A program made the position numbers and the translations under genes. A stretch of 64,000 nucleotides of DNA. Origin: an uncultured archaeon. GTDB taxonomy: Archaea > Asgardarchaeota > Hermodarchaeia > Hermodarchaeales > Hermodarchaeaceae. Under the pieces are notes generated by a model. That model searched no databases and was not told the origin of the DNA. It saw nothing but the letters and a program-made list of their open reading frames with translations. Location of the stretch: positions 1 through 64,000 of the forward strand of contig CAYFXC010000002.1 of the NCBI GenBank assembly GCA_964347045.1, in the 5' to 3' direction. Every line of letters begins with the position of its first letter. Within the stretch, counting starts at the first letter, position 1. Of the stretch, positions 1 through 64,000 are shown piece by piece.

Positions 1-554
1 AGCGCTTCGATGAGCACTCGCGCATGTTCTTTCACAATTCAATCCTTCGAAATCGAGCCATTGGAACAGGGATATTACCTGCAGATGAAGCGATACGACT
101 TGGTGTCGTTGGACCCGCTCTTCGTGGCTCAGGAATTGACTCCGATATTCGTATAGATGAACCCTATGATTCCTACAAAAAACTCGATGTTCCAATTGCG
201 GTTAATGAGGGATGCGATTCATATGCACGGTGTCTAGTACGGCTTGAAGAAATGCGTAATAGTGTCTCAATCATTCGCCAAGCACTAGATGATTTACCAA
301 ATGGAGAATTTCGAGTCAAAATTCCGACTCGAGTTAAAGATGGATCAAGTTTTACCCGCGTTGAAGCAGCTCGTGGTGAACTCTGTCATTATCTGGTCTC
401 ATGTGGCACCAATAAGCCATACCGTCTCAAAATATCTACTCCAAGTTTCCGGAACTTATTAGCTATACCATATGTTTTGCGCGGCTGGCACCTTGCTGAT
501 ATGCCAACCAATTACATGAGCCTTGATTATTGGCCCGTTGACGCAGACAGATAG
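1..554 (+). CDS. nuoD: Complex I-like (Nuo/Fpo) subunit D, 5'-truncated by the window edge
   Basis: GPALRGSG, EAARGE, PYRLKI and a C-terminal DYWPVDADR. It lacks the C-terminal CxxC of [NiFe]-hydrogenase large subunits. The frame is open from position 3. Confidence 0.93.
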   Translation, partial: RFDEHSRMFFHNSILRNRAIGTGILPADEAIRLGVVGPALRGSGIDSDIRIDEPYDSYKKLDVPIAVNEGCDSYARCLVRLEEMRNSVSIIRQALDDLPNGEFRVKIPTRVKDGSSFTRVEAARGELCHYLVSCGTNKPYRLKISTPSFRNLLAIPYVLRGWHLADMPTNYMSLDYWPVDADR

Positions 555-1715
555 GTGAAAAAAATGCAAGTGATACCAAACATCATTGAAATTATTGCGG
601 GGTTAATCGCATTTACGCTAGTTCACATTCCAGATCTTATTCGCACATTAATATTCCCAGGTTTCCTCACACTCACTTTAGCCGCCTATCTGATGGTTTG
701 GTTCGAACGGAAATTCTTAGCAAAAATCCAATTGCGAGTTGGACCGCAGTACGCTGGACGCTTTGGTGGAATCTTGCAACCCGTTGCGGATTTTCTGAAA
801 CTCTTTTTTAAAGAACATATCGTTCCTGAAAAATCTGACCGATTATTTTTCCGAATCGTTCCAATTGTATTTCTCGCTTTGGCATCTCTCCCCATCATTG
901 TAATACCTTTTGGGACATCAATTCTTCCCATTCCGAACGCAACTTTTCAAGTTTGGACACCGTATATAATCTCTTGGGTAATAATTGGTGAGGGGTTCGT
1001 GGCAACATATGGCTTGCTTATTTTCTTTGCCATCTCAGCACTCTTTCCGATGGTTGTTCTTATTGCTGGATGGGCAAGCAACAGCAAATACCCTTTCATT
1101 GGAGGAGTCCGTTCACTCTTTCAACAAGTTTCCTATGAGATTCCCATGTGGATATCTGCCCTAGCTGTCGTTGTGTTAAGCGGATCAATCAACTTAGCAC
1201 AAATTACATTCTCACAACAACAGATTTGGTTTATTTTCCCCTTATTTCTCTCAGCACTCATTTTCTTCATCGCAATTGTTGCAGAACTCGAGAGAGTTCC
1301 TTTCGACTTACCCGAAGCGGAACCAGAAATTGTTTCTGGGTGGATGACTGAATATTCGGGGGCACCATTTCTTCTCATCTATTTAAGCTTCTATGTCAAA
1401 ATGTTTACTGTTGCCGCGTTATTCACAACTCTCTTCCTGGGAGGATGGCTTCCAATGCCTTTTGTTGCAGGTGGAATGTTTACTCCACCGCTACCAGTTC
1501 TGTTACCTAACTTTCTTCCAGAACCTGTCTGGTTTTTAGTAAAAACAGGTCTGGTTACTATACTGATAATATTCCTGCGAGGAGTCTATCCCCGAACACG
1601 TATAGATCAAATTTTACGTGTAGCGTGGTCTATCTGGATTCCACTTTCCTTTGTGGCTTTATTTCTTGCAGCTTTTCTAGTAATATTTGGAATATTTCCG
1701 ATTGGAGGACTATAA
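555..1715 (+). CDS. nuoH: Complex I subunit H
   Basis: ERKFLAKIQLRVGP, LQPVADFLKLFFKE, RVPFDLPEAEPEIVSGWMTEYSG, PRTRIDQ. ATG at 564 is an alternative start. Confidence 0.96.
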   Translation: MKKMQVIPNIIEIIAGLIAFTLVHIPDLIRTLIFPGFLTLTLAAYLMVWFERKFLAKIQLRVGPQYAGRFGGILQPVADFLKLFFKEHIVPEKSDRLFFRIVPIVFLALASLPIIVIPFGTSILPIPNATFQVWTPYIISWVIIGEGFVATYGLLIFFAISALFPMVVLIAGWASNSKYPFIGGVRSLFQQVSYEIPMWISALAVVVLSGSINLAQITFSQQQIWFIFPLFLSALIFFIAIVAELERVPFDLPEAEPEIVSGWMTEYSGAPFLLIYLSFYVKMFTVAALFTTLFLGGWLPMPFVAGGMFTPPLPVLLPNFLPEPVWFLVKTGLVTILIIFLRGVYPRTRIDQILRVAWSIWIPLSFVALFLAAFLVIFGIFPIGGL

Positions 1716-1717
1716 GA

Positions 1718-2188
1718 ATGGTAAGACTACTTGATTCAATTCGACCATTAGTTTCTGGATTTAAACACATCTTTTGGAACCGATTAACAATAAAATATCC
1801 CGACCAAAGACTTGAACTTCCTCAAAGAGAAAGAGGCCGCCATTTCCTAAAGCTTGAAAAATGTATCGGATGTGGTCAATGTCAACGTATCTGTCCAACA
1901 ATCGCAATTCAATTAGAGAAACTTGAGGAGAAATATTCGGAGAAAAACAAACCAAACATGTATCCAAATATTGATTTTGGTCGCTGCTCTTTTTGTGATC
2001 TTTGCATTGAAATATGCCCAGTGAATGCATTAGAACATACAGACTTCTATGAACTCTCAGAAACAACCAAACAACCGTTATTTCTTTCTCCAATCGAATT
2101 TGCCAATAAACCTATGGAAAAGGGTTGGCGAAAGAAACAGAAACGAAAAGCCATGCAAATCAGTCGCAGGGGGTTATATCATGATTGA
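1718..2188 (+). CDS. nuoI: Complex I subunit I (2x[4Fe-4S])
   Basis: TIKYP, CIGCGQCQRICP, CSFCDLCIEICP. ATG 1718 follows GGAGG. Confidence 0.95.
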   Translation: MVRLLDSIRPLVSGFKHIFWNRLTIKYPDQRLELPQRERGRHFLKLEKCIGCGQCQRICPTIAIQLEKLEEKYSEKNKPNMYPNIDFGRCSFCDLCIEICPVNALEHTDFYELSETTKQPLFLSPIEFANKPMEKGWRKKQKRKAMQISRRGLYHD

Positions 2189-2717
2189 ACTAAATGACTT
2201 ATTATTCTACACTGTAGCAGTAATAATAGTTTTATCAGCAATCCTTGCTCTCGAATCTCGTGACCTCATTTATGGAGCAGTATCATTATCCATAACCTTT
2301 GTTGGAGTTGCATTTCTTTTCATATTACTGGGAGCAGCTTATGTTGCAATTTTCCAAATCGCTATGTACATTGGGGCTGTGGTAGTTCTCATCCTATTCA
2401 CAATAATGGTAGTTGGAAGTAGTCGGAGAAAGGAGGCAGATGAGAAAAGGAGTGGACGAAGAGAACGAGCCTTAGAATATGGAGCAGCAATTGTTGTTGG
2501 TTTAACTTTAATTGCGTTGTTATTTACTTTGGGTAGTAGCCTATTTACTTTCGCTGGTCCTTATAGTCTTACACTAATCGATATAGGATATGCTCTCTTC
2601 TCACAATATGGCCTCGTATTTGTAATAATGGGTCTTGTTGTGGCATCAAGCCTAATGGGTGCTTTGACGCTTGCAAAAATCGAATCAAGGAAGGTTGATG
2701 ATGATACCAATAATTAA
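2181..2717 (+). CDS. nuoJ: Complex I subunit J
   Basis: FQIAMYIGAVVVLILFTIM motif, hydrophobic, position between nuoI and nuoK. Start set to ATG 2181. Confidence 0.93.
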   Translation: MIELNDLLFYTVAVIIVLSAILALESRDLIYGAVSLSITFVGVAFLFILLGAAYVAIFQIAMYIGAVVVLILFTIMVVGSSRRKEADEKRSGRRERALEYGAAIVVGLTLIALLFTLGSSLFTFAGPYSLTLIDIGYALFSQYGLVFVIMGLVVASSLMGALTLAKIESRKVDDDTNN

Positions 2718-3009
2718 TTACCTAATCTTGGCTGTAATCCTTTTGGCACTTGGGCTCTACGGAATAATGGTTAAGCGTAATGCCATTCGTATGCTATTTA
2801 GCATTGAACTGATTTACAATGCAGTAAACATCACGGTCATTGCATTAGCGCGTTTCTTCCAACCTACAGCCATTATTGGACAAATTGTAGTACTATTTAC
2901 GATTGCGATAGCGGCTACTGAAGCCGCATTAGGCTTAGCCCTTATTTTGGTCATCTATCGTCTTTACGGAGATATTGACATCCGAGAACTTAGCAAACTT
3001 AAGGGGTAG
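2698..3009 (+). CDS. nuoK: Complex I subunit K
   Basis: RNAIRMLFSIELIYNA and AIAATEAALGLA, with both conserved Glu residues; 3 TM helices. Confidence 0.95.
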   Translation: MMIPIINYLILAVILLALGLYGIMVKRNAIRMLFSIELIYNAVNITVIALARFFQPTAIIGQIVVLFTIAIAATEAALGLALILVIYRLYGDIDIRELSKLKG

Positions 3010-3015
3010 AAAAAA

Positions 3016-4548
3016 TTGCAAATAATTTTAGAATTTATATACTCAATTGTGATGTTACTCGAACCAACATTACTTTTACAAACTGTTTTAGTTCCATTTA
3101 TTGCTTCACCATTTGTATACCTAATCGGCAAACGAGTAGGAATTCGCATTGGCTGGCTAGTAGCCGCCCTGCTGTTTTATTCGACCTTGTTGCTCAGCCT
3201 AGGATCAATTTTTGGAATTGCCCAAACTTCTTATCAATGGTACCCCATTGGAGAATTTGGCTTCCGACTCGATGGATTAAGTGCTCAATTCGCATTAATT
3301 ATTACCCTTCTATCAGCTCTAATCGCCATCTACTCTATGCCCTACATGAAACATCGTGTTGAAGGAAATGAGACAGCAAACCGGCAAGCTGCTGCATACT
3401 TTGCCTTATTCCTCCTGTATTCGGCTGGTATGCTTGGAGCTGTTCTCGCAACCAACCTCATAGAATTTTACCTATTCTTCGAATTAATGCTAGTTCCATC
3501 CTATTTTATCATCGCTCAATGGGGATATGGAGATCGCGAAAAAGTAAGCATGATCTATTTTATGTGGACGCATATCGGAGCACTCGTATTGTTGGCGGGG
3601 TTCCTTGCAACAGGATTTCTTGCTGGAGGATTCAATATAGCAATAATCACTGAGATTGCTATTCCAGAAATATTCCGTTTAGGCATCATTGTCGCAATTT
3701 CTTTTGGATTTGTTGTAAAGATGGCGGTTTTTGGCGTTCATGTCTGGTTACCACATGCTCATGCTGAAGCGCCAACACCCATTAGCGCAATGCTTTCCCC
3801 GCTAATGATTGGAATAGGAGGCTATGGTATAACTCGATTTGTCATTCTAATTTTTCCCACAACATTTCAAGGTATTAGTATCTTTTTCGCTATTTGGGCT
3901 CTACTCACTATGTTTTATGGAGGAGTCATGGCAATTGCCCAATCTGATATCAAAAGACTATTGGCATATTCCAGTGTTTCTCAAATGGGTTACATTCTCT
4001 TTGGTTTAGCATCTTTTCAGTTCTTTGGAGCTGTAGGAGCGATATTTCACTATATTAGCCACGCAACCGGTAAAGCAATTCTCTTCTTAACGGCTGGAGC
4101 GATTATTTTACAAGCTGAAGGAATCCGAGAAATTTCAGCCATGGGAGGACTTGCCCGACGGATGCCAATTACTGCAACAGCTGCTATTATAGGCTTCCTA
4201 GGAATTCTTGGATTTCCATCAACCAACGGTTTTCAAAGTGAGTGGATGATTTTTGCCGGGGCTTTTGGTAACGCTCTATTGAATAACTCATTGCCATTGT
4301 TAGCAATTGCAGCGGCGGGTGTTATTTCCACTGTCTTCACGGCGGGATATTCCCTTTGGACTATCCGACGCGTATTCTTTGGGGAATTACCTGAAGAGCT
4401 AGCAAATGTGCCTAGACCAGGTTTTAAGATAACCGTACCCCTCATAATTTTGGCAGTCATTACTATTATTCTTGGCCTGTATCCTGAGATCGTCGTTGCA
4501 CCTGTAAAAGCCGTCATTGAAAGTGTAATACCATTTCCAGGAGTCTAG
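3016..4548 (+). CDS. nuoM: Antiporter-like subunit NuoM, first copy (M1)
   Basis: FYLFFELMLVP, GFVVKMA, HVWLPHAHAEAPTP, KRLLAYSSVSQMG, GFQSEW. The true start may be 3049 or 3052. Confidence 0.9.
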   Translation: MQIILEFIYSIVMLLEPTLLLQTVLVPFIASPFVYLIGKRVGIRIGWLVAALLFYSTLLLSLGSIFGIAQTSYQWYPIGEFGFRLDGLSAQFALIITLLSALIAIYSMPYMKHRVEGNETANRQAAAYFALFLLYSAGMLGAVLATNLIEFYLFFELMLVPSYFIIAQWGYGDREKVSMIYFMWTHIGALVLLAGFLATGFLAGGFNIAIITEIAIPEIFRLGIIVAISFGFVVKMAVFGVHVWLPHAHAEAPTPISAMLSPLMIGIGGYGITRFVILIFPTTFQGISIFFAIWALLTMFYGGVMAIAQSDIKRLLAYSSVSQMGYILFGLASFQFFGAVGAIFHYISHATGKAILFLTAGAIILQAEGIREISAMGGLARRMPITATAAIIGFLGILGFPSTNGFQSEWMIFAGAFGNALLNNSLPLLAIAAAGVISTVFTAGYSLWTIRRVFFGELPEELANVPRPGFKITVPLIILAVITIILGLYPEIVVAPVKAVIESVIPFPGV

Positions 4549-4554
4549 TATCCA

Positions 4555-6855
4555 ATGTGGTTCAGCCCAGAATTAAGCGCACAATTGCTGGTCATCAACC
4601 CTCTCGCAATACTAGGAATTCTAGTTTTCTGGATATTTCCAATCCCCTTTATAGGGGCTTTGTTAACCCCAATTTTAGCAAGAATACATCCGAAACTTAG
4701 AGACTATTTTGCTGTCCTAACTAGTTTCATAGCAGCACTCGCAGCAACAGCGCTCATACCGATTGTTTTGGGTGTAAGTTTTCCTTTCCCTCTTCCACAA
4801 TGGCAAATACCTTGGATCCCATCTCTTGGTATTACATTAGGTGTTCTAATCGATCCACTTAGTGTGTTCATGGCGAATATTGTCACTTGGCTTACTTTTC
4901 TTATAATGGTTTACAGCTTAGGATACATGAAGGGAGAGACGAGTCTCACTCGCTATTGGGTATTTATGAACCTATTCCTCGGTAGTATGCTACTCATTGT
5001 GATGTCGGATAACTTGCTTCAATTGTTCTTCGGCTGGGAGGGAGTCGGACTTTGCTCATATCAACTGATTGGTTTTTATTTTTCCGATCGCAGGGATAAA
5101 TGGGTTGGTGTACCTGGAGAAACAGCATTAGGCGTCGAAATGGCTTATGCCCCAAGCCATGCTGGAATGAAAGCATTTATTGTTACAAGGATTGGAGATG
5201 TTTTCCTTCTCGCAGGAATACTTTCTATTGGATTAACAGCCGGAACATTCAGTTTTATTGAACTAGCTGAACATACTCCATGGGCTGCTCAGCTGGCAAG
5301 TATGGGATTATTAGTTCCAGTTTTTCTTTCCATCTTCATTGGTGCAATTGGAAAATCCGCACAATTCCCTTTACATGAATGGTTGCCAGATGCAATGGCT
5401 GGACCAACATCTGTTTCCGCATTAATCCATGCCGCTACTATGGTGAAGGCGGGTGTTTACTTAATAGCAAGGATGGCTCCCCTTTTCTATATTCTTTTGA
5501 GCACCTATGGTGGGGTAGAGATCTTTTTCTATACTGTTGCCGGAATCGGAGTTTTTACGGCATTTCTTGCAGGTTCACAAGCACTCGTCTCAAGTGAAAT
5601 AAAGAAAGTTCTCGCTTATTCCACCGTTTCTCAAATTGGTTACATGATGTTAGGCCTTGGTGCAGCAGGACTTGCACCTGAATTTGCAGGTGGGTACGTT
5701 GCTAGTCTTTTTCATTTAATGAGTCATGCCGTTTTTAAGGCATCACTTTTCATGGCTGCAGGGGCAGTTATCCACACCGTAGAATCTCGGTTCCTTGATG
5801 ATATGGGGGGTCTCAAGAATGTGATGCGAATAACCTACGTATCAATGATCTTGGGAGTTCTTTCGCTCTCTGGTGTTCCGCCATTCTCTGGATTTTGGTC
5901 CAAGGACGCTGTTTTACTCGCTACATGGTCAACTGGTAACACTATCCTGTTCAGTTTAGGAGTGATAACAGCAGGCCTGACAATTCTCTATAGCTTTAGG
6001 ATGATTGGTATGATATTCCATTCACCCAAGAGCGCCCATTTAAAGCAATTAGAGGATGAAGGCCACCATCTTCATACTCCAAATAAACTTTTCTGGGTAC
6101 CATATGGAATTCTTGCCCTAGTTAGCCTTATCCTTGGTTTCGCAGGACCACTTCTTGAGAGTAATCTTCACACTTTCTTTGAACCACTATTTCATGGAAT
6201 AACCAGTCATGGAGGAGAAATAAACCAGAGTCTTGCATTAGCTTCAACCTGGACAGCCTCCGCGGTTGCATTATCCATTGGTGGTTTGCTGGGATACTTA
6301 CTTTACATCCGCCCCTCGTTTGATATTCATCGAGCAGTCAAGCAGAATAGAGTATTACGTGCATTCAACAAATTCCTTGTTAATCGATGGTACATGAATC
6401 CTTTGTTCTACAAAATCTTCGTGTACGGAACAATCCGAGCTAGTAAGGGCGCTTATAGACGAATTGAGGTTGGAGGAATTGACCAACTCAATGTCAAAGT
6501 TGCACCAGCCATCATCCGAGGATCTATGACATTAAACCGTACCGTTGAACAACGAGGATTTGACTCTACGAATACCGGGTTTGCAAAACTTGGAGTTAAG
6601 ACATCACGCTTAGCAGATTGGATTGACGTTAATGCTATCGATGCAATTGCTAACAAAATCAAAGGAACTGGAGGTTGGCTCTCCCAAAAAATTCGACGCC
6701 TCCAAACAGGCATTACTCACCAATACGTGTTCGCTCTTGTCGCAGGTCTTGTTGTTGTTATTCTACTATTTGAACCATTGCTTCTGTTAAATCCAATAGT
6801 ATTACTTGTGATAATTGTGGTTCTCGTTATCACAGCAATTCTATCACTGAGGTGA
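4555..6855 (+). CDS. nuoL: Antiporter-like subunit NuoL with extended lateral helix (766 aa)
   Basis: FGWEGVGLCSY, KAFIVTRIGD, GKSAQFPLHEWLPDAMAGPTSVSALIHAATMV, FWSKD, C-terminal LQTG. Confidence 0.96.
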   Translation: MWFSPELSAQLLVINPLAILGILVFWIFPIPFIGALLTPILARIHPKLRDYFAVLTSFIAALAATALIPIVLGVSFPFPLPQWQIPWIPSLGITLGVLIDPLSVFMANIVTWLTFLIMVYSLGYMKGETSLTRYWVFMNLFLGSMLLIVMSDNLLQLFFGWEGVGLCSYQLIGFYFSDRRDKWVGVPGETALGVEMAYAPSHAGMKAFIVTRIGDVFLLAGILSIGLTAGTFSFIELAEHTPWAAQLASMGLLVPVFLSIFIGAIGKSAQFPLHEWLPDAMAGPTSVSALIHAATMVKAGVYLIARMAPLFYILLSTYGGVEIFFYTVAGIGVFTAFLAGSQALVSSEIKKVLAYSTVSQIGYMMLGLGAAGLAPEFAGGYVASLFHLMSHAVFKASLFMAAGAVIHTVESRFLDDMGGLKNVMRITYVSMILGVLSLSGVPPFSGFWSKDAVLLATWSTGNTILFSLGVITAGLTILYSFRMIGMIFHSPKSAHLKQLEDEGHHLHTPNKLFWVPYGILALVSLILGFAGPLLESNLHTFFEPLFHGITSHGGEINQSLALASTWTASAVALSIGGLLGYLLYIRPSFDIHRAVKQNRVLRAFNKFLVNRWYMNPLFYKIFVYGTIRASKGAYRRIEVGGIDQLNVKVAPAIIRGSMTLNRTVEQRGFDSTNTGFAKLGVKTSRLADWIDVNAIDAIANKIKGTGGWLSQKIRRLQTGITHQYVFALVAGLVVVILLFEPLLLLNPIVLLVIIVVLVITAILSLR

Positions 6856-8324
6856 ATCAAATGCTTTTATTGATCATAATCTTTCTGCCACTAATAGCCG
6901 CTCCATTGATTTACCTTTTGGGGCGCCCTAGTCCACGAGCAGCTCGATGGACTACTTTACTAATCAACATTACTGTCTTTTTTGCATCATTCCTAATTTA
7001 TCTTGGACTGTTTTCACTCGATCCCAGCACCTTTCAGTTCCTAGTAAATTATACATGGATTGATTTCTTCGGCATTCAGATTCCTTTTGAGGTTGGTGTT
7101 GATGGAATCAGTGCACCTCTTCTTCTATTATCAACCAGCCTTAACATGTTAGCCACTGCAGGTTCCTTTACGCTAGTTAAAACTAATGAACGGCAATACT
7201 ACTCACTCCTTTTAATATTTGGAGGAGCTGTGGTCGGCGTATTCACAGCACTTAACCTAATTGTATTCTTTGTGTTCTGGGAATTAGCGATTATTCCAAT
7301 GTTCTTTTTTATTGGCATTTGGGGAGGCTCTAAAAGAAAGTATGCAGCAATCAAGTTCTTGCTTTTTACTACACTAGGTAGTCTATTGATGCTCATTGGA
7401 TTCATTGTGGTGTTTCTCTGGTCAGGTGGTAGTACATTTGATATACCAATACTTCTTGCTAACCGCCTGCCACAAGAATTACAACTTATTCCAGCTATCT
7501 TATGCTTTATTGGTTTTGCAATTAAGCTTCCCGTGATTCCCTTTCACACTTGGTTACCAGACGCTCATGTGGAAGCTCCATCTCCTATCAGCGTCTTACT
7601 AGCGGGTGTAATGTTGAAAATGGGAGGGTATGGAATTATTCGAATAGTAATTGGACTATTTCGTGAATTCGCTATTGTATATGGTCCATTTCTTATTATC
7701 CTTAGTTTAGGATCCGTTTTATTTGCAGCGTTCACAGCCATGTTTCAAGATGACCTCAAACGAATGGTTGCTTTGACTTCAATTAATCACATGGGTTTCG
7801 TTGCAGCTGGTGCATTTACAGTAACATCTCTCGGTATCGCAGGAGCCGTATTACAGATGTTTTGTCACGGATTCGCAATTGGTCTTTTGTTTTTATTGAC
7901 AGGCGTTATCCAAAAAGGAGCAGGGACACGAAAAATTAGCCAGCTAAAGGCTTTAGGAATAGGAATGCCCCTGACAAGCCTTTTATTGATATTAGGGTCC
8001 TTGGCTTCAATGGGGATACCGGGTTTTGGCAATTTTGTAGCTGAATTTAGTGTCATACAAGCAGTAATTGGTGTTCAATGGATATTTGGTATACTTGTTT
8101 TAGGCCCAGGAATTACTTCTGCCTATTTCTTATGGACTTTACAACGGATATTTCGACGAGCAGAACCAACGTTAACAGAAATGAAATCAGCATCAGCCTG
8201 GGAAATTGGTACATTGGCATTATTTGTTGTGCCTATTCTAATTTTAGGAATCTTTCCGTTTTTAATAATGACCCTAGTTTATCCAGCAACAGCAGTATTG
8301 CTCAGTTCAATAGGAGGAACCTAA
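6852..8324 (+). CDS. nuoM: Antiporter-like subunit NuoM, second copy (M2)
   Basis: FFVFWELAIIP, YAAIKF, HTWLPDAHVEAP, LAGVMLKMGGYG, NFVAEF. GTGA overlap with the nuoL stop. Confidence 0.93.
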   Translation: MNQMLLLIIIFLPLIAAPLIYLLGRPSPRAARWTTLLINITVFFASFLIYLGLFSLDPSTFQFLVNYTWIDFFGIQIPFEVGVDGISAPLLLLSTSLNMLATAGSFTLVKTNERQYYSLLLIFGGAVVGVFTALNLIVFFVFWELAIIPMFFFIGIWGGSKRKYAAIKFLLFTTLGSLLMLIGFIVVFLWSGGSTFDIPILLANRLPQELQLIPAILCFIGFAIKLPVIPFHTWLPDAHVEAPSPISVLLAGVMLKMGGYGIIRIVIGLFREFAIVYGPFLIILSLGSVLFAAFTAMFQDDLKRMVALTSINHMGFVAAGAFTVTSLGIAGAVLQMFCHGFAIGLLFLLTGVIQKGAGTRKISQLKALGIGMPLTSLLLILGSLASMGIPGFGNFVAEFSVIQAVIGVQWIFGILVLGPGITSAYFLWTLQRIFRRAEPTLTEMKSASAWEIGTLALFVVPILILGIFPFLIMTLVYPATAVLLSSIGGT

Positions 8325-9776
8325 ATGGCATTCGAATTGTATATAATTCTTGGAATACTGGGAATCGCTGGTATCCTTATTCCACTCCTTGATCAAGTAA
8401 TCTATTCTCGTTTGGGCAAGCACATTGCAGGGTACATGGCAGTACTTGCCCAATTAGTCTCAGCTTTACTTCTTGGTTGGATTGTAATAGCAAAAATTCC
8501 CCTTACGACTCCATTCGAAAATTTGATTTCTCCTGATGAGTTTGGAATCTTTTTTGGAATAGTATTTCTTTTAGTAGGGATTCTCATAACCATAGCATCT
8601 ATTAACTTCATGCGTGACGACCCGAATCAGGGTTCGTATTATGCCTTGATTATCCTTGCCGTCCTTGGATCATTATTAGTAGCTTTTTCAATTGATTTAG
8701 TTATGCTCGATGTTGCTTGGGATCTAATGTTCGTAACTACGTTGGTTCTTACTGGTATTCGGAAAGGAGATTGGCTCTCTAGTGAAGCCGCATTCAAATA
8801 TTACATTCTAGGAGCTTTATCAACAGCCTTTGTATTTCTTGCCATCGCATTTTTCATAGGAATAGCGGGCACCACCTCCCTAATTGGAATAGCCGCTGCA
8901 CTTCCTAGCATTTCCGTTGAGCTCCAACCACTATTAGTACTGGCGATTATTTTCACGATCATAGGCTTTGGTATTAAGATGGCAATCGTACCCTTCCAAT
9001 TTTGGATCCCTGACGCCTATGAAGGGGCACCAACGCCCATTGGCGGTTTTTTAGCAGCAGGAACTAAAAAAGCAGGATTTGCAGCTAGCCTCCGAGTTCT
9101 CACAATCGCTCTTATCACGGCACCAGTTATCATATTAGCGCGTTGGAGCTTTGCTATAGCATTTCTAGCGGCGATTACTATGACAGTGGGCAATTTTGCT
9201 GCCTTGACTCAGAAAAGTTTTCCTCGCATGCTGGCTTATTCCTCAATTGCACAAGCGGGGTATATGTTAATCGGAATTGCATTTCCAAACACCGTTTATG
9301 GTATACCTGGTCTCCTTTTCCATACACTGAATCATGCCATTATGACCGCAGCAGCTTTCATTGCGGCGGCAGGCGTTTCTTTAACCCTGAAATATACTTC
9401 AGTTAGTGGATATGACGGATTAGCCAAAATCATGCCAAAAACTGCTTTTATACTAACTCTGACGCTTTTTGCCCTTGCAGGTATCCCACCGTTTAATGGA
9501 TTTTGGAGTAAGGCGGTATTATTCATGGCCACCGTTGAAGCCAACGCTCTTTGGCTTGGTATAGTTATGGTTCTAAATAGCGTCTTCTCATTGGGCTACT
9601 ATTCATGGATAATCAAACGAATGTATTTAGATGAAACTACTATTTCAACTAAAATTACAGAACCTCGTGGAATTTTAATTGCATTAATTATTGCAGGAAT
9701 CCTTATCCTATTAATTGGAATCTATCCATCACCCTTCTTCACATGGATATATGGTTTCACAGGTTATGTTCCTTAG
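8325..9776 (+). CDS. nuoN: Antiporter-like subunit NuoN
   Basis: SEAAFKYYILG, KMAIVPFQFWIPDAYEGAPTP, RMLAYSSIAQAGY, GFWSK. Confidence 0.94.
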   Translation: MAFELYIILGILGIAGILIPLLDQVIYSRLGKHIAGYMAVLAQLVSALLLGWIVIAKIPLTTPFENLISPDEFGIFFGIVFLLVGILITIASINFMRDDPNQGSYYALIILAVLGSLLVAFSIDLVMLDVAWDLMFVTTLVLTGIRKGDWLSSEAAFKYYILGALSTAFVFLAIAFFIGIAGTTSLIGIAAALPSISVELQPLLVLAIIFTIIGFGIKMAIVPFQFWIPDAYEGAPTPIGGFLAAGTKKAGFAASLRVLTIALITAPVIILARWSFAIAFLAAITMTVGNFAALTQKSFPRMLAYSSIAQAGYMLIGIAFPNTVYGIPGLLFHTLNHAIMTAAAFIAAAGVSLTLKYTSVSGYDGLAKIMPKTAFILTLTLFALAGIPPFNGFWSKAVLFMATVEANALWLGIVMVLNSVFSLGYYSWIIKRMYLDETTISTKITEPRGILIALIIAGILILLIGIYPSPFFTWIYGFTGYVP

Positions 9777-9816
9777 AATTTCAAGAGCCTATTTTGTATT
9801 GGAGCCGATACGATTG

Positions 9817-10539
9817 TCAAGCGGTTAGGAGTTCAATGCCGCACTGGCTATCGCCCCGTGCCATACACCCCTTTCGACCAATAGTCTGCACATTCACGTT
9901 GCAGGTCAACGAAAGAAGTTTCGGGTAGTACATCAAGTGAAAATTACACAACAGACCTTCATATTTTCTACTTACTTCGCTGTACAGACAATTCTTTGTT
10001 GTGATGATTATCCTTTTTTTCTGTATTGCCACATGTGCATTATATCCAATTATATTCAGTTCTTGTCGCAGCCTTTGGCGGAAAGATTCAAGGCTCATAG
10101 GAAACCGAGAAGTTTGACTCCAGTTTTCGGCAGTAGCAATCGCAGAATTTACTCCCATTGTTTGAAATATGCGTTCTGTGGCCTCTGTGCCAATTTCGTC
10201 CAGTAATGTCATTATAATGCGATCAGATAGTTGCCAATACCTACGGGGAGGAATGGAAAATAGAAGTGCTTTTTTTAGAACATAATTTGATGATGGACGT
10301 CCGCGTCCTCTTTTTCCTGCCTTTTCTAAGGAGCTGTGAGCTATTAGAACATCTTGAGCAAGAAGATCAGAAATAACATACCGTACTGCTGCATCGCTCA
10401 GATTCGTTCCATCAGCAATTTCTCTAGTCGTTGAATTAGGGTTGGCAGCAATGAACTTTATAACAAGCGTGGCTGCAGTTAAACGATGATGAGTAAGCTG
10501 AGCGAAGGACTCACTACTAAGAATTTTTTTTTCAATCAA
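9817..10539 (-). CDS. ArsR/SufR-like winged-HTH regulator with Cys-rich (V4R-like) C-terminal domain, paralog 1
   Basis: HTH TTREIADGTNLSDAAVRY, wing RGRGRP, NCLY...LCNFH...CMARGDSQC. Confidence 0.82.
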   Translation of the reverse strand: MIEKKILSSESFAQLTHHRLTAATLVIKFIAANPNSTTREIADGTNLSDAAVRYVISDLLAQDVLIAHSSLEKAGKRGRGRPSSNYVLKKALLFSIPPRRYWQLSDRIIMTLLDEIGTEATERIFQTMGVNSAIATAENWSQTSRFPMSLESFRQRLRQELNIIGYNAHVAIQKKRIIITTKNCLYSEVSRKYEGLLCNFHLMYYPKLLSLTCNVNVQTIGRKGCMARGDSQCGIELLTA

Positions 10540-10674
10540 AAATCAATCATCTTCTTGTGTGGAGGTCATTATTTAATATATATGATTTGTTCTTTAATTA
10601 ATTTTCGATAATAATTTCAAGTAAATTTTAAATGTTATGAATTGAGAGCTTTATCACCCCGCAGGTGTAGGGTG

Positions 10675-10917
10675 ATGTTTAAGGCGTTCATTTTGCTCAA
10701 AGCGGTTCCTGAAAAAACATCGGAGATATTTGAGAAACTTAAAGAAATGAAACAAGTAGCAGAAGCGGATATTGTCTACGGCGAATACGATTTTATTCTG
10801 AAAACCCAAGTGAAATTACCTGAACACCTAGACGACTTTGTGTTCAATGAACTCCGGCAGATAGACGGGGTTAAATCCACCACCACTTGCATCTGTGCTG
10901 GAAGTATACCTAGGTGA
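10675..10917 (+). CDS. Stand-alone Lrp/AsnC ligand-binding (RAM) domain protein
   Basis: AFILLK, VYGEYDFILK, LRQIDGVKSTTT; 80 aa with no HTH. ATG 10675 follows a G-rich RBS. Confidence 0.85.
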   Translation: MFKAFILLKAVPEKTSEIFEKLKEMKQVAEADIVYGEYDFILKTQVKLPEHLDDFVFNELRQIDGVKSTTTCICAGSIPR

Positions 10918-10921
10918 TAGA

Positions 10922-11218
10922 ATGAGTGAGGTAGCTGCATACCGAGAATATAGATTAAACCACATATCAACTAAGCAATCAATTGGTATTGTCAATAAGG
11001 TTTCAAAACTAATGAGAGATATCATAAGCCCAAATGCATGTGAGATTCAAGCAATGGTAAAAGAGGAAGATCCATCCCAGATCGTTATTTCAATGAAATG
11101 TGTTGATGGAAATGCCGTTCATTACGCTGATGTTCGTTCTATGTTTAAAATAATGCAATTGTGCGAAAAAGATCACATATCTCACGAGATAGGCGAACTT
11201 GAAGTAATTCTTGACTAA
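10922..11218 (+). CDS. Hypothetical protein (98 aa)
   Basis: Starts 4 nt after the Lrp-domain stop with a GGTGA RBS. No family recognised. Confidence 0.65.
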   Translation: MSEVAAYREYRLNHISTKQSIGIVNKVSKLMRDIISPNACEIQAMVKEEDPSQIVISMKCVDGNAVHYADVRSMFKIMQLCEKDHISHEIGELEVILD

Positions 11219-11447
11219 ATCCTCTTTTCTTTCGCAATCTTGGCTTCAATTTATGCTTAGAAACTATGTATATATGGATAAACTCAGAAAATTGCGATGG
11301 CTCATATATTGAGGCGATGCGAAAATTTCAGTTCGTGATAAGAGCTTTAGCTTATACGACAAAATTAATTGGAATATTCAATTGAAGCATTTTTGGGGAT
11401 ATTGAAACAATCGTGATGACCCTTGTTCCTACCGAGGTATTTTGGTT

Positions 11448-12230
11448 TTATGATTCGTTTGAGAAATATTTTAAAAACGGAACCAGCAACAACCCAAGAA
11501 GAAATACACTGTTAATGAATGGAATATAGAACATGGTCCAAAGAGCAAATCCAGACCAAAAAGCTAAAGTAAACAAGAGACTTGTCGCGACAAAGAGCGG
11601 TATCTGTTGAGTATTGCTGTATCGAAATTTCATGCATAGAATCAACACTGAGGACATAACAAGTCCTGTAAGAAACCATCCAATAAAATTAGAAAAGGGA
11701 ACACCATAATAGATTCCAGGAGTGAACCAAATCCAAATACCCAGATTAACAAGTATGGGATCGATAGTTAGATCAATAATTACTAAGAGGAGTGCACTAA
11801 GGAGTACAATCTTCCATGGTTTTTGAACATATTTAGTAGCAAATGTAAATGTCCCTAATAAGAGTGGAATGAAAGCAAATGGAACAACCCATGGAACTAG
11901 CCCAAATAGTTTGATTCCCAATGAATCGGAGTAGAAGAAAGAACCATATGGGATTCCTGTTAAAACTCCAAAGCTCTCAATGATAAGGATTAGAAAAGCG
12001 AGGATAAAGACAACAATAATGGTGTTTTGGGAACCGGCCCATCTGTAAAAGAAGTACAAAGAAGGTAAGATTGTGGTAATAATGAATAAATTGAACAGAT
12101 TAATTGGAATTAATGGATGGAGAACGAAGAAAATATAACTCAAGACATATGGACCTAGAATTACTAGAAGAAAAATGAGCAACCGATGTGTACCACTGTT
12201 GGCGCGGGATTCCCGAAGGTTTGCCGTCAT
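11448..12230 (-). CDS. cruF: Carotenoid hydratase, CruF/bisanhydrobacterioruberin hydratase family
   Basis: IESFGVLTGIPYGSFFYS, LGIKLFGLVP, DLTIDPILV, YYGVPFSNFIGW. TAATG overlap with lyeJ fixes the start at 12230. Confidence 0.88.
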   Translation of the reverse strand: MTANLRESRANSGTHRLLIFLLVILGPYVLSYIFFVLHPLIPINLFNLFIITTILPSLYFFYRWAGSQNTIIVVFILAFLILIIESFGVLTGIPYGSFFYSDSLGIKLFGLVPWVVPFAFIPLLLGTFTFATKYVQKPWKIVLLSALLLVIIDLTIDPILVNLGIWIWFTPGIYYGVPFSNFIGWFLTGLVMSSVLILCMKFRYSNTQQIPLFVATSLLFTLAFWSGFALWTMFYIPFINSVFLLGLLLVPFLKYFSNES

Positions 12231-13105
12231 TAGGTAATCACAATCTTTGGTATAGTTATTGTAATGAAGAGGATTAAACCAAAAACGGCGTTCCAGAATG
12301 GAAAAAGCCAATATATTCTGTTGATATTTTCTGCCTGACGAACTAACAGGTAGAGGGGCAAGACGGGATAGATGAACATGAGAAGATTCCATGGAGCGTT
12401 CCAAGGAATAAGAATTACAAGGATGATTGCAAAGATAAACCAGAAAGTAAGGCAAAGAATTAGAGAAGGGATGGCTCCAATAAAGACGGCGGTTGTTGTT
12501 ATATTAGCCTGTCTATCTGCATCAATGTCTGGAATAGCCGAAAAGAGATGCATTGCGGAAGTCCACATGAATGCCGCAAAGAGGGGTAATATTGGTGGAA
12601 TGATGAAGCGCAGTTGATAGAAAGCAAGAATTGCTGGGATTACATAGAGAAAATTAGACATAAAATCGAAGAATGGGCGAGCCTTAAACCTGATAGGTTT
12701 CGAACTATATAGAAACGACAATAATAGGAAGATACCAAAGAGTGCGATGGCAATAATATCGGGTTGAAATATCATTAAGATTAAGCCAAATACAAAAGAG
12801 ATGACTATGAGGGCAAGCAAATTCCGTTTATCTTTGGCAGTCACACGATACTCTTTATCGTCTTTTTTTGGATTGAAGATATCGGTATCTTCATCATAGT
12901 AATCGTTCACACCATATAGGAAAACATTAGCGGGGAACATGAAGAAAAAGAGTTGAAGCACAAAAAAGGGACTAAGGAATTGCGTGAGTGTAGTGATTCC
13001 AATTGCATACCCGATTAGGTATGTACCTCCTAAATAGAGCCAAAATCGTGGTCGAGAAATTCTAACCGCGAGCCTAGCAATGCCGATCAAATTTATCATC
13101 TTCAT
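12230..13105 (-). CDS. lyeJ: UbiA-family prenyltransferase, lycopene elongase LyeJ/CrtEb type
   Basis: SRPRFWLYLGG, YGVNDYYDEDTDIFNPKK, PIRFKARPFFD, MHLFSAIPDIDAD; lies between crtD and cruF. Confidence 0.88.
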   Translation of the reverse strand: MKMINLIGIARLAVRISRPRFWLYLGGTYLIGYAIGITTLTQFLSPFFVLQLFFFMFPANVFLYGVNDYYDEDTDIFNPKKDDKEYRVTAKDKRNLLALIVISFVFGLILMIFQPDIIAIALFGIFLLLSFLYSSKPIRFKARPFFDFMSNFLYVIPAILAFYQLRFIIPPILPLFAAFMWTSAMHLFSAIPDIDADRQANITTTAVFIGAIPSLILCLTFWFIFAIILVILIPWNAPWNLLMFIYPVLPLYLLVRQAENINRIYWLFPFWNAVFGLILFITITIPKIVIT

Positions 13106-14580
13106 TTATCATAGTGTCTATTGATTTGGTCAGTCACAATCTTCGAAGAGACAAGAGCCATTGGAACACCGATCCCTGGATGTGTGTATTGACCAGTGTA
13201 ATAGAGATTGCGTACCTTCTTACTTCGGTGTCGTGGACGAAAGAATGCGGATTGACGGAAGGTGTGAGTAAGACCCACAGCGGTTCCCTTAAATGCGTGA
13301 TAGTCCTGAGTGAAATCATTTAGTGAAAAGATTCGCTTCACACTTATGAAATCACGGAAAGACTCTCCAATAAGTTTCTCCATATGACTAATAATTTTTT
13401 CAAGATAAGTATCTCGAATCGTAGGCGAATCCTCAATCCCAGGTGATATGGGAACCGTTATGAAGATATTCTCCTTCCCTTTTGGAGCTACTAAAGAATC
13501 GAATCTTGAAGGGCAACACACATAATAAGCAGGTTTATCAGGCCATGCCGGATTCTCAAAAATCTGATCGAAATGCTGGACCCAATCATATTCTAAAAAG
13601 ACATTATGGTGAGTTAGCTGATCTAACTTAAGATCGACCCCTAAGTAAACTACAAAAGCGGATGGAGCGATAATCTTTTTCTTCCAATATTTTTCTGAAT
13701 ACGTTTGATATTCCTTATCAAGCAACTCTAGCTCACTGTAAGGATAATCAGCATTGACAACAATCAGATCTGCATCGATTGTTCCTTGTGTCGTTTGAAC
13801 CTGATAGGCCATTCGATTCTTAATTTCTATGCGAGAGGCTTCAATTCCAAATCGAATTTCAGCCCCCTGTTGTTTTGCTAATTTCATCAAACTTTCAGGA
13901 ATCTTTCCTATTCCACCTCGGGGGTACCAAACGCCCAGATTATAATCGATATGCGAAATGATCGAATACATTGCGGGGGTGTTCTTTGGATTGCCACCCA
14001 AAAACACAATGGGGTACTCGAGGATTTTTCGCGCACGATCACTCTTGAAAAATCTTTGCACATATTCATCGATGTTGCTCAAAATATGTAATTTTCGTCC
14101 TGCTTTCATCAAGGAGGGACTAAACATCGACCAGAAACTATCTAAATCTTTATACATGATGCCCTCCATCATGAAGTCATAGGTTTCTTTTGCTTTCAAC
14201 AAATACTGTGCTAACTTTTTGGCTCCACCTTTTTCGAAACCCTCAAAGGTGTGCAAATTGGGCTCAAGATCTGCTGTGATCTCGACAATATCATTGGCTC
14301 CAAAAAAAATCCGATAATTAGGATCAAGACGGATCAATTCATAATAATCTGAAACAGACTTTCCAAATTCGTTAAAGAAGTTCTCAAAGATTTCGGGCAT
14401 CAAATACCAAGAGGGCCCCATATCGAATACAAAACCTTCTGTTTCCCAAACCCGAGCACGACCTCCCGGCTCCAAATTTTGTTCAATCACTTCAACCTCG
14501 TAGCCTTCTTTGGCAAGCAGTGCAGCGGCAGATAAACCACCCACACCCGCACCAATAATCACTACATTCTGTGGTTTCAT
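13102..14580 (-). CDS. crtD: Phytoene desaturase-family enzyme, probable carotenoid 3,4-desaturase CrtD
   Basis: IGAGVGGL Rossmann motif, FDMGPSWYLMP, HPGIGVPM; first gene of the crtD-lyeJ-cruF order known from haloarchaea. Confidence 0.8.
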   Translation of the reverse strand: MKPQNVVIIGAGVGGLSAAALLAKEGYEVEVIEQNLEPGGRARVWETEGFVFDMGPSWYLMPEIFENFFNEFGKSVSDYYELIRLDPNYRIFFGANDIVEITADLEPNLHTFEGFEKGGAKKLAQYLLKAKETYDFMMEGIMYKDLDSFWSMFSPSLMKAGRKLHILSNIDEYVQRFFKSDRARKILEYPIVFLGGNPKNTPAMYSIISHIDYNLGVWYPRGGIGKIPESLMKLAKQQGAEIRFGIEASRIEIKNRMAYQVQTTQGTIDADLIVVNADYPYSELELLDKEYQTYSEKYWKKKIIAPSAFVVYLGVDLKLDQLTHHNVFLEYDWVQHFDQIFENPAWPDKPAYYVCCPSRFDSLVAPKGKENIFITVPISPGIEDSPTIRDTYLEKIISHMEKLIGESFRDFISVKRIFSLNDFTQDYHAFKGTAVGLTHTFRQSAFFRPRHRSKKVRNLYYTGQYTHPGIGVPMALVSSKIVTDQINRHYDK

Positions 14581-14778
14581 AGGGAATTTCCCTCTACTTA
14601 GGGTGATGTCTCTACTTACAATATTTAATGATTATCTGTTAATTCAAATGCTTCTTGTATTTTAAACAACAAAACAAATTTATTAAATAATTATTTTAGG
14701 AAAAGAGAACTTTTTAAAAGGAAAACCCTTCACCTAAAGAGAAGTGATATTCGTTAAATATGTAACTAGGGCGTTATT

Positions 14779-15735
14779 ATGATGATTAGGGGAGAAAGCT
14801 ATCATCTAGATGTTATTCCATCGCAAATCCGAATCAATGATAAGCGTACACAAAGTGACCTCAACCGCGCCTATGATTACTGCATGAAATTATTCAATAA
14901 GTATGCAAAATCCTTCTCATTCGCTGCGCGATATCTCGAACCTCAACAGCGCCGAAGTATTGCTGCACTCTATGGATTTTGCCGACTCGCGGACGACTTT
15001 GTAGACGAAATAAATCTCACACCCAAACAAATTGACGAAGAACTTAATGTTTTGGCTAAGATTATTACTCGACTTAGTAATGGTGAAACCTTTGATCACC
15101 CGGTATATCATGCCTTTGGTGACACTTTGATGAAATACGATATCCCTGTTAGATATCTCTATGAATTACTTGAAGGCGTCCGCATGGACATCTACCGACA
15201 AGAAATACACACACAAGAAGAGCTTGAGCTCTATTGTTTCCGAGTAGCCTCAACAGTTGGACTATCAATGTGCCACATCTGGCGAGCGATACACCCAGAG
15301 ACCCTCCAAAGAGCCGCAGAACTGGGAATAGCTATGCAGCAAACTAATATTCTACGAGATATTGCGGAAGACTATAACAAGGGACGAATTTACATACCAG
15401 CTGAGACACGAAAAAAATTCCGGATTCGCCTAGAAGATTTTGAAACCCGAAAAATAACTTCAAACTTCAAATACTTGTTAAAACACGAAATAGCGAATGC
15501 TCGAGCAAAGTATGCTTTAGCAGAAATCGGTTTACGAGATCTTCCACCTGCCGCATCGTTCACTGTTAAGGTTGCTGCCCGTATCTATGCAAATATTCTG
15601 AATGAAATTGAGAAGATAGATTACCAAATTTTCAAAAAACGAGTTTATGTGCCAAAATGGAAAAAGTTCTGGATTTCTTTCCAATGTCGTCGCGAATATC
15701 TTCATGATATGAAGGAATTTGTTCTTCACCCATAA
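14779..15735 (+). CDS. crtB: Phytoene synthase
   Basis: AKSFSFA, LYGFCRLADDFVD, YCFRVASTVG, QQTNILRDIAEDYNKGRIYIP. Confidence 0.93.
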   Translation: MMIRGESYHLDVIPSQIRINDKRTQSDLNRAYDYCMKLFNKYAKSFSFAARYLEPQQRRSIAALYGFCRLADDFVDEINLTPKQIDEELNVLAKIITRLSNGETFDHPVYHAFGDTLMKYDIPVRYLYELLEGVRMDIYRQEIHTQEELELYCFRVASTVGLSMCHIWRAIHPETLQRAAELGIAMQQTNILRDIAEDYNKGRIYIPAETRKKFRIRLEDFETRKITSNFKYLLKHEIANARAKYALAEIGLRDLPPAASFTVKVAARIYANILNEIEKIDYQIFKKRVYVPKWKKFWISFQCRREYLHDMKEFVLHP

Positions 15736-15780
15736 TTTTTCACAGCTATGAGAATACTAATCACTTAAGGTGAAAAGAGA

Positions 15781-17289
15781 ATGAACGATTCAAATTCACC
15801 AGAAGTAATTATTATAGGCGGAGGTTTTGGGGGCCTTTCAGCAGCCGTGAGAATTCAAGCTGCAGGATACCAAGTCACTCTCTTAGAGAAACGTCACCAG
15901 CTTGGAGGTCGAGCAGGAGTAATTGAACGAAAGGGATTCCGGTTTGATACCGGACCCACAATCATTACCCCGCCCTTTGTGGTTGAAGACATTTTCCGTG
16001 ATGCAGGACGAGATCCAGCGGATTATATAGAACTGGTTTCAATCCACCCACACTACCGCCTCCACTATGCGGATGGCACCCATTTTGATATCGGTACCTT
16101 CGAGGAAGTCGCAGAGCAAATCAAACAGCTAAATCCGCCTGATTTGGAAGGATACCGAAAATGGCTCAAAATTCTTGAACCTATTTATAAACTGGGATTT
16201 GAAAAATTTGCTATGACACCCTTTGAAAGCCTATGGAGCATGGTGAAGATTATTCCCCCTGCTATTCGCCTTAAATCTTACAAGAGCGTATATGGACTTG
16301 TTGCCAGTTACATGAAGAATGAGAAGCTTCGTATGGCATTCTCATTTGTGCCACTCTTTATTGGCGGAAATCCGTTCACTACTACTAGCGTCTACTCACT
16401 AATAGTCTATCTTGAAAACAAGTATGGCATGCTTTGGGTCCGGGGAGGAACCCATCGATTTGTCGAAGCATTAGAAAAATTATTCGTAGAACTTGGAGGA
16501 ACTATCAAAATAAATTCTGAAGTAACAAAAATTAAAATTGATGAAAAAAAACGAATGGTAACCGGAGTCATCACCGCAAACGGGGATCACTATCCAGCGG
16601 ATATTGTAGTGAGTAATGCCGATGTTGCAATGACTTACATGAAACTAATCGATAGACAATTTCGTCGAAAAAATAACGATAAGCGATTCAAAAAAGCCAA
16701 GTATAGTATGAGCCTTTTCATGGTATATTTCGGGACGAAAAAGAAATACCCCGAAATACCTCATCACAACGTCATTTTTGGCCCTCGCTATAAGGAACTA
16801 ATCAAAGATATTTTTGACCGTCATATTCTCCCTGATGACTTTTCCATTTATTTGCATGTTCCAAGTAGGACTGATCCAGAATTAGCACCGCCCGGTTGTG
16901 AAACTTTCTATGCTTGCGTTCCTGTGACCCACCAAGATTCGGGAATCAATTGGGAAGAAATGAAAGAACCCTTTCGAGACCGAGTTTTACAATATCTCAA
17001 TGACCATTACCTTCCCGATCTTTTAAACAACCTTGAAGTATGTGAAATCTTTACTCCACAGGATTTTGAACACGAGCTTAATGCTTACAAAGGCAACGCA
17101 TTTCAATTACAACCGCTCATGACCCAATCAGGGTGGTTCCGTCCACATAATCGATCTCGTGATATCAAGGGATTATATATTGTAGGTGCCGGAACCCATC
17201 CAGGTGCCGGAGTACCGAGCGTTTTACTCAGTGGAAAAATAACATCAGAACTTATTTTTCAGGATAATAAGAAACCAGCTCAAGAATAG
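15781..17289 (+). CDS. crtI: Phytoene desaturase
   Basis: IGGGFGGL, FDTGPTIIT, VGAGTHPGAGVP; directly follows crtB. Confidence 0.92.
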   Translation: MNDSNSPEVIIIGGGFGGLSAAVRIQAAGYQVTLLEKRHQLGGRAGVIERKGFRFDTGPTIITPPFVVEDIFRDAGRDPADYIELVSIHPHYRLHYADGTHFDIGTFEEVAEQIKQLNPPDLEGYRKWLKILEPIYKLGFEKFAMTPFESLWSMVKIIPPAIRLKSYKSVYGLVASYMKNEKLRMAFSFVPLFIGGNPFTTTSVYSLIVYLENKYGMLWVRGGTHRFVEALEKLFVELGGTIKINSEVTKIKIDEKKRMVTGVITANGDHYPADIVVSNADVAMTYMKLIDRQFRRKNNDKRFKKAKYSMSLFMVYFGTKKKYPEIPHHNVIFGPRYKELIKDIFDRHILPDDFSIYLHVPSRTDPELAPPGCETFYACVPVTHQDSGINWEEMKEPFRDRVLQYLNDHYLPDLLNNLEVCEIFTPQDFEHELNAYKGNAFQLQPLMTQSGWFRPHNRSRDIKGLYIVGAGTHPGAGVPSVLLSGKITSELIFQDNKKPAQE

Positions 17290-17300
17290 TCTTACGCCAT

Positions 17301-17795
17301 CTATTCTGGCGATCCAAGAGCAATCGTTTCGACAATATTCACCAACTTAACAATATTCAAAGGCTTCTCAGGACTAAGAGCTTGCCAACCCTCTGATGTC
17401 TTCAATCCATGTGCGGCAAGAAAGTTAGGTGATAATTGCCGAGAACCGACTTTTGCCATATGGATAATCGCTTTTTCCCTCTCACCAGGTTCATTCACTA
17501 TTTCAAGTTCCCCTCGGAAGACTACAAAACAATATTGATGTAAATCAGGTTTGTAGGTTTCAATTTCAACCGCAACGCGATTGTCGTGTTCAATCAGTTT
17601 CATTTTCTTTCCATAACGCGTGAAATGAAAGTAGAGAGTTCCATCAATATACGCATATTGAAAAGGAGACATATAGGGATATTCATCTCCCCGAAAAGCA
17701 ATTCGACATATCACCTGATTATGTAATAGCGCCTCAATCAATTTCCTTTCCATTTGAGGTAATTTCACTATAGAAATCTTATTCACCCCATACAT
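17301..17795 (-). CDS. Pyridoxamine 5'-phosphate oxidase-like split-barrel flavin-binding protein (NimA-like)
   Basis: CRIAF..EYPYMSP, LYFHFT..GKKM, VVFRG. The start may be GTG near 17768. Confidence 0.82.
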   Translation of the reverse strand: MYGVNKISIVKLPQMERKLIEALLHNQVICRIAFRGDEYPYMSPFQYAYIDGTLYFHFTRYGKKMKLIEHDNRVAVEIETYKPDLHQYCFVVFRGELEIVNEPGEREKAIIHMAKVGSRQLSPNFLAAHGLKTSEGWQALSPEKPLNIVKLVNIVETIALGSPE

Positions 17796-17852
17796 ACTTT
17801 AGGATGCCTTCTCAAATATATTCGATAGGGATTCATCAACAAGGGTAAGAAA

Positions 17853-19247
17853 TTGAGTAAATTATATAAAAAAACTCTTTTCATCTTTCGTCGTGATCTT
17901 CGACTAGTTGATAACACTGGATTAATTCGCGCTTTAGAAGATTCTAACCAAGTCCTGCCAAGCTTTTTCCTTGATCCCAGACTTCTGAAGCAATCTAGCC
18001 CACATCTGAATGCCATCCAATTCATGGCTGAAGCACTACAAGACCTAGATTTACGACTTCAACACCAAAACAGCCAACTGTTATTCTCTTCAGGTATACC
18101 TGAAAAAATGATTTTCAAACTATTGAAAACCTATGAAATTGATGCAGTGTTTATTAACCGTGATTATTCACCCTTCAGTCGTCAAAGAGATGCGCAAATT
18201 AGAAATGTATGTAAGAAGGCAAAGGTGGCATTTCACCAATTCGCGGATTCTCTGCTTAATGAACCAGAAATGATCCTTAAGGCCAATAATGAACCCTATA
18301 AAGTATTTACTCCCTATTTCAGAAAAGCCTTAGAACTCCCCATAAGTCTTCCAAAAGAAAATTCCTTCAAAAATTATGTAAAAATCAGACCAGGAAGCCA
18401 AAAGAAGGTAACAGTCCCATTCAAGCATATAAAAACCAAAAACAACAAATCACTTCTCGTTCAAGGTTCAAGAACTGCAGCTCTTGCTATTCTCTCAAAT
18501 TTACAAGACTTTAGGCAATATAAAATAACCAGAGATTTTCCTAATCAACATGGCACCACCCGCCTTTCAGCGTATATTAAATTTGGAAGTTGCTCTGTGC
18601 GCGAAGTATATAATGCCATCAAAAAGCAGCTTGGAATAAATCATCCACTTATTCGCCAACTCTATTGGCGAGATTTCTACACGCATATCGCGTTCCATTA
18701 TCCGCATGTGTTTGAGGGAGCCTTTAAACCCCGATATAATAAGATTCAATGGAACAATGATAAGATGCTATTTGAAACATGGCGCAAAGGAATGACAGGA
18801 TTCCCCATTGTAGATGCGGGTATTCGTGAACTCAATGAAACGGGTTGGATGCATAATCGTGTCCGGATGATTGTAGCATCATTCTTAACCAAAGATCTAC
18901 ATATCAATTGGCAGTGGGGAGAACGGTATTTTGCCAGCAAACTTGTCGATTATGATCCCGCAGTCAACAATGGAAACTGGCAATGGGCTGCATCAACAGG
19001 AGTTGACGCACAACCATATTTTCGAATCTTTAATCCATGGCTACAACAAATAAAGTATGATGCAGATTGTGAATATATCAAAAAATGGATTCCTGATTTG
19101 TCCAAACTTGAACCCAAAATCATTCACACATGGCATAAACCAACTAAATGGGATTCAAAAATTAAGTATCCAAAACCGGTAGTTGATCATAAAGTCGAAA
19201 GTCAATATTCTAAGGAACTATATGCAGCAACATTTTCAGCCAAATGA
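17853..19247 (+). CDS. phrB: Class I CPD DNA photolyase
   Basis: FRRDLRLVDN, YKVFTPYF, LYWRDFY, GFPIVDAG, WMHNRVRMIVASFL, NNGNWQW, FRIFNP. Confidence 0.96.
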   Translation: MSKLYKKTLFIFRRDLRLVDNTGLIRALEDSNQVLPSFFLDPRLLKQSSPHLNAIQFMAEALQDLDLRLQHQNSQLLFSSGIPEKMIFKLLKTYEIDAVFINRDYSPFSRQRDAQIRNVCKKAKVAFHQFADSLLNEPEMILKANNEPYKVFTPYFRKALELPISLPKENSFKNYVKIRPGSQKKVTVPFKHIKTKNNKSLLVQGSRTAALAILSNLQDFRQYKITRDFPNQHGTTRLSAYIKFGSCSVREVYNAIKKQLGINHPLIRQLYWRDFYTHIAFHYPHVFEGAFKPRYNKIQWNNDKMLFETWRKGMTGFPIVDAGIRELNETGWMHNRVRMIVASFLTKDLHINWQWGERYFASKLVDYDPAVNNGNWQWAASTGVDAQPYFRIFNPWLQQIKYDADCEYIKKWIPDLSKLEPKIIHTWHKPTKWDSKIKYPKPVVDHKVESQYSKELYAATFSAK

Positions 19248-19703
19248 TATTGAGTAACTGCCAATTGATCCCCAATTTTCAGTTTTATCGTTCTCAGATT
19301 TTTTTGCACAAAAATGAATTATAACTTGTGCCTTATCAAACATGCCGTTTTTTTCAAAAAATTCACGATCTCCATATCGGATGCTCTCTAATACGAGAGG
19401 TAACTCCCGACGAAAGATGCCTTCGCGGAATCGTCGTGAACCCAAACCTCGACTAACTTGACAGTAAACATTCAAAATACATTCATCCGCTTTTTGGACC
19501 AATTCAGCAAAAATCTCATCTCGCATTAAACGTGAAAACAAACCCCTAACCTGCTTTTTATCATATTCTGGTCCCACTGTAAGGAAAAGTTCCCCCGTTC
19601 GATCTGAATGAGTAAGAGTATATCTTCGTGGAATTAGAACATCAAGTGATTGGGGGAAAGGGAGGAAACGAACCTTGAGTTTATTTGGATTCAGTCTCGT
19701 CAT
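19236..19703 (-). CDS. Stay-green (SGR, Mg-dechelatase family) homolog
   Basis: PRRYTLTHSDRTGELFLTVG, RDEIFAE, IFRRELPLVLESIRYGD, VIIHF, ENWG: the characteristic Staygreen blocks. Confidence 0.9.
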   Translation of the reverse strand: MTRLNPNKLKVRFLPFPQSLDVLIPRRYTLTHSDRTGELFLTVGPEYDKKQVRGLFSRLMRDEIFAELVQKADECILNVYCQVSRGLGSRRFREGIFRRELPLVLESIRYGDREFFEKNGMFDKAQVIIHFCAKKSENDKTENWGSIGSYSISFG

Positions 19704-19731
19704 TATCGTTTCGCTGAATTGTAAATGGTTG

Positions 19732-20196
19732 TTATAGTTTTAATTCGGTAATTTTGGTGATTACTTCGTCGACATGACCGGGAACTCGGACCTGTGGCCA
19801 TATATGTCTAATTATACCGTTGCGATCAATAAGGAAGGTTGTTCGTTTTGCTGAACCAGTTTCAGGTTTCAATACATCATAGAGTTTGACAACGGTTAGC
19901 TCCTTATCTGCAATAAGTGGAAACTGCAGAGCGTTTTTTTCCTTAAACCCGGCTTGGCGTTTCACGCTATCAGTGCTTACCCCAACGACTTTCACCCCCA
20001 TACCCGTCAACCGAACCATATTATCTCTAAATGAGCATGCTTCCTTTGTACAACTGGGAGTACCAGCTCGGGGGTAAAAATAGAGCACTACGACGTTTCC
20101 TCTTAGTTGGCTCAGGGTAAGTTCAGAACCTTCATCTGTGGGTTGAGTAAAATCCGGAGCAGCTTCTCCAATTTTTGGCATTGTCACATCTATCAC
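19732..20196 (-). CDS. bcp: BCP/PrxQ peroxiredoxin
   Basis: VVLYFYPRAGTPSCTKEACSFRD (CxxxxC). The true start is probably 20187 or 20181. Confidence 0.93.
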   Translation of the reverse strand: MIDVTMPKIGEAAPDFTQPTDEGSELTLSQLRGNVVVLYFYPRAGTPSCTKEACSFRDNMVRLTGMGVKVVGVSTDSVKRQAGFKEKNALQFPLIADKELTVVKLYDVLKPETGSAKRTTFLIDRNGIIRHIWPQVRVPGHVDEVITKITELKL

Positions 20197-20248
20197 CTCG
20201 AAGGATACTAATAGGAATTCACTATAAGAATTTTAGATAAAGGGTAAA

Positions 20249-20276
20249 GTAATGAGGGGAATTTCCCCCTCATTAC
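20249..20276 (-). terminator. Stem-loop downstream of the fasciclin gene
   Basis: 11-bp inverted repeat GTAATGAGGGG/CCCCTCATTAC, followed on the minus strand by TTTACCCTTT. Confidence 0.6.
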
Positions 20277-20294
20277 AAGTCAATTCTACAGTTC

Positions 20295-20696
20295 TTATTT
20301 GGGCAAAATAACCTTGTCAATGACATGGATCACGCCGTTCTCAGCTTCTATGTCAGCTTTGATTACGTGAGCTTCATCGATTTTAACACCATCTGAGGCG
20401 TCAATTTGGATACTTTGACCTTGGACCGTTTTGATTTCGTCTTTACTAATGACGTCTGCGGCTTTGTATTTTCCTGCTACAACATGGTAGAGGAGTATAG
20501 CCTTCAGCTTTTCTGTATCTTTTAGAAGAGCTTCAACTGTGCCTTCAGGAAGAGCAGCAAAAGCATCGTCAGTAGGGGCAAATACCGTAAAAGGTCCATC
20601 ATTAGATAAGGTTTCGGCTAAACCAGCCGCGGTTGCAGCCGTTAACAGAGTGTCAAACTGGCCTGCATCTTTTGCAATTTTTACTATATTTTCCAT
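20295..20696 (-). CDS. Single FAS1/fasciclin domain protein without a signal peptide
   Basis: [33 protein letters not shown]. Confidence 0.95.
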
Positions 20697-20940
20697 GTTT
20701 CATCCATCCTTTTATTATGAACTCGAGGATGGTTGTGTTCAACCATTCTCGGAATTAACGATGTTAAGATTGAAAGTGGTATATAAATATTGTTCTTGAT
20801 TAAAAGATTATTTAAATAAAAATTATTTGTCTCCTATAACTATAACCCTGCACTTAACCAGTGAAATCACTCTAAATAGGAATCTAGTGATTCCGAAAGG
20901 AAAAGCCATTATCGACGGTGAGGCGATTTTATCCAATGAA

Positions 20941-21579
20941 TTATGCCTTCCGTACGCGGAAGAGGACAATTAACCCAAAGATGATTTTTGTGATCACATC
21001 TAAAGCCGCATAGAATATCGCAGCAATGAATGTTGTAATTAGACCGAATCCAGTTGGGGCAAGAATGAATACCAACGGAAAGAGTGACCAGAAAATTATA
21101 ATGAACCACATAAGTTGTGAATTTATTCCTTCTCTAGGTATACCCCTGAATAACGTGATTAAAAGAGCAATGTAGGCAATAGAACTGAACCCAAAGAACC
21201 ACCACCGCTCGATACCTGTAATAAATGCAGCTAGGAATCCACAAAACATCACAAGCATCGTCAAAAGAGGAATTTTCGCGAGATTGATTGGTTGTGTCTG
21301 TTTTAAAATAACTGCAACAGAAACTGTTAGTAAACTACAGCTACCCATATAAAAGAGCCAGCGGCTCCAGTAAATCAGTTCTCCAAAAGTTGAGGCGATA
21401 ACTGCAAACCCGAGCGCCATAAGAACATAAGAAATTGTAGTAACGAAAGCAACAAGGATATCAACCAATGATAGAAATTCGTCAGCTCCAGATTGGAATG
21501 AGAACACAGTAAACATAATCGTTGCGATACCAAAGATTGCAGCCATAATCCAAAAAACGAGTAATTCTATTCCAGCCAT
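20941..21579 (-). CDS. Microbial rhodopsin, schizorhodopsin-like (212 aa)
   Basis: 7 TM helices; helix C YWSRWLFYMGSC (Phe at the BR D85 position, Cys at T90), helix F FWSLFP, helix G LDVITK with the Schiff-base Lys198. Confidence 0.9.
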   Translation of the reverse strand: MAGIELLVFWIMAAIFGIATIMFTVFSFQSGADEFLSLVDILVAFVTTISYVLMALGFAVIASTFGELIYWSRWLFYMGSCSLLTVSVAVILKQTQPINLAKIPLLTMLVMFCGFLAAFITGIERWWFFGFSSIAYIALLITLFRGIPREGINSQLMWFIIIFWSLFPLVFILAPTGFGLITTFIAAIFYAALDVITKIIFGLIVLFRVRKA

Positions 21580-21625
21580 TTTTACAGCTCCTTTTGATAG
21601 GAAGGGTGAGAAGAAAGAGTACTAG

Positions 21626-21643
21626 CTTATTATAAAATATTTC
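21626..21643 (-). promoter_or_regulatory. Probable archaeal BRE/TATA promoter of the rhodopsin gene
   Basis: Minus-strand GAAATATTTTATAATAAG about 50 nt upstream of the ATG, with AGGAG RBS. Similar TTTATAAT at 22181-22188 and TTTATATA at 20780-20787. Confidence 0.5.
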
Positions 21644-21685
21644 AACTAGACGAAATAGCTGAGTAAAATCGAAAAGGAATCATTA

Positions 21686-22150
21686 CTAGCCATGAAATTC
21701 AGAGATTTTTCTTAGGACTGCATTCTCCTTTTCTTCTGAAAACGTTCCAGTATCTCGCCATAGGATATTGCCATCACAATCGACTAAAAAGAGATAAATC
21801 GTCTCCTCAGTGGGAATATCTAATGCCTGGGTAAATTCATCTTTGTTGATATACAGGGTAATCGTTCGAGCTCGCATTTCTTTATCGCGAATTCCGCTCC
21901 TCATTCCGCTATCAATCATCCATTGTGAAAGTACGTTAAATTTCCGTAACGTTGGCAATTCATAGAATTGGATTTGTGGATGTTTAGCAACTAGCTTCAG
22001 AAGAAAGGGAACCCAAGTTTCAATTGGAGCCACTTGCCACCGCTGAAATGCCACTACAAGAAAATTCAACTTTCCTTCCAATTTATCGGGAATGGTGTGT
22101 TGAACACCATTGAGGTCCTTTCCAGATACTTGAGGAAATTTCATTGACAA
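21686..22150 (-). CDS. ATP10-like / thioredoxin-fold protein
   Basis: FPQVSGKDLNG, LVVAF, FYELP, IDSGMRSGI, FLVDCDGNILW resemble prokaryotic ATP10-like proteins; no CxxC. Confidence 0.7.
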   Translation of the reverse strand: MSMKFPQVSGKDLNGVQHTIPDKLEGKLNFLVVAFQRWQVAPIETWVPFLLKLVAKHPQIQFYELPTLRKFNVLSQWMIDSGMRSGIRDKEMRARTITLYINKDEFTQALDIPTEETIYLFLVDCDGNILWRDTGTFSEEKENAVLRKISEFHG

Positions 22151-22283
22151 TCACAACCTAGAGTTTACAAAAGGGCTTCAATTATAAAATTTTACAAATT
22201 ACGGATTTATGATATTAGTTTTAAATTAAGCATAACGTTCCAAGATAGTATAGCCAAATACTGTATTGAAGAGATATTATATA

Positions 22284-23759
22284 TCACGGCATGTGAACCT
22301 GTTTCTGTGTCCTTTCAGCTATTCTAAGGCACATATTCTTCCAAATGTGGAGATGCATAGGTAAAGTAAATTTCCAGTAAACGATTCCTAATAACCCCTT
22401 GGGAATATATGTGATGATTTGCCTTAGTTCTGATTTCTTTTCCTTTTTCTTGCGAATTATAAATTCGAGAGTGGAGCGAGCAGGTATTTGAGTCTCCGCC
22501 TTCAATTTGAGATAATGGGGAGCATCTACTGTACTTATTCTCCAACAATCTAGTGCATCACCTGGACATAGATTATCACCATCAGTGCGACCTCTTCTGG
22601 TTCCTACTCCACCGATGAGTTCATCGAAACCACCATATATACGCCATAACCAATTGGCATAATACCACCCGGTTGGACCACCAATTTGAATAACTGGATC
22701 CCACAACTCTTCCGGGGTACAATCAACTTCAGCCTTTCGATGATCATAATATACCGTTCCGCCTGCCCAGGACGGGTCGTTAGGTTGAGTCCATTCAGGA
22801 ACAAAATCTGCTGTATTTGTTTGGAAACGAGATCGTTGAATTTGTTCGTCAATCTCTTGAAGAGCGAGTCGGATTGTGACTCGATTAGTGAGAAGCTTTT
22901 GGGGGATGAGTTTCCGAATTCGCTTTTCTCTACAGATGGTTTGGCTTTTTAACCCTTTAATAAGGGGTCTAGCGAGTGATTGCGGAAGCGGTGTTACTTT
23001 ATCAATCAAAAGTTCAGTTAGTCTTCTTCCCACAAATGGTAAGGGTATTAAAATCCGTTTTCTCAATTTAGCTTCCTGAGCAAACGTGTGTATAAGACCT
23101 GGATAGCTGATTACTTCTGGTCCCCCAATATCGAAGGTTTTTCCGATGGTTTCAGGAACTGTTAGACACTTCAAGAGGTAAGTGAGCGCATTGCTTATAG
23201 CAATTGGTTGTGTTTTACTCTGAGACCAGCGGGGTGTAATCATAATTGGTAATCGTTCAACGACGTAGCGCATTATCTCAAAAGATGCACTGCCTGCACC
23301 AAGCAACATGGCAGCTCTTAAGGTTGTTACAGGAACTGAACCTAATTGAAGAATTCGGGCAACTTCTGCTCTTGACAGAAGATGCTTACTTAATCTGTCC
23401 CGGCGATCTAACAAGCCACCTAGGTAGATAATTCGGTCTAATCCAACTTTTGCTGCTACCCCAGCCATATTTGACGCAGCGTCTCGATCGAGTTGAATGT
23501 ACTGTTTTCCCGAATACATTGAATGAACTAAATAATATGCAGTAGAGCAACCGTGAAGTGCATGTTGAAGAGTTTCTGGTTTCAAGACATCAACTTGAAC
23601 AGGTTGAACTCGGCTATCTTTCGCCCATGAACAACGTTTGAGTTTTATAGCTGATCGGAATGAAGCCCGAACAGCATATCCATTATCCGCTAATAGTCGA
23701 ACTAAGCGTTGACCGACATATCCCGTTGCACCTAGTACTAACACGTTTCGGGTTTTCAT
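22284..23759 (-). CDS. NAD(P)H-binding SDR/epimerase with C-terminal DUF2867 (YbjT-like)
   Basis: VLGATGYVG, YYLVHSM, GAGSASFE, IGGPTGWYYANWLW. Confidence 0.88.
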   Translation of the reverse strand: MKTRNVLVLGATGYVGQRLVRLLADNGYAVRASFRSAIKLKRCSWAKDSRVQPVQVDVLKPETLQHALHGCSTAYYLVHSMYSGKQYIQLDRDAASNMAGVAAKVGLDRIIYLGGLLDRRDRLSKHLLSRAEVARILQLGSVPVTTLRAAMLLGAGSASFEIMRYVVERLPIMITPRWSQSKTQPIAISNALTYLLKCLTVPETIGKTFDIGGPEVISYPGLIHTFAQEAKLRKRILIPLPFVGRRLTELLIDKVTPLPQSLARPLIKGLKSQTICREKRIRKLIPQKLLTNRVTIRLALQEIDEQIQRSRFQTNTADFVPEWTQPNDPSWAGGTVYYDHRKAEVDCTPEELWDPVIQIGGPTGWYYANWLWRIYGGFDELIGGVGTRRGRTDGDNLCPGDALDCWRISTVDAPHYLKLKAETQIPARSTLEFIIRKKKEKKSELRQIITYIPKGLLGIVYWKFTLPMHLHIWKNMCLRIAERTQKQVHMP

Positions 23760-23881
23760 TTGAAAACCTCTATATCTTGACTATAGCCTAATTATTTCTT
23801 TTTACAGATGCCTTTGAAGTTCTAATCTTTCTGAACAGATTGAAAACGCATTCCTTAATTATTTGTTAGGATTTGACAAAT

Positions 23882-25243
23882 CTAGTCATGGGGTGGTTCA
23901 ACACGTAAAAAGCGTCCAACCAAAGTGACAATATCGACGACGGGAATCTCTAACCCGAGTTTTTGCATTCCCTGTGTTAGATTAAGAACGCAAAAGGGAC
24001 ATGCGGAAACAACCATGGTCGCTCCTGCTTCCATAATTTCACTGACCCGTTCCCAAGCCATGCGTTCTTCTAGGGGCATTATCGCTTTCTCTTCTTCAGA
24101 AAGCCCGTGATACTCTTTTGCGAGTTTCTTTGCAGCTTCTCGGACTTGCGAAGGAGTACTCGCTGGTTCGGCATCGTAAATACGTTTCGCAGCAATTTCT
24201 AGGGCCAACTCAGGAATCCCTGCTTTAACTCCTCCTCCAGCACCACAACAACGTGAGTTTTCTCTAGTTCGAATCATTTCAACTAGTGTTATGCCAGGTA
24301 AGGATTCAAGGATTCGTCGTGGAGCATCATAGATGCCCACATGACGTCCAAGATGACAGGGATCATGATAGGCGACCCGTTCTTCTACCCCTGGAATAGG
24401 TTCAATCTCCACATTTTCCAAAGCTTTTGCTAGAAATTGAGTAATGTGTTGAACTTTGAAAGGTAGCCTACCATAATAACGAGGCCAATCGAATACCGAG
24501 GTTCGAAAGCAGCCAGCGCAGGAGTAAATTACAAGCTTAGCACCCTTCTCATTTATGACTTCAACATTGTGCTGAACTAAATCTTTGACAACATCGATTT
24601 GTCCGGTTCGGATTAGTGGAGAGCCACAGCAGCGTTCATCGGTACCAGGGAGAACGAAATCAATGTTAAGTTTGTTTAGAATTCGAGCCGTGGTAATAGC
24701 GAGATGTTGCATCTTATAGGATGATGTACAGCCCACAAAGTAGGCGATATCTGCGTTTTCTGCTACCTTGACATCAGGAGGTAACCAATTCGAACGTGAT
24801 AGGTGATCCTCTCCATAGGGGTTGTACTTTGTTTTTACGTTGCTAGGCCAAGCTCGTTGTCGTTCAAGAGGTCCGAAACCCTGCCTAATCATATCTGCGC
24901 GAATTGTTTCCCATAAATCACAGCTCTTAATCCGTGATTCACAAACTGTTTGACATTGTCCGCACACCGTACACAGATACAGGTCTTCAACAAATTTGTT
25001 AATCTTGTTTTGGTCAATAGCACTTCCGCCACGAGCCCGCCCCATCAATCCATAGACCCGTTTTACCATCTCTCGCATATTGCGAATTTTACCTCGGGCT
25101 GTAACACCTTCACGTTGTAATTGATCGAAAACAGGACAAAACTTTACACATTCACCGCAATCAACGCAAGCATCAAGTTCCATTGCTTGTTTCCGAGTTA
25201 ACTGGGGGAAACTAATTTTTTCTTTATTCGTTGTCACTTTCAT
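23882..25243 (-). CDS. HdrD/GlpC-like Fe-S oxidoreductase (2 ferredoxin motifs + 2 CCG domains)
   Basis: CVDCGECVKFCP, CTVCGQCQTVC, ERCCG, YHDPCHLGR, SRCCGAGGG, SACPFC. ATG 25243 follows GGAG. Confidence 0.9.
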   Translation of the reverse strand: MKVTTNKEKISFPQLTRKQAMELDACVDCGECVKFCPVFDQLQREGVTARGKIRNMREMVKRVYGLMGRARGGSAIDQNKINKFVEDLYLCTVCGQCQTVCESRIKSCDLWETIRADMIRQGFGPLERQRAWPSNVKTKYNPYGEDHLSRSNWLPPDVKVAENADIAYFVGCTSSYKMQHLAITTARILNKLNIDFVLPGTDERCCGSPLIRTGQIDVVKDLVQHNVEVINEKGAKLVIYSCAGCFRTSVFDWPRYYGRLPFKVQHITQFLAKALENVEIEPIPGVEERVAYHDPCHLGRHVGIYDAPRRILESLPGITLVEMIRTRENSRCCGAGGGVKAGIPELALEIAAKRIYDAEPASTPSQVREAAKKLAKEYHGLSEEEKAIMPLEERMAWERVSEIMEAGATMVVSACPFCVLNLTQGMQKLGLEIPVVDIVTLVGRFLRVEPPHD

Positions 25244-25952
25244 CAACTCCTGTGATCTCACGGACATATTCTTCTTGCCACTTCTCTTCAATGGCACTTC
25301 GAACCATGATGATGGGTGCAGCGATTACATGCTGAAATTTTGAATAAAATAAGACTGCAATCATTGTCCAGATAACAAATGCGTGAACGATACCAAACCA
25401 TCCTCGAACCCCCAAGACATATTCATATGAAAATGCTAGGTGGCCTGATACGGCAATTGCTAATAACAAAATTAAGGGAAGGTAATTACGAAGATTAGTA
25501 ACACCGCGCCCTTCTTTGGATCCAAGGCGACTTCCAAACGCCATTATTATACCAATCACAAACAGTACTGTCAACAGATCATGGGTGATGATTCGTAGTT
25601 CGAGCGTTGCCCAAGGGAAAAGAATGGTTTCATCAAGTAATATGAAGCGAGGAATCCCATGAAAGAGTAGTAGTCCCATAAAGCCGACAAGGATGAACCC
25701 ATGTTTCACCCATCGATATGTACTTTGACGCCGAATGGTTCCACCGAATGTCCAATCAGATACTATAGTCTTCACGAATGCAATGAACTTGGTACGAAAA
25801 GGAACATCAATGAGCCAACCAGCTGTATGCTCAGCGGGCCCTTGATGGGGTTTGAACCAGCGAACAAGAATTCTGAAAATTCCAATAGCAAAAAGAGCTA
25901 GTGCGACCCACCGATAAACAGATAATATTTGATAGAACAGCTCCTGTTGCAT
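25224..25952 (-). CDS. NarI/HdrE-like membrane b-type cytochrome subunit
   Basis: 5-6 TM helices; paired His in RWVKHGFILVGFMGLLLFH and VHAFV...SKFQHV; overlaps the HdrD-like gene. Confidence 0.8.
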   Translation of the reverse strand: MQQELFYQILSVYRWVALALFAIGIFRILVRWFKPHQGPAEHTAGWLIDVPFRTKFIAFVKTIVSDWTFGGTIRRQSTYRWVKHGFILVGFMGLLLFHGIPRFILLDETILFPWATLELRIITHDLLTVLFVIGIIMAFGSRLGSKEGRGVTNLRNYLPLILLLAIAVSGHLAFSYEYVLGVRGWFGIVHAFVIWTMIAVLFYSKFQHVIAAPIIMVRSAIEEKWQEEYVREITGVDESDNE

Positions 25953-26060
25953 ATCATTTCGCCTACTTTAATCAAGTGTAATAATTGTAATCAAAAGACT
26001 TACTAATTTACAAATCAGAACCCAGTTCAACAATTTCACTAATTTGTAAAAAAAGGGGGA

Positions 26061-26102
26061 AAAATTGGAGGGGCTGATTCGTTTCAGTCACCCTCCAATT
26101 TT
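26061..26102 (-). terminator. Stem-loop terminator after the DoxX/DoxD gene
   Basis: AAAATTGGAGGG...CCCTCCAATTTT inverted repeat, followed by a T tract on the minus strand. Confidence 0.6.
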
Positions 26103-26119
26103 GTTTCTTCTGGGAAAAT

Positions 26120-26815
26120 CTATGTCCATAAACCTAGGAAACGGAGGATTGCGTTCTTAGATTCTTCCAATTTCGGACCGAGCCACCTGTCAAAACCTAT
26201 GTACCTTCCAGCTTGATACATCCCTACAACGAAGAATGCAAGGGCACCAAGGAAGTTTACACCAAAGGTTGAAGGGCTCAGCCATCCTAGTAGGAAGAAG
26301 AATGTCCATTGCATGAGGATGCCACCGAATGCGCCCAACCGAGTAAAGAGCCCTAATAGTAAGGACACCCCAACAAGTACCTCACCCCAGGCGATAAGTA
26401 AGAGAAAGAAAGATCCGTTCAAGAGTAATATAGACATGAATCCCTGAATCCATGGACTTGGTGCACCGGCAATAGCAGCATTAAACAGACCATAACTCGT
26501 CGCATATGCAGGATTAAGGAGTTTATCTATGCCTCCATGAAGGAACTCCCATGCAAAGGCTAATCTTAACGGAAGCATAAAAGCCAGCATTGGGAATTTA
26601 TCTGGCCAGCCCCAACGTAGAAAGAAGAATATTGGAACGAGGAGTATCGCTAGAATGATTAACGGAGACATGACGAGGTTAAGCCATGGAAAGAGTATGC
26701 TAACGTCTGGCTCTACCCACTGAGGTCCAAGAGTTAGTCCGAGGATAACACCGAGTATGGCAGTTACGATCACTGTGAAAATAATGGCAATCCACTGATT
26801 TCGATTTAAATCCAT
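26120..26815 (-). CDS. DoxX/DoxD (TQO small subunit-like) membrane protein
   Basis: LRLAFAWEFLHGGIDK, GEVLVGVSLLLGLFTR, GRYIGFD. ATG 26815 follows AAGGAG. Confidence 0.82.
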   Translation of the reverse strand: MDLNRNQWIAIIFTVIVTAILGVILGLTLGPQWVEPDVSILFPWLNLVMSPLIILAILLVPIFFFLRWGWPDKFPMLAFMLPLRLAFAWEFLHGGIDKLLNPAYATSYGLFNAAIAGAPSPWIQGFMSILLLNGSFFLLLIAWGEVLVGVSLLLGLFTRLGAFGGILMQWTFFFLLGWLSPSTFGVNFLGALAFFVVGMYQAGRYIGFDRWLGPKLEESKNAILRFLGLWT

Positions 26816-26961
26816 TTTTATTTCTCCTTTAAAGGAAAGTGAAAAACGAGGCTTTGGGTTCCCTTTTATATATTGCACTATTGTATTTGTGTAAAATTGA
26901 ATTAATAGGTAATCAATTATTCAGTTTCTGTTTATAAAATCCTCGATTCTTTTCCCTCAAA

Positions 26962-27684
26962 CTAAAATTGTAGATGGATTTCAAGCTGACAATCATCATC
27001 CCCGTGTGACATGCAACTCACGCGTTCAACAGCGTGAACAGGTTTTTCGCACATCAATGAAAATATAGTCGGATAATAGGTATCGTGAAAATGACACATC
27101 AGACCTTCGTACTTGTAGCTAACTTCTTGGAAAAGACAATTCTTAGTTCGAATGACAATTCTATTGTCTTTAACTTCAAGGCTTGCATTATAACCAAGTT
27201 GGTTTAGTGTTTCTCCAAGTTTTTTTCGAAAAGTATTAATGCTCATAGGAACGCGATGATTTTGCCGCCATTGCCCCGCAGTATTATGTGCAGATTGAGT
27301 GCCCATATCTTTGAAGAGTGCAGTAGTGCCATCCTCCCCAAATTTCCAAAGTAAGGTTGAGATTAGGAGATCAGCTAATTGCCAATAACGTCGTGGTGGA
27401 GTGGTTATTATTAGGGCTTTTTGCAGACGATATCGTTGAGCAGGGCGTCCACGTGCACGGGGCTTTAAATTGTTAATATCGCTCTCTGTTATTATTCCAA
27501 AGGCGAGAAGATCGATTATGACGTATCGGATGGCGGATTCACTGAGATTAGTACCTTTGGAGATATCACTAACAGCGGAATTCGGATTTCTTGAAATGAA
27601 TTCAATAATCCGAGTTGCAGCTCTTTGACTATGAAAAGGAATCTGAGAGAGCGTCTCATCGTTTAAAATGAATTGATTTGCCAC
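26962..27684 (-). CDS. ArsR/SufR-like winged-HTH regulator with Cys-rich C-terminus, paralog 2
   Basis: RARGRP, PPRRYWQL, NCLF...MCHFH...CMSHGDDDC; collinear with 9817..10539. Confidence 0.82.
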   Translation of the reverse strand: MANQFILNDETLSQIPFHSQRAATRIIEFISRNPNSAVSDISKGTNLSESAIRYVIIDLLAFGIITESDINNLKPRARGRPAQRYRLQKALIITTPPRRYWQLADLLISTLLWKFGEDGTTALFKDMGTQSAHNTAGQWRQNHRVPMSINTFRKKLGETLNQLGYNASLEVKDNRIVIRTKNCLFQEVSYKYEGLMCHFHDTYYPTIFSLMCEKPVHAVERVSCMSHGDDDCQLEIHLQF

Positions 27685-27758
27685 TTTATATTCCTCAGAA
27701 GCGATTTTTTTTATTTAGACTATTAAAGGAATCGCCTAATAGTAAGCAAAATAATGTC

Positions 27759-28028
27759 TTAACCGTATTGGAACGCAGCGCCAAAGGTGCCCCTTGGGTG
27801 ATCCCATTTAATGACTCTTTTAGGGCAAAGAATTCTACAGGTTCCGCATTCAATACAGTCCTCGTATTGAAAAAGAAGTTTACCTTCTTCAATTTTGAAA
27901 CATCCAGCAGGACAGCCTGCGATGCAGGGTTTAGTTTTACAGTTTTCGCATTCATCTGTTTCTACGATTATATGGGGTTCTTTATCAATGTTGTAACGGA
28001 TGAGTCCAAGTTTTTCTTCAAGTCTCAT
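27759..28028 (-). CDS. fixX: FixX-type ferredoxin
   Basis: PHII, CIAGCPAGCF, CIECGTCRILC, WDHPRGTFG; ATGA overlap with fixC. Confidence 0.9.
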   Translation of the reverse strand: MRLEEKLGLIRYNIDKEPHIIVETDECENCKTKPCIAGCPAGCFKIEEGKLLFQYEDCIECGTCRILCPKRVIKWDHPRGTFGAAFQYG

Positions 28029-29308
28029 AATCCTCTCACCACTTGTAGGCCATCTCGAATAATAAAGGGTATTGTTACATTGCCAAGAACATGGCGTACC
28101 AATAGTTGTATCAGTTTCTGTCGGGGAACACCTCTTGATGTGAAAAGTTCATTAGCGAAGGCGTTAACGAGGTTTGGATAAGTTGTATGGATGCGCGGGT
28201 TGTAGAATAGATTGTGGGCCCGTTTGAAAGTTTTCATGTCTTTAAGAACAAAACTGTTGCGAAGCAGCTGTTCATATCGTTTCAAGGTTCTTTTTGTGAA
28301 ATCACCAGTTTTAGAAGCAACTTTCACAGCTTCCGCAGCCGCTATGCCGGAGGCGATGGCAAAATTCATTCCTTCTAAAGTATACCCAAGGTTAAAGGCT
28401 AGCCCAGCCGCGTCACCAGTTACAAGAAAGCCATTAGTGTAGAGTTTGGGTATCCCTGAATAGCCACCCTCTGGAACTAGATGTGCTGAATATTCTTTAA
28501 GGATCCCATTTCGAATGAGCCGTTGGATGAACGGATACGCTTTATAATGTTCTATAAGCTCATGGGCAGTATCCTTTGTTACCTCAAATGCTGGGAGAAA
28601 AATCACTAGACCCACGGAGAGAGTGTTTTGGTTTGTAAAGAGGAAACCGCCTCCAGGGTGTCCTTTAGTACAACCAATGAAGTGGTACGCAGCGCCTTCA
28701 TCTTCGATGAGATTAAAGCGCTCTTCAATGGTTTCGCGGGGTAGTTGATAGACTTCTTTAATGCCCAGCCCCATTTGCTTAGGCGTATGATCTTTCCTTA
28801 AGCGGGCTTTTTCGGCAAGTTGAGAATTGACTCCATCAGCAGCGATTACAACATTCGCTAGAACTTCATCGGTCCCCGCTTTTACTCCGATTACTTGGTT
28901 CTTTTCCCAGAGCAAATCATCAACCCGAATACCAGTTGCCAGGAGTGCACCAGCTTTTTCAGCCTGTTTTGCAAACCATTGATCGAATTTGTAACGATTG
29001 ACTGAATAACCATCATATGGAACAGGGGTTTGGCTGCCTGATGAAAAATCTAATGTGAAGGCAGAACGACCAGAGAGAAGTGATAATCGGTGGTTGGTGA
29101 TGCGTCGTTCAATCGGTGCTTGTTCCCAATATTTCGGAATCAAATCATGGAGGACTTTTCCATGGATAATACCACCAGAAACATTTTTTTCACCTGGCGT
29201 TTTGGCACGCTCAACTAGCATGACTTGAAAACCTGCTTTAGCTAGTGAATATGCTGCTGCACTTCCCGCAGGACCAGCTCCGACAATAATTGCATTGAGA
29301 GATTCCAT
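28025..29308 (-). CDS. fixC: FixC-type ETF:quinone oxidoreductase flavoprotein
   Basis: VGAGPAG, PGEKNVSGG, GGGFLFTN, EYSAHLVPEGG, TGDAAG, EGMNFAI. Confidence 0.9.
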   Translation of the reverse strand: MESLNAIIVGAGPAGSAAAYSLAKAGFQVMLVERAKTPGEKNVSGGIIHGKVLHDLIPKYWEQAPIERRITNHRLSLLSGRSAFTLDFSSGSQTPVPYDGYSVNRYKFDQWFAKQAEKAGALLATGIRVDDLLWEKNQVIGVKAGTDEVLANVVIAADGVNSQLAEKARLRKDHTPKQMGLGIKEVYQLPRETIEERFNLIEDEGAAYHFIGCTKGHPGGGFLFTNQNTLSVGLVIFLPAFEVTKDTAHELIEHYKAYPFIQRLIRNGILKEYSAHLVPEGGYSGIPKLYTNGFLVTGDAAGLAFNLGYTLEGMNFAIASGIAAAEAVKVASKTGDFTKRTLKRYEQLLRNSFVLKDMKTFKRAHNLFYNPRIHTTYPNLVNAFANELFTSRGVPRQKLIQLLVRHVLGNVTIPFIIRDGLQVVRGL

Positions 29309-29469
29309 GTGTTTGACCTCTGATTCTTAGGTGAATACCTTACTTAACAAACAGTTGCATAAAAATGAGCTATGTTCCATTACTTGAAAAATTGCCTTTA
29401 GATCATAATTGAATTTTCCTTTACCTAATCAAGAACAGATACAAACGGTTCAATAACTCTATATTACTA

Positions 29470-29874
29470 TTGTTTCAAGGTTGTCATGAGACAAAATTGA
29501 ATGAACTAAAAGAGGATAGTATTCAATACAGGAATAATGCCGCCAAAATGCGAACGACTCTGGCGGCTATACGAACCCTTGAAGCGATTCGGAGAAGTAA
29601 ACTTGCCGAATTTCGAACGGGAATGGGAGTCATTGCCATTTCACTTTCGATTCTAACGGTACTTATCTCGACTTCGGCTTTTTGGAATCCATCCTCTGTG
29701 CTCTTTTTATTGGACGTAGTGGGTTTTCTGATTACTTTTCTTCTCGTTGTGGGGGTCTTCTTCTTTTATCGGGGATTACGTGGGATGCACAATATAGATC
29801 GACAGCGAGACGAGCTTGCTATCGATCATGAAGCCCTAGAAAAAATATACAATGATATCTTGAACGATGATTAG
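29470..29874 (+). CDS. Small membrane protein, DUF202/YidH-like
   Basis: RTTLAAIRT..LAEFRT followed by 2 TM helices. Start uncertain. Confidence 0.55.
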   Translation: MFQGCHETKLNELKEDSIQYRNNAAKMRTTLAAIRTLEAIRRSKLAEFRTGMGVIAISLSILTVLISTSAFWNPSSVLFLLDVVGFLITFLLVVGVFFFYRGLRGMHNIDRQRDELAIDHEALEKIYNDILNDD

Positions 29875-29891
29875 AATCGAAATTAGTGTGC

Positions 29892-31181
29892 TCATTGTAT
29901 AATTTTAGCGTTGAAAGCCAGAAATGGTGTATAAAGTTCATCTGCAGTAACGGAGCCATGGTTGCCAAGTAAGCCTGCCCATGGCAGAAGCCCCCATGAT
30001 TTATTCGTGAAGTTTTCTCGTTCAATACGCAGACTTACTCCATCGCGACCAATTAAAAGAAGGTCGCCAAGGCGCTGGATGATTGCCCGAGTTACTGGTG
30101 CTGGAAGTAGTTGACTTTGTTCTAGTTCCTTTGGATCTAAAAGAAGTGCTCGGTTGTCTATTTGTTTTTTGAGCCATTTTTTGAGTTTTCGGCGTTTCGC
30201 GGCAGATTTGCAATAGAAGTGGTTCACCCGACCGGAGTGTCCAGGGGGAACCTTGAGAGAACTCCTTACTTCATCAAGTTCTTCTTCAGGAATAATGATA
30301 GCACGGTCGCTATGAAGAAGATTTTGTCCATGGTCACTACACACTACAATAGTGGTTTTTTTAGCTTCAGAAGGAGGCATACGCTCAATAAATGCACGAA
30401 GATGTTGGAGAAAGGCGTTACAGCCGGCTTTATATTCGTAGGAATATGCACCATATTTGTGAGCCAGTGTGTCAATAAGAGGGAAGTAAAGGGTTATAAA
30501 CAGGGGGGAAGCAAGATATTGATTCAGTACACGTCGTGCCATTCCGAAAGCATCAATTATTCCATCGTAGGTAGCAATGTTATTTTCTAATACATAGAAT
30601 CGTCCTAAGCCTGTGCCAGGAATTTCATTTGGGAGCCCTTCGGCTTGTATAATGTCTGGATGAGTTTCTAAAAGAAGTTCAGGGATACCTTTGTCCCAAA
30701 GAAGAGCTTTGACATTGATGCCCGCGCGTGGTATCGCGTCTCGATATCGTGTTTTATCCCCAGACATACTAAGCGTATTGATTAGTGCCCCATATTCTGG
30801 AAAAAAGATAACGTGACCAAGAATTCCATGGGCTGTAGGAGGAAGCCCAAAGTTGATACTAAGGATCGCTGTTGAGGTTATGGAAGGAAATGTACTACTC
30901 AAAGTGATGCCACCGAAGTCATCGAAGAAGGTACCAAATTTAGTGCCTTGAAAATTTTGTACACCAAGACTGTCAACAACGCAGACAATAACACGCTGAG
31001 AATTGAGAGCGCTATTAGATTTGAGATGTTTCATGACTAAGGGAATACCAAACAAATCATCACGAGGAATAGAAGCACCCATACAGCGTAACGCTGTTGG
31101 TAATACTCGGTAGATGTTTTGCTGATAATCAGGTATAAAAAGATCATCTGCATCAGCCAAAGGTGAAAGATTCAGTGACAA
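29892..31181 (-). CDS. Alkaline phosphatase superfamily nucleotide pyrophosphatase/phosphodiesterase
   Basis: VVDSLG, STFPSITST, DTLAHKYG, SDHG, NHGS. Confidence 0.85.
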   Translation of the reverse strand: MSLNLSPLADADDLFIPDYQQNIYRVLPTALRCMGASIPRDDLFGIPLVMKHLKSNSALNSQRVIVCVVDSLGVQNFQGTKFGTFFDDFGGITLSSTFPSITSTAILSINFGLPPTAHGILGHVIFFPEYGALINTLSMSGDKTRYRDAIPRAGINVKALLWDKGIPELLLETHPDIIQAEGLPNEIPGTGLGRFYVLENNIATYDGIIDAFGMARRVLNQYLASPLFITLYFPLIDTLAHKYGAYSYEYKAGCNAFLQHLRAFIERMPPSEAKKTTIVVCSDHGQNLLHSDRAIIIPEEELDEVRSSLKVPPGHSGRVNHFYCKSAAKRRKLKKWLKKQIDNRALLLDPKELEQSQLLPAPVTRAIIQRLGDLLLIGRDGVSLRIERENFTNKSWGLLPWAGLLGNHGSVTADELYTPFLAFNAKIIQ

Positions 31182-31382
31182 TGAAAAACCCCAGCTTTAA
31201 GAATTCAGATAATTTGTCACAACTATCTGGATTAATTTAAATTTGTTCTAAACTAACGAAAAACCGTATTTACTGGAAAAATTGGGTTTCTGTCTCTTTC
31301 CATTGTGCCGGACGAAAGACTCTTTATTACAACTTGTACAAGTGTCTAGAATAGGAGCTTTCGGTACAGGGGAATACTGACC

Positions 31383-32282
31383 GTGATTAAAGGATTTGCA
31401 GTCTTTCGCATGGACCCCAAAATTGGGCCTCAGCACATCTACCGAAGTGACACGATTGAGGAGGTCAGTCATCAGGAGGTCCTTGCTATTTTTGCTACTC
31501 ACAATCTATTTCGAGAAGGATTTCGTGGCGTTCATGTGAGCAACCGAACCTGGGCTACCTATGTGTTTCCCCCATGGATAGTTGCCCTTCTCTTAGGACC
31601 TGACGAACCCATTGGACCAATCCGATCACCTATGAAAAGAATTCTTCATGCTAGTACCATCGAAGAATCTCCTAAATCAGAGGACTGGAAAACCCTCTAT
31701 CATGAATTGATCACTGAAATTCAGAGCTCACCTGTTGCTGACTTGTTAACATCGAAAAAGACAACCGATTTTCTTAAGGAAATGATTGAGTTAGATATTC
31801 AGTTTTTTGATCCTCACTTTAACTTTGAAATTGGCACAACCTATCCAGCAGCAGATCATCTTACCGGACTTAACAGCTATGATACTAGACTTTTCTTGGA
31901 AAAATTAACCCTCGCAGGCATTTTCACTAGTGAGCCTGTGATTGGCGTCACTCATTGTCCTATCTGTCTAGGATTTAAAGTCGTTAGCCGGTTAGCGTGT
32001 CCTAAATGTAGTGTCACCGCCTTGGATGTTGTACGGTTTCCAAGGTCAAAGGATTCGGATTCAAAAACATCGAATATCTCTGGAAAACCCATGGAATTTT
32101 TTTACTCATGTCTTACTTGCCAACACACAACTAGCGAACCTGTCGTTACTCTACTTTGCACTGAATGTGGGTCACAATTTCAACCTGATGAAGCTGCTTA
32201 TCGAAACATGGATCGACTTGTTCTGAACCTACCTATCGCTGAATCACTTATTCAAAAAGTCGAAGACCAAAATGCAGAGTAA
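31383..32282 (+). CDS. Protein with longin/uDENN-like N-terminus and TackOD1-like Zn-ribbon C-terminus
   Basis: N-terminal FRMDPKIGPQHIY (D-x3-GP); C-terminal CPIC, CPKC, CLTC, CTEC after a wHTH-like segment. Confidence 0.6.
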   Translation: MIKGFAVFRMDPKIGPQHIYRSDTIEEVSHQEVLAIFATHNLFREGFRGVHVSNRTWATYVFPPWIVALLLGPDEPIGPIRSPMKRILHASTIEESPKSEDWKTLYHELITEIQSSPVADLLTSKKTTDFLKEMIELDIQFFDPHFNFEIGTTYPAADHLTGLNSYDTRLFLEKLTLAGIFTSEPVIGVTHCPICLGFKVVSRLACPKCSVTALDVVRFPRSKDSDSKTSNISGKPMEFFYSCLTCQHTTSEPVVTLLCTECGSQFQPDEAAYRNMDRLVLNLPIAESLIQKVEDQNAE

Positions 32283-32295
32283 TAATCAGGAACCG

Positions 32296-32847
32296 TTAAA
32301 TCCTATCCCAAGGTTTCCCAGATTTTTCAAACGATGCATAGATTTTCTTTGCTAAAGATTCAAAGACGTCATTAACGTTAAAATCATCCTTTGCACTACT
32401 TTCTAAGAAGTCCATTTTTAATTGCTTTGCGGCAGATTCACCATCCTCTTCTGAAACGACACGTTGTTCATTCAAGTCGGATTTACAACCAACTAAGACC
32501 AGGGGAATGCCTTCACACCGTTGATAGACTTGTTGCATCCAATGATCAATTCGATTAAAGGATTGTTGGTCAGTTACATCGTAGGCAATGATAGCTCCAG
32601 CTGCTCCCTCAAAATATAGACCGCGGATGAAATCGAAGCGTTCTTGTCCACCAGTATCGTAAATTACGAGTTTAATGTTTGTATCATCATTGAGTGTGAT
32701 TTGTTTGGTGAAAAAGTCAACACCTAATGTGAATAGGTAGCTTTCATCGAATTGTCCAGTTGTATAACGACGGGCAAGAGAAGTCTTTCCGACCCCAGCG
32801 TCGCCAACCACTATGACTTTGTAGACAACTTCGGCGAGTTCTTCCAT
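32296..32847 (-). CDS. Rab-like small GTPase
   Basis: G1 GDAGVGKT, G2 TLGVDF, G3 DTGGQERF, G4 CKSD, G5 SAK. Confidence 0.95.
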   Translation of the reverse strand: MEELAEVVYKVIVVGDAGVGKTSLARRYTTGQFDESYLFTLGVDFFTKQITLNDDTNIKLVIYDTGGQERFDFIRGLYFEGAAGAIIAYDVTDQQSFNRIDHWMQQVYQRCEGIPLVLVGCKSDLNEQRVVSEEDGESAAKQLKMDFLESSAKDDFNVNDVFESLAKKIYASFEKSGKPWDRI

Positions 32848-33076
32848 TCAGTTTTTCACCCTCTGGGTTCCTAGATTACCACTTGCAGACGTGCCTTTAA
32901 GTGCTTCGTGTTAATTTGTGGGTTAGGGGCGAAGTTTAGGGTATCTACAACGATATTAGAAGTTGAATAGCGGTAATTGAAAATATTTGAAATTTCTAGT
33001 GGCAAGCGAAAGTCCTTTTGGGGTGAATGATGCAGTAGAAGGGTTAACATCCGGCCAGTTTGCGTAGGTTTTGATT

Positions 33077-34387
33077 ATGCCCGAAAAGAAAAACCAATTC
33101 AATTTACCAGTTGAACAATTACCGCGAAAGTGGTACAATTTAGCAGCAGATTTACCTGAACCCATACCCCCTCCAACGGATCCCAAAGAGGGACCATCAC
33201 GATTAGAAATGCTTCCAAAATTCTTGCTAAAAACTGTCCTTGAACAAGAAGACTCCACTGAACGCTGGATTAACATCCCAGAAGGAATCCGAGAGCTATT
33301 TATACAAGCAGGACGACCACGTCCCCTAATGAGGGCGATTCGGCTAGAAAAAGCTCTGAAGCTGCCAACAAACATTCGCCTCTATTATAAACGTGAAGAT
33401 CTTTCGCCAACTGGTTCACATAAAGTCAATACCGCTTTGGCTCAAACCTACTATGCTGTGAAAGAGGGATATCCAGAAGTCACCACAGAAACTGGAGCAG
33501 GTCAATGGGGCTCTGCTCTCTCTTATGCCGCTTCATTGAACGAGCTTCGATGTCGAGTCTTTTGGGTACGAGCAGCCTATCGGTGGAAACCAGGGCGTAG
33601 AACGCTTATGAATTTGTATGGAGCAGATGTGTTCGCTTCACCAAGCAAAGAAACAGAATTTGGACATAAATTACTCAAAGAAAATCCCCAGCATGTTGGT
33701 AGTTTGGGAATTGCAATTAGTGAGGGCATAGAGGATGCATTGAACCGTGATGGTAGCATCTATTGTCTGGGTAGCGTACTCAGCCATGTGCTGCTTCATC
33801 AAACAGTTATTGGACTTGAAACTCTAGAGCAATTTAAGATTGCTGAAGATAATCCTACTCTTCTTGTCGGATGTTTTGGTGGCGGGAGTAATTTCGGTGG
33901 ATTTAGCCTACCATTCATTGGTGAAGTACTCCAAGGCAAACGAGAATGCAATTTCCTTGCAGCACAAAGTGAAGCCTCACCAAACCTGGTGAAAGGTAAG
34001 TACATCTACGACCATGGAGATCATGCGGGATTAACACCACTTTTGAAAATGTACTCACTGGGACACAACGCAGAGATGCCTGAAATTTGGGCAGAAGGTA
34101 TCCGATATTCTGCTGCAGCCCCCATGATGAGCGCGGTTCGAAAACTTGGTCTGCTTGAAGCCGTTGCATATCCGGTGGATGAGGTTTATGTCTACTCTCA
34201 AGCCCGACGATTTATTCAAACAGAGGGATTCATCCCAGCACCAGAATCATCCTATGGAGTATGTGCAGCTATTGATAAAGCCCTTGAGTTCAAAGAAAAA
34301 GGGGAAGACGCTGTTATTGCGTTTAATATCTCCGGACATGGCTTCCTTGATATGCAAGCTTTTGCAAAGCCACTAAAAATCGAATAA
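33077..34387 (+). CDS. trpB2: Tryptophan synthase beta chain, type 2
   Basis: WYNLAADLP, SPTGSHKVNTA, TETGAGQWG, GGGSNFGG, PAPESS, SGHGFLD. Confidence 0.93.
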   Translation: MPEKKNQFNLPVEQLPRKWYNLAADLPEPIPPPTDPKEGPSRLEMLPKFLLKTVLEQEDSTERWINIPEGIRELFIQAGRPRPLMRAIRLEKALKLPTNIRLYYKREDLSPTGSHKVNTALAQTYYAVKEGYPEVTTETGAGQWGSALSYAASLNELRCRVFWVRAAYRWKPGRRTLMNLYGADVFASPSKETEFGHKLLKENPQHVGSLGIAISEGIEDALNRDGSIYCLGSVLSHVLLHQTVIGLETLEQFKIAEDNPTLLVGCFGGGSNFGGFSLPFIGEVLQGKRECNFLAAQSEASPNLVKGKYIYDHGDHAGLTPLLKMYSLGHNAEMPEIWAEGIRYSAAAPMMSAVRKLGLLEAVAYPVDEVYVYSQARRFIQTEGFIPAPESSYGVCAAIDKALEFKEKGEDAVIAFNISGHGFLDMQAFAKPLKIE

Positions 34388-34425
34388 CAACTATCGTACA
34401 GAGATTCTTGTAACAAGAATGAGTA

Positions 34426-34827
34426 TTAGGCAACTTTCTGTTCAAGTTCTTCTATTAATTGTTTGATTCGATTTCCGTAGGTCTCAATTTGCTCGCCCAT
34501 ATATTGTGAACGTCGAGGTAATTCTATGAGCTGATTTCCCATTTCCTTTAAGTCAAGATAATTCAATTCTTCAATTCGTTTTGCAAGGGGATGACTTCGT
34601 TTTCGGAGGGTCTCTTCCATATCGTCCATTCTTACCTGTACATCGAGCATAATTGCAGCAGCTTCTTTTGCTGCGGATTTCTGACCTGCGAATTCACCAT
34701 ATGGAAAGAAAAGACGCCACGCCACATTCCGGCTTTTTGGGCGGATAATATTATCTAATCTCTCAAGAATGTTATTTAGCAAGTCTATAATATGGCTTAA
34801 TTGTCTAAGGATTGGGTCGGTTCCCAA
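34426..34827 (-). CDS. Hypothetical helical protein
   Basis: 133-aa ORF filling the gap between trpB2 and oppF; no family recognised. Confidence 0.55.
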   Translation of the reverse strand: MGTDPILRQLSHIIDLLNNILERLDNIIRPKSRNVAWRLFFPYGEFAGQKSAAKEAAAIMLDVQVRMDDMEETLRKRSHPLAKRIEELNYLDLKEMGNQLIELPRRSQYMGEQIETYGNRIKQLIEELEQKVA

Positions 34828-34860
34828 AGTGATTTCACAACCAACAAAAGATGTTGGCAG

Positions 34861-35913
34861 TTAGGATTTAGCCTTTTCCTTTAGTTGAGCCGCGGGATCG
34901 AATCCAAGACGCAGGGGAGGTCGTGGGAACCAGCAGGCAACCCAGTGACCTGGCTCAAGCTCTTCTAAGATAGGTTCAAACTTGCGGCATTTATCTTGGG
35001 CAAATTCACAACGTGGAGCAAATAGACAGCCAGGAGGTGTATTAATGGGGCTACCGGGTTCACCGGGAAGTACTTTGCGTTTTCGTTGACTAGTTGGATC
35101 CGGAGAAGGAACCGCGGAAATTAAAGCTTGGCTGTATGGATGAACGGACCCATGGATGACTTGTTCAATGGAACCTTTTTCCATAATTTTACCTAAATAC
35201 ATGATGGCAATTCGATCGCCAATATAACTGGCAACAGATAGGTCATGGGTCACGTAGACGTATGCAATATGAAATTCGCGTCGGATTTCTTCAAGAAGAT
35301 TGAGAATTTCTGAGCGAATGGACACATCAAGCATTGATACTGGTTCATCGGCAACGATAAATGCGGGATTAACGACGATTGCTCGAGCAATAGCAACACG
35401 TTGTCGTTGACCACCACTAAGTTCGTGAGGATACCGGAAGGTAAACTCTTCGGCAGGAACTAGTTGTACAGCTTCAAGGGCCCGGACAACACGAGCTTCT
35501 TCATCAGCTCCATCTTTGGCAATCTTATTTAGCCGAAGTGGCTCTGCAATTGTATCATAAAGGCTAAGTCGGGGGTTCAGTGAGGAATAGGGATCTTGAA
35601 AAATCGTTTGCATCCGTGCTCGGAGTCGGCGGAGTTCACGGCGGCTAATCTTGTTCAGATCTTTTCCATCAAATTCGACCATACCCTCTGTCGGCTTAAT
35701 CAGGCCAACGAGTAGTTTACCAGTTGTCGTTTTACCGCAACCAGATTCACCTGCAAGACAATAGAGCTCTTCGGGGTAGATGTCTAAATCGACGCCGTCG
35801 ACTGCTTTGAGAAATACTTCTCCACCAAGAAGTTGGGAGAAGAACCCCGCACTAACAGAGAACCATTTTCTTAGTCCACGACAACTTATAATGGGCTCTT
35901 TTCCTCTGCTCAT
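34861..35913 (-). CDS. oppF: Peptide ABC transporter ATPase
   Basis: GESGCGKT, LSGGQRQR, ADEP, C-terminal GCLFAPRC...VACW. Confidence 0.93.
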   Translation of the reverse strand: MSRGKEPIISCRGLRKWFSVSAGFFSQLLGGEVFLKAVDGVDLDIYPEELYCLAGESGCGKTTTGKLLVGLIKPTEGMVEFDGKDLNKISRRELRRLRARMQTIFQDPYSSLNPRLSLYDTIAEPLRLNKIAKDGADEEARVVRALEAVQLVPAEEFTFRYPHELSGGQRQRVAIARAIVVNPAFIVADEPVSMLDVSIRSEILNLLEEIRREFHIAYVYVTHDLSVASYIGDRIAIMYLGKIMEKGSIEQVIHGSVHPYSQALISAVPSPDPTSQRKRKVLPGEPGSPINTPPGCLFAPRCEFAQDKCRKFEPILEELEPGHWVACWFPRPPLRLGFDPAAQLKEKAKS

Positions 35914-36917
35914 TATTTACCCTCCTCTTTGCCTGGCGACCATCTGTCATCTTTTATCCGACCACTCGCTAAAAAACAGGCTGCCTTATGCCCTGGGCTA
36001 ACATCTAATAGTGGAGGATCCTCGATTTTACAAAGTTCTTGGGCGTATGTGCATCGAGGATGAAATCGGCATCCCGGAGGGGGATCCAGCAGATTAGGAG
36101 GTGACCCGGGGATTGATGCAAGTGTTTGATCGCTCGATTTTTCGATCGATGGAATTGAAGCAATTAGCCCTTGTGCGTAGGGGTGCCAGGGATGCTGGAA
36201 AATTTCTAAAACAGCACCGGTTTCAACGATTTTACCAGCGTACATGATGAAGACGTTATTACACGTTTCAGCAACAACCGATAAGTCATGAGTAATTAAC
36301 ATGAGCGTGATTCCCAGATCAGCAACTAGTTTTTGCAGTAACTGCATGATTTGTGCCTGAACAGTGACATCAAGAGCCGTTGTCGGTTCGTCCGCAATAA
36401 GAAACTTCGGATCACACGCCAGTGCCATCACGATCATAGCTCGTTGTTTCATGCCACCACTAAACTCGAATGGATAATGGTCAACTCTATCAGGATCCAT
36501 TCCAACGAGTTTGAATAGATCTTTTGTCTTTTCTAGCGCTTCGCCCTTGGTCAAATCTGGATTGTGTTTAATCATTGCCTCGGTAATCTGGTCACTGACA
36601 CGAAGAATAGGATTAAGGGCATTCATCGCGCCTTGGAAGACCATGGCGATTTGTGTCCAGCGGAAGTCTCGCATCTCCTCGTCATTGAGAGTAGCGATAT
36701 CTACATCGTCAAGGAAGATGTGCCCGCTCATAATTTCTCCGGGTTCCGGTAACATGCGAAGGATAGCAAATGCAACTGTACTTTTACCGCATCCTGATTC
36801 ACCGACGAGGCCGACCGAGTCACCAGCCTCGATGCTAAATGTAACATCTTCAACCGCTTGACAGTTCCCGCGTCGCATACAATAGTACACTACGAGATTT
36901 TCAACTCTTAATGCCAT
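35913..36917 (-). CDS. oppD: Peptide ABC transporter ATPase
   Basis: GESGCGKS, FSGGMKQR, ADEPTTALDV, GCRFHPRC. Confidence 0.93.
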   Translation of the reverse strand: MALRVENLVVYYCMRRGNCQAVEDVTFSIEAGDSVGLVGESGCGKSTVAFAILRMLPEPGEIMSGHIFLDDVDIATLNDEEMRDFRWTQIAMVFQGAMNALNPILRVSDQITEAMIKHNPDLTKGEALEKTKDLFKLVGMDPDRVDHYPFEFSGGMKQRAMIVMALACDPKFLIADEPTTALDVTVQAQIMQLLQKLVADLGITLMLITHDLSVVAETCNNVFIMYAGKIVETGAVLEIFQHPWHPYAQGLIASIPSIEKSSDQTLASIPGSPPNLLDPPPGCRFHPRCTYAQELCKIEDPPLLDVSPGHKAACFLASGRIKDDRWSPGKEEGK

Positions 36918-36928
36918 TTGAACCTCAC

Positions 36929-38440
36929 CTATAGTCTCCTTAGGCGTGGATTGAGTGCTTTATCAACAGCATACCCTATAAAGATAAAGCCCATTGATAA
37001 TAACGCAATACATAAGCCTGGTGGCATGAAAAACCACCAAGCTGGTGGAATCTGAGTCAGGGCAGCTTGATTGTAAGCGGCTTGTAACATCCGTCCCCAA
37101 GAAACAAGGTTTTGAGGTGTGAGTCCTAAGAAGCTTAATCCCGCTTCAGAAAGAATTGCACCTGAAACTCCTGTTGCAAGTTGTACGAAGACAATCGTGA
37201 GCACATTGGGAAACACGTGACGAAAGACTAGGTATACATCGCCTGCACCCGCTGCTTTTGCGGCTTCCACATAGGCTTTTTCTTTCTCAACAAGCACTTG
37301 GGAGCGAATCACTCGTGCAGGTCCAGGCCATGCGAACAAAGCGATCACAAAGACCGTTATCCCCAAACTTGGAGTCAAAATCGCGGACAGTATCATCATA
37401 ATAGGCAATGTGGGCATGATAATAAAGAAATCAGTTACCCGCATCGCCGCTTCATCGACAGCGCCACCAAAGTATCCTGCAGCTAAACCCAATAGTAAAC
37501 CTACTGCAACACCGATGAAGGTCGCAACAATACCTATGAATAATGAGACTTGGGCACCCCAGAATAACTGGGCCATGACATCTTGACCTCTATCGGTTGT
37601 GCCTAAAGAACCCCAAAAGTGGCTATAGCCCATTAGTTGAACATCATCAGCCCACAAAGAAACAGTTCCAACTCGATCTCTATTTGCTTCTGTTTCTATG
37701 AACTCCATAAAGATTCGAACCGTCACTTCTTCACCTGGCAGAAGGGCGCGGTTCATCACTTGGCTTGTAATGATATTCGTAAAAGTCTGCCAACTTCGAG
37801 GATAGGAAGGAAATACAGTAAAGGTGTATTGAGAAGGAGCGATTATTGATACATCAAGGTTTTCACTCATGATTCGAAAATAGATTCGCACCGAATTATC
37901 TGTTAGGTTTCCAGTTACATCGGCTTGTACCGTGAAATAGAGATAGGCTAACGCTGGAGGAAGGTGCTCCCATGTAAATGTTACATCAGCGTGGACACGT
38001 TCTCCAAAGAACGTTTCATTATTATCATTATCTGTGAGCTGCAAAACAAGTGATCGGTTGGTCCCCGTTGTACTTCCATACCAATCAGTGGAATCATAGT
38101 ACCATGAAGCTTGCGGAGATGAATCATTAATAACCCAAGAATTGTCAACATCAAAAAATGAATCTGGGATGAAGTTCTGAGCAGGAGGAATTTGAATATT
38201 GTTGCCCAAATCACCTGAGGAGGTCCAAGACATCCATTGAGGAGCCGCATAATCAGGTCCCACTCGTACCAACACACCAGGGTATAGAGGGAAGATAGTG
38301 GGCGCAAATATTGCCATCAAAAAAAACCAAATTACAAGGAATAGGCCAAAAATTCCTTGTTTAACTTCACTATATCGACTCCAAACACCTCTAGCACGTT
38401 CAAATATCGATAACCGGTGTTTAAACCGTGTACGGCTCAT
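36929..38440 (-). CDS. oppC: Peptide ABC transporter permease with large extracytoplasmic insert
   Basis: LGTTDRGQD, YVEAAKAAGA, EAGLSFLG, NPRLR. Confidence 0.92.
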   Translation of the reverse strand: MSRTRFKHRLSIFERARGVWSRYSEVKQGIFGLFLVIWFFLMAIFAPTIFPLYPGVLVRVGPDYAAPQWMSWTSSGDLGNNIQIPPAQNFIPDSFFDVDNSWVINDSSPQASWYYDSTDWYGSTTGTNRSLVLQLTDNDNNETFFGERVHADVTFTWEHLPPALAYLYFTVQADVTGNLTDNSVRIYFRIMSENLDVSIIAPSQYTFTVFPSYPRSWQTFTNIITSQVMNRALLPGEEVTVRIFMEFIETEANRDRVGTVSLWADDVQLMGYSHFWGSLGTTDRGQDVMAQLFWGAQVSLFIGIVATFIGVAVGLLLGLAAGYFGGAVDEAAMRVTDFFIIMPTLPIMMILSAILTPSLGITVFVIALFAWPGPARVIRSQVLVEKEKAYVEAAKAAGAGDVYLVFRHVFPNVLTIVFVQLATGVSGAILSEAGLSFLGLTPQNLVSWGRMLQAAYNQAALTQIPPAWWFFMPPGLCIALLSMGFIFIGYAVDKALNPRLRRL

Positions 38441-38612
38441 AATTGTTCACCTATGAAAATCCATATTCTCTTTGAAATGGTATTATACGGTAAAACAGAG
38501 TCCGACCTGCTTAAAAGTTATATTAAGTTGACGGTATATGCAGGAATTATAGTTGCCTTCATCGATGGCTTAAAAACATTGGAGGCTTCAAAATAAAAAT
38601 GCGGGACTGATT

Positions 38613-39116
38613 ATGATACGACGGACAAGAAGCCTCATTTTTTTATCTATCATTCTTGGATCCACTGTCATTTTAGGAATGTCCACATATTACCAAGCAG
38701 ATACCTATCGTGCTTTCAGTTTTAATATAGAAATCACTGAAATTCGCTTGGTTAAAAATGAAACAAGTGGACAGTACCACCGAATCGAAGTACGAATACG
38801 CATGGATAATCCTTCCCAAACAACTTCAATTTTCTTTAAATGGACAGACACGCGTATCTGGCTAAATGGTGACACACTTCGTTACGGTTGGGGCATCAAA
38901 GGACATCAGTTTTTTCTTCAACCCGGCGAATTCTACGAGCTTGGATGGCATTATGCAACCCCTGAAGATGATTGGGTGCAACTTCAGCAAGCAGAATCTA
39001 GTGGAAACTGGAATTGGAATCTTTATCAAGAACCCCTTGTTGAGGCAGGTTTTCTAGGAACCATAGAAGTTATTCGTTTGAATACATTTCAAGGCATTAC
39101 CATCGTTCCCCCCTAA
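38613..39116 (+). CDS. Hypothetical membrane-anchored beta-rich protein
   Basis: N-terminal TM helix then a beta-strand-rich domain. Confidence 0.6.
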   Translation: MIRRTRSLIFLSIILGSTVILGMSTYYQADTYRAFSFNIEITEIRLVKNETSGQYHRIEVRIRMDNPSQTTSIFFKWTDTRIWLNGDTLRYGWGIKGHQFFLQPGEFYELGWHYATPEDDWVQLQQAESSGNWNWNLYQEPLVEAGFLGTIEVIRLNTFQGITIVPP

Positions 39117-39385
39117 TTAGCTAAATAGCTTCTTCGAAGAGAAACTCGATCCATGCTAGGTTGGGGAAGATATCTTTCGGTTAGCCAGAGATATAGTAGA
39201 ATTACTACTGAAAAAAGAATAAGGAGAATTCCAATCCAAGCAATTAGGACTCCAATTACGGTGAAGAAAGAAAGAAGTGTTCCTATAATTACAATAATGA
39301 TGCCAATTAGGATAAACCACTTCAATGTTGGTTTTGTCTCCATTAACGCACGAAAACTCATTTGCCCAGACAATATCTTATACAC
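39113..39385 (-). CDS. Small 2-TM membrane protein
   Basis: Two hydrophobic segments; start uncertain. Confidence 0.5.
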   Translation of the reverse strand: MYKILSGQMSFRALMETKPTLKWFILIGIIIVIIGTLLSFFTVIGVLIAWIGILLILFSVVILLYLWLTERYLPQPSMDRVSLRRSYLAN

Positions 39386-39506
39386 CTTATTTAGCCTGTT
39401 AGGTGTTCTATTTCATTGAACACACTATATTCACTTCCTCTTTAGATAATTTTATTAGTCTTAGCATTTCAGGAGATTCAATAAAAGGTATCTGAAGTGG
39501 AAGAAA

Positions 39507-40529
39507 ATGGGTTTGCGGAATTATTTGATAAAGCGTGTCATTATCGCAATTATCCTTTTTATCGCAGTAGTGATTTTTAATTTCTTTCTATTCCGAATCC
39601 CCGTATTTGTCTTCGGAATTGACCCAGCCATGCTTTATATTCAACCAGGCATGGATCCAAGAGCAATTGAACACATTCGACGCATATACCAACTTCCTCC
39701 GGCTGACGCGACCTGGTTTGACTGGTTTCTCCATTTTATTGCATATATGCGAAATATGTTCACTCTACAATTCGGCACTAGCTTTTCTACAGGTGACCCT
39801 GTTGTTGAAGAGATTATGGAACGCCTTCCCAATACCCTCCTTCTCATGGGAACCGCGATGCTTTTTGCTGTGATATTAGGGGTTGTCACCGGAATTATTG
39901 CTGCGAGTCGACATGGCGGGGCATTGGATACAGGGCTCATTACCTTTAGTTTGACCATGTATAGTTTACCAGTCTTTTGGCTCGGTATGGTCTTTCTCCT
40001 GGCTTTCTCCGTGCTTCCACAAATTTACTTGGGATTTCCCCTTTTCCCGTTAGGACATACCACGAGTGCGCCTGGCTCAATTCCCAATGATCCAATTTCT
40101 TATGCCTTAGACTTGGCTTGGCACTTGGTATTACCTGCTTTGACTTTGACATTAGCGTTTTTCGGGGGATATATGCTACTTATGCGCAACACTCTCGTTG
40201 ATGTCCTAACGGAAGATTACATTCTGACAGCTCGGGCAAAGGGACTTGAAGAACGTACAGTCTTATATAAGCATGGAGTCCGCAACGCCTTTCTGCCACT
40301 CATCTCACTCATTGCCATCAACTTTGCGTTCATCATTAGTGGAGCAGTGCTAACTGAAACTGTTTTCATATGGCTAGGAATGGGTCGACTACTTTACGGA
40401 GCCCTCACTGCAAATGATTGGCCAACAGCCCAAGGGATCTTCTTTATGATAGCCGCCACCGTTATAATAGCAAACATTATTGCGGACATCCTTTATGGTG
40501 TCCTTGATCCCCGAATTAAATACGGATAA
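39507..40529 (+). CDS. oppB: Peptide ABC transporter permease
   Basis: YLIKR, RLPNTLLL, DYILTARAKGL, ETVF, LDPRI. Confidence 0.93.
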   Translation: MGLRNYLIKRVIIAIILFIAVVIFNFFLFRIPVFVFGIDPAMLYIQPGMDPRAIEHIRRIYQLPPADATWFDWFLHFIAYMRNMFTLQFGTSFSTGDPVVEEIMERLPNTLLLMGTAMLFAVILGVVTGIIAASRHGGALDTGLITFSLTMYSLPVFWLGMVFLLAFSVLPQIYLGFPLFPLGHTTSAPGSIPNDPISYALDLAWHLVLPALTLTLAFFGGYMLLMRNTLVDVLTEDYILTARAKGLEERTVLYKHGVRNAFLPLISLIAINFAFIISGAVLTETVFIWLGMGRLLYGALTANDWPTAQGIFFMIAATVIIANIIADILYGVLDPRIKYG

Positions 40530-40985
40530 ATGACGCAAACCCAAAGTCACTGGGAGTTCAGAACTGTGTCCTACAAAAAAAGTCGCATAGTATTTACCGT
40601 ATATGGAATGGTGGGAGCAGTAATCATCACGACAACAATTCTCCATTCAACCTATACCAACATCTTCCCACAAATTACTCAACTAGCTATTGTTCTCCTC
40701 TTTATACCCGCCTTCTTCTTGGGGATAATTTGTATTGAATTCAAAGATGCAATTCTTGCAATGATAGCCACAATGATCATTTCAATTTTTACCCTATCCA
40801 TAACTCGAGCTGCACCCGTTTTTCTAGGTGTAGTCACCCAAGATGTAACGTTTTTTATCATTTCACAATTTGCATTGAGTGTGCCCCTCTTTTTCCCGCT
40901 TGTTCTAATTTTTACCCTAGGCACTACTGCAGGTTTAATTGTTAATGAATTTGTGATTGAGCCCCGAACCAAGGATTTAATTTAA
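40530..40985 (+). CDS. Hypothetical 4-TM membrane protein
   Basis: Abuts the oppB stop codon; four hydrophobic segments. Confidence 0.6.
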   Translation: MTQTQSHWEFRTVSYKKSRIVFTVYGMVGAVIITTTILHSTYTNIFPQITQLAIVLLFIPAFFLGIICIEFKDAILAMIATMIISIFTLSITRAAPVFLGVVTQDVTFFIISQFALSVPLFFPLVLIFTLGTTAGLIVNEFVIEPRTKDLI

Positions 40986-41025
40986 TTTATATTACGCTAC
41001 TCTGAAAATTAGAAGAATAAGTGAT

Positions 41026-41337
41026 TTGGAAATGACTGAAAAACGGAAGGTGAAAGTGGTTTATCGGCGATGGACCATCCTAGTCCCGATTATCTTGTTG
41101 ATTAGTGGCACCATTCTTATGTTCAGTTTTTGGTCAATTAACACAATCATTGCTCTTTTTGGGGGAATGTTAATTTTCATAGGAGTGCTTTCCTTAGGAC
41201 TTCTTCTGGTTATGATGATATCCCTTGAAGTTAGCTCACGATCACTACAACGTCAACGTCCTGTACCACCACCTTTGAGTGAAGATCTAAAACACGCGGA
41301 AAATGAAAAAGAAACAGACGCCCAAACTGAAAAATAG
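41026..41337 (+). CDS. Small 2-TM membrane protein
   Basis: Two TM helices and a charged tail. Confidence 0.55.
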   Translation: MEMTEKRKVKVVYRRWTILVPIILLISGTILMFSFWSINTIIALFGGMLIFIGVLSLGLLLVMMISLEVSSRSLQRQRPVPPPLSEDLKHAENEKETDAQTEK

Positions 41338-41510
41338 AACACTTAGATCCTTATGAAATAGGGTTTCAAGCCAATTCTCCTTATTCCGAGGGGGCCAACC
41401 CTAGGTGTACTCGCCCCAACCATAGTGTATATATAGCTCCTTAGAGGAAGAAGTCTGACCTTTAGCGGCAGTGCTGAATTGCAAGGCCGCAAGGGTAGTA
41501 AACGGAAGGA

Positions 41511-43451
41511 ATGAATTCCGAATTGACAAAATTAAGAAAAATTACTTTAGTGACAGCTATTGCACTAGTGGGTCTCTTTCTATCTCTTGCGTATATCACA
41601 CCCCAAAATGCTTCAGTCCGGGCTACCTGGACCTATGCTAGCGGGTATGATCCTCACGGTGGTTACGTTGATCGAATAACTTTCGTCGTCTATCCATCTG
41701 AGGATATTGCACAAGCACTGCTTGCTCTGCAAGCAAATCAGGTGTATTCATACGACGAACGAATTCCACACCAGTCAGTGGCTGAACTCGATGCGGATCC
41801 TGACATTGAGGTAACCTCTATTCAGGGCGCCATTTACCGACAATTTACCATGCAATGCCAACGATTCCCCACCAACATTACCGGGTATCGGTTTGCATTA
41901 AACCAAGCCCTTGATAAACCACTCGTGGTTGCGAACGCGCGGGGTGGGTTTGCTGAACCCATGGACAGCGCTATTCCCCTACCTTATGCATTCTGGGAAT
42001 ATGAATCCCAAATGACCTCGCACTTTTATGCCTCTGACATCGCAGGTGCTAACGCAACCCTCGATGCTGCGGACATCATCACCGATGCAACCTACGATGC
42101 CGCATTTCCAGCGGAGGCCGGTTGGCGGTTCTACGATGCCAACGGGAACGGTGTCTGGGATGCCGGTGTCGATAAGGCTGGTCATATTGCTGCGCCCGAT
42201 GGTTTGGCGATTGAATTGTGGGCTTCTGCTGGTTATGACCCAGCTATCCAAGCTGTTACCGTAATGGTTGACAACATGGAATCATGTGGTCTCCACGGTA
42301 CCGTGGTTGAAGTGGACTTCAACGCCTTAATTGCGGGCCTTATTACCGGTGAATACAGTCTTGGTTGTTTCAGCTGGAACATCACCCCTCCAGGTGAACC
42401 ATTCCTACTCTACGACTTCTTCCACACCTTAGGAAGCAGCAATGGCCTCTTTTACCGATTCAACAACTCTGAATATGACTACAACGCTACCCAGTTTACA
42501 TTAGCCCCAACACGGTTGGAGGCGCGGAACTGGGCTTGGAATTGTAGTGCAATTCTGATCCAAGAGATGCCGATGATTGTCTGTTACAACGACGAGTACA
42601 CCCATGCGTACCGCACGGATATTTGGGAAGGATACGTACCTCAGGTTGCTATTAACCGGATGGGAGGTCAACCTTACACCTATCATCAAATCCGTCTAAC
42701 GGAAGAGGCTGGTGGTCCCTTTGGTTGTTTCCCGACTGACTACGTCACCGTGCTCTCTGAGGGTATGGACTACACCAACTACATTCAAAGCGATTCAGGC
42801 TACACACTGACTGTTATGGGCCTCATTTACGAAGCCCTTTGGGCCGTCGATCCCTTGGATCCAGATCAAGGTCTTGGACCCGCTCTTGCATACAACTGGA
42901 CCATTGAAGATACTGTCGCTTCAGGCGACATTGAAGATGGAAAGCTATTTACATTCCATCTGTATGAAAATGTCACTTGGCACGATGGTACACCCTTCAC
43001 CTCTGAGGATGTTCAATACAGTTTCATGAATATCCAACCATGGTCCCCACCAAGAGCAGCCAATCTACTAGAGATTTACCGCGTTGATGCACCCGATGAC
43101 TATACGGTTGAAATTTATTCAAACAGCTCTGGTTACATCGAATTCACTCGAGCAACAGGAGCGATAATTCTGCCCAAGCACATCTGGGAACCATATGAAG
43201 CGGGTAACTTCACGTGGAGCCCTGAAACCCCCTTCGATATGTCGGGGACAGGACCCTTCAAGTGGGTAACCCGTGTAACTGGACAGTACATCATCTTGGA
43301 TCGCAATGAAAACTGGCACTTTGGTGTTGTACACCCTGACCGACCGCCGTGCCCAACTCCAACTAATCCATTGCTCATTATCGGTATCGCTGTTGTGGTG
43401 ATCGTCGTCATCATCATCGCAGGTGTCTACTTCTTCAGAATCAGAAAGTAA
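41511..43451 (+). CDS. oppA: Peptide ABC transporter substrate-binding protein with C-terminal TM anchor
   Basis: Signal peptide, TWHDGTPFTSEDVQYS, ILPKHIW, GTGPF, C-terminal TM helix followed by RIRK. Confidence 0.9.
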   Translation: MNSELTKLRKITLVTAIALVGLFLSLAYITPQNASVRATWTYASGYDPHGGYVDRITFVVYPSEDIAQALLALQANQVYSYDERIPHQSVAELDADPDIEVTSIQGAIYRQFTMQCQRFPTNITGYRFALNQALDKPLVVANARGGFAEPMDSAIPLPYAFWEYESQMTSHFYASDIAGANATLDAADIITDATYDAAFPAEAGWRFYDANGNGVWDAGVDKAGHIAAPDGLAIELWASAGYDPAIQAVTVMVDNMESCGLHGTVVEVDFNALIAGLITGEYSLGCFSWNITPPGEPFLLYDFFHTLGSSNGLFYRFNNSEYDYNATQFTLAPTRLEARNWAWNCSAILIQEMPMIVCYNDEYTHAYRTDIWEGYVPQVAINRMGGQPYTYHQIRLTEEAGGPFGCFPTDYVTVLSEGMDYTNYIQSDSGYTLTVMGLIYEALWAVDPLDPDQGLGPALAYNWTIEDTVASGDIEDGKLFTFHLYENVTWHDGTPFTSEDVQYSFMNIQPWSPPRAANLLEIYRVDAPDDYTVEIYSNSSGYIEFTRATGAIILPKHIWEPYEAGNFTWSPETPFDMSGTGPFKWVTRVTGQYIILDRNENWHFGVVHPDRPPCPTPTNPLLIIGIAVVVIVVIIIAGVYFFRIRK

Positions 43452-43461
43452 GCTAAACGAA

Positions 43462-43481
43462 TGTAGGGCTTCGGCCCTACA
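43462..43481 (+). terminator. Hairpin with C(UUCG)G tetraloop after oppA
   Basis: TGTAGGGC-TTCG-GCCCTACA, perfect 8-bp stem, followed by a T7 tract. Confidence 0.75.
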
Positions 43482-43499
43482 ACCCCTATTTTTTTCAAG

Positions 43500-44372
43500 G
43501 TGAATTCGATGAGTGTTGAATTTGATAAACGGCGGTTTCTTACAATAACAGCTCAAGTTGCCATTGCGTGCCTTTATGGCGGAATACTGGCGTTTATTCT
43601 TCTCAGCACGACAGAGCTCTCCTATCTCTCTCTGGCAGCAGCCTATCCCTTTCCGTTAAATATTTACATGGTGTTAATTTACGCAGGAATCGGTTTAGGC
43701 ATCGTCTTTATTCTCAATCTGTTTTTCCGATTCTCCTCAATACGACCAGATCGCCTTTTTGTATCCGTGCTCCTTTCGCCACTTCTGTTTCTTGCCACGT
43801 TAATCGTTGGTCATATCATTCTGTTATTTTTTTTACAAGGTGTTGAAAATCTGTTTCTGTATACAATGGTTGCGTTCGCTTCAATTTATTTCTCTATGTT
43901 TGCCATTCTTTTCATTATACTTGACATGCTTCCAACGTGGGGTAAACAGATCATGGTTATCTGGTATGGTGGCAGCATCGGAGCTTTCCTGGGTGTGGCT
44001 ATTCCCACGCTTCCCCTCTTTGTTTTGTTTGTTGCATTAGCTGCCATTGATATCTTCTCGGCTCAAGCGGTTCAACCGGACTGGTATAAGCGTGTTGACG
44101 GAATGGACTTCTTGGGTACCATGCTTGGTGGGACATTCATGGGTGTTGGCGATATCGTCTCGTATTCTGCAATTGTCGCACATTCTTTGGTCTATTTCGG
44201 TCTAATCGTTGCCATTATTTCAACCCTCATGCTTTTTCTTGGAGTAGCTGTATTAGTCGCATTATTTCAAAGACGAATTGAAAAACCGATACCTGGACTC
44301 ATCGTTGTCATATTTGGAATCATCCCGTGGATTCCAGCAATCATCATTGGAATTCTTACTGGCACAGGCTAG
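43500..44372 (+). CDS. Presenilin/SPP-like GxGD intramembrane aspartyl protease (A22)
   Basis: About 9 TM helices; LAAIDIF (YD-like), FMGVGDIVSY (GxGD), PIPGL (PAL-like). Confidence 0.75.
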   Translation: MNSMSVEFDKRRFLTITAQVAIACLYGGILAFILLSTTELSYLSLAAAYPFPLNIYMVLIYAGIGLGIVFILNLFFRFSSIRPDRLFVSVLLSPLLFLATLIVGHIILLFFLQGVENLFLYTMVAFASIYFSMFAILFIILDMLPTWGKQIMVIWYGGSIGAFLGVAIPTLPLFVLFVALAAIDIFSAQAVQPDWYKRVDGMDFLGTMLGGTFMGVGDIVSYSAIVAHSLVYFGLIVAIISTLMLFLGVAVLVALFQRRIEKPIPGLIVVIFGIIPWIPAIIIGILTGTG

Positions 44373-44502
44373 TCTACGGTATCAAATGGGCTGAATAATT
44401 TTTGAGATATTGGTTTCAGTATTTTACATAAACCATTTTTCTTGTGAGCAGCATCAAGCTGACCTGAATCAGGCAAAGAGATTCTTATCGGGAAGATAAT
44501 GA

Positions 44503-45735
44503 TTATGCAAACGGCCAACGATTGAGAGCTTCATCAAGTTCTATATGTGATTTGGCATATTCTTCAAGGGATTGTCCAGCCATAGTGGCATCCACAGCCA
44601 TGCGCATCGCCATTGCACCAACTCTGGTTCCTCGGGGATGACCGTGGATGCCTCCACCCGCCTGAATAATAAAATCTACTCCGAATATATCAATGAGTGA
44701 AGGAACATGACGGGGATGTAGCCCACCAGAAGCGACGGGTAATGTGGGTTTCAAATTTGCAAGTGGTTCTTTGCATTTGCGAATATTGATTTCAACTTCT
44801 TCTCGGTCTTCAGACATCTTTCCAACTGCTGTCCCCACATGTAACTGGTCAATCCCAAGCAACCGTGAAGCTGTCACAATGACAGGCATAGCTATTCCAT
44901 GGTTGGGAAGTTTGGTGAATGCGGCATGCATAGCGCGATGTCCATGTAAAATCAAGTTAAACCCTTGTTTCCGGAGAGTTGCGACCGCCGAATAGCCACA
45001 GGTCAGAATATCGATCATGGCTACGCGACCTCCATGGTCTTCCACAAATTGAGCCCGCCGTAGCATTTCTTTTGTTTCTGCTGTAACATTAATCAAGTAA
45101 ACTTTTTTATCGCCCGTTTCGTCTTCAGCCCGATCTCGTTGATCTAAGGTGGTCACGACTCGTTCTTCGAAGGGATTAAACTTCTGACTGGCAAGATTTT
45201 CATCATCTTTGACTACATCACACCCCCCGGCCCACGCATCAAAAGCAACTTTAGCATGATCTTTGGTGCGTAATCCAAGTTTAGGTTTCACAATGGTTCC
45301 AATAAGCGGTCGTTTAACAACCTTAACTGTATCCCGGATACCTTTAATACCGTAGGCGGGCCCTGGAAAACTTTGAATCAATTTCTTTGGAAAATGAATA
45401 TCGAGCAATCGAAGGTATTGAATATCTCCCAAACCAAATACATTCCCAGCAACAGAACTCATGATATTTGGAAGGTTGCCCGGTTCAAAGAGTTCAATGG
45501 GATAGGCAACATGAGCAATATTATCGTTGAGTTTAAAGACAGACGCGGCGAGTTTTTTCATATATGGCTTCTCAGTAGTTAATTCCGTCCAAGTACCTAT
45601 TGAGCTTTCAGCCGCCACGCCCCCAGCAGCCCATTCCATGCTCTTACTGGGATCGCGCAGTTCAATTCGAAAAGTGCAAATAGTGTCACTGACCGCAGGT
45701 TTGTATTTGGGATTGTAAAAATCCTCATATTTCAT
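44503..45735 (-). CDS. rbcL: Form III RuBisCO large subunit
   Basis: AAESSIGTW, GTIVKPKLG, DVVKDDENL, HGHRAMHAA, VGKM, SGGLHP, GGGIHGHP. ATG 45735 follows GGAGG. Confidence 0.95.
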   Translation of the reverse strand: MKYEDFYNPKYKPAVSDTICTFRIELRDPSKSMEWAAGGVAAESSIGTWTELTTEKPYMKKLAASVFKLNDNIAHVAYPIELFEPGNLPNIMSSVAGNVFGLGDIQYLRLLDIHFPKKLIQSFPGPAYGIKGIRDTVKVVKRPLIGTIVKPKLGLRTKDHAKVAFDAWAGGCDVVKDDENLASQKFNPFEERVVTTLDQRDRAEDETGDKKVYLINVTAETKEMLRRAQFVEDHGGRVAMIDILTCGYSAVATLRKQGFNLILHGHRAMHAAFTKLPNHGIAMPVIVTASRLLGIDQLHVGTAVGKMSEDREEVEINIRKCKEPLANLKPTLPVASGGLHPRHVPSLIDIFGVDFIIQAGGGIHGHPRGTRVGAMAMRMAVDATMAGQSLEEYAKSHIELDEALNRWPFA

Positions 45736-45820
45736 TTGACTACCTCCAAATGTTTGAAACAATGTATAAGGAATTGTAATTAGTTGACCTAAAATCATTC
45801 TCTTTGTCAAGTTCAAAAAA

Positions 45821-46729
45821 TCAACCTATTCCTACAGCCAAAACCGTGAGAATAATTCCGATAACACAAGCAATGATGGCGATGAGTGTTGGCACATCAA
45901 AGTGTTCTTGTAGACTTCGCCAACCAATTATTGCTGCAAATAGCGGGGTTAACGAAGAGAGTAGAGCAACAGATGTTGTATCCATCAATTGGAGCGCCAA
46001 AGCAAAAGCAAGATAGCCCAATGTGAGAGCAAAAAGCCCTCCAAGACTCAAATAGATGAGTTTCTGGCGGGTTAGCGATTCTGCACCTTTGATAACTCGT
46101 TGTCCTAGGACGAGTGGAGTTAGGATGGCTAGAGCAATAAGCAGTCGGACCATTGCCACTATTACGAGATTGGTTGTTTGCAGAACGGAAGAAAGGAACA
46201 AGATACTAATACTCCAACTAATCGCAGTAGCAATAGCGGCACTGATTCCAATCCACATTTTTCGACGCGTGATAACATTCTCAGATTGCGCAGAGATATT
46301 CAACTGCCGACTGAGTAATGCAACTCCAGCTACTGTTATCATCGCGGCGGGAAACATGAGTAGATGCAAAGGTTGTGCCAAAAAAAGAATCTGCCAAAGG
46401 AGTACAAAAAGTGGATACGTAGCCGTGATGGGCACTCCACGACTAACGCCGATATTTTGAATTGTTACAAAATAGAGGACATCTCCCACAACAAAAGCCA
46501 ACAAACTACTCCCAACAATCAAGAAAAGATCCAATGAAGTGAGAAATAGAATCTGTGAGTAGAAACCAAGAATCAAGGCACCCAATGATAGCATAAGAAG
46601 TGGAAGAAGAATTCGGATTAGATTGGCAGTGAGCGGTGACACATCTTTTGCGCCTGTCTTATAGAAGGCGGCGCTGACAGCCCAAGAAAATGCGGCAATA
46701 AGTGCAGCGACGACGCCAATAAGTAGCAT
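45821..46729 (-). CDS. DMT/EamA family transporter
   Basis: Two repeats of 5 TM helices; GDVLYF..IGVSR, LTPLFA. Confidence 0.88.
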   Translation of the reverse strand: MLLIGVVAALIAAFSWAVSAAFYKTGAKDVSPLTANLIRILLPLLMLSLGALILGFYSQILFLTSLDLFLIVGSSLLAFVVGDVLYFVTIQNIGVSRGVPITATYPLFVLLWQILFLAQPLHLLMFPAAMITVAGVALLSRQLNISAQSENVITRRKMWIGISAAIATAISWSISILFLSSVLQTTNLVIVAMVRLLIALAILTPLVLGQRVIKGAESLTRQKLIYLSLGGLFALTLGYLAFALALQLMDTTSVALLSSLTPLFAAIIGWRSLQEHFDVPTLIAIIACVIGIILTVLAVGIG

Positions 46730-46831
46730 ATAATTTCGGCTTCCATCCCTTCTTCCTCCCTTTTACCTTTATCCTCCAACACACAGAGTTTTTATCAATC
46801 TATGAACCATCACAAACAAGTAGGTGATTAA

Positions 46832-47254
46832 ATGACAACGTATACAGGTGAGTTTCAGTTAGACACCCAAGGTGAACCCGATATTATCGATGTTACTCCA
46901 CTAGTCGAACAGCACGTAAAAAAAAGCGGGATTAAAACTGGCCTAGTCACTGTCTTTTGTACAGGTTCTACTGCAGCTGTGACGACCATTGAATACGAGC
47001 CAGGACTGCTCAAAGATTTACCTGACTCAATGGAAAGGTTTGCACCCCGCAATGCTGTTTATGAACATCATCTTCGGTGGCAAGATGGAAATGGTCATAG
47101 TCATGTCAGGGCCGCAATCATTGGTCCAAGCCTAACGATTCCAATAATGAAAGGAAAAATACCCCTGGGTACATGGCAACAAATCGCCATTCTGGAATTA
47201 GATGTCCGCCCGCGTTCTCGGAATATAATCGTTCAAGCCGTTGGTGAGAAATAG
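46832..47254 (+). CDS. yjbQ: YjbQ family protein
   Basis: GSTAAVTTIEYEPG, NGHSH, LGTWQ. Confidence 0.92.
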   Translation: MTTYTGEFQLDTQGEPDIIDVTPLVEQHVKKSGIKTGLVTVFCTGSTAAVTTIEYEPGLLKDLPDSMERFAPRNAVYEHHLRWQDGNGHSHVRAAIIGPSLTIPIMKGKIPLGTWQQIAILELDVRPRSRNIIVQAVGEK

Positions 47255-47261
47255 GTTAATG

Positions 47262-48044
47262 CTATTTCTGTCCTTTTCCAAGATAAATGCCCTGAGGATC
47301 AAGTTCACGGAGTTTTTCTAATTGCTGAATGGTCGGCTCAGCTGTAGTAGGAACATCATCAGGGATTATTAAATCGAACATAACATTTCTTTTAACCCAG
47401 TCAACTGTCACACCGGGATGAACTGATTTCAATCGAATGCGTTTTGTTTTAGGGTCAAAATCCATCTGGCACATATCAGTAACCACCATTGAGGGGCCAC
47501 CACCAATCAACCCAAGTTTCTCTCTGCTTCCCGGACCAGAGAGGTGACCCGGGCTAGTAAGGTAGTCAAGTTTTTTCACGAATTTCCGAGCATCATGTCT
47601 AAACATAAGTATTACGCGACTAGCAGAACTTGCAATATCATTTCCACCACCACTCCCTGGTAAGCGAACCTTCGGAGCTTCAAAATCTCCGATATAAGAA
47701 GTATTGATGTTTCCATATTCGTCGATTTGTGCAGCGCCCAGAAAACCCACATCTACTCGACCTCGCATCATTAGGAAGCCCAACGTTTCAATGAGTCCTA
47801 TTGATGCGGCAGCACGATAACCCAATCGTGAATCTGCGACAGATAATGCGAGGTCTTTGTTTTGAGTGTCAACATTCCCCCCTTCATAGATGATTATTGC
47901 ATTTGGAGCATGTGTCACTTTTGCAAGCATAGCACCAAGAACCGGAAGACCAGTTCCTGCAAACACTCGTTCACCATCTTGCACCGCATGAGCACCACAA
48001 ATAGCCATCAACTCCGTTGAAGTATAATCAACCATACCAACCAC
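47262..48044 (-). CDS. gctB: Family I CoA-transferase beta subunit (glutaconate CoA-transferase-like)
   Basis: GTGLP, GFLGAAQIDEYGNINTS, RLPGSGGGND. Confidence 0.88.
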   Translation of the reverse strand: MVGMVDYTSTELMAICGAHAVQDGERVFAGTGLPVLGAMLAKVTHAPNAIIIYEGGNVDTQNKDLALSVADSRLGYRAAASIGLIETLGFLMMRGRVDVGFLGAAQIDEYGNINTSYIGDFEAPKVRLPGSGGGNDIASSASRVILMFRHDARKFVKKLDYLTSPGHLSGPGSREKLGLIGGGPSMVVTDMCQMDFDPKTKRIRLKSVHPGVTVDWVKRNVMFDLIIPDDVPTTAEPTIQQLEKLRELDPQGIYLGKGQK

Positions 48045-48050
48045 ATCTCA

Positions 48051-48962
48051 TTAATAGCCATATCGCGGATCCGCACGAAGCTCTTTCAATCGTTGCGATC
48101 CAATTTTTTTCAGTAACCCTTCGTGACTTTCGACACTAAGAATCCATTCACCCAAGTATTCTTGCCAACCTTCCTCCGTTTTACATTGTTGAACGTAATA
48201 CTGTAAATGAGGCAAATCGTAGTCATACATGCCGAATACCTGCATGGGCCAACTAGCAAAAGGAAGTTCTACGACATAATCCACATAAAGACTAGGAATC
48301 ATGGTTTTGTCCGAATTTTGGCGAATCTCTTCATTCGAAATGATTTTCTCGACAAAGACAATAGACTTCTTTGCACAGCGAGCAATTTCGTTATCTTCAC
48401 CTTTAATCCCAAAAATCTGGACGTTCCCTGACTGGTCCGCCTTCTGTGCGCAGATTACCCCAAAATCTGCTTGAATAGACGGTAAGAGAGTAATTGGTAT
48501 ACCTGTAAAGGGACAATCAATCACCTTGGCTTTATTTTTCCTAAGGCTGGTTTTTTCCAACATATCCGTTCCAATCATATGCCGAATCGGCATGAATGGA
48601 ACATTTAAGGCCCCACCTAAAAACCGTAATGCCATCGCAAGGTTCGAATAATCTTCGAATTTCACTTTGCCTTCTTTTGATCGTCGTCGGAGATTTGGAG
48701 CAAGACCTAAAGCCTCAATGGCAAAAAAAGCGACTTCGAATTCGAAGCACACTTCAGAACCAACGAGAATGTCTAAATCATGTTCTGAACCACAAGTGTA
48801 AATCCGGAGATCACGCTTCTTTTGTCGGATAAGTTCCATGGCAAAAGCTTCAGGGGGCCGTTGGTATCCGAAGCCACCCCAGGCGATATGGGCACCGTCA
48901 TGGACTTTTTTAGTAACTTCTTCAAGACTGATTCGTTTGTCTTCGATTGCGGCCTCAGTCAA
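48051..48962 (-). CDS. gctA: Family I CoA-transferase alpha subunit
   Basis: GGFGYQRPP, EDYSN, VPFMP, GTDM, CPFTG, ADQSGNV. Confidence 0.88.
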   Translation of the reverse strand: MTEAAIEDKRISLEEVTKKVHDGAHIAWGGFGYQRPPEAFAMELIRQKKRDLRIYTCGSEHDLDILVGSEVCFEFEVAFFAIEALGLAPNLRRRSKEGKVKFEDYSNLAMALRFLGGALNVPFMPIRHMIGTDMLEKTSLRKNKAKVIDCPFTGIPITLLPSIQADFGVICAQKADQSGNVQIFGIKGEDNEIARCAKKSIVFVEKIISNEEIRQNSDKTMIPSLYVDYVVELPFASWPMQVFGMYDYDLPHLQYYVQQCKTEEGWQEYLGEWILSVESHEGLLKKIGSQRLKELRADPRYGY

Positions 48963-49044
48963 TGATGTTCACCATGATTTGATTTCACAAAGATTGCTTA
49001 AGGTCTTAAAGGCTTACATCCGTCTAATACCGCATTTTTTTAAA

Positions 49045-50514
49045 CTAGCTAATTTTTGCTTGAAGAACGTCATTAACGGTAAACACTTCAAGCACGTTAG
49101 TTTTTCCTGGAACTAATGCAGAGGCTCTGACTACTACAATTCGTTCCTCGGCTTTGACAATCCCATTTTTATGAAGTTGTGTTATCGCCAGTTGGAGTAG
49201 CGCATCCAGATTTTCACGTTGTTGAAGGAGTATGCTTTCGGTACCCCAAAGTAATTTCATCTGTCGCTGAACTCTAATATTAGGTGTACATGCAATAATT
49301 CGGACAGGTGGACGATATTTTGAGACCATGCGAGCGGAATACCCACCCATGGTGAAAACTAGAACTATTTGAACATCCAGATTTTTTGCATGAGAACGAA
49401 CTGAGCGACCCAGTTCTTCTGCAATCAAGTGTTTTCCTGAATCATAGTAGGTCGATTTCCGTTGGGGAAATGAGGGAATTACTTGTCTCCCGATTGTTTC
49501 CATAACCCTAACCGCGGCAACTGGATGACGGCCAACTGCTGTTTCAGCTGAAAGCATTACTGCATCGGCACCATCTAATATTGCATTTGCGACATCACTT
49601 GTTTCCGCACGGGTGGGGCGAGGATTTCGAACCATGGATTCAAGCATCTGGGTGGCAACTATGACTGGTTTTCCTACTTTGTTACATTTGTGGATCATAT
49701 CTTTTTGAAGAAGTGGTACTTGTTCGGGAGGTATTTCCACCCCAAGATCACCGCGTGCTACCATGATTCCATAACTAGCTTCAAGGATGGCACCAAAATT
49801 TTCAATAGCCATTATATGTTCGATTTTCGAGATGATTGGAGTGTCTTTGCCTTCACTGTGCAAGAATGCTTGAACTTTTTCGACTTCATTTTTCTGTTTG
49901 ACAGCAGATATTGCTACAAATTCGGGATCTAGTTCAGCGATGAACTTTAGATGATTAATATCTTGAGGTGTGGGCACCGTCATACCTAAATCAATACCCG
50001 GAACGTTCACACCTTTTTCACTGCTAATTTCTCCACCTGTAACGACTGTGCTGTGGATCTCCGAACCCCTAATTTGGTCAACCCTGAGTTCAACTAAACC
50101 GTCATTAACAAATATACTTTGACCTGGTTGAATTAGCTTCGGAAGCGTTACTAATGATATAGAAACTCGAGCCGCATCGCCTATAACTGACTGGGTAGTC
50201 AAGGTTATTTGATCACCATCAGTTAAATCAAAGGGCGTTTCAACTTTACCAATTCGTACTCTCGGACCTTCGAGATCCATAAGAATAGGATTATTTGGGA
50301 GGTGCTTGCGAATTCGTTCGAAGCGGATTCGATGTTTTTCCAATGTTCCATGGGAGAGATTCAACCGTATGACATCCATACCTGCCTTCGCCATGTTCAT
50401 TAATTTCTCTGTGCTTTCACTGGCCGGACCAATGGTACAGACAATTTTGGAGCGGGTGGGAATCTTTCCGTGCTTCACCTTTCCACCACACCTTAAGACA
50501 TTGTTGAACACCAT
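49045..50514 (-). CDS. pyk: Pyruvate kinase
   Basis: KIVCTIGPAS, RLNLSHG, MVARGDLGVE, ATQMLESM, DAVMLSAETA. The true start is probably GTG near 50478. Confidence 0.96.
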   Translation of the reverse strand: MVFNNVLRCGGKVKHGKIPTRSKIVCTIGPASESTEKLMNMAKAGMDVIRLNLSHGTLEKHRIRFERIRKHLPNNPILMDLEGPRVRIGKVETPFDLTDGDQITLTTQSVIGDAARVSISLVTLPKLIQPGQSIFVNDGLVELRVDQIRGSEIHSTVVTGGEISSEKGVNVPGIDLGMTVPTPQDINHLKFIAELDPEFVAISAVKQKNEVEKVQAFLHSEGKDTPIISKIEHIMAIENFGAILEASYGIMVARGDLGVEIPPEQVPLLQKDMIHKCNKVGKPVIVATQMLESMVRNPRPTRAETSDVANAILDGADAVMLSAETAVGRHPVAAVRVMETIGRQVIPSFPQRKSTYYDSGKHLIAEELGRSVRSHAKNLDVQIVLVFTMGGYSARMVSKYRPPVRIIACTPNIRVQRQMKLLWGTESILLQQRENLDALLQLAITQLHKNGIVKAEERIVVVRASALVPGKTNVLEVFTVNDVLQAKIS

Positions 50515-50636
50515 TTCTGCAACCTAATTAGTGTTACTGCTCTACTGATTCTCAGAGATTGGATGATTTAGGAAAAACCATAGCACCTTCGTGATGTTTA
50601 TAACTCATCTCTTTACAGAGGAACAACTGAGCCAAA

Positions 50637-50921
50637 ATGTATGTGACGATTCGTTACCTCAGCGTCATCCGAGATATCACGGGAACTCGTGAAGAAATAA
50701 TCGAAGTTGATAAGGGGGTAACCGTTGAAGAAGTACTAAAAATTCTTTCTAAAAAATATGGCAAGGCTTTTCAACGAATGATTCGTTCCGGTCGCGACAT
50801 TCGAGGTTTACAAATCATTTATTTTGTTGATGGGAAAAACATCACGAATTTAGAAGGGTTTAAGACAACGGTTCATAACCAAAGCGAACTCGTTATCATT
50901 CCACCAGTTGCCGGTGGATAG
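50637..50921 (+). CDS. MoaD/ThiS/SAMP beta-grasp protein
   Basis: 94 aa ending IIPPVAGG. Confidence 0.9.
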   Translation: MYVTIRYLSVIRDITGTREEIIEVDKGVTVEEVLKILSKKYGKAFQRMIRSGRDIRGLQIIYFVDGKNITNLEGFKTTVHNQSELVIIPPVAGG

Positions 50922-50926
50922 TTAGA

Positions 50927-51871
50927 TTACACGAGTTTTCCTGGATCGCTGTAATGTTGTGGATTAGGATGAACCTCATCGATTAGACTTGCCTCGAAAA
51001 CCTCATTTTCTGAAAGTGGTCGTTCTATGTAACCCATTTCTTGAAGCACGGGATTGAAAGCTAGTGTGGAGTTGATATATTCAGAAGGAAGGCTTGCACA
51101 ATACTTAGGTGAAATTTGAAAAACTTGTATAAGGAAATTAGTATCCACAATTGAAATTTCTCTCTCCGCAATAGAAGCAGCTTTAACAGGATCTTCTCGC
51201 ATGAGGTTACAAGCATCTTCGTGTATCTGTAAAAATCCCCGAATAAGGTCTGGCTGATTAACAATCATTTCTTTTTTAGCAATGATACCATAACTTGGAT
51301 TATAGGGCCATATTTCACTGGGAGGTAATATTAGCGGGGCATCTAAGTATTTGGCTGCGAGGACAGCTAATGGAGGTGTACCACACCCAGCATCGACTTT
51401 TTTATCCTCCATCGCTTCAAGAATAAAATCAGCCCAAACAAAATTTTCAATTATGATTGAATCTGAGAGCCCAGCATCGGTAACTAGTTTTCGAATAATA
51501 ACGTCATGAATTGAGCCTCGAGAGGGCGTGCCAATCTTCTTCCCTTGGAATTGATGTAAGGTTGCTTCAATCGATCCGATTTCTTGAATCGTCTGATATC
51601 CAGCAAGCCCAGTTAGCACAGTTCCTTCGACGTGGCCTCCACCGATACATTGGATATCCAATCCCTGCTCCATACCAATCATCGCAGGAGGCAGACCAAT
51701 ATATCCAATGTCTAAATGTCCTTTTTTAAAGGCCTGCACCATCGCAGGTCCCGTGGGAAAGAGCTGCCATTTAGCTTGAACCTGCATTTTGTCTTCGACC
51801 CAATGTCCGCCCATCAGAATGAAAGCCGTGTGATAAGCCGTCGACAAGTGACCAATTCGGAGGATTGTCAT
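50927..51871 (-). CDS. NitT/TauT (NMT1-like) substrate-binding protein
   Basis: LRIGHLST, FPTGPAM, DIGYIGLPP, GSIHDV. No signal peptide evident. Confidence 0.8.
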   Translation of the reverse strand: MTILRIGHLSTAYHTAFILMGGHWVEDKMQVQAKWQLFPTGPAMVQAFKKGHLDIGYIGLPPAMIGMEQGLDIQCIGGGHVEGTVLTGLAGYQTIQEIGSIEATLHQFQGKKIGTPSRGSIHDVIIRKLVTDAGLSDSIIIENFVWADFILEAMEDKKVDAGCGTPPLAVLAAKYLDAPLILPPSEIWPYNPSYGIIAKKEMIVNQPDLIRGFLQIHEDACNLMREDPVKAASIAEREISIVDTNFLIQVFQISPKYCASLPSEYINSTLAFNPVLQEMGYIERPLSENEVFEASLIDEVHPNPQHYSDPGKLV

Positions 51872-51942
51872 TGCAGTGAAACTTCTGCGTCTTGTGCCAC
51901 TTAATTATTATCCACAAGTAAGTATCGTGATCAGTACCTCGT

Positions 51943-53085
51943 TTAAAACACCCAATATCCAAGGAGCGCAAACATCCATCGCGCAATGAGTGCAATTAGG
52001 AGGATGAGATAAGTTACTGCGATATCCCAGAAGGATGACCGTTTCCTTCGGAAAGGAAGCCAGAAATACGCAAATGCAAGGAAGATTACAAAGTAGCTCG
52101 AGGTTATTAATATCCAACCCAAGATTCCGATAGTTCGATAAAATCCTAGAATTACACCAAAGAGGACGATGCCATACAAGTGATGAGCAACATATGAGAT
52201 AAGTGCAATTTGGCCGTTCATTTCAAAAAATCGGCTTGCAGAATTCCACCATTGCCATACATCTACAGAGGTGATGACACATGCGACAGCAAGGAGAGTC
52301 ATACCGGTAGAAAGAAGAAAGAAACCAGTGGTTAAAGGATATTGAGTGACAGGATCACCAAGAAGGAAGAAAGGCAGAACTAATAAACACAGAAGACTGC
52401 CAACAACGAATCCGTCATTAACAAGGCGTCGAGGATTCGGAGATTTATCAACAAATGCTTCCCCTACTATTGTGCCAATTATTGGACAGGCTAGCCATGG
52501 AAAAAGCGGAGCTTTTCCAGTAGCGATGATAGCTGAAAGATGGTCCAGCCAGGTTTGAGGTGGTGCATAGTGAATATTCCCAACAGTTCCGACAATCAAG
52601 TCATAATTTAACCATAAACGAAGAAAAGGAGCAATTATTATTAGAATTATTGGCAGGAAGACGCGATAGCGTCTGGGGAGATAAATTGTAAGTTGGGCAA
52701 CAATTAGTGATAAGCCAATGAGCTGAAGTATACTCCAATCAAGCACCCAGATGGTTCCAAACATGACTACAGAGAATAGATAGCCCAATCCCATGATGAG
52801 AATTCCACGAGAGAGTGCCCATTGCCAAATTGATTTTGTTGAGGCTCCTTTTAATCGGAATCGATGGTTTACCAAGACAACGCTAATTCCTGCAACAACA
52901 TAGAATAGTGGTGCAGGGATTATGCCAAAGAAGAGAATTAACATTGCAACTAGGGAATGGAATCCGCCGCCAACAAAGGTTTGTCCAAAGTGGTTGATAA
53001 TCATGAAAACTAAAGCAATACCGCGGAGTAGATCGACTGAAACAATTCGCTCCTCTTGTTCCACAAAAGCCTGTGTTTCACCCAT
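51943..53085 (-). CDS. DUF1624/HGSNAT-like membrane acyltransferase
   Basis: RIVSVDLLRGIALVFMIINH, ILQLIG, PLFPW. Confidence 0.8.
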   Translation of the reverse strand: MGETQAFVEQEERIVSVDLLRGIALVFMIINHFGQTFVGGGFHSLVAMLILFFGIIPAPLFYVVAGISVVLVNHRFRLKGASTKSIWQWALSRGILIMGLGYLFSVVMFGTIWVLDWSILQLIGLSLIVAQLTIYLPRRYRVFLPIILIIIAPFLRLWLNYDLIVGTVGNIHYAPPQTWLDHLSAIIATGKAPLFPWLACPIIGTIVGEAFVDKSPNPRRLVNDGFVVGSLLCLLVLPFFLLGDPVTQYPLTTGFFLLSTGMTLLAVACVITSVDVWQWWNSASRFFEMNGQIALISYVAHHLYGIVLFGVILGFYRTIGILGWILITSSYFVIFLAFAYFWLPFRRKRSSFWDIAVTYLILLIALIARWMFALLGYWVF

Positions 53086-53306
53086 AAATACTCAACCAGA
53101 TTAATAGGGGAGATATATTTTCAGAGAAGTTAGCGTTAGCCGTTCCATATAAGCGATACTAGAAACCTCTCAAGAATTCGCGAATTAATTAAAAGTCCTT
53201 GCAATGTCTCCCAAAGCCATATAACTACATAAAATTAGAGTGATTAGCCAATGGGAGGACTCCCTTTTCAGAAAGACACCCTGGCTCTTCCAGAGGGGTT
53301 TCACTC

Positions 53307-54539
53307 TTGTCTGTTCCACCAGCGGTCTGCACTTTCGTGTATCGTTTCGAACGTCCCTGTCACAAACGGGGGGAACGTTGCACCCACCCCACCGTCCCAG
53401 GTAGTCCATATTGTCGTTGGCACCAGGTCCTCCCCGACAAAGATTTACGGGGTATTGACTTCAGTGATGCAAATGAAGAACACAAACACCTTTGCGAAGC
53501 CCACCTTGTTGATGCACGATTGGATGAAGCTGTACTTTTAGAAGTACTGCTACATGATGCCAACCTCCATGGGGCATCTCTAACCAAAGCCAACTTACAG
53601 GGTGCCAATCTTTCCCAAGCCAACCTTCTTGAAGCAGATTTTTGGGGAGCAAACCTCAAAGGTGCAATCCTTTGGGGTGCAAATCTACAAGGTGCCCAGC
53701 TAATACTCACGCAGTTACAATTTGCTGATCTAATCAGAGCCAATCTTGAAAATGCCATGTTCGATGGAGCAACCTGTGAGTTTACAGATTTCCGCGGAGC
53801 GGACCTTCAACTCGCCCATTTCGAAGGAGCCCACATCACAAACTGCTATTTTGCAGGAGAATTTGGGTCAGCCCGTCTTATGCTATGCACTTTAAAAAAT
53901 GCAGATTCCCTTGATCATTTAGTAGCCAAAATGAGTCGATATGCCCTACATTCAGACTTAGGTTCAGGAGATAAACTTCGAGCTTACACCATCAACGATT
54001 ACCATATCAAACCGCGCGATCCTCGTGATATAGCTCGAGACCATCGTGTACTGAAAATTTATTTCAAACAAGAAGGACGATTAGACAGGAGTAGCAAGCA
54101 CTACTTAGATGAAATGCGATCAATGCGAAAACACTATTGGAACATGGCTTCCAACCAGAAAGCCAATAATAACGACGTAGAAAAATCATCAACAATCAAA
54201 AAAGTACGTTGGGCGGTCCGGGGGATCAACAGTAAATTATTGGACACCCTATTTGGCTATGGTGAAGAACCATCCAAGCTCATTGCTTGGACGATGTTCA
54301 CTGTCTTTTTGACGGCAATTGTTCTTTTTCTATTTGATTCATTACAGGGCATCCCAATGTCAACTCTTGTGGCTGGATTTATCACAAGCCTCGCTACCGC
54401 CCTTGTATCCTTTGCGATTGCACCTCCAATACCTGTCTGGCAGGTCCCACAATTTTGGATCGCAAGTGTTACTGCATTTATTGGTAAGTTTTTTCTAGCC
54501 CTCTTTGTGTTCATTTTAGGGCGAAAAGTTGAACGCTAA
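53307..54539 (+). CDS. Pentapeptide-repeat protein with N-terminal Cys/His cluster and C-terminal membrane domain
   Basis: A(N/D)Lxx repeats, YCRWH, GYGEEP followed by TM helices. Confidence 0.85.
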   Translation: MSVPPAVCTFVYRFERPCHKRGERCTHPTVPGSPYCRWHQVLPDKDLRGIDFSDANEEHKHLCEAHLVDARLDEAVLLEVLLHDANLHGASLTKANLQGANLSQANLLEADFWGANLKGAILWGANLQGAQLILTQLQFADLIRANLENAMFDGATCEFTDFRGADLQLAHFEGAHITNCYFAGEFGSARLMLCTLKNADSLDHLVAKMSRYALHSDLGSGDKLRAYTINDYHIKPRDPRDIARDHRVLKIYFKQEGRLDRSSKHYLDEMRSMRKHYWNMASNQKANNNDVEKSSTIKKVRWAVRGINSKLLDTLFGYGEEPSKLIAWTMFTVFLTAIVLFLFDSLQGIPMSTLVAGFITSLATALVSFAIAPPIPVWQVPQFWIASVTAFIGKFFLALFVFILGRKVER

Positions 54540-55645
54540 TGTTCAAGAGCCGGATAAATCTCTGTAGCTAGTATCCGTGAGACATCAAAATAGGTGAATG
54601 GCGCATTTCGTTTACTCGCACCATTGATAATTTCGAAACAAAAACTTCTTGCTCCAGCTTCAACATACGCCTGAATCTTCTTTCTAATTTCCTCTTGTGA
54701 TCCCGCTAAGGTAATAGATTTTATCGCGTCTTCAGGGATATCTGCGACAATGGGCAGCATTTTACTATAATCAAGCTTCGCAATATCATCGGCGTCATAA
54801 GTGAGTAAGCTAATCCGATCTGGATCAATACCCTGATTCCTGTAAATTGAAGTGTACTCGTCTTTCCAATATCCTAGATCTTTCAAAACCGATGGCTGCA
54901 AAAAGAGTTGTTCACGCAATCCGCCTAAATATTGTGAGACACGTTCTGGGTCATCATTCATAAAGACACGACCCCAAAATCCAGAGGAAAGAGTGCTAGG
55001 TTCTCGACCTACAACTTTCATATGCTGATGGATATCTTTCAAGCCTTCTCGATACGTTTTAGGTAATGCTGGAAAGGGAAACCAACCATCGCCGAGTTCA
55101 GCCGTGAGTTTTCGAGTACGCGGACCATTTCCAGCAATCCATATGGGTGGAGAGGGCTGAGTGAGTGGTTTAGGTTCAAGGACAGCTTTATCAAGCTGGA
55201 AAAACTGCCCTTGAAAACTAATTGATCCTGATTGGGTCCAGAGCAATTTCATGACTTCAATACATTCTTGCATTCGACTCACGGCATATTTTGAGTCAAA
55301 CCCATATACGGCTAGGTTCATCTTCTCCCCTGCACCCATTCCCAAAATGAATCGTCCACCTGATTGATGATCCAAAGAAACAACATTTTGAGCAAGAATT
55401 GCGGGGTGAAGGCGAATGGCATCTGTCACAGCAACTCCGAAGGACATCTCTGGCGCAAGTTCAATAAGAGCTCCTAACATCGTCCATGGTGAAAGAAACG
55501 CATCAATAGCAAAAGGAGGCATTCCCCGTAAATGATCAGGTACCCAACATGTGTTCCAATTATTCTGTTCAATCATTGTTGCGATTTTGACCTTCACCAA
55601 ATCCCAAGATTGAGAAAAAAAGAGCTGCTGACCAAATTCTATCAT
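54536..55645 (-). CDS. LLM-class (probably F420-dependent) oxidoreductase
   Basis: WVPDH, LDHQSGGRFILGMGAG, PPIWIAG.GP, GDGW. Confidence 0.88.
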   Translation of the reverse strand: MIEFGQQLFFSQSWDLVKVKIATMIEQNNWNTCWVPDHLRGMPPFAIDAFLSPWTMLGALIELAPEMSFGVAVTDAIRLHPAILAQNVVSLDHQSGGRFILGMGAGEKMNLAVYGFDSKYAVSRMQECIEVMKLLWTQSGSISFQGQFFQLDKAVLEPKPLTQPSPPIWIAGNGPRTRKLTAELGDGWFPFPALPKTYREGLKDIHQHMKVVGREPSTLSSGFWGRVFMNDDPERVSQYLGGLREQLFLQPSVLKDLGYWKDEYTSIYRNQGIDPDRISLLTYDADDIAKLDYSKMLPIVADIPEDAIKSITLAGSQEEIRKKIQAYVEAGARSFCFEIINGASKRNAPFTYFDVSRILATEIYPALEH

Positions 55646-55715
55646 TTACACCACACGTGCCAAATGGGATCTGGTCTATCTTTCATACATTTAGATTCTT
55701 ATATCTGACCACTTG

Positions 55716-55940
55716 CTAGCCAGTTTCCTTTCTTGAGGAGATAATAATTATTAGAAGTGAAACAATGACTAGCCCGATTACAACCCACCAAACCCAGCCC
55801 ATCCAAATTAAAACACCATCTACTTCAGTCCAGCCACCAAAAACAGCCATATATCCAGCCGTAGTGAGTACAATAACTATCATAAGACTGATACAAGCCA
55901 CATCAACCTTGCTGAGCCCCATCATCTTAAAACCCTCCAT
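55716..55940 (-). CDS. Small 2-TM membrane protein
   Basis: 74 aa with two hydrophobic helices. Confidence 0.5.
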   Translation of the reverse strand: MEGFKMMGLSKVDVACISLMIVIVLTTAGYMAVFGGWTEVDGVLIWMGWVWWVVIGLVIVSLLIIIISSRKETG

Positions 55941-56136
55941 TTGGAATTTTGATTAGAAAACTCTGTAAGTAGCCACAACCTCAATCAATTGAGATTAATT
56001 CGTCCAAAGTATTTTGAGAATACGACACTATAAGGTTGACGATTTTGATGAATTGGGTAACAAGCCGCACACTTAAATTACTCCAGCCGACAATGAAAAT
56101 GAAAACTTCCTGTAAATTTATCTTCTTTCTCAGTAG

Positions 56137-57204
56137 GTGAAATTTATGATTAAAACCAAACTCACCGAAATGCTCGGTTGCAAACACCCAATTATCCAAG
56201 CAGCGATGGGTCCCTTTTATACCACTAAACTTTGTGCAGCCGTCTCCAACGCTGGTGCCTTCGGTATTGTTTCACACACGAATCTACGAAACATTGACCC
56301 CATCAAAGAAATGGAAAAAAATATTCTCGATGTGGTTGAAAATACTGATGGCTCGTTCGGCGTGAACATTCGAACAGCTCGCCTTCAAATCGACTATCCT
56401 GAACTCATCAAGCTCATCCCTCGTTTGCGCAAAGAGAACAAAAAAGTGAGAGAACAACTCCGCCTAGTTATCACCTCAGCGGGGGATCCCCGTCCTGGGG
56501 CACATCATTTCAAAGACGTCGACCCCGACCTATTAGTCTTCCACGTAATTCCCGCTAAATGGCTTGCGGTCAAAGCACTAAATCCCGATTGGTTCCAGAA
56601 AAAATTCCCGGGTACGAAGGGCGTTCTTGATGGGATAGTAGCCACTGGCTACGAAGGCGGAGGCCATAACTCGTATGAAAAAGTCGCGACCACTGTCCTC
56701 ACAGCTGAAATGGTTGAACTAGCAGGTGATTTACCCGTTGTGTCCTGTGGGGGCTGGTATGATGGGAAGGGTCTTGCTGGGGCACTAGCCATGGGTGCAG
56801 TAGGCATTCAAATGGGCACTCGATTCATTGCCACAAAAGAATGCGAATTTCATGATGAGTACAAGGCACTGATTCTTCCCGCAACCGATGAAGACACTGT
56901 GATGACTACTGGAGCTTTTGGACCAATTCGATTGCTCAAGAATGAATATTCAAAGAAGCACGGGGTTCCGGTTCCCGACCGAGATGCACGAATGGCTGAA
57001 GAAGCCTCGATGACTGCCGATGATCTCCTCGATGAAATGGAGCGCTACGAACTCGTCTACAAAGGCGATGTGCAGAAAGGACCCATTTTAGTTGGTCAGA
57101 CTATCGGGGGAATCGATGATATTCCAACGGTCAAGGAAGTTGTTGACAGCATTGTCAAAGAAGCTGAGATGCGATTAAAAGACGTTTCAAAGCTTGTCAA
57201 CTAA
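56137..57204 (+). CDS. Nitronate monooxygenase / FabK-like FMN oxidoreductase
   Basis: HPIIQAAMG, AVSNAG, GYEGGGH, GIQMGTRF. Confidence 0.88.
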   Translation: MKFMIKTKLTEMLGCKHPIIQAAMGPFYTTKLCAAVSNAGAFGIVSHTNLRNIDPIKEMEKNILDVVENTDGSFGVNIRTARLQIDYPELIKLIPRLRKENKKVREQLRLVITSAGDPRPGAHHFKDVDPDLLVFHVIPAKWLAVKALNPDWFQKKFPGTKGVLDGIVATGYEGGGHNSYEKVATTVLTAEMVELAGDLPVVSCGGWYDGKGLAGALAMGAVGIQMGTRFIATKECEFHDEYKALILPATDEDTVMTTGAFGPIRLLKNEYSKKHGVPVPDRDARMAEEASMTADDLLDEMERYELVYKGDVQKGPILVGQTIGGIDDIPTVKEVVDSIVKEAEMRLKDVSKLVN

Positions 57205-57220
57205 GAATTCATTATCGCAC

Positions 57221-57245
57221 CGGGGAGCGTGGTTTATGCTCCTCG
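57221..57245 (+). terminator. Hairpin after the NMO gene
   Basis: CGGGGAGCGT-GGTTT-ATGCTCCTCG, 10-bp stem with G-U pairs. Confidence 0.4.
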
Positions 57246-57507
57246 TCTCAATTTCATTCTCATAACACCTAGGGATTATTTTTTGACTTCGTTTTGATAG
57301 CGATGAATGATAACATAAATTATGAGCTCTGAGGACTCTGAGCTCTTTCACCGACGTATTTCACCCTTCATTAAGGATTTTTGAGTTTTAGATTCCCTAA
57401 CATTTTATGAAAATGCTAATCAAATCCAAATCACTTTTAGTTTGCAGAAGGATTAAGTTCCGTGAAGCTAAGAAATTCTCGGAGTGTTAAGATTGGCGTC
57501 TGAGACT

Positions 57508-58275
57508 ATGGCAGCCACTGAAGTGGTGGTTGAAGAGGTCTTAGGAGTTACTATTACAACCATTGTTGATAATCAAGTGGCACATCCGGGATTGGGTAAT
57601 GTCCGTGGATTATCCATTCACGTTGATGTGCTTTTTCCAGGGCGTACTGAAGCTTTGCTCATGGATACTAGTGGCAGTGCCCAAGTCTTTCGTCATAATG
57701 TGCAAGCCTTAGGAATTGATTTTGCGAATCTCCGTGCAATAGTAATCACACATTTTCATCAAGATCATTTTGGAGCAATTCAACCCACGTTGGAAATGAT
57801 TCAACATAATGATCTTGTCACCTATCTCCCAGCTCACCATGATGACCTGGAAGTAACCTTGAGTATGAAAAACATCCGCCATGTGATTGCCGAAGAAGCC
57901 AATATGATTCGTTCAGGTGTATCCACGACTGGGACAATGGGCCCAAAGAAGCTCAAAGAACATGCTGTTGTAGTTAATGTAGAAAGTGTTGGTCTCGTGC
58001 TGCTAACGGGATGTGCGCATCCCAAAGTTGGACGGGCTTTCCAGGCAGCAAAAAAAGTATTTCCGGGTCGTCAGGTGCATGCAGTGATTGGTGGTTTTCA
58101 TCTGAAAACAGAAGAGGAAGGGGTCATTGTAGGTGAACTTTTCAAAAAAGAAGGTGTAAAATTAGTCTCACCATGTAATTGCACTAAAAAACCAGCGAAG
58201 GAAGCGATTCTAAGCATCGTTGGTGAAAGTGTCTATCGGGAAAATGGTTCAGGAACTACCTTCACAATTCAATAG
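57508..58275 (+). CDS. Metallo-beta-lactamase fold protein (MJ0301-like family)
   Basis: TIVDN, ITHFHQDHFG, TGCAHP, IGGFH. Confidence 0.82.
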   Translation: MAATEVVVEEVLGVTITTIVDNQVAHPGLGNVRGLSIHVDVLFPGRTEALLMDTSGSAQVFRHNVQALGIDFANLRAIVITHFHQDHFGAIQPTLEMIQHNDLVTYLPAHHDDLEVTLSMKNIRHVIAEEANMIRSGVSTTGTMGPKKLKEHAVVVNVESVGLVLLTGCAHPKVGRAFQAAKKVFPGRQVHAVIGGFHLKTEEEGVIVGELFKKEGVKLVSPCNCTKKPAKEAILSIVGESVYRENGSGTTFTIQ

Positions 58276-58281
58276 TATCTG

Positions 58282-58888
58282 CTAAAGTTGTTTCCCAAGT
58301 TCAATCCAAAACTGATTTGGATCAGTTGGAACATCAATTAAAACTGGTTTTTTCGATTTGAATGATTTTCTGAATGCTGGTTTGAGCTCCTTTGGCTCAG
58401 TTATCCGAATACCTATGCCTCCGCTATTTTCTGCAAATGCAGCAAAATCGGGCTTGAGAAATTCGGTGGCACATTTGGGGAATTTCTCAAGGACTTGTTC
58501 ATGAGAAATCATGGATAGTTCACTGTTGTTGTATACAACGACCACAACAGGGAGTTGATATTTGACTGCTGTTGTGAAGTCACCCATTAGCATGGCAAAT
58601 GCACCATCACCAGTCAAGCTCACTGTGTTTCGGTTTTGATAAGCAAAAGCCGCACCTAGTGCTCCCGCAATGGATAGACAGCCACTTAGTTCATCTGTAA
58701 GCTTAGCGTAGGCGGAGGCCATTAAAGATGCGGTTTCCTCGTGACGAACAGTGACAAATGTCACCGAACCATTAGTTCGGAGCGCTTCAACAACCCCGAG
58801 GATGCTGTGACCCGGAATTCCAAAAATTGTATTTCACCCCAGCTTTAGCCAGCTGATCAACCAGAACTTCGGAAGCTGTTTTCTCCAT
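58282..58888 (-). pseudogene. Pyruvate oxidase-like TPP enzyme remnant (frameshift plus large internal deletion)
   Basis: MEKTASEVLVDQLAKAGVKY, one extra base near 58828, then IFGIPGHS...VRHEETA...CLSIAG joined directly to ALGAAF...GDGAF...YNN. Confidence 0.85.
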
Positions 58889-58979
58889 AAAATCCCTCAG
58901 ACAAAAAGAATTTTAGAATACTTATGGCTTTTTGAGTCTAATTAATAAGTTGTAGATCCGCGTGATGCTTGGTTGAATT

Positions 58980-59903
58980 ATGAAGCCAGAACAACTCATA
59001 TTCACTACGGTGTTATTCCCTCGAAAAGAATCAGAAACCAATGCACTTCTTCTTGTGGAAAGCATTCGAACGTTTGCTGAATCTTTATCAAAAAATCCTA
59101 TATGGGTTTTAACCCCCGAATCCTCCCAAGATCTATCAAATTCAACAAAGACCCGGTTAGAAGACCTTGATGTTGAAATCATTCCATTCGCCATGGATGA
59201 ATCAAAGCTCCCATTCTTTTTTGCAGATACAATCCAAGCGATTGCCTTTGCTGAAGCATTAGCAGAAAGAGATACCTCATTACTCGCTTGGTTAGATTCG
59301 AACACTCTTGTCTTGAATGATCCCAAAGAATTTCTCTTGCCGGAAGATAAAAGTCTTGGATTTCGACCAGTGCACCACACATTAATTGGATCACGCTATA
59401 AGGATCCTCTTGATCCATTCTGGACAGAGATCTATGAATTTTATCAGGTTCCACAAGACCGCATCTTCCCAATGGTAACACATGTCGACACAACCCAAAT
59501 ACGTCCATACTTCAACGCGGGTATTCTCGTGACGCGCCCCACCAATCGACTATTTCGAATATGGCATGATACATTTTTCGAACTTTATAAGAAACCACCC
59601 TTTCAAAGATTTTATCAACAAAATAAACGATACAAAGTTTTTATCCATCAAGCAGCACTTTCCGGTGTGATTCTCTCGATGTTTCCAATGGGAGAACTTC
59701 ATGAACTTCCGAAGACCTATAATTACCCCCTCCACCTTTTTGAAGAGGACGTTTCAAATACCCGTCCAACCACGATTGAAGATCTCGTTACTGTTCGACA
59801 TGAAGGGTTTTATCGAGACCAAGACTGGCTTGATAAAATTCCTGCACAGGAATTCCTGAAGAAATGGATATCAAAAAAACTAGCAGCCAATTCATTCATG
59901 TAA
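58980..59903 (+). CDS. Hypothetical protein with GT8-like glycosyltransferase features
   Basis: WLDSNTLV (DxD-like), YFNAG, HQAALS, YNYP. Confidence 0.55.
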   Translation: MKPEQLIFTTVLFPRKESETNALLLVESIRTFAESLSKNPIWVLTPESSQDLSNSTKTRLEDLDVEIIPFAMDESKLPFFFADTIQAIAFAEALAERDTSLLAWLDSNTLVLNDPKEFLLPEDKSLGFRPVHHTLIGSRYKDPLDPFWTEIYEFYQVPQDRIFPMVTHVDTTQIRPYFNAGILVTRPTNRLFRIWHDTFFELYKKPPFQRFYQQNKRYKVFIHQAALSGVILSMFPMGELHELPKTYNYPLHLFEEDVSNTRPTTIEDLVTVRHEGFYRDQDWLDKIPAQEFLKKWISKKLAANSFM

Positions 59904-60035
59904 TCAGTAGTATCCCCATGTAGGAGTAATAAGGTAAAGCGCCCTTTTGCCTTCATAGCGAATTACCCGGGAATCATGCATTTTTCTATGGTTGTTTACG
60001 CTCCCTTAGAAAGCATCAAGAAATGAATTCAGATG

Positions 60036-60647
60036 CTACTTTGATGGATTAAGTTCTGTTAAAACGAGGTTCACATCATCAACTAGTTCAGGTGGATCTT
60101 TGACGTTTTGAAAAGATGCAGCTATCGCATAAACCGCGTTGATTTGTGGACGAGAAAGGCCTTGACTTCTCAAATCTCGAACACGTTGAATCAAAGAATG
60201 AATAGCAGGGTAAATTTGAGTTGTTAAATAATCTTGAAAGACTTCACGTTTATTGACATCCACATAGTGGACTTCAACACCATATTTGTAACACGCACCC
60301 AAGATCCGCTCACGGATTTCTTCAGTGGCCACACCAATAGGAATCACAACAACGGGTGTACCTTCAGGCATAGCAACCTTATTTTGCACAGCCCGACCCA
60401 CGGCTTCATACACATCACCCGGGCTCCGAATCCATTTAGCTTCAGCAAGAAGTATTCGACTTCCAGACTTTGCCAACAAATCCACTACGCCCCCCGGAAT
60501 CGTAGCCTTTTGCTCAACGTCATACCCGCTAGCTTCTAGATGCCTTCGATATACTGATAATAGAAGATACTCTGACATAATATCACTTCTATCATGTACA
60601 ATAGTTTCAAAGAACCTTTTGAGATTGTCGGCACTTGATCTCAACAC
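60036..60647 (-). CDS. PD-(D/E)xK nuclease-fold protein
   Basis: GVVDLLA...LAEAK, AVGRA. Confidence 0.65.
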   Translation of the reverse strand: MLRSSADNLKRFFETIVHDRSDIMSEYLLLSVYRRHLEASGYDVEQKATIPGGVVDLLAKSGSRILLAEAKWIRSPGDVYEAVGRAVQNKVAMPEGTPVVVIPIGVATEEIRERILGACYKYGVEVHYVDVNKREVFQDYLTTQIYPAIHSLIQRVRDLRSQGLSRPQINAVYAIAASFQNVKDPPELVDDVNLVLTELNPSK

Positions 60648-60782
60648 CTAGAAGTTACCAATTTTACTTAGAAGCAAGAAAAGGTATAGAGGAAGGAGTG
60701 ACGCAGCCTTTCCTAATTCAAAAATTAAACGCCTAAATAGAAGGAGAGTACTTTCTGTAATAATTGACAGGATTTTTTCTCT

Positions 60783-61235
60783 TTGAGTAAATCAAAGAAG
60801 AGCAAAAAACAATCAAGGATTAGAGCGAATGCAAGATCTATAATAATCGTAGTGATCTTAATCACTATCTTCAGCGGTGTTTCATTTTATCTGGGAATGG
60901 CCACTCCCCGTACTTTTACCACACCTGTCAATCTTAGTGGTTTTACCTTATCATTGAACGATGACATCACCGTGATTTATGGTCCAGCCCATACTGGTAT
61001 CAGAATAACATTTCAGGTTACGTCCCAATCACATTCATGGACCCTTGACATTAGAGATATAAATGGAGCTCCAGTCGGTATGCTATCAGATTGGGGGACT
61101 GGAATCTTCTCAACTCCTTGGCTTTACGCTCCAGGCGGTTGTATCATTCTGATACATTCATCATCTAGCTCTCCAACTAGCATGAATTTAGATGGGATTC
61201 TAACAATTATATCGAGTCGATTCCCCTTTATCTAA
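60783..61235 (+). CDS. Hypothetical membrane-anchored protein
   Basis: Basic N-terminus, one TM helix, beta-rich domain. Confidence 0.55.
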   Translation: MSKSKKSKKQSRIRANARSIIIVVILITIFSGVSFYLGMATPRTFTTPVNLSGFTLSLNDDITVIYGPAHTGIRITFQVTSQSHSWTLDIRDINGAPVGMLSDWGTGIFSTPWLYAPGGCIILIHSSSSSPTSMNLDGILTIISSRFPFI

Positions 61236-61422
61236 TTACACGACGCAATTTTTTGTCAAGTCCAACATCAGGTATAGCTTTCCATATTCGAAAGCTGTGT
61301 GACCATATCGTCAACCAGCTTCGTCCATCAAAATCACTCAAAGATTGAGTATCAGAGCCTTCAATAGTAAATTGGTAGAATAAAAAAACAAAGATAGAAT
61401 TTCCATTTTAAGAGATGAAGCT

Positions 61423-63519
61423 ATGACAAAGAAATCGAGAAAGCAACCAAACCAGCTGATTGATGAAAAGAGCCCTTACCTTTTGCAACATGCCTACAAT
61501 CCTGTTAATTGGTATCCATGGGGCGAAAAAGCGTTTACGAAGGCAAAAAAGGAGAACAAGCCCATTTTTCTTTCTATTGGGTATAGTACATGCCACTGGT
61601 GCCATGTCATGGAACGTGAATCCTTTGAAAACCCTCGCATCGCGAAGCTGATGAATGATGTATTTGTGAATATCAAGGTTGACCGTGAAGAGCGCCCGGA
61701 TATAGATTCACTTTACATGTCGGTTGCTCAAATGATGACCGGAAGCGGTGGTTGGCCACTAACCATTATTATGCGTCCAGATAAGAATCCGTTTTTTGCA
61801 GCAACCTATATCCCACCGAAATCGCGGTTTGGTCGGATTGGGATGGATGAATTAATTCCGGAAATCCAACGATTATGGACTCATAATCGCAATCGATTAG
61901 ACACTATTTCGAAGAATATTCAAAATAGCCTTGAAGCATCGGCTACTGGGTCCTCTGGAGCGGAATTAAGTGAAGGCGTTTTAGAAATCGCATATGACAG
62001 ATTACGGGAACGATTTGATGAACAACATGGTGGTTTTGGATTTCGTCCCAAGTTCCCATCACCGCATAATCTTTTATTTTTGCTCCGTTACTGGAAGCGA
62101 ACGCGAAATCCTGAAGCACTTCGGATGGTTGAAAAAACCTTACAGTCATTGCGGTTGGGCGGCATCTTTGATCATATAGGATTTGGTTTTCATCGCTATT
62201 CAACGGATTCAAAGTGGCTCCTACCTCACTTTGAAAAAATGCTTTATGATCAAGCCATGTTAACATTGGCATATGTTGAAGCCTTCCAGGCAACACGAAA
62301 GGGTGAATATGCTCAAACTGCTCGAGAGATACTTACCTATGTACTCCGTGACATGACGAGTCCAGCAGGAGGTTTCTATTCAGCGGAGGATGCAGATAGT
62401 GAAGGAGAGGAAGGTAAATTCTATGTTTGGTCTGAACAAGAAGTTCGAAATGTGTTATCAAAGAAGGAAGCGAAAAAATTTCTTAGTGTGTTTAATTTTG
62501 AATCGCAAGGAAACTTTCTGGAAGAGGCAACAGGAAAGCGTATGGGCACAAATATACCACATCTAGCGCGATCCATCTCCAAAGAAGCCGTAGCAGAGAA
62601 ACTGACAATAAAAGCATTAACAAATCTATTAGAGGGTGCTCGACAAAAGCTCTTTACTGTTCGAGAAAAGCGGATTCATCCCCATAAAGATGACAAGATA
62701 CTTGTCGACTGGAATGGCCTAATGATTGCCGCGTTGGCCAAAGCAGGTAGAATTCTTGGAGAACCAAAATATACGAAAGCCGCAAAACATGCCGCTAATT
62801 TTGTTTTCCAAGAAATGTATAAGGATGGACGTCTTTTGCACCGATTTCGGGATGGAGAAGCAGTAATTCCAGCCTTTCTAGATGATTATGCATTCATGAT
62901 TTGGGGTTTACTTGAACTATACGAAACAACTCTTACACCTGAATATCTAGCAAAAGCCATTGCATTAAATGAAATATTACTCTCTCATTTTTGGGATGAT
63001 AAGAACGGTGGATTCTTCTTCACCGCTGACGACGCGGAAAGGTTGCTTGTTCGGAAAAAAGATGCATACGATGGTGCTATTCCCTCTGGAAATTCAGTGG
63101 CAATGCTGAATCTACTACGGTTGAGCCGAATTACGGCGGATGCCGATTTAGAATCCAAAGCGGCAAAAACCGGACAGGCGTTTTCCAGTAATGTTCTCGG
63201 GGCTCCAGTAGGATTCACCCAGATGATTAGTGCTGTTGATTTTGCGGTTGGTCCAACCTTTGAAATAGTCTTAATTGGAGATCGAACAGCCCCTGACACT
63301 CTTACTATGATTCAAGCAATTACTAATCGATTTATACCAAACAAAGTGCTACTGCTAGTTCCTGAAAAAGATGAAGAACAAATAACTCAGCTTGCCCCCT
63401 TTACTAGGGAGTATACACGAATTAATGGGAAGACAACAGTCTACGTGTGTAGTAATCATCAATGCCAACTACCAACCACTGAAATTAAAAAAATGCTAAA
63501 ACAACTGAAAGAAACTTAG
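61423..63519 (+). CDS. YyaL/SSP411 thioredoxin-domain protein
   Basis: [45 protein letters not shown]. Confidence 0.93.
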
Positions 63520-63533
63520 CGAGACTAGAATGT

Positions 63534-63854
63534 TTATGGCCTCTGCACTTTCATACAAAGGAAGGTTGGTTTGGTTGAAACTTTTTCATAGTCTTCAGGA
63601 TTGACTTTTTGAAACTCTCTTAGGGGTTGAGCTTCCAGGACTTTTTTGATTTGGAACCCAGCTTCAATTAAAGGTTCAAAGATCGATGGGAGAGAACGGT
63701 GGTAAAAAGGAACAATAACTGGTTCACCGAAACCAGTCCAAAGCCACTCGACCCGTTGTGTTTCAAAATAGTTCTTTCCTACTCGCATTAGTGAGGGATC
63801 ATATGGATGAACTGTGGAAAAAACAACTGTACCACCGGGTTTAAGGATGCGGTA
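63534..63854 (-). pseudogene. C-terminal fragment of a class I SAM-dependent methyltransferase
   Basis: YRILKPGGTVVFSTVHP...FYHRSL...EAGF. An in-frame TAG lies shortly upstream and there is no motif I. Confidence 0.6.
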
Positions 63855-64000
63855 ATAGTTATAATTCCCTGGCTTTTTATCACGCCTGGTATTCCTCTAT
63901 TCATCTATTCGATTGGTCCTTGGATAATCTCGATTTCAATTGAAGGACTTCATCGAACGGCAATATTCACAATGAGAATTTGGACTTGTCTTGCCGCTCT

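Follow-up and report, generated by a model that had tools for sequence, protein, structure and literature searches.

Three homologous strap modules in the NuoL subunit of an Asgard complex I operon with four antiporter-like pump genes

The NuoL subunit encoded in the 64,000-nucleotide stretch of DNA analysed here (GCA_964347045.1 CAYFXC010000002.1:1-64000, hereafter the window) possesses a modular lateral helix, or strap, whose modules are mutually homologous. Three modules are present in this NuoL, compared with one as the norm and two in 2M complex I. The operon around it encodes four pump subunits, and the combination of a three-module strap with four pump genes is a finding at the level of sequence. 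In complex I, the number of pumps sets the ions moved per electron pair, and enlarged forms of the enzyme have been proposed to power reverse electron flow or to help organisms that live close to the thermodynamic limit. The host is an Asgard archaeon, with thirty Ras-family GTPase matches in its genome, and thus a member of the archaea most closely related to eukaryotes.

The complete operon, present in full in the genomes G012 and G013, comprises twelve genes in the order nuoABCDHIJK-M'-L-M-N, four of them pump genes matching PF00361. The window harbours the 3' part of nuoD and, tightly packed behind it, H, I, J, K, M', L, M and N, all on the plus strand. nuoD (3..554, PF00346) is cut by the contig start and its 5' part lies on contig C52. 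nuoH (555..1715) matches PF00146 with an E-value of 1e-97, nuoI (1625..2188), predicted to encode the 2x[4Fe-4S] subunit, was identified by Fer4 family matches, and nuoJ (2049..2717) by PF00499, the start codons of the last two being uncertain. nuoK (2671..3009, PF00420) is followed by M' (3016..4548), which encodes an M-type antiporter-like protein of 510 aa upstream of L and matches PF00361 as well as TIGR01972 (312 bits, cut-off 263.8). Downstream of nuoL, nuoM (6852..8324, 490 aa) is of the bacterial type, with 443.6 bits to TIGR01972 and all key residues present, and nuoN (8325..9776, 483 aa) is the last gene of the operon, matching PF00361 and, at 293 bits and so under the cut-off of 332.6, TIGR01770. 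The L stop codon overlaps the M start codon and the nuoL frame is intact. Search of the four known loci for a remnant of a fifth gene revealed only a 6-bp gap between K and M', and no membrane-protein genes 3' of nuoN. The original prediction of a single extra M-type gene in the operon was thus borne out, M' being one of the four pump genes.

Genes for NuoEFG were not detected within the operon. As the window itself holds only the 3' half of nuoD, the cysteines of NuoD and NuoB were read in the G013 orthologues, where NuoD (D364) lacks the NiFe-binding CxxC and NuoB (B187) carries a tandem CC at position 69. Because NuoB has the Cys-Cys pair and NuoD is without NiFe-binding cysteines, the enzyme is assigned to the complex I/Fpo type and not to the group 4 [NiFe] hydrogenases. 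In the pump subunits, M' lacks the TM6 and TM8 lysines (K173 to Ile and K265 to Gly, E. coli NuoM numbering), and a residue check of NuoN found Asp in place of Glu at the TM5 position. Counting subunits is therefore not enough to deduce a higher H+/e- ratio, and the suggestion that this enzyme exceeds 2M complexes in that ratio is weakened.

The nuoL gene (4555..6855) encodes a protein of 766 aa that matches TIGR01974 (NDH_I_L) with 501.7 bits, against a cut-off of 407.5, and both PF00662 (Proton_antipo_N) and PF00361 (Proton_antipo_M). The best matches in the PDB are NdhF1/NuoL chains. Aligned to E. coli NuoL, NuoM and NuoN, the protein retains the TM5 Glu, the TM7 Lys and the TM12 Lys (WSKD). 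Its C-terminal extension consists of TM15 (residues 558-585, 6226..6309, from an AlphaFold helix and hydropathy), the amphipathic lateral helix HL (residues 590-717, 6322..6705, from alignment and AlphaFold helices), TM16 and an added TM17. HL measures about 128 aa, compared with about 76 aa in the 1M paralogue of the same genome.

In the translated protein the motifs RWY (611-613) and QTG (717-719) enclose a span of 106 residues, from W612 to Q717; window nucleotides 6388-6711 correspond to W612-G719. Three motifs are found within it, IEVGGID (637-643), VEQRGFD (664-670) and IDVNAID (690-696), spaced 27 and 26 residues apart. The same span measures 53 residues in 1M relatives, including the 1M paralogue of the window genome (contig C4, L721), which has one motif, 78-81 in 2M NuoL subunits and 49 in E. 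coli NuoL (W539-E587). In a MAFFT alignment that took in the window NuoL, E. coli NuoL, the 1M paralogue and other Asgard L subunits, the 1M sequences show a single clean gap of 53 residues relative to the window NuoL, and 2M sequences one of 27 residues that runs from the middle of module 1 to the middle of module 2. Accordingly, the figures of the original prediction were confirmed by translation and alignment: a span of 106 residues with three motifs 27 and 26 aa apart, about 50-55 aa with one unit in ordinary complexes, one addition of about 26 aa in 2M complexes, and an excess of about 52 aa, not merely of some 26 aa, over 1M relatives.

On the basis of alignment, profile scores and motifs, the strap was divided into module 1 (residues 637-663, 6463..6543, with IEVGGID and Asp643), module 2 (residues 664-689, 6544..6621, with VEQRGFD and Asp670) and module 3 (residues 690-717, 6622..6705, with IDVNAID and Asp696, ending at Q717 of QTG). 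Each of them carries an acidic phi-(E/D)-x3-phi-D signature. Asp643 of module 1 aligns with D563 of E. coli NuoL, the known conserved strap residue, so that the window NuoL has three D563-type positions (D643, D670 and D696). Module 2 is without counterpart in 1M L subunits. Compared in register, the modules resemble each other with profile scores of z = 3.8, 3.5 and 2.8 when columns are shuffled (of 5000 shuffles, 1, 2 and 36 attained at least the observed score), and the similarity peaks sharply at offset 0. Very recent duplications of a similar strap unit were found in other loci, among them G294, P0033, P0047 and L147, so that strap units arise by tandem duplication of a unit of 26-27 residues. 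A HMMER search over 1.84 billion proteins returned roughly 14 three-module cluster representatives, mostly fragments.

The strap is followed by two hydrophobic helices, TM16 (6712..6780), the usual C-terminal anchor, supported by hydropathy and an AlphaFold helix at 722-742, and TM17 (6793..6849), supported by an AlphaFold helix at 747-765, the tail length and its presence in all four orthologues. The tail past QTG comprises 49 aa, compared with 27-31 aa in the L proteins of 2M and five-pump operons, and has the same length in the four species, in agreement with the extra hydrophobic helix proposed past the terminal TM. Among the L subunits surveyed, TM17 occurs only in the window type, together with the surplus module. 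The AlphaFold2 model of the 766-residue NuoL, computed from an alignment of 31 rows, is good in the core and has pLDDT below 50 from residue 660 onwards. Strap helices were predicted at 591-609, 611-667 and 674-714, and at this pLDDT neither the predicted break between residues 668 and 673 nor the route of the strap was used as evidence.

Full-length orthologues of this L (85-89% identity) were present in three further species of the genus, represented by G007, G012 and G013. They measure 766-769 aa, and the strap has identical length, free of indels, in the four species. Over three successive module-sized windows of the strap, dN/dS was 0.27, 0.15 and 0.11, with 0.09 for the core, 0.04 for TM16 and 0.29 for TM17; these estimates come from four species, small samples and dS of about 0.4-1.1. 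The strap sequence is under purifying selection and clearly constrained.

To relate strap length to gene content, the span was measured and adjacent antiporter genes were counted in about 100 loci from 400 Asgard genomes and metagenome contigs. A span of 53 (one module) occurs with three pump genes in about 17 Asgard operons, a span of 78-80 (two modules) with four pump genes in 22 Asgard operons (families f6, f32 and f33) and 22 metagenomic ones, and a span of 106 (three modules) with five pump genes in nine operons of the window genus and family f15. The number of modules equals the number of pump genes minus two in roughly 85-90% of the operons measured. Helix length therefore correlates with the number of M copies, each extra pump gene coming with one extra module in most relatives. 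The exceptions all have surplus modules. Besides the window type, with span 106 and four pump genes in four species, they include family f19, with a span of 105 (three modules) and L-M-N only, to which the closed genome G100 with just three PF00361 genes belongs; G300, with a span of 80 (two modules), three pump genes in the operon and two further PF00361 genes, one of them L-like, on another contig; and the metagenome locus L147, on a contig of 1.25 Mb, with four modules and L-M-N. In none of the roughly 100 loci surveyed did the pump genes outnumber the modules by more than two, which suggests that extra pumps need modules. Conversely, G100, L147 and other operons with L-M-N and surplus modules indicate that modules can exist without extra genes. 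Because of these exceptions, clearest in the closed G100, strap length alone is no proof of a five-pump arm.

The genome of the window (G000) possesses two more operons bearing antiporter genes, a 1M operon on contig C4 and a five-pump operon on contig C5. In the latter, A-K precede five antiporter-like genes (508, 597, L683, 487 and N), and L683 has a span of 106 residues that aligns free of gaps to the window NuoL. The remainder of the five-pump N lies on contig C52 (3.4 kb), where A, B and C and the 5' part of D come after it. C52 shares an exact 55-bp overlap with the start of C5 and another with the start of the window contig. As C52 joins both contigs by these exact overlaps, the five-pump operon is placed directly upstream of the window operon. 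Similarly, in G007 the five-pump and window-type operons stand in tandem on one contig. Hence this lineage combines three states: a 1M enzyme, an operon of five pump genes whose strap has three modules, and, downstream of that operon, a four-pump operon with a strap of equal length. In G012 and G013, which are 88-89% complete, neither a five-pump L nor an orphan PF00361 gene was detected. Nor was there a trace of the 3' end of an upstream five-pump nuoN before nuoA in these two genomes, whose contigs stop about 400 bp before that gene; the shared intergenic sequence ahead of nuoA in G012 amounts to only 164 bp. An antiporter encoded elsewhere was one of two sources of a fifth pump offered in the original prediction. 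The adjacent five-pump operon in G000 and G007 could supply one, but G012 and G013 showed no orphan pump gene. In G306, four pump genes are dispersed in the genome, so that supply of pumps in trans is possible in the Asgard phylum.

In trees restricted to Asgard sequences, the window-type M and N are sister to their five-pump counterparts (SH-aLRT 96-98), from which our initial idea was that the window operon is a five-pump operon minus one gene. This idea was weakened by 2M operons from metagenomes. A metagenome scan with M' revealed closer relatives (51-60% identity), members of a widespread family of operons that are likewise ordered A-K, M', L, M, N and whose L has two modules (span 79 in 22 loci). 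With these sequences added, the L core (99), M' (98) and M (94 SH-aLRT) join the window type to the 2M family, and M' nests inside the M' clade of that family, while the N tree leaves window type, 2M family and five-pump types unresolved. The replacement of K173 by I or M together with that of K265 by G in M' is common only to the window type and the metagenomic 2M family; the counterpart of M' in five-pump operons keeps both lysines. The phylogeny of the pump subunits and the shared loss of the two M' lysines thus point to an enzyme of 2M type with one extra strap module. The window enzyme is a real and conserved variant of 2M complex I as judged from its genes and its kinship with the metagenomic 2M family.

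In solved enzymes TM15 anchors the strap in L, TM16 anchors it at its far end, and between the two it lies against the adjacent pumps. From the alignment to D563 and the correlation with gene counts, each module is likely a docking site for one pump in an M position. The account we prefer, held with slightly less than even confidence, is that the arm of the window enzyme contains the four encoded pumps and that the surplus module is a selected part of the strap carrying a remodelled TM16-TM17 anchor further along the arm. A fully helical strap of 128 residues would measure about 190 A, compared with about 115 A in the 1M paralogue (1.5 A per residue), and a four-pump arm would leave about 39 A of it in surplus. 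The surplus module would extend the anchor by those 39 A (26 residues x 1.5 A), and the TM16-TM17 hairpin would sit beside the NuoK/J/A bundle and not beside NuoN. This account is supported by the four pump genes, by the lack of a spare PF00361 gene in G012 and G013, by the constrained strap free of indels, by the two-module 2M operons as closest kin and by TM17 accompanying the surplus module. Surplus modules elsewhere (G100, G300 and L147) and the insert precedent in Manganitrophaceae (PMC9040806) also agree with it. Against it stands the rule of pump genes minus two, which most operons follow, including the nine five-pump operons at 106; since module number tracks pump genes in roughly 85-90% of operons, modules appear to be made to hold pumps. 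The five-pump operon adjacent in G000 and G007 could also supply a fifth subunit in trans, the route of the strap lies where pLDDT is below 50 (from residue 660), and G012 and G013 are 88-89% complete, with contigs ending about 400 bp upstream of nuoA.

The main rival is an arm with five positions, in which all three modules are filled and the fifth pump is a second copy of M' or M, stacked homotypically, or, in G000 and G007, a pump encoded by the adjoining five-pump operon. We consider such an arm a serious possibility, although a less probable one. In most operons the span follows the number of genes (53 with three, 78-80 with four, 106 with five), no surveyed operon has more pump genes than modules plus two, and the strap aligns free of gaps to those of five-pump operons. 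The modules and D643, D670 and D696 are retained in four species, the five-pump operon adjoins in G000 and G007, and Asgard pump genes can be dispersed, as in G306. However, G012 and G013 possess the operon and neither a five-pump operon nor an orphan PF00361 gene, the five-pump L is without the TM17 that the window L has, and no solved complex I-type enzyme is known to reuse one antiporter subunit. The same evidence divides the five-antiporter arm of the original prediction: five-pump operons do have the span of 106, but the closed G100 has three modules and no pump genes besides L, M and N. It is possible, though less likely than not, that in general the strap and not the gene count sets the pump number, an M-type subunit being reused or borrowed from a neighbour so that five modules are made from four genes. 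In that case duplication of a strap module would be the first step of pump gain and gene duplication would come later, and the other surplus-module enzymes, Asgard and metagenomic, would also be explained.

The third module might otherwise be a frozen relic of a five-pump ancestor or of an old recombination with the neighbouring L, with no role of its own, persisting only since imprecise deletion would break the helix. This is improbable. It fits the closeness of M and N in the window and five-pump types (96-98 SH-aLRT in Asgard-only trees, 97 and 96 with metagenomic sequences), the tandem arrangement of both operon types in two genomes, and signs of exchange of L cores, as in G311 L738 (three modules) and G313 L676 (one module), which are near-identical in the core. 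Nonetheless, the modules evolve at dN/dS 0.11-0.27, with no indel in four species at dS of about 0.7, and the closest kin are 2M operons and not five-pump ones. Strap identity to the five-pump L (33-43%) is no higher than core identity (38-44%), so a recent conversion event that copied the strap from the adjacent L was rejected. Misassembly, a frameshift or a chimeric MAG contig is a very improbable source of the long helix: the operon does lie at a contig start of a fragmented MAG (83 contigs), but four separately assembled genomes encode L proteins of 766-769 aa with 85-89% identity and identical strap length, the frame is intact with the L stop overlapping the M start, and the contig joins are exact. 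The three states within one lineage make it testable whether the strap is a ruler for pump number or can be longer than the arm, and either answer, ruler or surplus, would show how complex I gains or loses pumps.

Compared with canonical NuoL/Nqo12/ND5 (E. coli 3RKO/7NYR, T. thermophilus 4HEA), the window NuoL has in common the 14 core TM helices, TM15, the lateral helix, TM16 and the key residues. It differs from E. coli NuoL in its span (106 against 49) and in three D563-type positions against one, and beyond the canonical protein it carries an extra N-terminal helix, an 18-residue loop insert and TM17. 2M complex I is described as carrying two NuoM-type genes in its nuo operon (Chadwick, Hemp, Fischer and Orphan 2018, ISME J 12:2668, as cited in PMC9040806 and PMC7300363) and a NuoL lateral helix lengthened by a unit of about 26 residues (PMC9040806, PMC7300363). 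As far as these accounts describe them, both features are common to the window enzyme. 2M operons have one inserted unit (78-80, 44 operons), whereas the window L has two (106) with the same four pump genes, plus TM17.

2M and five-pump complex I have already been described in bacteria, and a similar mismatch of strap and genes has been reported in Manganitrophaceae. A literature search did not find three-module straps or five-pump operons described in Asgard archaea. Complex_I_3 of Candidatus Manganitrophaceae is a five-pump complex I with a strap long enough for two extra pumps, in which two MrpD-like subunits replace NuoL and the 26-aa insert is single (PMC9040806). Similar to the Asgard operon of C5 and C52, it has five antiporter-like genes, whereas the window operon and the three orthologous loci have four. 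The Asgard five-pump operon possesses a homologous three-module strap of equal span (106) and close M and N, but its L is without TM17. In Complex_I_1 and Complex_I_2 of Manganitrophaceae, NuoL has one strap insert on a canonical L-M-N set, and the authors proposed that these complexes may accommodate extra pumps or be in evolutionary transition (PMC9040806). Similar to the window enzyme, they have a strap longer than the pump genes call for, in genomes that also hold an enlarged complex; they differ from it in being bacterial, in having one insert and in their independent origin.

Exact 55-bp overlaps link three contigs of the window's own genome (G000), namely C5 (1-12222, minus strand), C52 (whole) and the window (1-554), and the linked contigs carry two nuo operons in tandem. 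The first operon (C5 1-12222, minus strand, and C52) possesses five pump genes and runs A-K, 508, 597, L683, 487 and N495 (lengths in aa). In the linked contigs, the window operon begins approximately 266 bp past this five-pump operon.

The closest relative of M', the M-type subunit encoded upstream of L in the window operon, is found at metagenomic locus L107 (Ga0315268_10026640, 59% identity), where the cluster reads K-M'-L-X and its L carries a single strap module, the 26-27-residue docking unit of the lateral helix. Therefore, the canonical archaeal M is M', whose gene precedes L, and the M that was added is the bacterial-type one downstream. In M' (window 3016-4548), K173 is replaced by Ile and K265 by Gly (E. 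coli NuoM numbering), a state common to all nine of the nine metagenomic 2M M' sequences checked. Because both lysines are replaced, M' may be less than a full proton channel. In NuoN (window 8325-9776), the TM5 Glu is replaced by Asp. NuoL (window 4555-6855) possesses an insert of about 18 residues (residues 176-198, pLDDT below 50) in the loop preceding the conserved GMKAF motif, and an additional N-terminal helix (residues 5-25). The 1M paralogue shares both features.

Two loci from one genus, L051 (G311:C151) and L054 (G313:C78), encode nearly identical L cores, despite three strap modules in the five-pump operon versus one module in the 1M operon. This combination of shared cores and different module numbers suggests that L cores underwent gene conversion between paralogous operons, with the strap left out. 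In the five-pump operon of G311 (L051 5073-6560; G311:C151:13464-14342), an in-frame TAA splits the first extra pump gene into parts of 149 and 347 aa, which represents either gene decay or an error of the metagenome-assembled genome.

In most surveyed operons the number of modules equals the number of pump genes minus two. The Asgard family f19 (L102, G100:C1:4873000-4892999; L100, in G092; L101, in G108) possesses an A-K, L, M, N operon with a three-module strap and a span of 105 residues from RWY to QTG. Only three PF00361 genes were present in the closed 4.9-Mb genome G100, and G108 encodes two L genes in tandem, one with two modules and the other with three. On a metagenome contig (Ga0315308_1000001, L147 / L148), a J-K-L-M-N cluster that contains three pump genes includes a 695-aa L whose strap is built of four modules; two of these are nearly identical at the protein level (recent duplication). 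In P0050, a C-terminal fragment of a metagenomic L-type protein, four strap units can be counted, and two are nearly identical. At locus L067 (G025:C84), a single antiporter gene adjoins a 680-aa L apparently lacking any strap module, with 26 residues from RWY to QTG; if real, this locus would extend the modules-equal-pumps-minus-two pattern downward.

Follow-up and report, generated by a model that had tools for sequence, protein, structure and literature searches.

A probable photoprotection and light-use gene island in the Asgard archaeon Ca. Hermodarchaeum

Described light-related gene clusters and the Hermodarchaeum locus

In haloarchaea, the bop regulon links an opsin to carotenoid genes, and the bacterioruberin genes of Haloarcula japonica, c0507-c0505, are ordered crtD-lyeJ-cruF. 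Among the Asgard archaea, Heimdallarchaeia were reportedly read by Bulzu et al. in 2019 (as cited in PMC7148096) as dwellers of sunlit, microoxic niches. Schizorhodopsins are the opsins described from Asgard archaea (PMC7148096; structure 7e4g), and photocobilins, or photoglobin-B12 proteins, have also been described (PMC10979010, PMC8717448, PMC11796333). In bacteria, the regulons of CarH (Myxococcus and Thermus) and LitR (Thermus, Streptomyces and Bacillus) consist of carotenoid genes, often with a photolyase gene, placed beside the gene for the sensor (PMC9304148, PMC8156234).

The window analysed here is a 64,000-nucleotide stretch of a 180-kb contig (C2) from an 89%-complete genome (G000) of Ca. 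Hermodarchaeum, a host that bears out the earlier attribution to a probable Asgard archaeon; a Ras-family GTPase is encoded at 32296-32847. Positions 11448-22150 probably represent a photoprotection and light-use island that is conserved across the genus, comprises at least six transcription units, and ancestrally included a sensor gene and fixCX.

Like the CarH/LitR regulons, the island clusters crt genes with a photolyase and follows the same protective logic of pigment plus DNA repair, and in congeners a CarH-type B12 module lies alongside. Unlike those regulons, it resides in an archaeal host with TATA-type promoters and adds an opsin, a Stay-green (SGR) homologue, a BCP peroxiredoxin, a FAS1 protein and an ATP10-like gene. 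It shares the crtD-lyeJ-cruF order of Haloarcula japonica exactly, with LyeJ- and CrtD-type models above their NCBIfam cut-offs, and, as in the bop regulon, an opsin lies near the carotenoid genes. However, the host is no halophile, its opsin is of the schizorhodopsin type, and in relatives fixC-fixX is attached to crtB-crtI; bat, brp/blh and crtY of the haloarchaeal systems were not found here. The same opsin family, an Asgard host and the co-occurrence of opsin and photolyase recall the known Asgard schizorhodopsins. The differences from these are the Hermodarchaeia lineage, an F-S-S triad that lacks a carboxylate, the position of the opsin inside a carotenoid and repair island, and the fact that no haem-copper or bd terminal oxidase was found in the source genome.

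Gene content and transcription units

Profile searches recovered all 13 open reading frames of the first-pass annotation, intact, where it had placed them and in the families it had named. Its 13-gene island holds for the 12 genes at 11448-22150, which are conserved, and fails for the thirteenth, SDR-DUF2867, which has no conserved membership. The features are as follows.

11448-12230, minus strand: cruF, carotenoid hydratase, predicted C50 pathway (PF04240, E 3e-39)
12230-13105, minus strand: lyeJ-type UbiA prenyltransferase, lycopene elongase/hydratase type (NCBIfam PRK12875, 298 bits, cut-off 205)
13102-14580, minus strand: crtD, CrtID-type carotenoid 3,4-desaturase (NF058655, 673 bits, cut-off 640)
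14581-14778, intergenic: divergent crtD/crtB promoter region (alignment, 8 orthologous regions)
14779-15735, plus strand: crtB, phytoene synthase (PF00494, E 1.7e-67)
15781-17289, plus strand: crtI, phytoene desaturase (TIGR02734, 586 bits)
17290-17300, intergenic: 11-nt junction, site of fixC-fixX/photoreceptor loss (comparison with L018, L023, L024, L019, L056, L057 and L014)
17301-17795, minus strand: PNPOx-like split-barrel flavoprotein, Pyridox_ox_2 (PF12900, E 3e-19)
17796-17852, intergenic: divergent PNPOx/phr promoter region, 57 nt (alignment, 7 genomes)
17853-19247, plus strand: phr, class I-type CPD photolyase (PF03441, E 3e-79; PF00875, E 2e-40)
19236-19703, minus strand: Stay-green (SGR), Mg-dechelatase family homologue (PF12638, E 2e-41; PDB 7y5y, E 1e-39, full length)
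19732-20196, minus strand: BCP/PrxQ-type peroxiredoxin, AhpC-TSA (PF00578, E 2e-39)
20295-20696, minus strand: single-domain FAS1 (fasciclin) without signal peptide (PF02469, E 6e-41)
20941-21579, minus strand: schizorhodopsin-family opsin, Bac_rhodopsin (PDB 7e4g SzR4, E 5e-32; AntR, E 2.5e-28)
21686-22150, minus strand: ATP10-like protein, ATP-synt_10, about 152 aa, directly upstream of the opsin (PF05176, E 6.5e-7)
22284-23759, minus strand: SDR (NmrA) plus DUF2867 gene, outside the conserved island (profile search and synteny)
27762-28025, minus strand: fixX, displaced island member (tblastn against the G011 protein)
28028-29305, minus strand: fixC, displaced island member (tblastn against the G011 protein)

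The proposal that these genes centre on light and photo-oxidative damage is borne out by the family assignments. A C50 pathway gene set is present, with LyeJ-type, CrtD-type and CruF proteins encoded in one operon with overlapping stop and start codons, plus CrtB and CrtI. The crtD gene overlaps the start of lyeJ by 4 nt. The first 75 codons of the cruF frame as listed lie inside lyeJ, and the CruF model match begins downstream of them; translation most likely begins at the ATG at 12230, 1 nt of which is shared with the stop codon of lyeJ (TAATG), and translational coupling to lyeJ is likely from this arrangement. CruF scored 126 bits against TIGR03460, where the equivalog cut-off is 154.7. 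Together with the divergent crtB-crtI, the operon would yield lycopene and lengthen it into a C50 carotenoid of the bacterioruberin type, which would serve as membrane antioxidant and light screen.

The divergent PNPOx-like/photolyase pair would provide light-driven repair of UV dimers; the best photolyase model is of the 8-HDF type, at E 3e-113 for TIGR03556, below the equivalog cut-off. In the variable SGR-bcp-fas1 cassette, BCP could remove peroxides, SGR may be an enzyme related to those that demetallate tetrapyrroles, and FAS1 is predicted to be cytoplasmic. The latter is the most conserved protein of the island (88-93% identity among congeners, dN 0.03-0.05), and among single-domain PDB entries it matches Rhodobacter Fdp (1w7d) and cyanobacterial CupS (2mxa/6tjv) best, at E of about 1e-34; against AstaP, E was 4e-10. 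A BCP paralogue, 64% identical, is encoded on contig C13.

The opsin, the only one in the source genome, keeps the retinal lysine (DVITK) and has Phe at the position of BR Asp85 (RWLF). Its helix-C triad reads F-S-S in place of F-S/T-E/D. At the BR Asp96 position, Ser occurs in 10/10 Hermodarchaeum opsins, Asp in the outgroups, and Glu or Asp in 58/63 schizorhodopsins. Glu at position 81 is needed for inward pumping by SzR1, and E81Q abolishes pumping (PMC7148096). Since this cytoplasmic carboxylate is missing, the Hermodarchaeum opsin is probably not a canonical inward proton pump. Searches of the 89%-complete source genome found neither a lycopene cyclase nor Blh/Brp nor a carotenoid oxygenase, which leaves the opsin without an endogenous retinal source, and the retinal bound by this presumed retinal protein would have to be scavenged. 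The ATP10-like gene, a possible functional partner, adjoins the opsin gene in 8 genomes and matches its pattern of presence and absence within the genus; its probable start is the ATG at 22144, and Atlas clusters score 0.97-0.98.

The island had been described as several transcription units and not one operon, with TATA boxes near 20780, 21629 and 22181. Both points are upheld, each unit having its own promoter-like element. TATA-like octamers lie on the minus strand at 20787-20780 (TTTATATA), 84 nt upstream of the fas1 start codon; at 21637-21630 (TTTTATAA), 51 nt upstream of the opsin start codon; and at 22189-22182 (again TTTTATAA), 32-38 nt upstream of that of the ATP10-like gene. A 17-nt TATA block is common to the last two promoters, and in 8 orthologous upstream regions the opsin block is kept together with a GGAG ribosome-binding site. 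Each side of the crtD/crtB intergenic region likewise has a conserved TATA-like block, and no other non-coding stretch of the island is as well conserved as the PNPOx/phr promoter region. An operator motif common to every island promoter was not found in the motif search. Light control, or light induction, of the island is inferred.

Conservation, placement and the photoreceptor of congeners

Comparison with 14 Hermodarchaeum congeners, 4 sister-genus genomes and 43 other Asgard genomes showed that the block recurs in most of the congeners, as the linkage proposal predicted. Core order is kept in G006, G011, G013, G010, G001, G008, G012, G002 and G007. Beyond the genus, the block was found in 0/4 sister-genus genomes, and 1/43 other Asgard genomes sampled has the carotenoid module only. 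In the same three sets, lyeJ occurs in 12/14, 0/4 and 1/43 genomes, the opsin in 10/14, 0/4 and 1/43, the ATP10-like gene in 9/14, 0/4 and 2/43, and SGR in 7/14, 2/4 and 1/43. The cruF gene adjoins lyeJ in G006, G013, G007 and G052, not in G011 or G008.

The island genes are under purifying selection. Against congeners, dN is 0.03-0.29, and dS, which is mostly saturated, is at least 0.7; the resulting dN/dS is 0.03-0.16 (0.07-0.13 for phr and the opsin; about 0.3 for cruF). The clustering exceeds chance, as the genes stay adjacent in most congeners despite saturated synonymous sites. Some congeners lack cruF, some the SGR-bcp-fas1 cassette, some the opsin/ATP10-like pair and some the sensor, so the island is modular and not one fixed system.

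The contig had been flagged as possibly chimeric. It is not, as the window lines up with both G006:C64 and G007:C34 to the left and to the right of the island. Collinearity between G000 and G006 runs through the island, breaks off over 22284-27684, which G006 lacks, and resumes at fixX. G007:C34 is collinear with 4.5-40.5 kb of the window, minus the island and HTH_B, and has an empty site exactly at the island position, where a 265-nt spacer separates orf107 from SDR-DUF2867. Here the island sits between the nuo/HTH_A flank and an SDR-CCG-DoxD block, flanks that are contiguous in G007, and its chromosomal location differs among G000, G006 and G007. SDR-DUF2867 was considered as an island member and rejected as part of the neighbouring respiratory SDR-CCG-DoxD block: it was found in only 2/14 congeners, directly adjoins the left-flank genes in G007 with no island between, and touches the island only here and probably in G009. 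Composition, suggested earlier as a check for horizontal transfer, does deviate: island GC is 39.2% where the genome has 42.9%, which puts it at the 0.8th percentile among 397 windows, and its tetranucleotide distance is at the 96.5th percentile. Of the marks of a mobile island, a tRNA was looked for in 1-40000 and not found, the island is not bounded by repeats, and none of the annotated neighbours is an integrase.

The first-pass annotation saw no CarH/LitR sensor, and indeed none was found in the window or in the 89%-complete genome, where the sole B12-binding match is an MtbC-like corrinoid protein (C5:105054-105671) without the W-x9-EH light signature. In congeners, however, a gene for a photoglobin plus CarH-type B12 photoreceptor lies between crtI/fixX and the PNPOx-like gene, the latter directly upstream on the same strand (L018, L057). 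It is full length (349-351 aa) in G011, G010 and G008, cut by contig ends in G002 and G014, and reduced to decayed remnants in G006, G001 and G012, making at least four species in which it is decayed or lost. Because fixC-fixX and/or the photoreceptor gene occupy the same position in congeners, 17290-17300 is the site of their loss here, and the sequence comparison identifies the absence of the sensor as a lineage-specific loss, a clean deletion without trace.

The light-signature motifs of B12 photoreceptors are GxxW, EH, GxxH and GxxxP (PMC11796333). All four are readable in the congener sensor, together with W-x9-EH and the His ligand. Like the photocobilins, which provide its best PDB matches (8j2w/x/y), it combines a CarH-type B12 module with a globin of the bilin type, and the family is widespread at about 355 aa, Lokiarchaeota and Methanocella included. 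Over the 130 residues at its N-terminus, the congener sensor matches phycobiliprotein globins (E to 6e-8) as well as the globin domain of photocobilins. The globin thus sits at the opposite end from that of the crystallised SasPcob and AbPcob, where it is C-terminal, and the gene lies inside a carotenoid/photolyase island, whereas photocobilin genes lie beside two-component signalling genes. Unlike CarH and LitR, the congener sensor has this photoglobin in place of a MerR DNA-binding domain, and no HTH was found in it. Lacking a DNA-binding domain, it would need a partner to signal. AerR signals in this way, through a partner.

The fixC-fixX genes extend the crtB-crtI operon in 5 congeners and in G052; here they are displaced 5.5 kb from the island (tblastn identity 59-65% to the G011 proteins). 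The ancestral island probably carried fixC-fixX as the tail of the crtB-crtI operon and, downstream of the PNPOx-like gene, the photoglobin-CarH-type B12 gene. The present genome has lost the sensor gene by deletion, and its fixCX has been separated from the crt genes.

Alternative readings and biological meaning

A sunlit, oxygen-exposed niche had been proposed for the host. By description, Hermodarchaeia are anaerobic hydrocarbon degraders of dark sediments, and the published Hermodarchaeota MAGs were recovered 15-45 cm down in mangrove sediment that is dark and anoxic (PMC8163825), an origin that fits poorly with a sunlit niche; with no haem-copper or bd oxidase found, the oxygen-exposed part is doubtful. 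Light, carotenoids, photolyase and opsins all go unmentioned in the founding paper (PMC8163825), and within the literature library searched no paper was found that ties Hermodarchaeia to any of these. Conceivably, the locus is a general oxidative-stress and membrane-adaptation island and not a light system, with C50 carotenoids stiffening and protecting membranes, BCP removing peroxides, and photolyase and opsin as passengers. The anaerobic appearance of the organism, the dark source of its relatives, the repeated decay of the sensor and the retinal pathway that was not found would all suit this account. It is nevertheless unlikely, as the photolyase, the opsin and the relatives' B12 photoreceptor need light yet are kept under purifying selection, and the strongest non-coding conservation falls on the PNPOx/phr promoter. 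Less likely again is an ancestral light regulon of carotenoids, photolyase, peroxiredoxin and opsin under a photoglobin-B12 (AdoCbl/bilin) photoreceptor and its partner, in which the PNPOx-like flavoprotein would supply or reduce the bilin and, in sensor-less lineages, the F-S-S schizorhodopsin and the ATP10-like protein would be the remaining light input.

An accessory island gained by horizontal transfer, whose genes move as a group but have no joint function, would explain the deviant composition, the restriction to one genus, the differing locations, and the Chloroflexota source of the nearest characterised or named relatives of SGR and the ATP10-like protein. It is very unlikely, given an internal order that has outlasted saturated synonymous divergence and several rearrangements, the lack of integrase, tRNA or flanking repeat, and gene functions that converge on light and ROS. 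Least probable is a regulon whose controlling sensor would be the atypical opsin or, alternatively, the Cys-rich HTH regulators that flank the island. The serine in place of Glu/Asp, together with the pumping loss of SzR1 E81Q, makes a non-pump role plausible, and the source genome has no other photoreceptor; the opsin, however, carries neither a transducer nor an output domain and is not accompanied by a conserved regulator, and G002 and G007, which lack an opsin match, keep the carotenoid genes, G007 the photolyase too. HTH_A and HTH_B are 48% identical Cys-rich paralogues with a conserved MetOD1/V4R-like domain that might sense, but they are tied to respiratory modules and neither adjoins the island in any relative; HTH_A lies beside the empty site of G007, and HTH_B in the segment absent from G006.

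The reading of a conserved photoprotection and light-use island is thus the one we favour, and a light-dependent island under purifying selection suggests that the host regularly meets light and oxidants at the sediment surface, which widens the ecological picture of the archaea closest to eukaryotes. The context also offers leads on prokaryotic Stay-green, cytoplasmic FAS1, ATP10-like proteins, FixCX attached to crtBI, and photoglobin-B12 sensors, and sister species with and without the sensor form a natural comparison series. If the B12/bilin reading were true, the island would be the first archaeal photoprotection regulon under B12/bilin control, and would point to a light-exposed phase of life in a supposedly subsurface, anaerobic Asgard lineage.

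Extent, conservation and possible origin of the island

The block of light and photo-oxidative genes (the island) lies on contig C2, a 180-kb sequence of a 2.58-Mb MAG (G000; completeness 89%, contamination 3.8%). The first-pass annotation had assigned the contig to a probable Asgard archaeon. This was right, as the ten congeners with a close copy of its opsin are classed as Candidatus Hermodarchaeum, Hermodarchaeota or Promethearchaeota, and a Ras-family small GTPase is encoded at 32296–32847, beside a TackOD1-domain protein (31383–32847 for the pair, which is kept in congeners G006 and G007). All 13 of the ORFs that it named are present with matching families. Its 13-gene extent to 23759 was nevertheless too long, since the conserved island consists of twelve genes (11448–22150), with the SDR-DUF2867 gene a neighbour rather than a member.

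These bounds follow from breaks in collinearity with G006 and G007 and from the rarity of SDR-DUF2867, which occurs in only 2 of 14 congeners. Contig C64 of G006 is collinear with G000 from cruF to the ATP10-like gene, and collinearity resumes at fixX/fixC to reach about 45 kb. Window 22284–27684 (SDR-DUF2867, a CCG/4Fe-4S protein, orf242, DoxD and the regulator gene HTH_B) has no counterpart there. Contig C34 of G007 matches window 4.5–40.5 kb collinearly, minus the island, with orf107 and SDR-DUF2867 lying 265 nt apart (locus L077, 16716–16980) exactly at the island position. The collinearity with these two contigs rules out a chimeric assembly. The carotenoid, PNPOx-like split-barrel flavoprotein (PNPOx), photolyase (phr), Stay-green (SGR), bcp and fas1 genes of G007 were found on other contigs, and its crtI (L079, 974–1939, contig C45) aligns over 322 of 502 residues and may be truncated. 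When the stretches flanking the island (window 11219–11447 and 22151–22283) were compared with the G007 spacer, a 25-nt stretch of the latter weakly resembled both island ends, namely the 3′ end of cruF and the 5′ end of the ATP10-like gene. This similarity might represent a deletion scar, although it is too weak for reliance.

Placement of the island genes in congeners by tblastn, gene by gene, revealed a recurring order. The left half reads cruF-lyeJ-crtD <> crtB-crtI-(fixC-fixX) <(B12 sensor) and the right half <PNPOx <> phr> (<SGR <bcp <fas1) <opsin <ATP10-like, where brackets mark variable parts. Three congeners (G003, G010 and G013) have no SGR-bcp-fas1 cassette between phr and opsin, G001 lacks only SGR at this place, and G011 and G008 carry lyeJ without an adjoining cruF. 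In G012, an opsin-fas1-bcp-SGR cassette has been relocated to another contig (L016, 8051–14754, contig C34), and the ATP10-like gene now abuts phr. The relocated cassette is flanked by uracil-DNA-glycosylase and AAT-family genes on one side and by PolX (pol beta plus PHP) on the other, and is thus again among DNA-repair genes.

Occurrence of island genes in relatives (congeners; sister genus; other Asgard genomes). Counts are samples of incomplete MAGs, and zero means "not found" rather than "absent".
lyeJ: 12 of 14; 0 of 4; 1 of 43
opsin: 10 of 14; 0 of 4; 1 of 43
ATP10-like: 9 of 14; 0 of 4; 2 of 43
SGR: 7 of 14; 2 of 4; 1 of 43

Pairwise dN/dS against four congeners ranged from 0.03 to 0.16 with synonymous sites mostly saturated; the value for cruF (about 0.3) is inflated because of a spurious N-terminus. 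Selection therefore maintains these genes, and their adjacency has outlasted a long divergence. Elsewhere, no island genes occurred within 10 kb of schizorhodopsin homologues of Aminicenantes, Methanomicrobiaceae, Bathyarchaeia and the Asgard genome G058, and the ATP10-like gene of the Asgard genome G052 had no light-related neighbours.

The suggested GC comparison for horizontal transfer gave a deviant composition, with 39.2% for the island versus 42.9% for the genome (0.8th percentile), and its tetranucleotide distance falls at the 96.5th percentile. Neither a tRNA nor an integrase marks the island, and it has no flanking repeats. Together, these features are consistent with the island having been acquired long ago, at the base of the genus, and rearranged since.

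Gene identities and the carotenoid module

Scores for the LyeJ-type and CrtID-type NCBIfam models exceed the curated cut-offs, and those for CruF and photolyase fall under their own. The stop and start codons of crtD, lyeJ and cruF overlap, and these genes therefore form a single coupled operon. The true start of cruF is most likely the ATG at 12230 rather than the TTG at 12455, and a 335-aa cruF ORF reaching into lyeJ was discarded as the actual gene start. SGR aligns full-length to a bacterial SGR homologue structure (7y5y). The FAS1 protein (20295–20696), in which a signal peptide was not found, is nearest to Rhodobacter Fdp and cyanobacterial CupS, with the carotenoid-binding AstaP more remote. 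It is the best-conserved island protein (identity 88–93%, dN 0.03–0.05) and aligns end to end with CupS, which in cyanobacteria is a cytoplasmic FAS1 subunit of NDH-1MS. Immediately upstream of the island, G000 has a 2M-type nuo operon.

In five congeners and G052, crtB-crtI-fixC-fixX lies opposite crtD-lyeJ-cruF. Among the other Asgard genomes, lyeJ was found in G052 only (about 60% identity; L072, 5574–13002, contig C34). The fixCX pair of G000 has been displaced to 27762–29305. The shared linkage indicates, at the level of gene order, that fixCX, encoding an ETF-QO-like flavoprotein and a ferredoxin, belongs ancestrally to the carotenoid module, where it may take up electrons from the desaturases without any need for oxygen. 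The position of fixCX after crtB-crtI across Hermodarchaeum and a distant Asgard family suggests that in anaerobes FixCX acts as a redox partner in carotenoid desaturation, a role that has gone unrecognised.

Loss of the putative B12 sensor, and candidate regulators

In G000, 11 nt separate the crtI stop (17289) from the PNPOx stop (17301). [quoted passage not shown] Short remnants of the B12 gene persist in G006, G001 and G012, and the copies in G002 and G014 are interrupted by contig ends. The sole B12-binding homologue in the 89%-complete G000, an MtbC-like corrinoid protein, lacks the light signature, so the earlier statement that no CarH/LitR is visible was correct. The missing sensor reflects a lineage-specific loss, which in G000 took the form of a clean deletion.

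The congener B12 protein has W-x9-EH and the full set of four motifs put forward as a signature of light-responsive cobalamin domains (PMC11796333), and its closest solved relatives are the photocobilins 8j2w/x/y. According to a 20-sequence profile, its first 130 residues form a globin of the phycobiliprotein type, i.e., a photoglobin. Photoglobin-B12 proteins have already been described (PMC8717448, PMC10979010), and the family occurs widely in bacteria and in some archaea. The congener sensor thus adds a new member to a known family, one in which the globin precedes the B12 module instead of following it. Its gene lies downstream of the PNPOx gene on the same strand, which makes a two-gene unit plausible, and the flavoprotein may have a bilin-related role. 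No Rfam matches occurred within 9000–30000, and so there is no B12 riboswitch in that interval.

In function, the nearest analogue is the bacterial CarH/LitR light regulon, whose gene content the island resembles; by its gene content, it would work like one. It is not a member, however, as G000 has no sensor and the congener sensor has no DNA-binding domain. In parts, the nearest systems include the haloarchaeal crtD-lyeJ-cruF cluster and, for the opsin, the Asgard schizorhodopsins.

Every unit comes with an AT-rich, TATA-like element of its own, at the positions given in the first-pass annotation. For the opsin, this element and the ribosome-binding site are both conserved, and the 57-nt PNPOx/phr spacer is nearly invariant in seven species. 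The bacterial promoter/terminator scan was uninformative, the host being an archaeon, and a motif search of the island promoters found none common to all. One 8-mer does precede, by a few bases, the TATA boxes of both the PNPOx-like and the ATP10-like gene:

17823–17830, minus strand: AATCCGTA, recurring in 5 of 7 orthologous regions
22201–22208, minus strand: AATCCGTA, recurring in 3 of 6 orthologous regions

This 8-mer may be an operator half-site or a chance match. The only other shared word is a 17-nt TATA block that the opsin and ATP10-like promoters have in common; both words could be chance and serve as leads only. A palindrome before crtD and bcp, GGGAATTTCCC, was rejected as an operator, being essentially the ribosome-binding region and not conserved in relatives.

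The flanking Cys-rich regulators had also been put forward as possible sensors. HTH_A (9817–10539) and HTH_B (26962–27684) encode 240-aa wHTH paralogues, 48% identical, whose C-terminal domain is Cys-rich and MetOD1/V4R-like. In no relative does either of them lie with the island, and so they are poor sensor candidates. One of the pair adjoins the nuo operon and the other DoxD/CCG; HTH_B is missing at the equivalent position in G006 and G007.

Opsin, retinal and oxygen

The single opsin of G000 belongs to the schizorhodopsin family (SzR4 7e4g, E 5e-32). All Hermodarchaeum opsins retain the retinal lysine and have Ser at a site where 58 of 63 schizorhodopsins bear Glu or Asp. Since the E81Q variant of SzR1 is inactive (PMC7148096), this substitution makes a non-canonical function likely. 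The helix-C triad is F-S-S in 10 of 10 Hermodarchaeum opsins, including that at 20941–21579, and F-S-D in the nearest outgroup opsins (G058, Aminicenantes, Methanomicrobiaceae and Bathyarchaeia).

Blh/Brp, a heterodimeric lycopene cyclase and an RPE65-type oxygenase were not found in the 89%-complete G000, and retinal would have to be scavenged. Matches to the PF05834 lycopene cyclase were set aside as non-specific; the family gives hits even in E. coli and M. jannaschii. The PF05834 loci in the genome also match FixC-like flavoproteins. Neither haem-copper oxidase (PF00115) nor cytochrome bd oxidase (PF01654) was found in G000 at the same completeness, although a complex I-type operon and DoxD genes are present.

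The founding Hermodarchaeota MAGs were recovered from mangrove sediment that was anoxic, at depths of 15–45 cm (PMC8163825). The simplest reconciliation would be an anaerobe periodically exposed at the sediment surface. Though assembled from known families, the island is ecologically surprising for the Hermodarchaeia lineage.

Follow-up and report, generated by a model that had tools for sequence, protein, structure and literature searches.

A stay-green Mg-dechelatase homolog within a light-gene island of a Hermodarchaeum genome

The natural role of stay-green (SGR) proteins in non-photosynthetic prokaryotes has been a standing question since their dechelation of chlorophyll was found in vitro. 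The same question is raised by an SGR gene of the Asgard archaeon Candidatus Hermodarchaeum: what would such a protein do in this host, among genes for photolyase, opsin, carotenoid and antioxidant proteins? The gene lies in a stretch of 64,000 nucleotides, called the window here, from an 88.9% complete MAG. Archaeal SGR homologs have already been published (as stated in the part of PMC8531759 that cites Obata 2019) and are also listed in bioRxiv 10.64898/2026.03.19.712979, so only the genomic context is new.

An intact SGR homolog in a host without detectable tetrapyrrole synthesis

The SGR open reading frame starts with ATG and encodes 155 aa, of which residues 4-149 cover positions 2-146 of the 147 in profile PF12638 (141.9 bits, Pfam cut-off 27), while residues 1-153 align with AbSGR-h (PDB 7Y5Y) at about 50% identity. 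The homology reported by the sequence-only reading thus extends over the full length of the protein. The structure predicted with AF2 (pLDDT 88.7, pTM 0.85) matches 7Y5Y in Foldseek with E 6e-20, TM 0.88/0.90 and rmsd 2.4 A; beyond 7Y5Y, no PDB entry was matched at E <= 0.001, the second match having E 0.013. No NCBIfam model matches SGR or the window opsin. The blocks THSD (T31-H32-S33-D34), RDE (R61-D62-E63) and YGD (Y110-G111-D112), described before as retained, are all present in the translation. H32, D34 and D62 occupy the same positions as in AbSGR-h, where D34N and D62N abolish activity and H32A reduces it (PMC8531759). Retained as well are the structural residues R26, Y28, T29 and D112 (D114 of AbSGR-h), the oligomer-interface residues T31, R61, E63 and R93 (R95 of AbSGR-h) and 13 of the 16 residues of the predicted AbSGR-h pocket.

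Conservation of the active site extends to the relatives, as H32 and D34 are found in 60/60 and D62 in 61/62 Asgard SGR ORFs. Within the genus, a median dN/dS of about 0.13 indicates purifying selection, and the SGR copies cluster together in a tree of about 150 aligned residues, which was taken only for this grouping. The protein has neither a signal peptide nor a transmembrane segment and is predicted to be soluble (maximum hydropathy 0.54). We regard it as virtually certain that the gene encodes a genuine SGR enzyme fold whose site is intact; judged by its residues and predicted fold, the protein is a soluble, cytoplasmic and putatively catalytically competent member of the family.

The description of the host as a non-chlorophyll archaeon agrees with its gene content. 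Mg-protoporphyrin methyltransferase, the type-II reaction-centre family (PF00124, Photo_RC), protochlorophyllide reductase (PCP_red), HemB and HemC had no match in the MAG, and HemB was found in 0/19 genomes of the host family, in which tetrapyrrole synthesis is not detectable. Because HemB is missing from the family, a tetrapyrrole substrate for SGR would have to be exogenous, and the other metalloporphyrins suggested by the sequence-only reading are unlikely substrates insofar as the cell itself would have to make them. PaO and chlorophyllase, the two chlorophyll-catabolic enzymes covered by the search, were likewise unmatched in the MAG. The MAG yielded no 16S rRNA, and the window neither an Rfam match nor a tRNA. 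Contamination of the MAG as the source of SGR was rejected in view of the GC content (0.37 to 0.47 across the window), of the archaeal-type domains TackOD1 and MetOD1/V4R on the contig and of synteny of the locus in MAGs of several different isolate prefixes.

The light-gene island of the window

The stretch from 11448 to 23759 is a physical cluster of photoreceptor, photolyase, carotenoid and antioxidant genes that is conserved in relatives (Table 1).

Table 1. Features of the island around SGR, in window coordinates
Feature	Position	Strand	Evidence
CruF-like hydratase	11448-12455 (listed ORF; start uncertain: overlaps UbiA gene)	-	Pfam Caroten_synth
UbiA/LyeJ-like prenyltransferase	12230-13105	-	Pfam UbiA
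crtD-like desaturase	13102-14580	-	Pfam Amino_oxidase
crtB	14779-15735	+	SQS_PSY E 1.7e-67
crtI	15781-17289	+	Amino_oxidase E 9.2e-35
Split-barrel flavoprotein (Pyridox_ox_2)	17301-17795	-	PF12900 E 3.3e-19
Photolyase/cryptochrome-family protein (DNA_photolyase + FAD_binding_7)	17853-19247	+	PF03441 E 3.3e-79, PF00875 E 1.8e-40
SGR (Staygreen, Mg-dechelatase homolog)	19236-19703	-	PF12638 E 1.7e-41; 7Y5Y E 9.8e-40
Bcp/PrxQ-type peroxiredoxin	19732-20196	-	AhpC-TSA E 2.2e-39
Near-perfect hairpin AATGAGGGGAATTTCCCCCTCATT	20250-20275		sequence; between fasciclin and Bcp
Single-domain fasciclin (FAS1) protein	20295-20696	-	Fasciclin E 6e-41
Schizorhodopsin-family opsin, 212 aa	20941-21579	-	Bac_rhodopsin E 1.7e-20
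ATP10-like small soluble protein	21686-22150	-	PF05176 29.3 bits, cut-off 22.3
NmrA-like NAD(P)-binding domain fused to DUF2867	22284-23759	-	Pfam

SGR ends a co-oriented row formed by the NmrA/DUF2867, ATP10-like, opsin, fasciclin and Bcp genes. As the sequence-only reading had noted, it follows bcp, the upstream gene on that strand, at a distance of 28 nt, and overlaps the 3' end of the convergent photolyase gene tail-to-tail by 12 nt (19236-19247). Five loci of the genus have a gap of 28-35 nt between Bcp and SGR, and Bcp is also found near SGR in Thorarchaeota; from this arrangement, co-transcription of the two genes is probable. The fasciclin gene accompanies Bcp within the genus, and its product lacks a hydrophobic N-terminus or signal peptide. 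The opsin, most similar in the PDB to SzR4 (7E4G, E 5.1e-32), retains the retinal Lys (DVITK) and carries the helix-C motif R-F-S-S in place of R-F-S-E, as do 5/5 genus copies. Homologs of the ATP10-like protein recur by SGR and rhodopsin genes, being located close to SGR/heliorhodopsin (HeR) in loci of Asgard families f12 and f20, the latter the largest SGR-bearing one. A homolog of the NmrA-DUF2867 protein, 41-44% identical, is encoded immediately upstream of SGR in two Hodarchaeota loci, in one of which (L056, the other being L057) the two genes overlap by 4 nt. On the other side, the split-barrel flavoprotein gene is divergent from the photolyase gene, an adjacency conserved in the genus. 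As to further carotenoid functions, a lycopene cyclase search with PF18916 was negative in the MAG, and the matches to PF05834 are non-specific FAD enzymes, obtained also in the E. coli and methanogen controls. Blh/BCD (PF15461) had no match in the MAG, which carries no meaning because no control genome was matched either.

The hairpin between the fasciclin and Bcp genes, with similar hairpins at the equivalent place in loci L036 and L175, may serve as an operator or mark the 3' end of a transcript. The sole exact repeat in the intergenic regions of the island is GGGAATTTCCC, at 14582 and 20257. It has three copies genome-wide and is better interpreted as hairpins than as a shared regulon signal.

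Within the genus, SGR is an accessory gene present in 8/15 genomes. The photolyase gene adjoins it in 6/8 of these, and the order PNPOx-PHR><SGR-Bcp-Fas-opsin is conserved in 6/7 of the other SGR-positive ones. In genome G101, opsin-Fas-Bcp-SGR has been relocated together as a single unit; in G094 and G100 the locus lacks SGR only, and in G094 SGR is located apart from the opsin. Heliorhodopsin (PF18761) is absent from the host genome and was found in 0/18 genomes of its family.

Association of SGR with light genes across archaea and bacteria

Among 400 Asgard genomes, SGR is present in 108, HeR in 132 and both in 81. The two genes co-occur with a Mantel-Haenszel odds ratio of 15 (stratified over five Asgard families, with the same direction in all) and, when collapsed to genus level, with a Fisher p = 3.6e-4, although these statistics are overstated because the counts include kin, which are not independent. 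In 31 of the 81 genomes having both, SGR and HeR are no more than 10.5 kb and often 60-300 bp apart; in Thorarchaeota they are unlinked. Recurrent around SGR are photolyase genes representing two domain architectures, together with UvdE, crtB/crtI, Bcp, DUF1295, SDR and methyltransferase genes. Outside Asgard archaea, 56 loci from Chloroflexota, Hadarchaeota, Bathyarchaeia and others were covered, and in 19 of them HeR, photolyase or carotenoid genes lie within 10 kb of SGR; HeR itself is found in 10/56 (P ~2e-10, with an assumed chance rate of 1% per locus).

The co-occurrence of SGR with light genes, proposed earlier as a check, was therefore positive for rhodopsins of heliorhodopsin or schizorhodopsin type, for photolyases and for carotenoid genes. 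It applies at the level of the genus, to Asgard families more widely and to Chloroflexota, Hadarchaeota and Bathyarchaeia. Because Hermodarchaeum has no heliorhodopsin, SGR is associated with light genes in general and not with heliorhodopsin specifically: the link persists where a schizorhodopsin-type opsin replaces HeR, which favours a shared light context over a specific heliorhodopsin-SGR partnership. The pairing of heliorhodopsin with stay-green was not found in the literature searched.

Neighbourhoods of similar composition have been described around heliorhodopsins, including TfHeR with photolyase (PMC9769723), ten neighbour groups (PMC11109279) and oxidative-stress neighbours (PMC8612252). 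As in the window, an opsin is accompanied there by photolyase, SDR, transporter, redox and carotenoid genes. SGR is not included in these published groups, but in other Asgard families and Chloroflexota it occurs inside such neighbourhoods. The window cluster differs from a HeR-partner operon in that the genome has no HeR and the opsin belongs to the schizorhodopsin family. The gene families around SGR also overlap with the SAK1-dependent singlet-oxygen genes of Chlamydomonas (peroxidase, fasciclin-like, DUF1295, CFA-type methyltransferases and transporters; PMC4067076) and with the photo-oxidative-stress regulon of sigma-E in Rhodobacter sphaeroides (in the part of PMC4067076 that cites it). 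Those two regulons are dispersed, have known regulators and belong to phototrophs, whereas the window holds a physical gene cluster of a non-phototroph. The Rhodobacter regulon includes photolyase.

Possible roles of SGR and their meaning

In plants, the SGR reaction commits chlorophyll a to degradation. The SGR/SGRL Mg-dechelatases of plants and green algae, which belong to the PAO/phyllobilin pathway, share the Pfam family and catalytic residues with the window protein, which is a bare domain devoid of a transit peptide or C-terminal extension. The archaeal host makes no chlorophyll. The plant type operates with downstream catabolic enzymes (PPH, PAO, RCCR) in an organism that does, whereas the MAG has no match to PaO, to chlorophyllase or to the chlorophyll-synthesis and reaction-centre families named above. 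A closer counterpart is AbSGR-h from Anaerolineae bacterium SM23_63 (PMC8531759, PMC11006732), likewise a stand-alone soluble protein of a non-phototroph, with 161 aa and the same numbering of H32, D34 and D62. The window protein differs from it by the pocket changes S35R, W55L and F59L and by its archaeal host; the genomic context of AbSGR-h is not discussed in those two papers.

SGR is probably tied functionally to the light response, and our best guess at its substrate, held tentatively, is a chlorophyll-type Mg-tetrapyrrole of exogenous origin. Taken as a whole, the reading of SGR as a photoprotection accessory that removes Mg from such pigment is plausible, with the balance tipping slightly towards doubt. 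Chlorophyll-type pigments from neighbouring phototrophs or detritus would enter the single membrane of the cells, and SGR, as an accessory member of a set of defences against light and photo-oxidative stress, would strip their central Mg2+, with Asp34 and Asp62 acting, assisted by His32, as in AbSGR-h. Disposal of an exogenous photosensitiser would begin with this step, alongside peroxide removal by Bcp, carotenoid quenching and DNA photorepair. Families recurring by SGR (DUF1295, fasciclin, peroxidase and methyltransferase) are induced by singlet oxygen in Chlamydomonas (PMC4067076). Since pheophytin and pheophorbide are still strong photosensitisers (bioRxiv 10.64898/2026.03.19.712979), dechelation alone does not detoxify.

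Some features of the locus and genome sit less easily with pigment disposal. No transporter adjoins SGR in the window island, unlike in MFS-linked loci elsewhere; the gene is dispensable, as 7/15 genus genomes lack it; the AbSGR-h pocket residues W55 and F59 are both Leu; and PaO and chlorophyllase were not found in the genome.

A light-linked SGR might instead act on another hydrophobic or metal-bearing ligand, with chlorophyll dechelation as a side activity. We know of no SGR family member with an alternative substrate, and the window protein, at about 50% identity, retains the catalytic Asp/His set and most of the pocket residues that a proven chlorophyll dechelatase has. We therefore find this rather unlikely, even though the recurrent neighbours of SGR are of lipid/isoprenoid type (SDR, NmrA+DUF2867, DUF1295, PEMT-like and methyltransferases), the search for PaO and chlorophyllase revealed no downstream enzyme of chlorophyll catabolism, and the dechelatase activity of prokaryotic homologs varies widely and is interpreted as promiscuous (Obata 2019, as cited in PMC8531759). 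The host being a sediment heterotroph, SGR could also open a route by which detrital chlorophyll is broken down to supply phytol, carbon or Mg, light being irrelevant; prokaryotic chlorophyll degradation has been proposed in the preprint that lists archaeal SGR homologs (bioRxiv 10.64898/2026.03.19.712979). Such a nutritional role is improbable, as it leaves unexplained why SGR is repeatedly linked, across phyla, with rhodopsin, photolyase, UvdE and carotenoid genes, and is opposed by the missing chlorophyllase and PaO matches.

The distance of 60-300 bp between SGR and HeR in many genomes would suit a soluble effector or ligand carrier under control of the neighbouring opsin, all the more as heliorhodopsins regulate glutamine synthetase, photolyase or an ABC exporter (PMC9769723, PMC11109279). 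This partnership is very improbable: the host family keeps the light context of SGR with a different opsin family and no HeR, two genes separate SGR from the opsin in the window, and the two are apart in G094, as SGR and HeR are in Thorarchaeota. The variable presence of SGR, Bcp and Fas at the spot within the genus, together with the non-independence of kin, would fit an insertion-prone position at which shared ancestry, habitat or cassette transfer creates associations with no functional link. An origin of this kind has little probability, given that the association points the same way in each of five Asgard families and after collapse to genera and recurs with differing gene orders, photolyase and opsin families and in other phyla.

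The sequence-only reading, which had connected SGR with scavenged pigment, is thus supported in part: the homolog is intact and its placement among light genes non-random, with the substrate standing at the strength given above. The reproducible genomic link to opsin, photolyase, carotenoid and antioxidant genes, found from Asgard archaea through Hadarchaeota and Bathyarchaeia to Chloroflexota, offers a bench-testable hypothesis of light-coupled handling of an exogenous photosensitising pigment. To this the window adds that the link is retained where a schizorhodopsin-type opsin stands in for heliorhodopsin, and that the host family lacks HemB, so that a tetrapyrrole substrate would necessarily come from outside the cell. 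The context of SGR also bears on the function of heliorhodopsin and schizorhodopsin neighbourhoods and on how chlorophyll breakdown arose in plants. On a broader view, which we consider doubtful, single-membrane heterotrophs may possess an ancient photoprotection kit linked to rhodopsin and photolyase, in which prokaryotic SGR homologs would be the arm that handles pigment, neutralising chlorophyll from phototroph neighbours; the plant chlorophyll-degradation enzyme would then have descended from an anti-phototoxicity defence and not from a promiscuous enzyme whose role was unrelated.

SGR of the window and the tetrapyrrole genes of its host

The Staygreen (PF12638) Mg-dechelatase homolog, SGR, matches the Pfam profile over its full length (141.9 bits, cut-off 27; E 1.7e-41), and its residues 1-153 align with the crystallised homolog of Anaerolineae bacterium SM23_63 (AbSGR-h, PDB 7Y5Y; E 9.8e-40, approximately 50% identity). 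The THSD, RDE and YGD blocks, described as retained in the sequence-only reading, are indeed present as T31-D34, R61-E63 and Y110-D112. In AbSGR-h, the D34N and D62N mutations abolish activity but leave the protein soluble, H32A retains weak activity, and R26, Y28, T29 and D114 have a structural role (PMC8531759); all of these positions are kept in SGR, whose numbering is identical to that of AbSGR-h up to residue 86. The predicted AbSGR-h pocket is shared at 13 of its 16 residues, the changes being S35R, W55L and F59L. The AlphaFold2 model (pLDDT 88.7, pTM 0.85) superimposes on 7Y5Y with TM scores of 0.88/0.90, and no other PDB chain matched it at E <= 0.001. No hydrophobic segment or signal peptide was found in SGR. 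By sequence and predicted fold, the gene encodes an intact member of the SGR enzyme family, new but ordinary. Its closest homologs are annotated staygreen family proteins from Thor-, Hermod-, Hod- and Promethearchaeota MAGs, and archaeal homologs were already listed in a 2026 preprint (bioRxiv 10.64898/2026.03.19.712979). According to a statement in PMC8531759 citing Obata 2019, the chlorophyll activity of prokaryotic homologs varies and is interpreted as promiscuous.

The window lies on contig C2 of a 2.58-Mb MAG (83 contigs, completeness 88.9%, contamination 3.8%). Profiles for Mg-protoporphyrin methyltransferase, Photo_RC, protochlorophyllide reductase, PaO and chlorophyllase, whose controls gave matches in Synechococcus, had no match in this MAG, which agrees with the earlier description of the host as a non-chlorophyll archaeon. 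HemB and HemC profiles were likewise unmatched in the MAG, and HemB was found in 0/19 genomes of the host family (72-91% complete); the lineage therefore appears to lack the means of making tetrapyrroles, haem and cobalamin included.

The light island and its variation within the genus

Features of the SGR island and its surroundings in the window
Feature	Position	Strand	Remark
NmrA+DUF2867 protein	22284-23759	-	first of co-oriented row
ATP10-like protein	21686-22150	-	second of row
Opsin	20941-21579	-	third of row; 212 aa
Fasciclin	20295-20696	-	fourth of row; single FAS1 domain, signal-less
Hairpin AATGAGGGGAATTTCCCCCTCATT	20250-20275		near-perfect; between fasciclin and Bcp
Bcp	19732-20196	-	fifth of row
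SGR	19236-19703	-	ORF, 155 aa
Photolyase	17853-19247	+	tail to tail with SGR
crtB-crtI	14779-17289	+	
GGGAATTTCCC	14582		related to AATGAGGGGAATTTCCCCCTCATT; directly before crtD
crtD-like, UbiA (LyeJ-like), CruF-like trio	11448-14580	-	divergent from crtB-crtI
240-aa ORF	9817-10539	-	brackets island
240-aa ORF	26962-27684	-	brackets island
RuBisCO large-subunit homolog	44503-45816	-	437 aa; adjoins EamA transporter gene

ORF coordinates bear out the claim that SGR overlaps the 3' end of the photolyase gene (by 12 nt) and follows bcp, which encodes a PrxQ-type peroxiredoxin (28-nt spacer). Successive gaps in the co-oriented row from NmrA+DUF2867 to SGR are 133, 106, 244, 98 and 28 nt. Past SGR, the photolyase is followed by a split-barrel flavoprotein, crtI, crtB and then the crtD-UbiA-CruF set, a haloarchaeal-type C50 (bacterioruberin-like) carotenoid gene set in an Asgard archaeon; the heterodimeric lycopene cyclase (PF18916) was not found by profile search. 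The SGR island contains no downstream catabolic enzyme or exporter. One of the bracketing ORFs has a winged-helix HTH domain and the other weak V4R/MetOD1 matches; both are possible regulators. Beyond the island are complex I, an oligopeptide ABC transporter, the RuBisCO homolog and further genes with no relation to light.

The closest solved relative of the opsin is schizorhodopsin 4 (7E4G, E 5e-32). The opsin of the window keeps the retinal lysine (DVITK), and its helix C motif R-F-S-S, common to 5/5 genus copies, places serine at the E81 position. Since the E81Q mutation stops SzR1 and SzR4, though not AntR, from pumping protons inward (PMC8040798), the opsin may pump differently or act as a sensor. 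The fasciclin protein, lacking a signal peptide, is presumably cytoplasmic, and by analogy with AstaP, an algal carotenoid-binding FAS1 protein whose expression is induced under photo-oxidative stress (PMC10147662, PMC7477208), it could be a soluble carrier of carotenoid or retinal. Hairpins resembling AATGAGGGGAATTTCCCCCTCATT occur at the same position in loci L036 and L175. The ATP10-like protein has no solved relative by sequence; in three Asgard families (L043, L074, L075, L077, L090) it recurs near SGR, HeR (heliorhodopsin, PF18761) and the opsin.

SGR flanks of up to 10 kb per side were collected from 60 other Asgard genomes; their comparison used tblastn and de novo clustering of the neighbouring ORFs. 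Within the genus, SGR is present in 8/15 genomes, and the order flavoprotein-photolyase><SGR-Bcp-fasciclin-opsin(-ATP10) is kept in six of the seven other SGR-positive ones. Gene content at this site varies: G094 and G100 carry photolyase><Bcp-fasciclin-opsin without SGR there (G094 has SGR at another site), G096, G102 and G104 carry photolyase><opsin-ATP10 with SGR, Bcp and fasciclin all missing, and in G101 the opsin-fasciclin-Bcp-SGR block was relocated as one unit, leaving ATP10><photolyase behind. SGR is therefore an accessory gene in the genus. In the genomes that have it, selection on SGR is purifying, with a median dN/dS of ~0.13 (Bcp, fasciclin and opsin 0.06-0.07; photolyase 0.14), rough values with dS near saturation. 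Spacers of 28-35 nt across the genus indicate that SGR and Bcp are probably co-transcribed.

SGR and light genes in Asgard archaea and other phyla

The biggest neighbour clusters around Asgard SGR, annotated by Pfam, include HeR (E 2.4e-85; 17 loci of four lineages, median gap to SGR 972 bp) and a classical SDR (median gap 137 bp), as well as methyltransferases, DUF1295, PEMT-like proteins, one MFS subfamily, photolyase, UvdE and a PlsC-like acyltransferase. Hodarchaeota show the order UvdE-photolyase-SDR...SGR-HeR. In two of their loci (L056:10447-11979, L057:10477-11979) an NmrA+DUF2867 gene, 41-44% identical to that of the window, lies directly upstream of SGR, whereas in the window it is five genes away; a 4-nt overlap with SGR in L056 suggests translational coupling. 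In Thorarchaeota, Bcp is just upstream of SGR, as in the window. The photolyase beside SGR in family f20 matches PF00875 only, a domain architecture different from that of the window photolyase. In a closed f20 genome, locus L179 (G187:C1:1558000-1576000) combines a schizorhodopsin-like opsin and the SGR-linked SDR with a member of the SGR-linked MFS subfamily (517 bits) and a decayed SGR remnant (66 bits); here the neighbourhood has outlasted its degraded SGR.

Among 400 Asgard species genomes, SGR was found in 108, HeR in 132, a schizorhodopsin-type opsin in 27 and a PF03441 photolyase in 34. SGR and HeR occur together in 81 genomes, SGR alone in 27, HeR alone in 51 and neither in 241, a naive odds ratio of 14. 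The family-stratified odds ratio is 15, with the same direction in 5/5 informative families. By genus, HeR is present in 10/12 SGR genera vs 20/73 others (p = 3.6e-4); kin are not independent, so p-values of SGR co-occurrence overstate significance. Of the 81 genomes carrying the pair, 31 have SGR and HeR <=10.5 kb apart, many of them at 60-300 bp; the chance expectation for two single-copy genes of a 2-6 Mb genome is <1%. Hodarchaeota photolyase occurs in 9/13 SGR-positive vs 1/9 SGR-negative genomes.

A scan of GTDB species genomes yielded 587 SGR-encoding stretches, and the best 80, of which 56 are non-Asgard loci, were searched with HMMs built on the Asgard neighbour clusters. Among these 56, HeR, photolyase or crt genes lie <=10 kb from SGR in 19, photolyase in 8 and HeR in 10 (Anaerolineae, Dehalococcoidia, Chloroflexia, Hadarchaeota; P ~2e-10 against an assumed per-locus chance rate of 1%). 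The proposed co-occurrence check was thus positive for HeR, photolyase and crt, in Asgard archaea and in other phyla. The pattern repeats with different gene orders, photolyase architectures and opsin families.

The MFS subfamily is present in 10/56 and DUF1295 in 4/56 of the same loci. With scores of 240-295 bits against the Asgard HMM, this subfamily adjoins SGR, often together with DUF1295, in Anaerolineae, other Chloroflexota and Hodarchaeota (L112, L117, L134, L141, L150, L157, L158, L161, L165, L167, L170). It is a candidate pigment transporter, and is absent from the window island.

Proposed role of SGR

The SGR of the window belongs to a conserved light island, and the SGR family is linked to opsins and photolyases across domains. 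Surveys of HeR neighbourhoods name photolyase, SDR, ABC transporters, redox and carotenoid genes (PMC8612252, PMC11109279), and SGR is not among the neighbours they report. No paper combining heliorhodopsin with staygreen or stay-green, and no conserved light-gene context of SGR, was found in the literature searched. Among the genes of singlet-oxygen acclimation in Chlamydomonas (PMC4067076) are those for a peroxidase, a fasciclin-like protein, DUF1295, transporters and CFA-type methyltransferases, the same families as those found around prokaryotic SGR.

HeR is found in 0/18 genomes of the host family, where SGR still neighbours a photolyase and an opsin from a different family, which favours co-function or co-regulation in a light response over a specific HeR-SGR partnership. 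The earlier interpretation is partly supported: the light-gene context stood and proved to be conserved and cross-domain, and Mg removal from an outside pigment is a possible role. We infer that SGR would take Mg from a chlorophyll-type pigment of external origin, as part of photo-oxidative defence. Weaknesses of this reading are that pheopigments are still photosensitisers (bioRxiv 10.64898/2026.03.19.712979) and that the window island has neither a later catabolic enzyme nor an exporter. The conserved light-gene context makes the native role of the SGR family testable.

Follow-up and report, generated by a model that had tools for sequence, protein, structure and literature searches.

The 64,000-nucleotide stretch of Asgard DNA analyzed here (the window) encodes, at 20941–21579 on the minus strand, a rhodopsin of the schizorhodopsin (SzR) type; the relatives studied so far are small light-driven proteins that carry protons into the cell. 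The E81-dependent archaeal SzR pumps carry an Asp or Glu at the position of bacteriorhodopsin (BR) D96, and this protein has a serine, S87. The question raised by the locus is whether a protein altered in this way still carries protons inward and, if so, which residue takes over on the cytoplasmic side.

An intact schizorhodopsin gene

The gene (P0001) is an open reading frame with an ATG start encoding 212 residues, and the product matched the Bac_rhodopsin family (PF01036, 1.7e-20). When all PDB sequences were searched with HMMER, the closest were SzR4 (7e4g, E 5.1e-32), with which the protein shares 35% identity, and AntR (9or2, 2.5e-28), while the next rhodopsins were far weaker (2e-12, SRII). 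An AlphaFold2 model built from an alignment of 79 family sequences had a pLDDT of 95.2 and a pTM of 0.91, with seven helices at residues 4–29, 34–55, 72–91, 97–119, 125–144, 151–173, and 183–209. The top Foldseek matches of the model were the chains of 7e4g, with TM 0.90/0.95 and an rmsd of 1.2–1.6 Å. In the tree, the protein falls inside the archaeal SzR clades with support of 98/91. All 13 of the residues invariant in the 79-sequence alignment are kept, including K198, and the protein has the Phe, Ser, and Cys at BR D85, T89, and T90 (F76, S80, and C81) and the single Asp counterion at BR D212 (D194) that mark the SzR/AntR family. Members of the family are small, at ~200 residues, and the cytoplasmic end of their TM6 is short. 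The E-F loop is 3 residues longer than that of SzR4, and helix F of the model begins at 151, 17 residues ahead of P168; the cytoplasmic end of TM6 has 13 residues before the Pro in SzR4 and ~21 in other type-1 rhodopsins (PMC8040798). From its homology and fold, the gene is best explained as coding for an intact schizorhodopsin that presumably functions with retinal.

Helix C of the protein reads R73-W-L-F76-Y-M-G-S80-C81-S-L-L-T-V-S87, and the BR 85/89/96 positions are taken by F76, S80, and S87 (F-S-S). Verification of the codons bore out the helix C motif, the D40, S87, D194, and K198 assignments, and all coordinates of the initial annotation. Ser87 (codon TCT, 21319–21321, minus strand) is the equivalent of SzR4 E81, MtSzR D87, and BR D96, and the helix B residue Asp40 (GAT, 21460–21462, minus strand) is the equivalent of SzR4 N34, MtSzR D40, and BR T46. 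The HMMER alignment with SzR4 runs without gaps from helix B through helix C, placing S87 on E81 and D40 on N34. In the SzR4 structure, E81 is hydrogen-bonded to N34 and T195 (PMC8040798), while in MtSzR two waters link D40, the equivalent of SzR4 N34, to the acceptor D87 (bioRxiv 10.1101/2025.10.20.683367). Homology with these two pairs supports the proposal made from the sequence that D40 would lie opposite position 87. T195, which completes the SzR4 triad, corresponds to V205 in the window protein and to Ile in most members of its clade.

The rest of the transport pathway is conserved. The helix C core of R73, F76, S80, and C81 (21337–21363, minus strand) corresponds to SzR4 R67, F70, S74, and C75, and on helix G (20986–21000, minus strand) both the single counterion D194 (GAT, 20998–21000; SzR4 D184) and the Schiff-base lysine K198 (AAA, 20986–20988; SzR4 K188) are invariant in the family alignment. 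R73, W74, Y77, and C81 are likewise unchanged throughout the 79 aligned sequences. Comparison with the published mutant data (PMC8040798, PMC7148096) revealed that the residues whose mutation stops or greatly weakens pumping by SzR1 or SzR4 are all kept (SzR4 R67, S74, C75, L78, D184, and K188, which are R73, S80, C81, L84, D194, and K198 in the window protein, with F76 present too), the sole exception being E81. The E81Q mutation ends transport in both SzR1 and SzR4 (PMC8040798, PMC7148096), which carry Asn, not Asp, at position 40. By the AlphaFold2 helix limits, D40 is the only carboxylate within the cytoplasmic half of the helices of the window protein, with D33, E34, and E150 found at loop ends.

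An F-S-S clade under purifying selection, limited to a single genus

Among 5.8 billion proteins searched, 38 cluster representatives had 70–86% identity to the window protein, and all 38 were F-S-S with D40 (one with E40); those that were named came from Asgard MAGs. With an added profile search, the clade reached 40 non-redundant proteins, having Ser87 in 40/40, D40 in 39/40, and E40 in 1/40. When 400 genomes of the phylum were examined, this form turned up in a single genus only, where it was present as one copy in each of 11 of the 15 species genomes, and it was found in none of the four genomes of the sister genus. The schizorhodopsin is the only PF01036 match in the genomes of the genus that carry it, and the family's genomes yielded no heliorhodopsin.

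Across ten species of the genus, the Ser87 codon is TCT, TCA, TCG, or TCC, and Asp40 is GAT in every one. The recurrence of the same F-S-S/D40 combination in 40 proteins and the use of four serine codons argue that the variant is due neither to chance nor to sequencing error. For ten full-length orthologues, the median dN/dS was 0.054, at a dS of ~2 that is near saturation, indicative of strong purifying selection. Clade-wide occurrence, dN/dS, and the codon turnover at Ser87 together mark the variant as real, old, and selected.

Searchable literature yielded no description or characterization of an archaeal FSS/Asp40 clade and no paper pairing "schizorhodopsin" with FSS. Loss of the acidic residue at the E81 position is itself already known, as 58 of 63 SzRs were reported with a D or E there and 5 without (PMC7148096).

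The clade differs from other archaeal SzRs at further positions. It has S37 (elsewhere Phe), A44 (elsewhere Ser), L206 (elsewhere Ser or Thr), and N153, as well as M108, A118, A191, and V195 around the retinal; M12 and P104 were also counted as clade-specific. At position 201, which is K198+3 and the BR F219 position, the clade has Tyr versus Phe in almost all SzRs. Multiple substitutions in the cytoplasmic half suggest that the polar lining has been rearranged beyond the removal of one residue, and the changes at S37, A44, N153, Y201, and L206 suggest that the kinetics or function of the clade may differ. Tyr201 (TAT or TAC) is present in 39 of the 40 clade members and in the nine other full-length orthologues of the genus, and the window protein alone has Phe201 (TTT, 20977–20979, minus strand). 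The comparison of orthologues indicates that the hydroxyl at 201 was gained on the clade stem and lost again in the window species.

Carboxylates at positions 40 and 87 across the family

We scored 170 non-redundant family sequences at both position 40 and position 87, and denote each form by its helix C motif followed by its position 40 residue. The F-S-S clade comprises FSS/D (39) and FSS/E (1), and the other archaeal forms lacking a helix C carboxylate are FSN/D (6) and FSN/E (7). Archaeal forms that have the helix C carboxylate are FSD/H (39), FSD/E (17), FAD/E (14), FSD/N (8), FSD/D (3), and FSE/N (7), among which a helix B carboxylate is common alongside the helix C Asp (FSD/E, FAD/E, and FSD/D). 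The bacterial AntR-like sequences include FSE/A (7) and FSE/S (3), plus 19 that have no carboxylate at 87 and Ala or Pro at 40 (FST, FSS, GSS, GSV, GST, GSH, VST, CSS, and FSH). The F-S-E motif initially taken as typical of schizorhodopsins thus occurs (17/170), but F-S-D and F-A-D are commoner (81/170), and the Asn expected at position 40 is found in some SzRs but is His, Glu, Asp, or Ala in others. None of the 151 archaeal-type sequences lacks a carboxylate at both 40 and 87, and the partner residue is polar; Ser or Asn at 87 is always accompanied by Asp or Glu at 40 (53/53 archaeal sequences).

Two other pairings in the sample may be recorded. The commonest archaeal form is F-S-D with His40 (39/170; P0056, P0063, P0254, and others), and its His40/Asp87 pair recalls the H48/D220 acceptor of NsXeR. 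The F-S-N sequences with Asp or Glu40 (P0044, P0047–P0055) are an exact mirror of SzR4 N34/E81, with Asp or Glu on helix B and Asn on helix C; their labels are Bathyarchaeota, apart from one RefSeq entry labeled "[Eubacterium] cellulosolvens" that probably reflects mis-binning or gene transfer. No characterization of the F-S-N clade was found in the literature.

The nearest outgroups of the F-S-S clade in the tree are of the FSD/D and FSD/H types, and the clade with 98/91 support is an unresolved polytomy of FSD/D (P0039, P0280), FSD/H (P0041, P0042), FSN, and FSS. On the simplest reading, the ancestor carried Asp87 together with a polar position 40, the latter probably Asp as in MtSzR. With both D40 and D87 in the nearest relatives and in MtSzR, loss of the helix C Asp most likely took place when D40 was already there. 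The swap of a carboxylate from helix C to helix B that had been proposed for this protein is therefore correct as to the residues now present, Asp on B and Ser on C, but the history appears to be the retention of one of two carboxylates and not a relocation.

Parsimony on the archaeal tree gave two changes in the state of the helix C carboxylate, amounting to one to two independent losses; one shared origin for FSS and FSN was not rejected (p-AU 0.30). With one to two independent pairs, a sign test is impossible. A rate argument for co-variation was also set aside as underpowered, since the FSS+FSN subtree showed 0 changes of the position 40 charge against an expectation of ~1 (P ~0.36). The further suggestion that a helix B Asp co-varies with loss of the helix C carboxylate was not supported statistically, the test being underpowered among the archaea and failing family-wide, where the 19 bacterial-clade sequences lack both.

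A candidate inward pump with a helix B carboxylate

For the F-S-S protein, we favor an inward H+ pump in which D40 would be the sole cytoplasmic negative charge and S87 its partner, a reading that we consider to have an even chance of being right. In the published "untrapped release" mechanism of SzR4 and MtSzR, a buried charge at the helix B/C interface below the cytoplasmic surface draws the Schiff-base proton cytoplasmward. In the F-S-S protein, this buried charge would be supplied by the helix B Asp40 alone, and the helix C Ser87 would serve as its hydrogen bond partner. We infer that D40 would be deprotonated and within hydrogen bond distance of S87, that it would replace the helix C acceptor, and that transport would be inward. 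The D40/S87 pair would then be the reverse of BR T46/D96, with its hydroxyl on helix B and carboxyl on helix C, and of SzR4 N34/E81, where an amide faces the carboxyl.

The closest known system is MtSzR of Methanoculleus taiwanensis, an archaeal-clade SzR studied by cryo-EM that has the same numbering, a helix B D40, a helix C F-S-x, a hydrophobic gate, and a single counterion (bioRxiv 10.1101/2025.10.20.683367); the nearest non-FSS sequences, P0039 and P0280, are of this FSD/D type. MtSzR differs in that the D87 acceptor is retained and water-bridged to D40, whereas the window protein has Ser87 and D40 alone. The Lokiarchaeial F-S-E proteins SzR4 (7e4g) and SzR1 share the transport-pathway R, F, S, C, L, D, and K with the window protein, but the E81/N34/T195 triad of SzR4 is S87/D40/V205 in the window protein, with I205 in most of the clade.

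Precedents that favor D40 as the acceptor-side residue come from AntR, whose E81Q variant pumps nearly as the wild type and for which the helix B residue D30 was proposed as an alternative acceptor, and from the inward pump NsXeR, where the helix B residue H48 works with D220 (PMC8040798). These systems differ from the window protein in several respects. AntR D30 is set roughly one helical turn closer to the cytoplasm than position 40, where AntR has Ala, and the Y193 and R84 partners of AntR are missing from the window protein. The xenorhodopsins have ~18% identity to the window protein and carry the carboxylate on helix G. In BR, as in NsXeR and as proposed here, a helix B residue and a cytoplasmic carboxylate govern how protons pass between Schiff base and cytoplasm, but the BR pair is the proton donor for outward pumping and its carboxylate is on helix C.

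Inward pumping by the F-S-S protein is further favored by homology and fold, the carboxylate kept at 40 or 87 in every archaeal-type sequence, the conserved pump residues, the purifying selection, its standing as the sole rhodopsin of the genome, and the transducer search described below. Against it stand the lethality of E81Q to pumping in SzR1 and SzR4, the only archaeal SzRs tested, though both carry Asn40, and the absence of statistical support for co-variation.

The AntR results also bear on whether an inward pump of this family needs any cytoplasmic carboxylate. In the bacterial clade, the helix C carboxylate has been lost repeatedly without any helix B carboxylate, in agreement with the activity of AntR E81Q, and a carboxylate at 40/87 may thus be dispensable altogether. 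AntR belongs to the same family as the window protein, with structures available (PDB 9or2/9ork/9ot0), and in a recent preprint (bioRxiv 10.1101/2025.10.15.682728) an AntR with a GSS motif, in which the helix C carboxylate is naturally absent, is cited as characterized. The F-S-S protein could by analogy release its proton through water and hydroxyls (S87 and, in most of the clade, Y201), with D40 a structural inheritance, and the hydroxyls that the clade has gained at 87 and 201 are in keeping with such a route. We nonetheless consider this unlikely. AntR and GSS_AntR are of the bacterial clade, while the window protein groups with the archaeal SzRs, in which E81Q stopped pumping in both proteins tested. 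The Y193/R84/D30 network of AntR is absent, G202 occupying the Y193 position, and the window protein itself has F201 and not Tyr. The constancy of Asp or Glu at 40 in all 53 archaeal sequences without a helix C carboxylate also speaks against a merely inherited D40.

Gene neighborhood and transducers

The opsin gene is flanked at 11448–20696 by genes associated with light and oxidative stress, whose Pfam matches include CruF-like, UbiA/LyeJ-like, CrtD-like, CrtB, CrtI, and PNPOx-like proteins, a photolyase, a Staygreen protein, a Bcp peroxiredoxin, and a fasciclin protein. An NmrA/DUF2867 reductase is also among the neighbors, and subsets of the same gene set flank orthologous SzRs in other assemblies. 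The carotenoid genes at 11448–17289 (Caroten_synth/CruF-like, UbiA of LyeJ-like type, two to three CrtI/CrtD-type desaturases, and CrtB) look, at the Pfam level, like the haloarchaeal C50 pathway. The Staygreen homologue (19236–19703, minus strand; Mg-dechelatase family, PF12638, 1.7e-41) is kept beside Bcp and fasciclin in four relatives (L034, L003, L006, and L012), and no chlorophyll genes were seen. In the island of an orthologous opsin (P0033; JGI 3300042731, an 82,212-base contig), a 351-residue protein with B12-binding_2 and B12-binding domains is encoded ~2.3 kb downstream of the opsin, between photolyase/PNPOx genes and FixCX plus carotenoid genes; it may be a light-responsive regulator resembling CarH.

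Directly upstream of the opsin gene and on the same strand is a gene for a 154-residue ATP10-like protein (21686–22150, minus strand; PF05176, 6.5e-07). It is the most constant neighbor, adjoining the SzR gene in 8 of 10 loci of the genus, and within the family it is present in 10 of 11 SzR-positive and 0 of 8 SzR-negative genomes. The orthologue in the closest relative (L036, G106:C64:17681-18136) has one in-frame TAG in the matched stretch. The ATP10-like protein was considered as a dedicated opsin partner or transducer and rejected, as homologues occur without a rhodopsin in another Asgard lineage and others are found in unrelated contexts. On a Thorarchaeota-type contig (L043), the gene is flanked by a photolyase and a DUF2867 reductase and no rhodopsin is present, which suggests that it is part of the island and not specific to the opsin.

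The recurrence of this island around the sole rhodopsin of the genome, together with the co-occurring ATP10-like gene and the loss of a residue essential for pumping in SzR1 and SzR4, would also fit a slow-cycling photosensor or regulator that signals light to the photolyase, carotenoid, and peroxiredoxin genes. We regard such a sensor as quite improbable, and the stronger form of the idea, that the clade is the first schizorhodopsin-type photosensor and reports light to the island, possibly through the ATP10-like protein, as more doubtful again. Neither Htr-type (MCP, PF00015) nor ASRT (PF07100) transducers were found in the 88.9%-complete genome or among the neighboring genes, every pump residue other than E81 is kept, and the ATP10-like gene shares its photolyase/DUF2867 context with a lineage without the rhodopsin. 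Clustering with light-stress genes suits a pump equally, and we know of no schizorhodopsin that acts as a sensor.

Retinal supply

A search of the 88.9%-complete genome for the retinal-forming enzymes Blh (PF15461) and RPE65 (PF03055) found neither, a result that counts against the inward pump with D40. Retinal synthesis is likewise missing from other Asgard hosts of rhodopsins, for which scavenging has been suggested (PMC12137139). Matches to lycopene cyclase (PF05834) were non-specific and uninformative on β-carotene synthesis; control genomes including E. coli match as well, and the hits are probably geranylgeranyl-reductase-like flavoproteins.

The missing enzyme and the many clade-specific substitutions around the retinal and within the cytoplasmic half (M12, P104, M108, A118, A191, V195, and N153) might instead reflect changed transport (another ion, a passive light-gated leak, or another direction) or a retinal-less relic, but this is the least probable reading, because F76 and the single counterion D194 form the inward-pump arrangement (PMC8040798), the family-invariant residues including K198 are in place, the dN/dS of 0.05 excludes decay, and retinal may be scavenged as in the other Asgard hosts.

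Implications

Neither the physiological role of inward proton pumps nor the way they release protons is settled, and the current model of the archaeal SzRs leans on a helix C carboxylate whose neutralization is fatal to SzR1 and SzR4. The F-S-S clade is a natural test of whether a negative charge at the B/C interface is enough for release, whether a specific acceptor is required, or whether release can do without a carboxylate, and F201 in the window protein versus Tyr in the rest of the clade offers a ready natural comparison. As the sole rhodopsin of an Asgard genus, encoded amid light-protection genes, the protein also bears on how these relatives of the eukaryotes cope with light.
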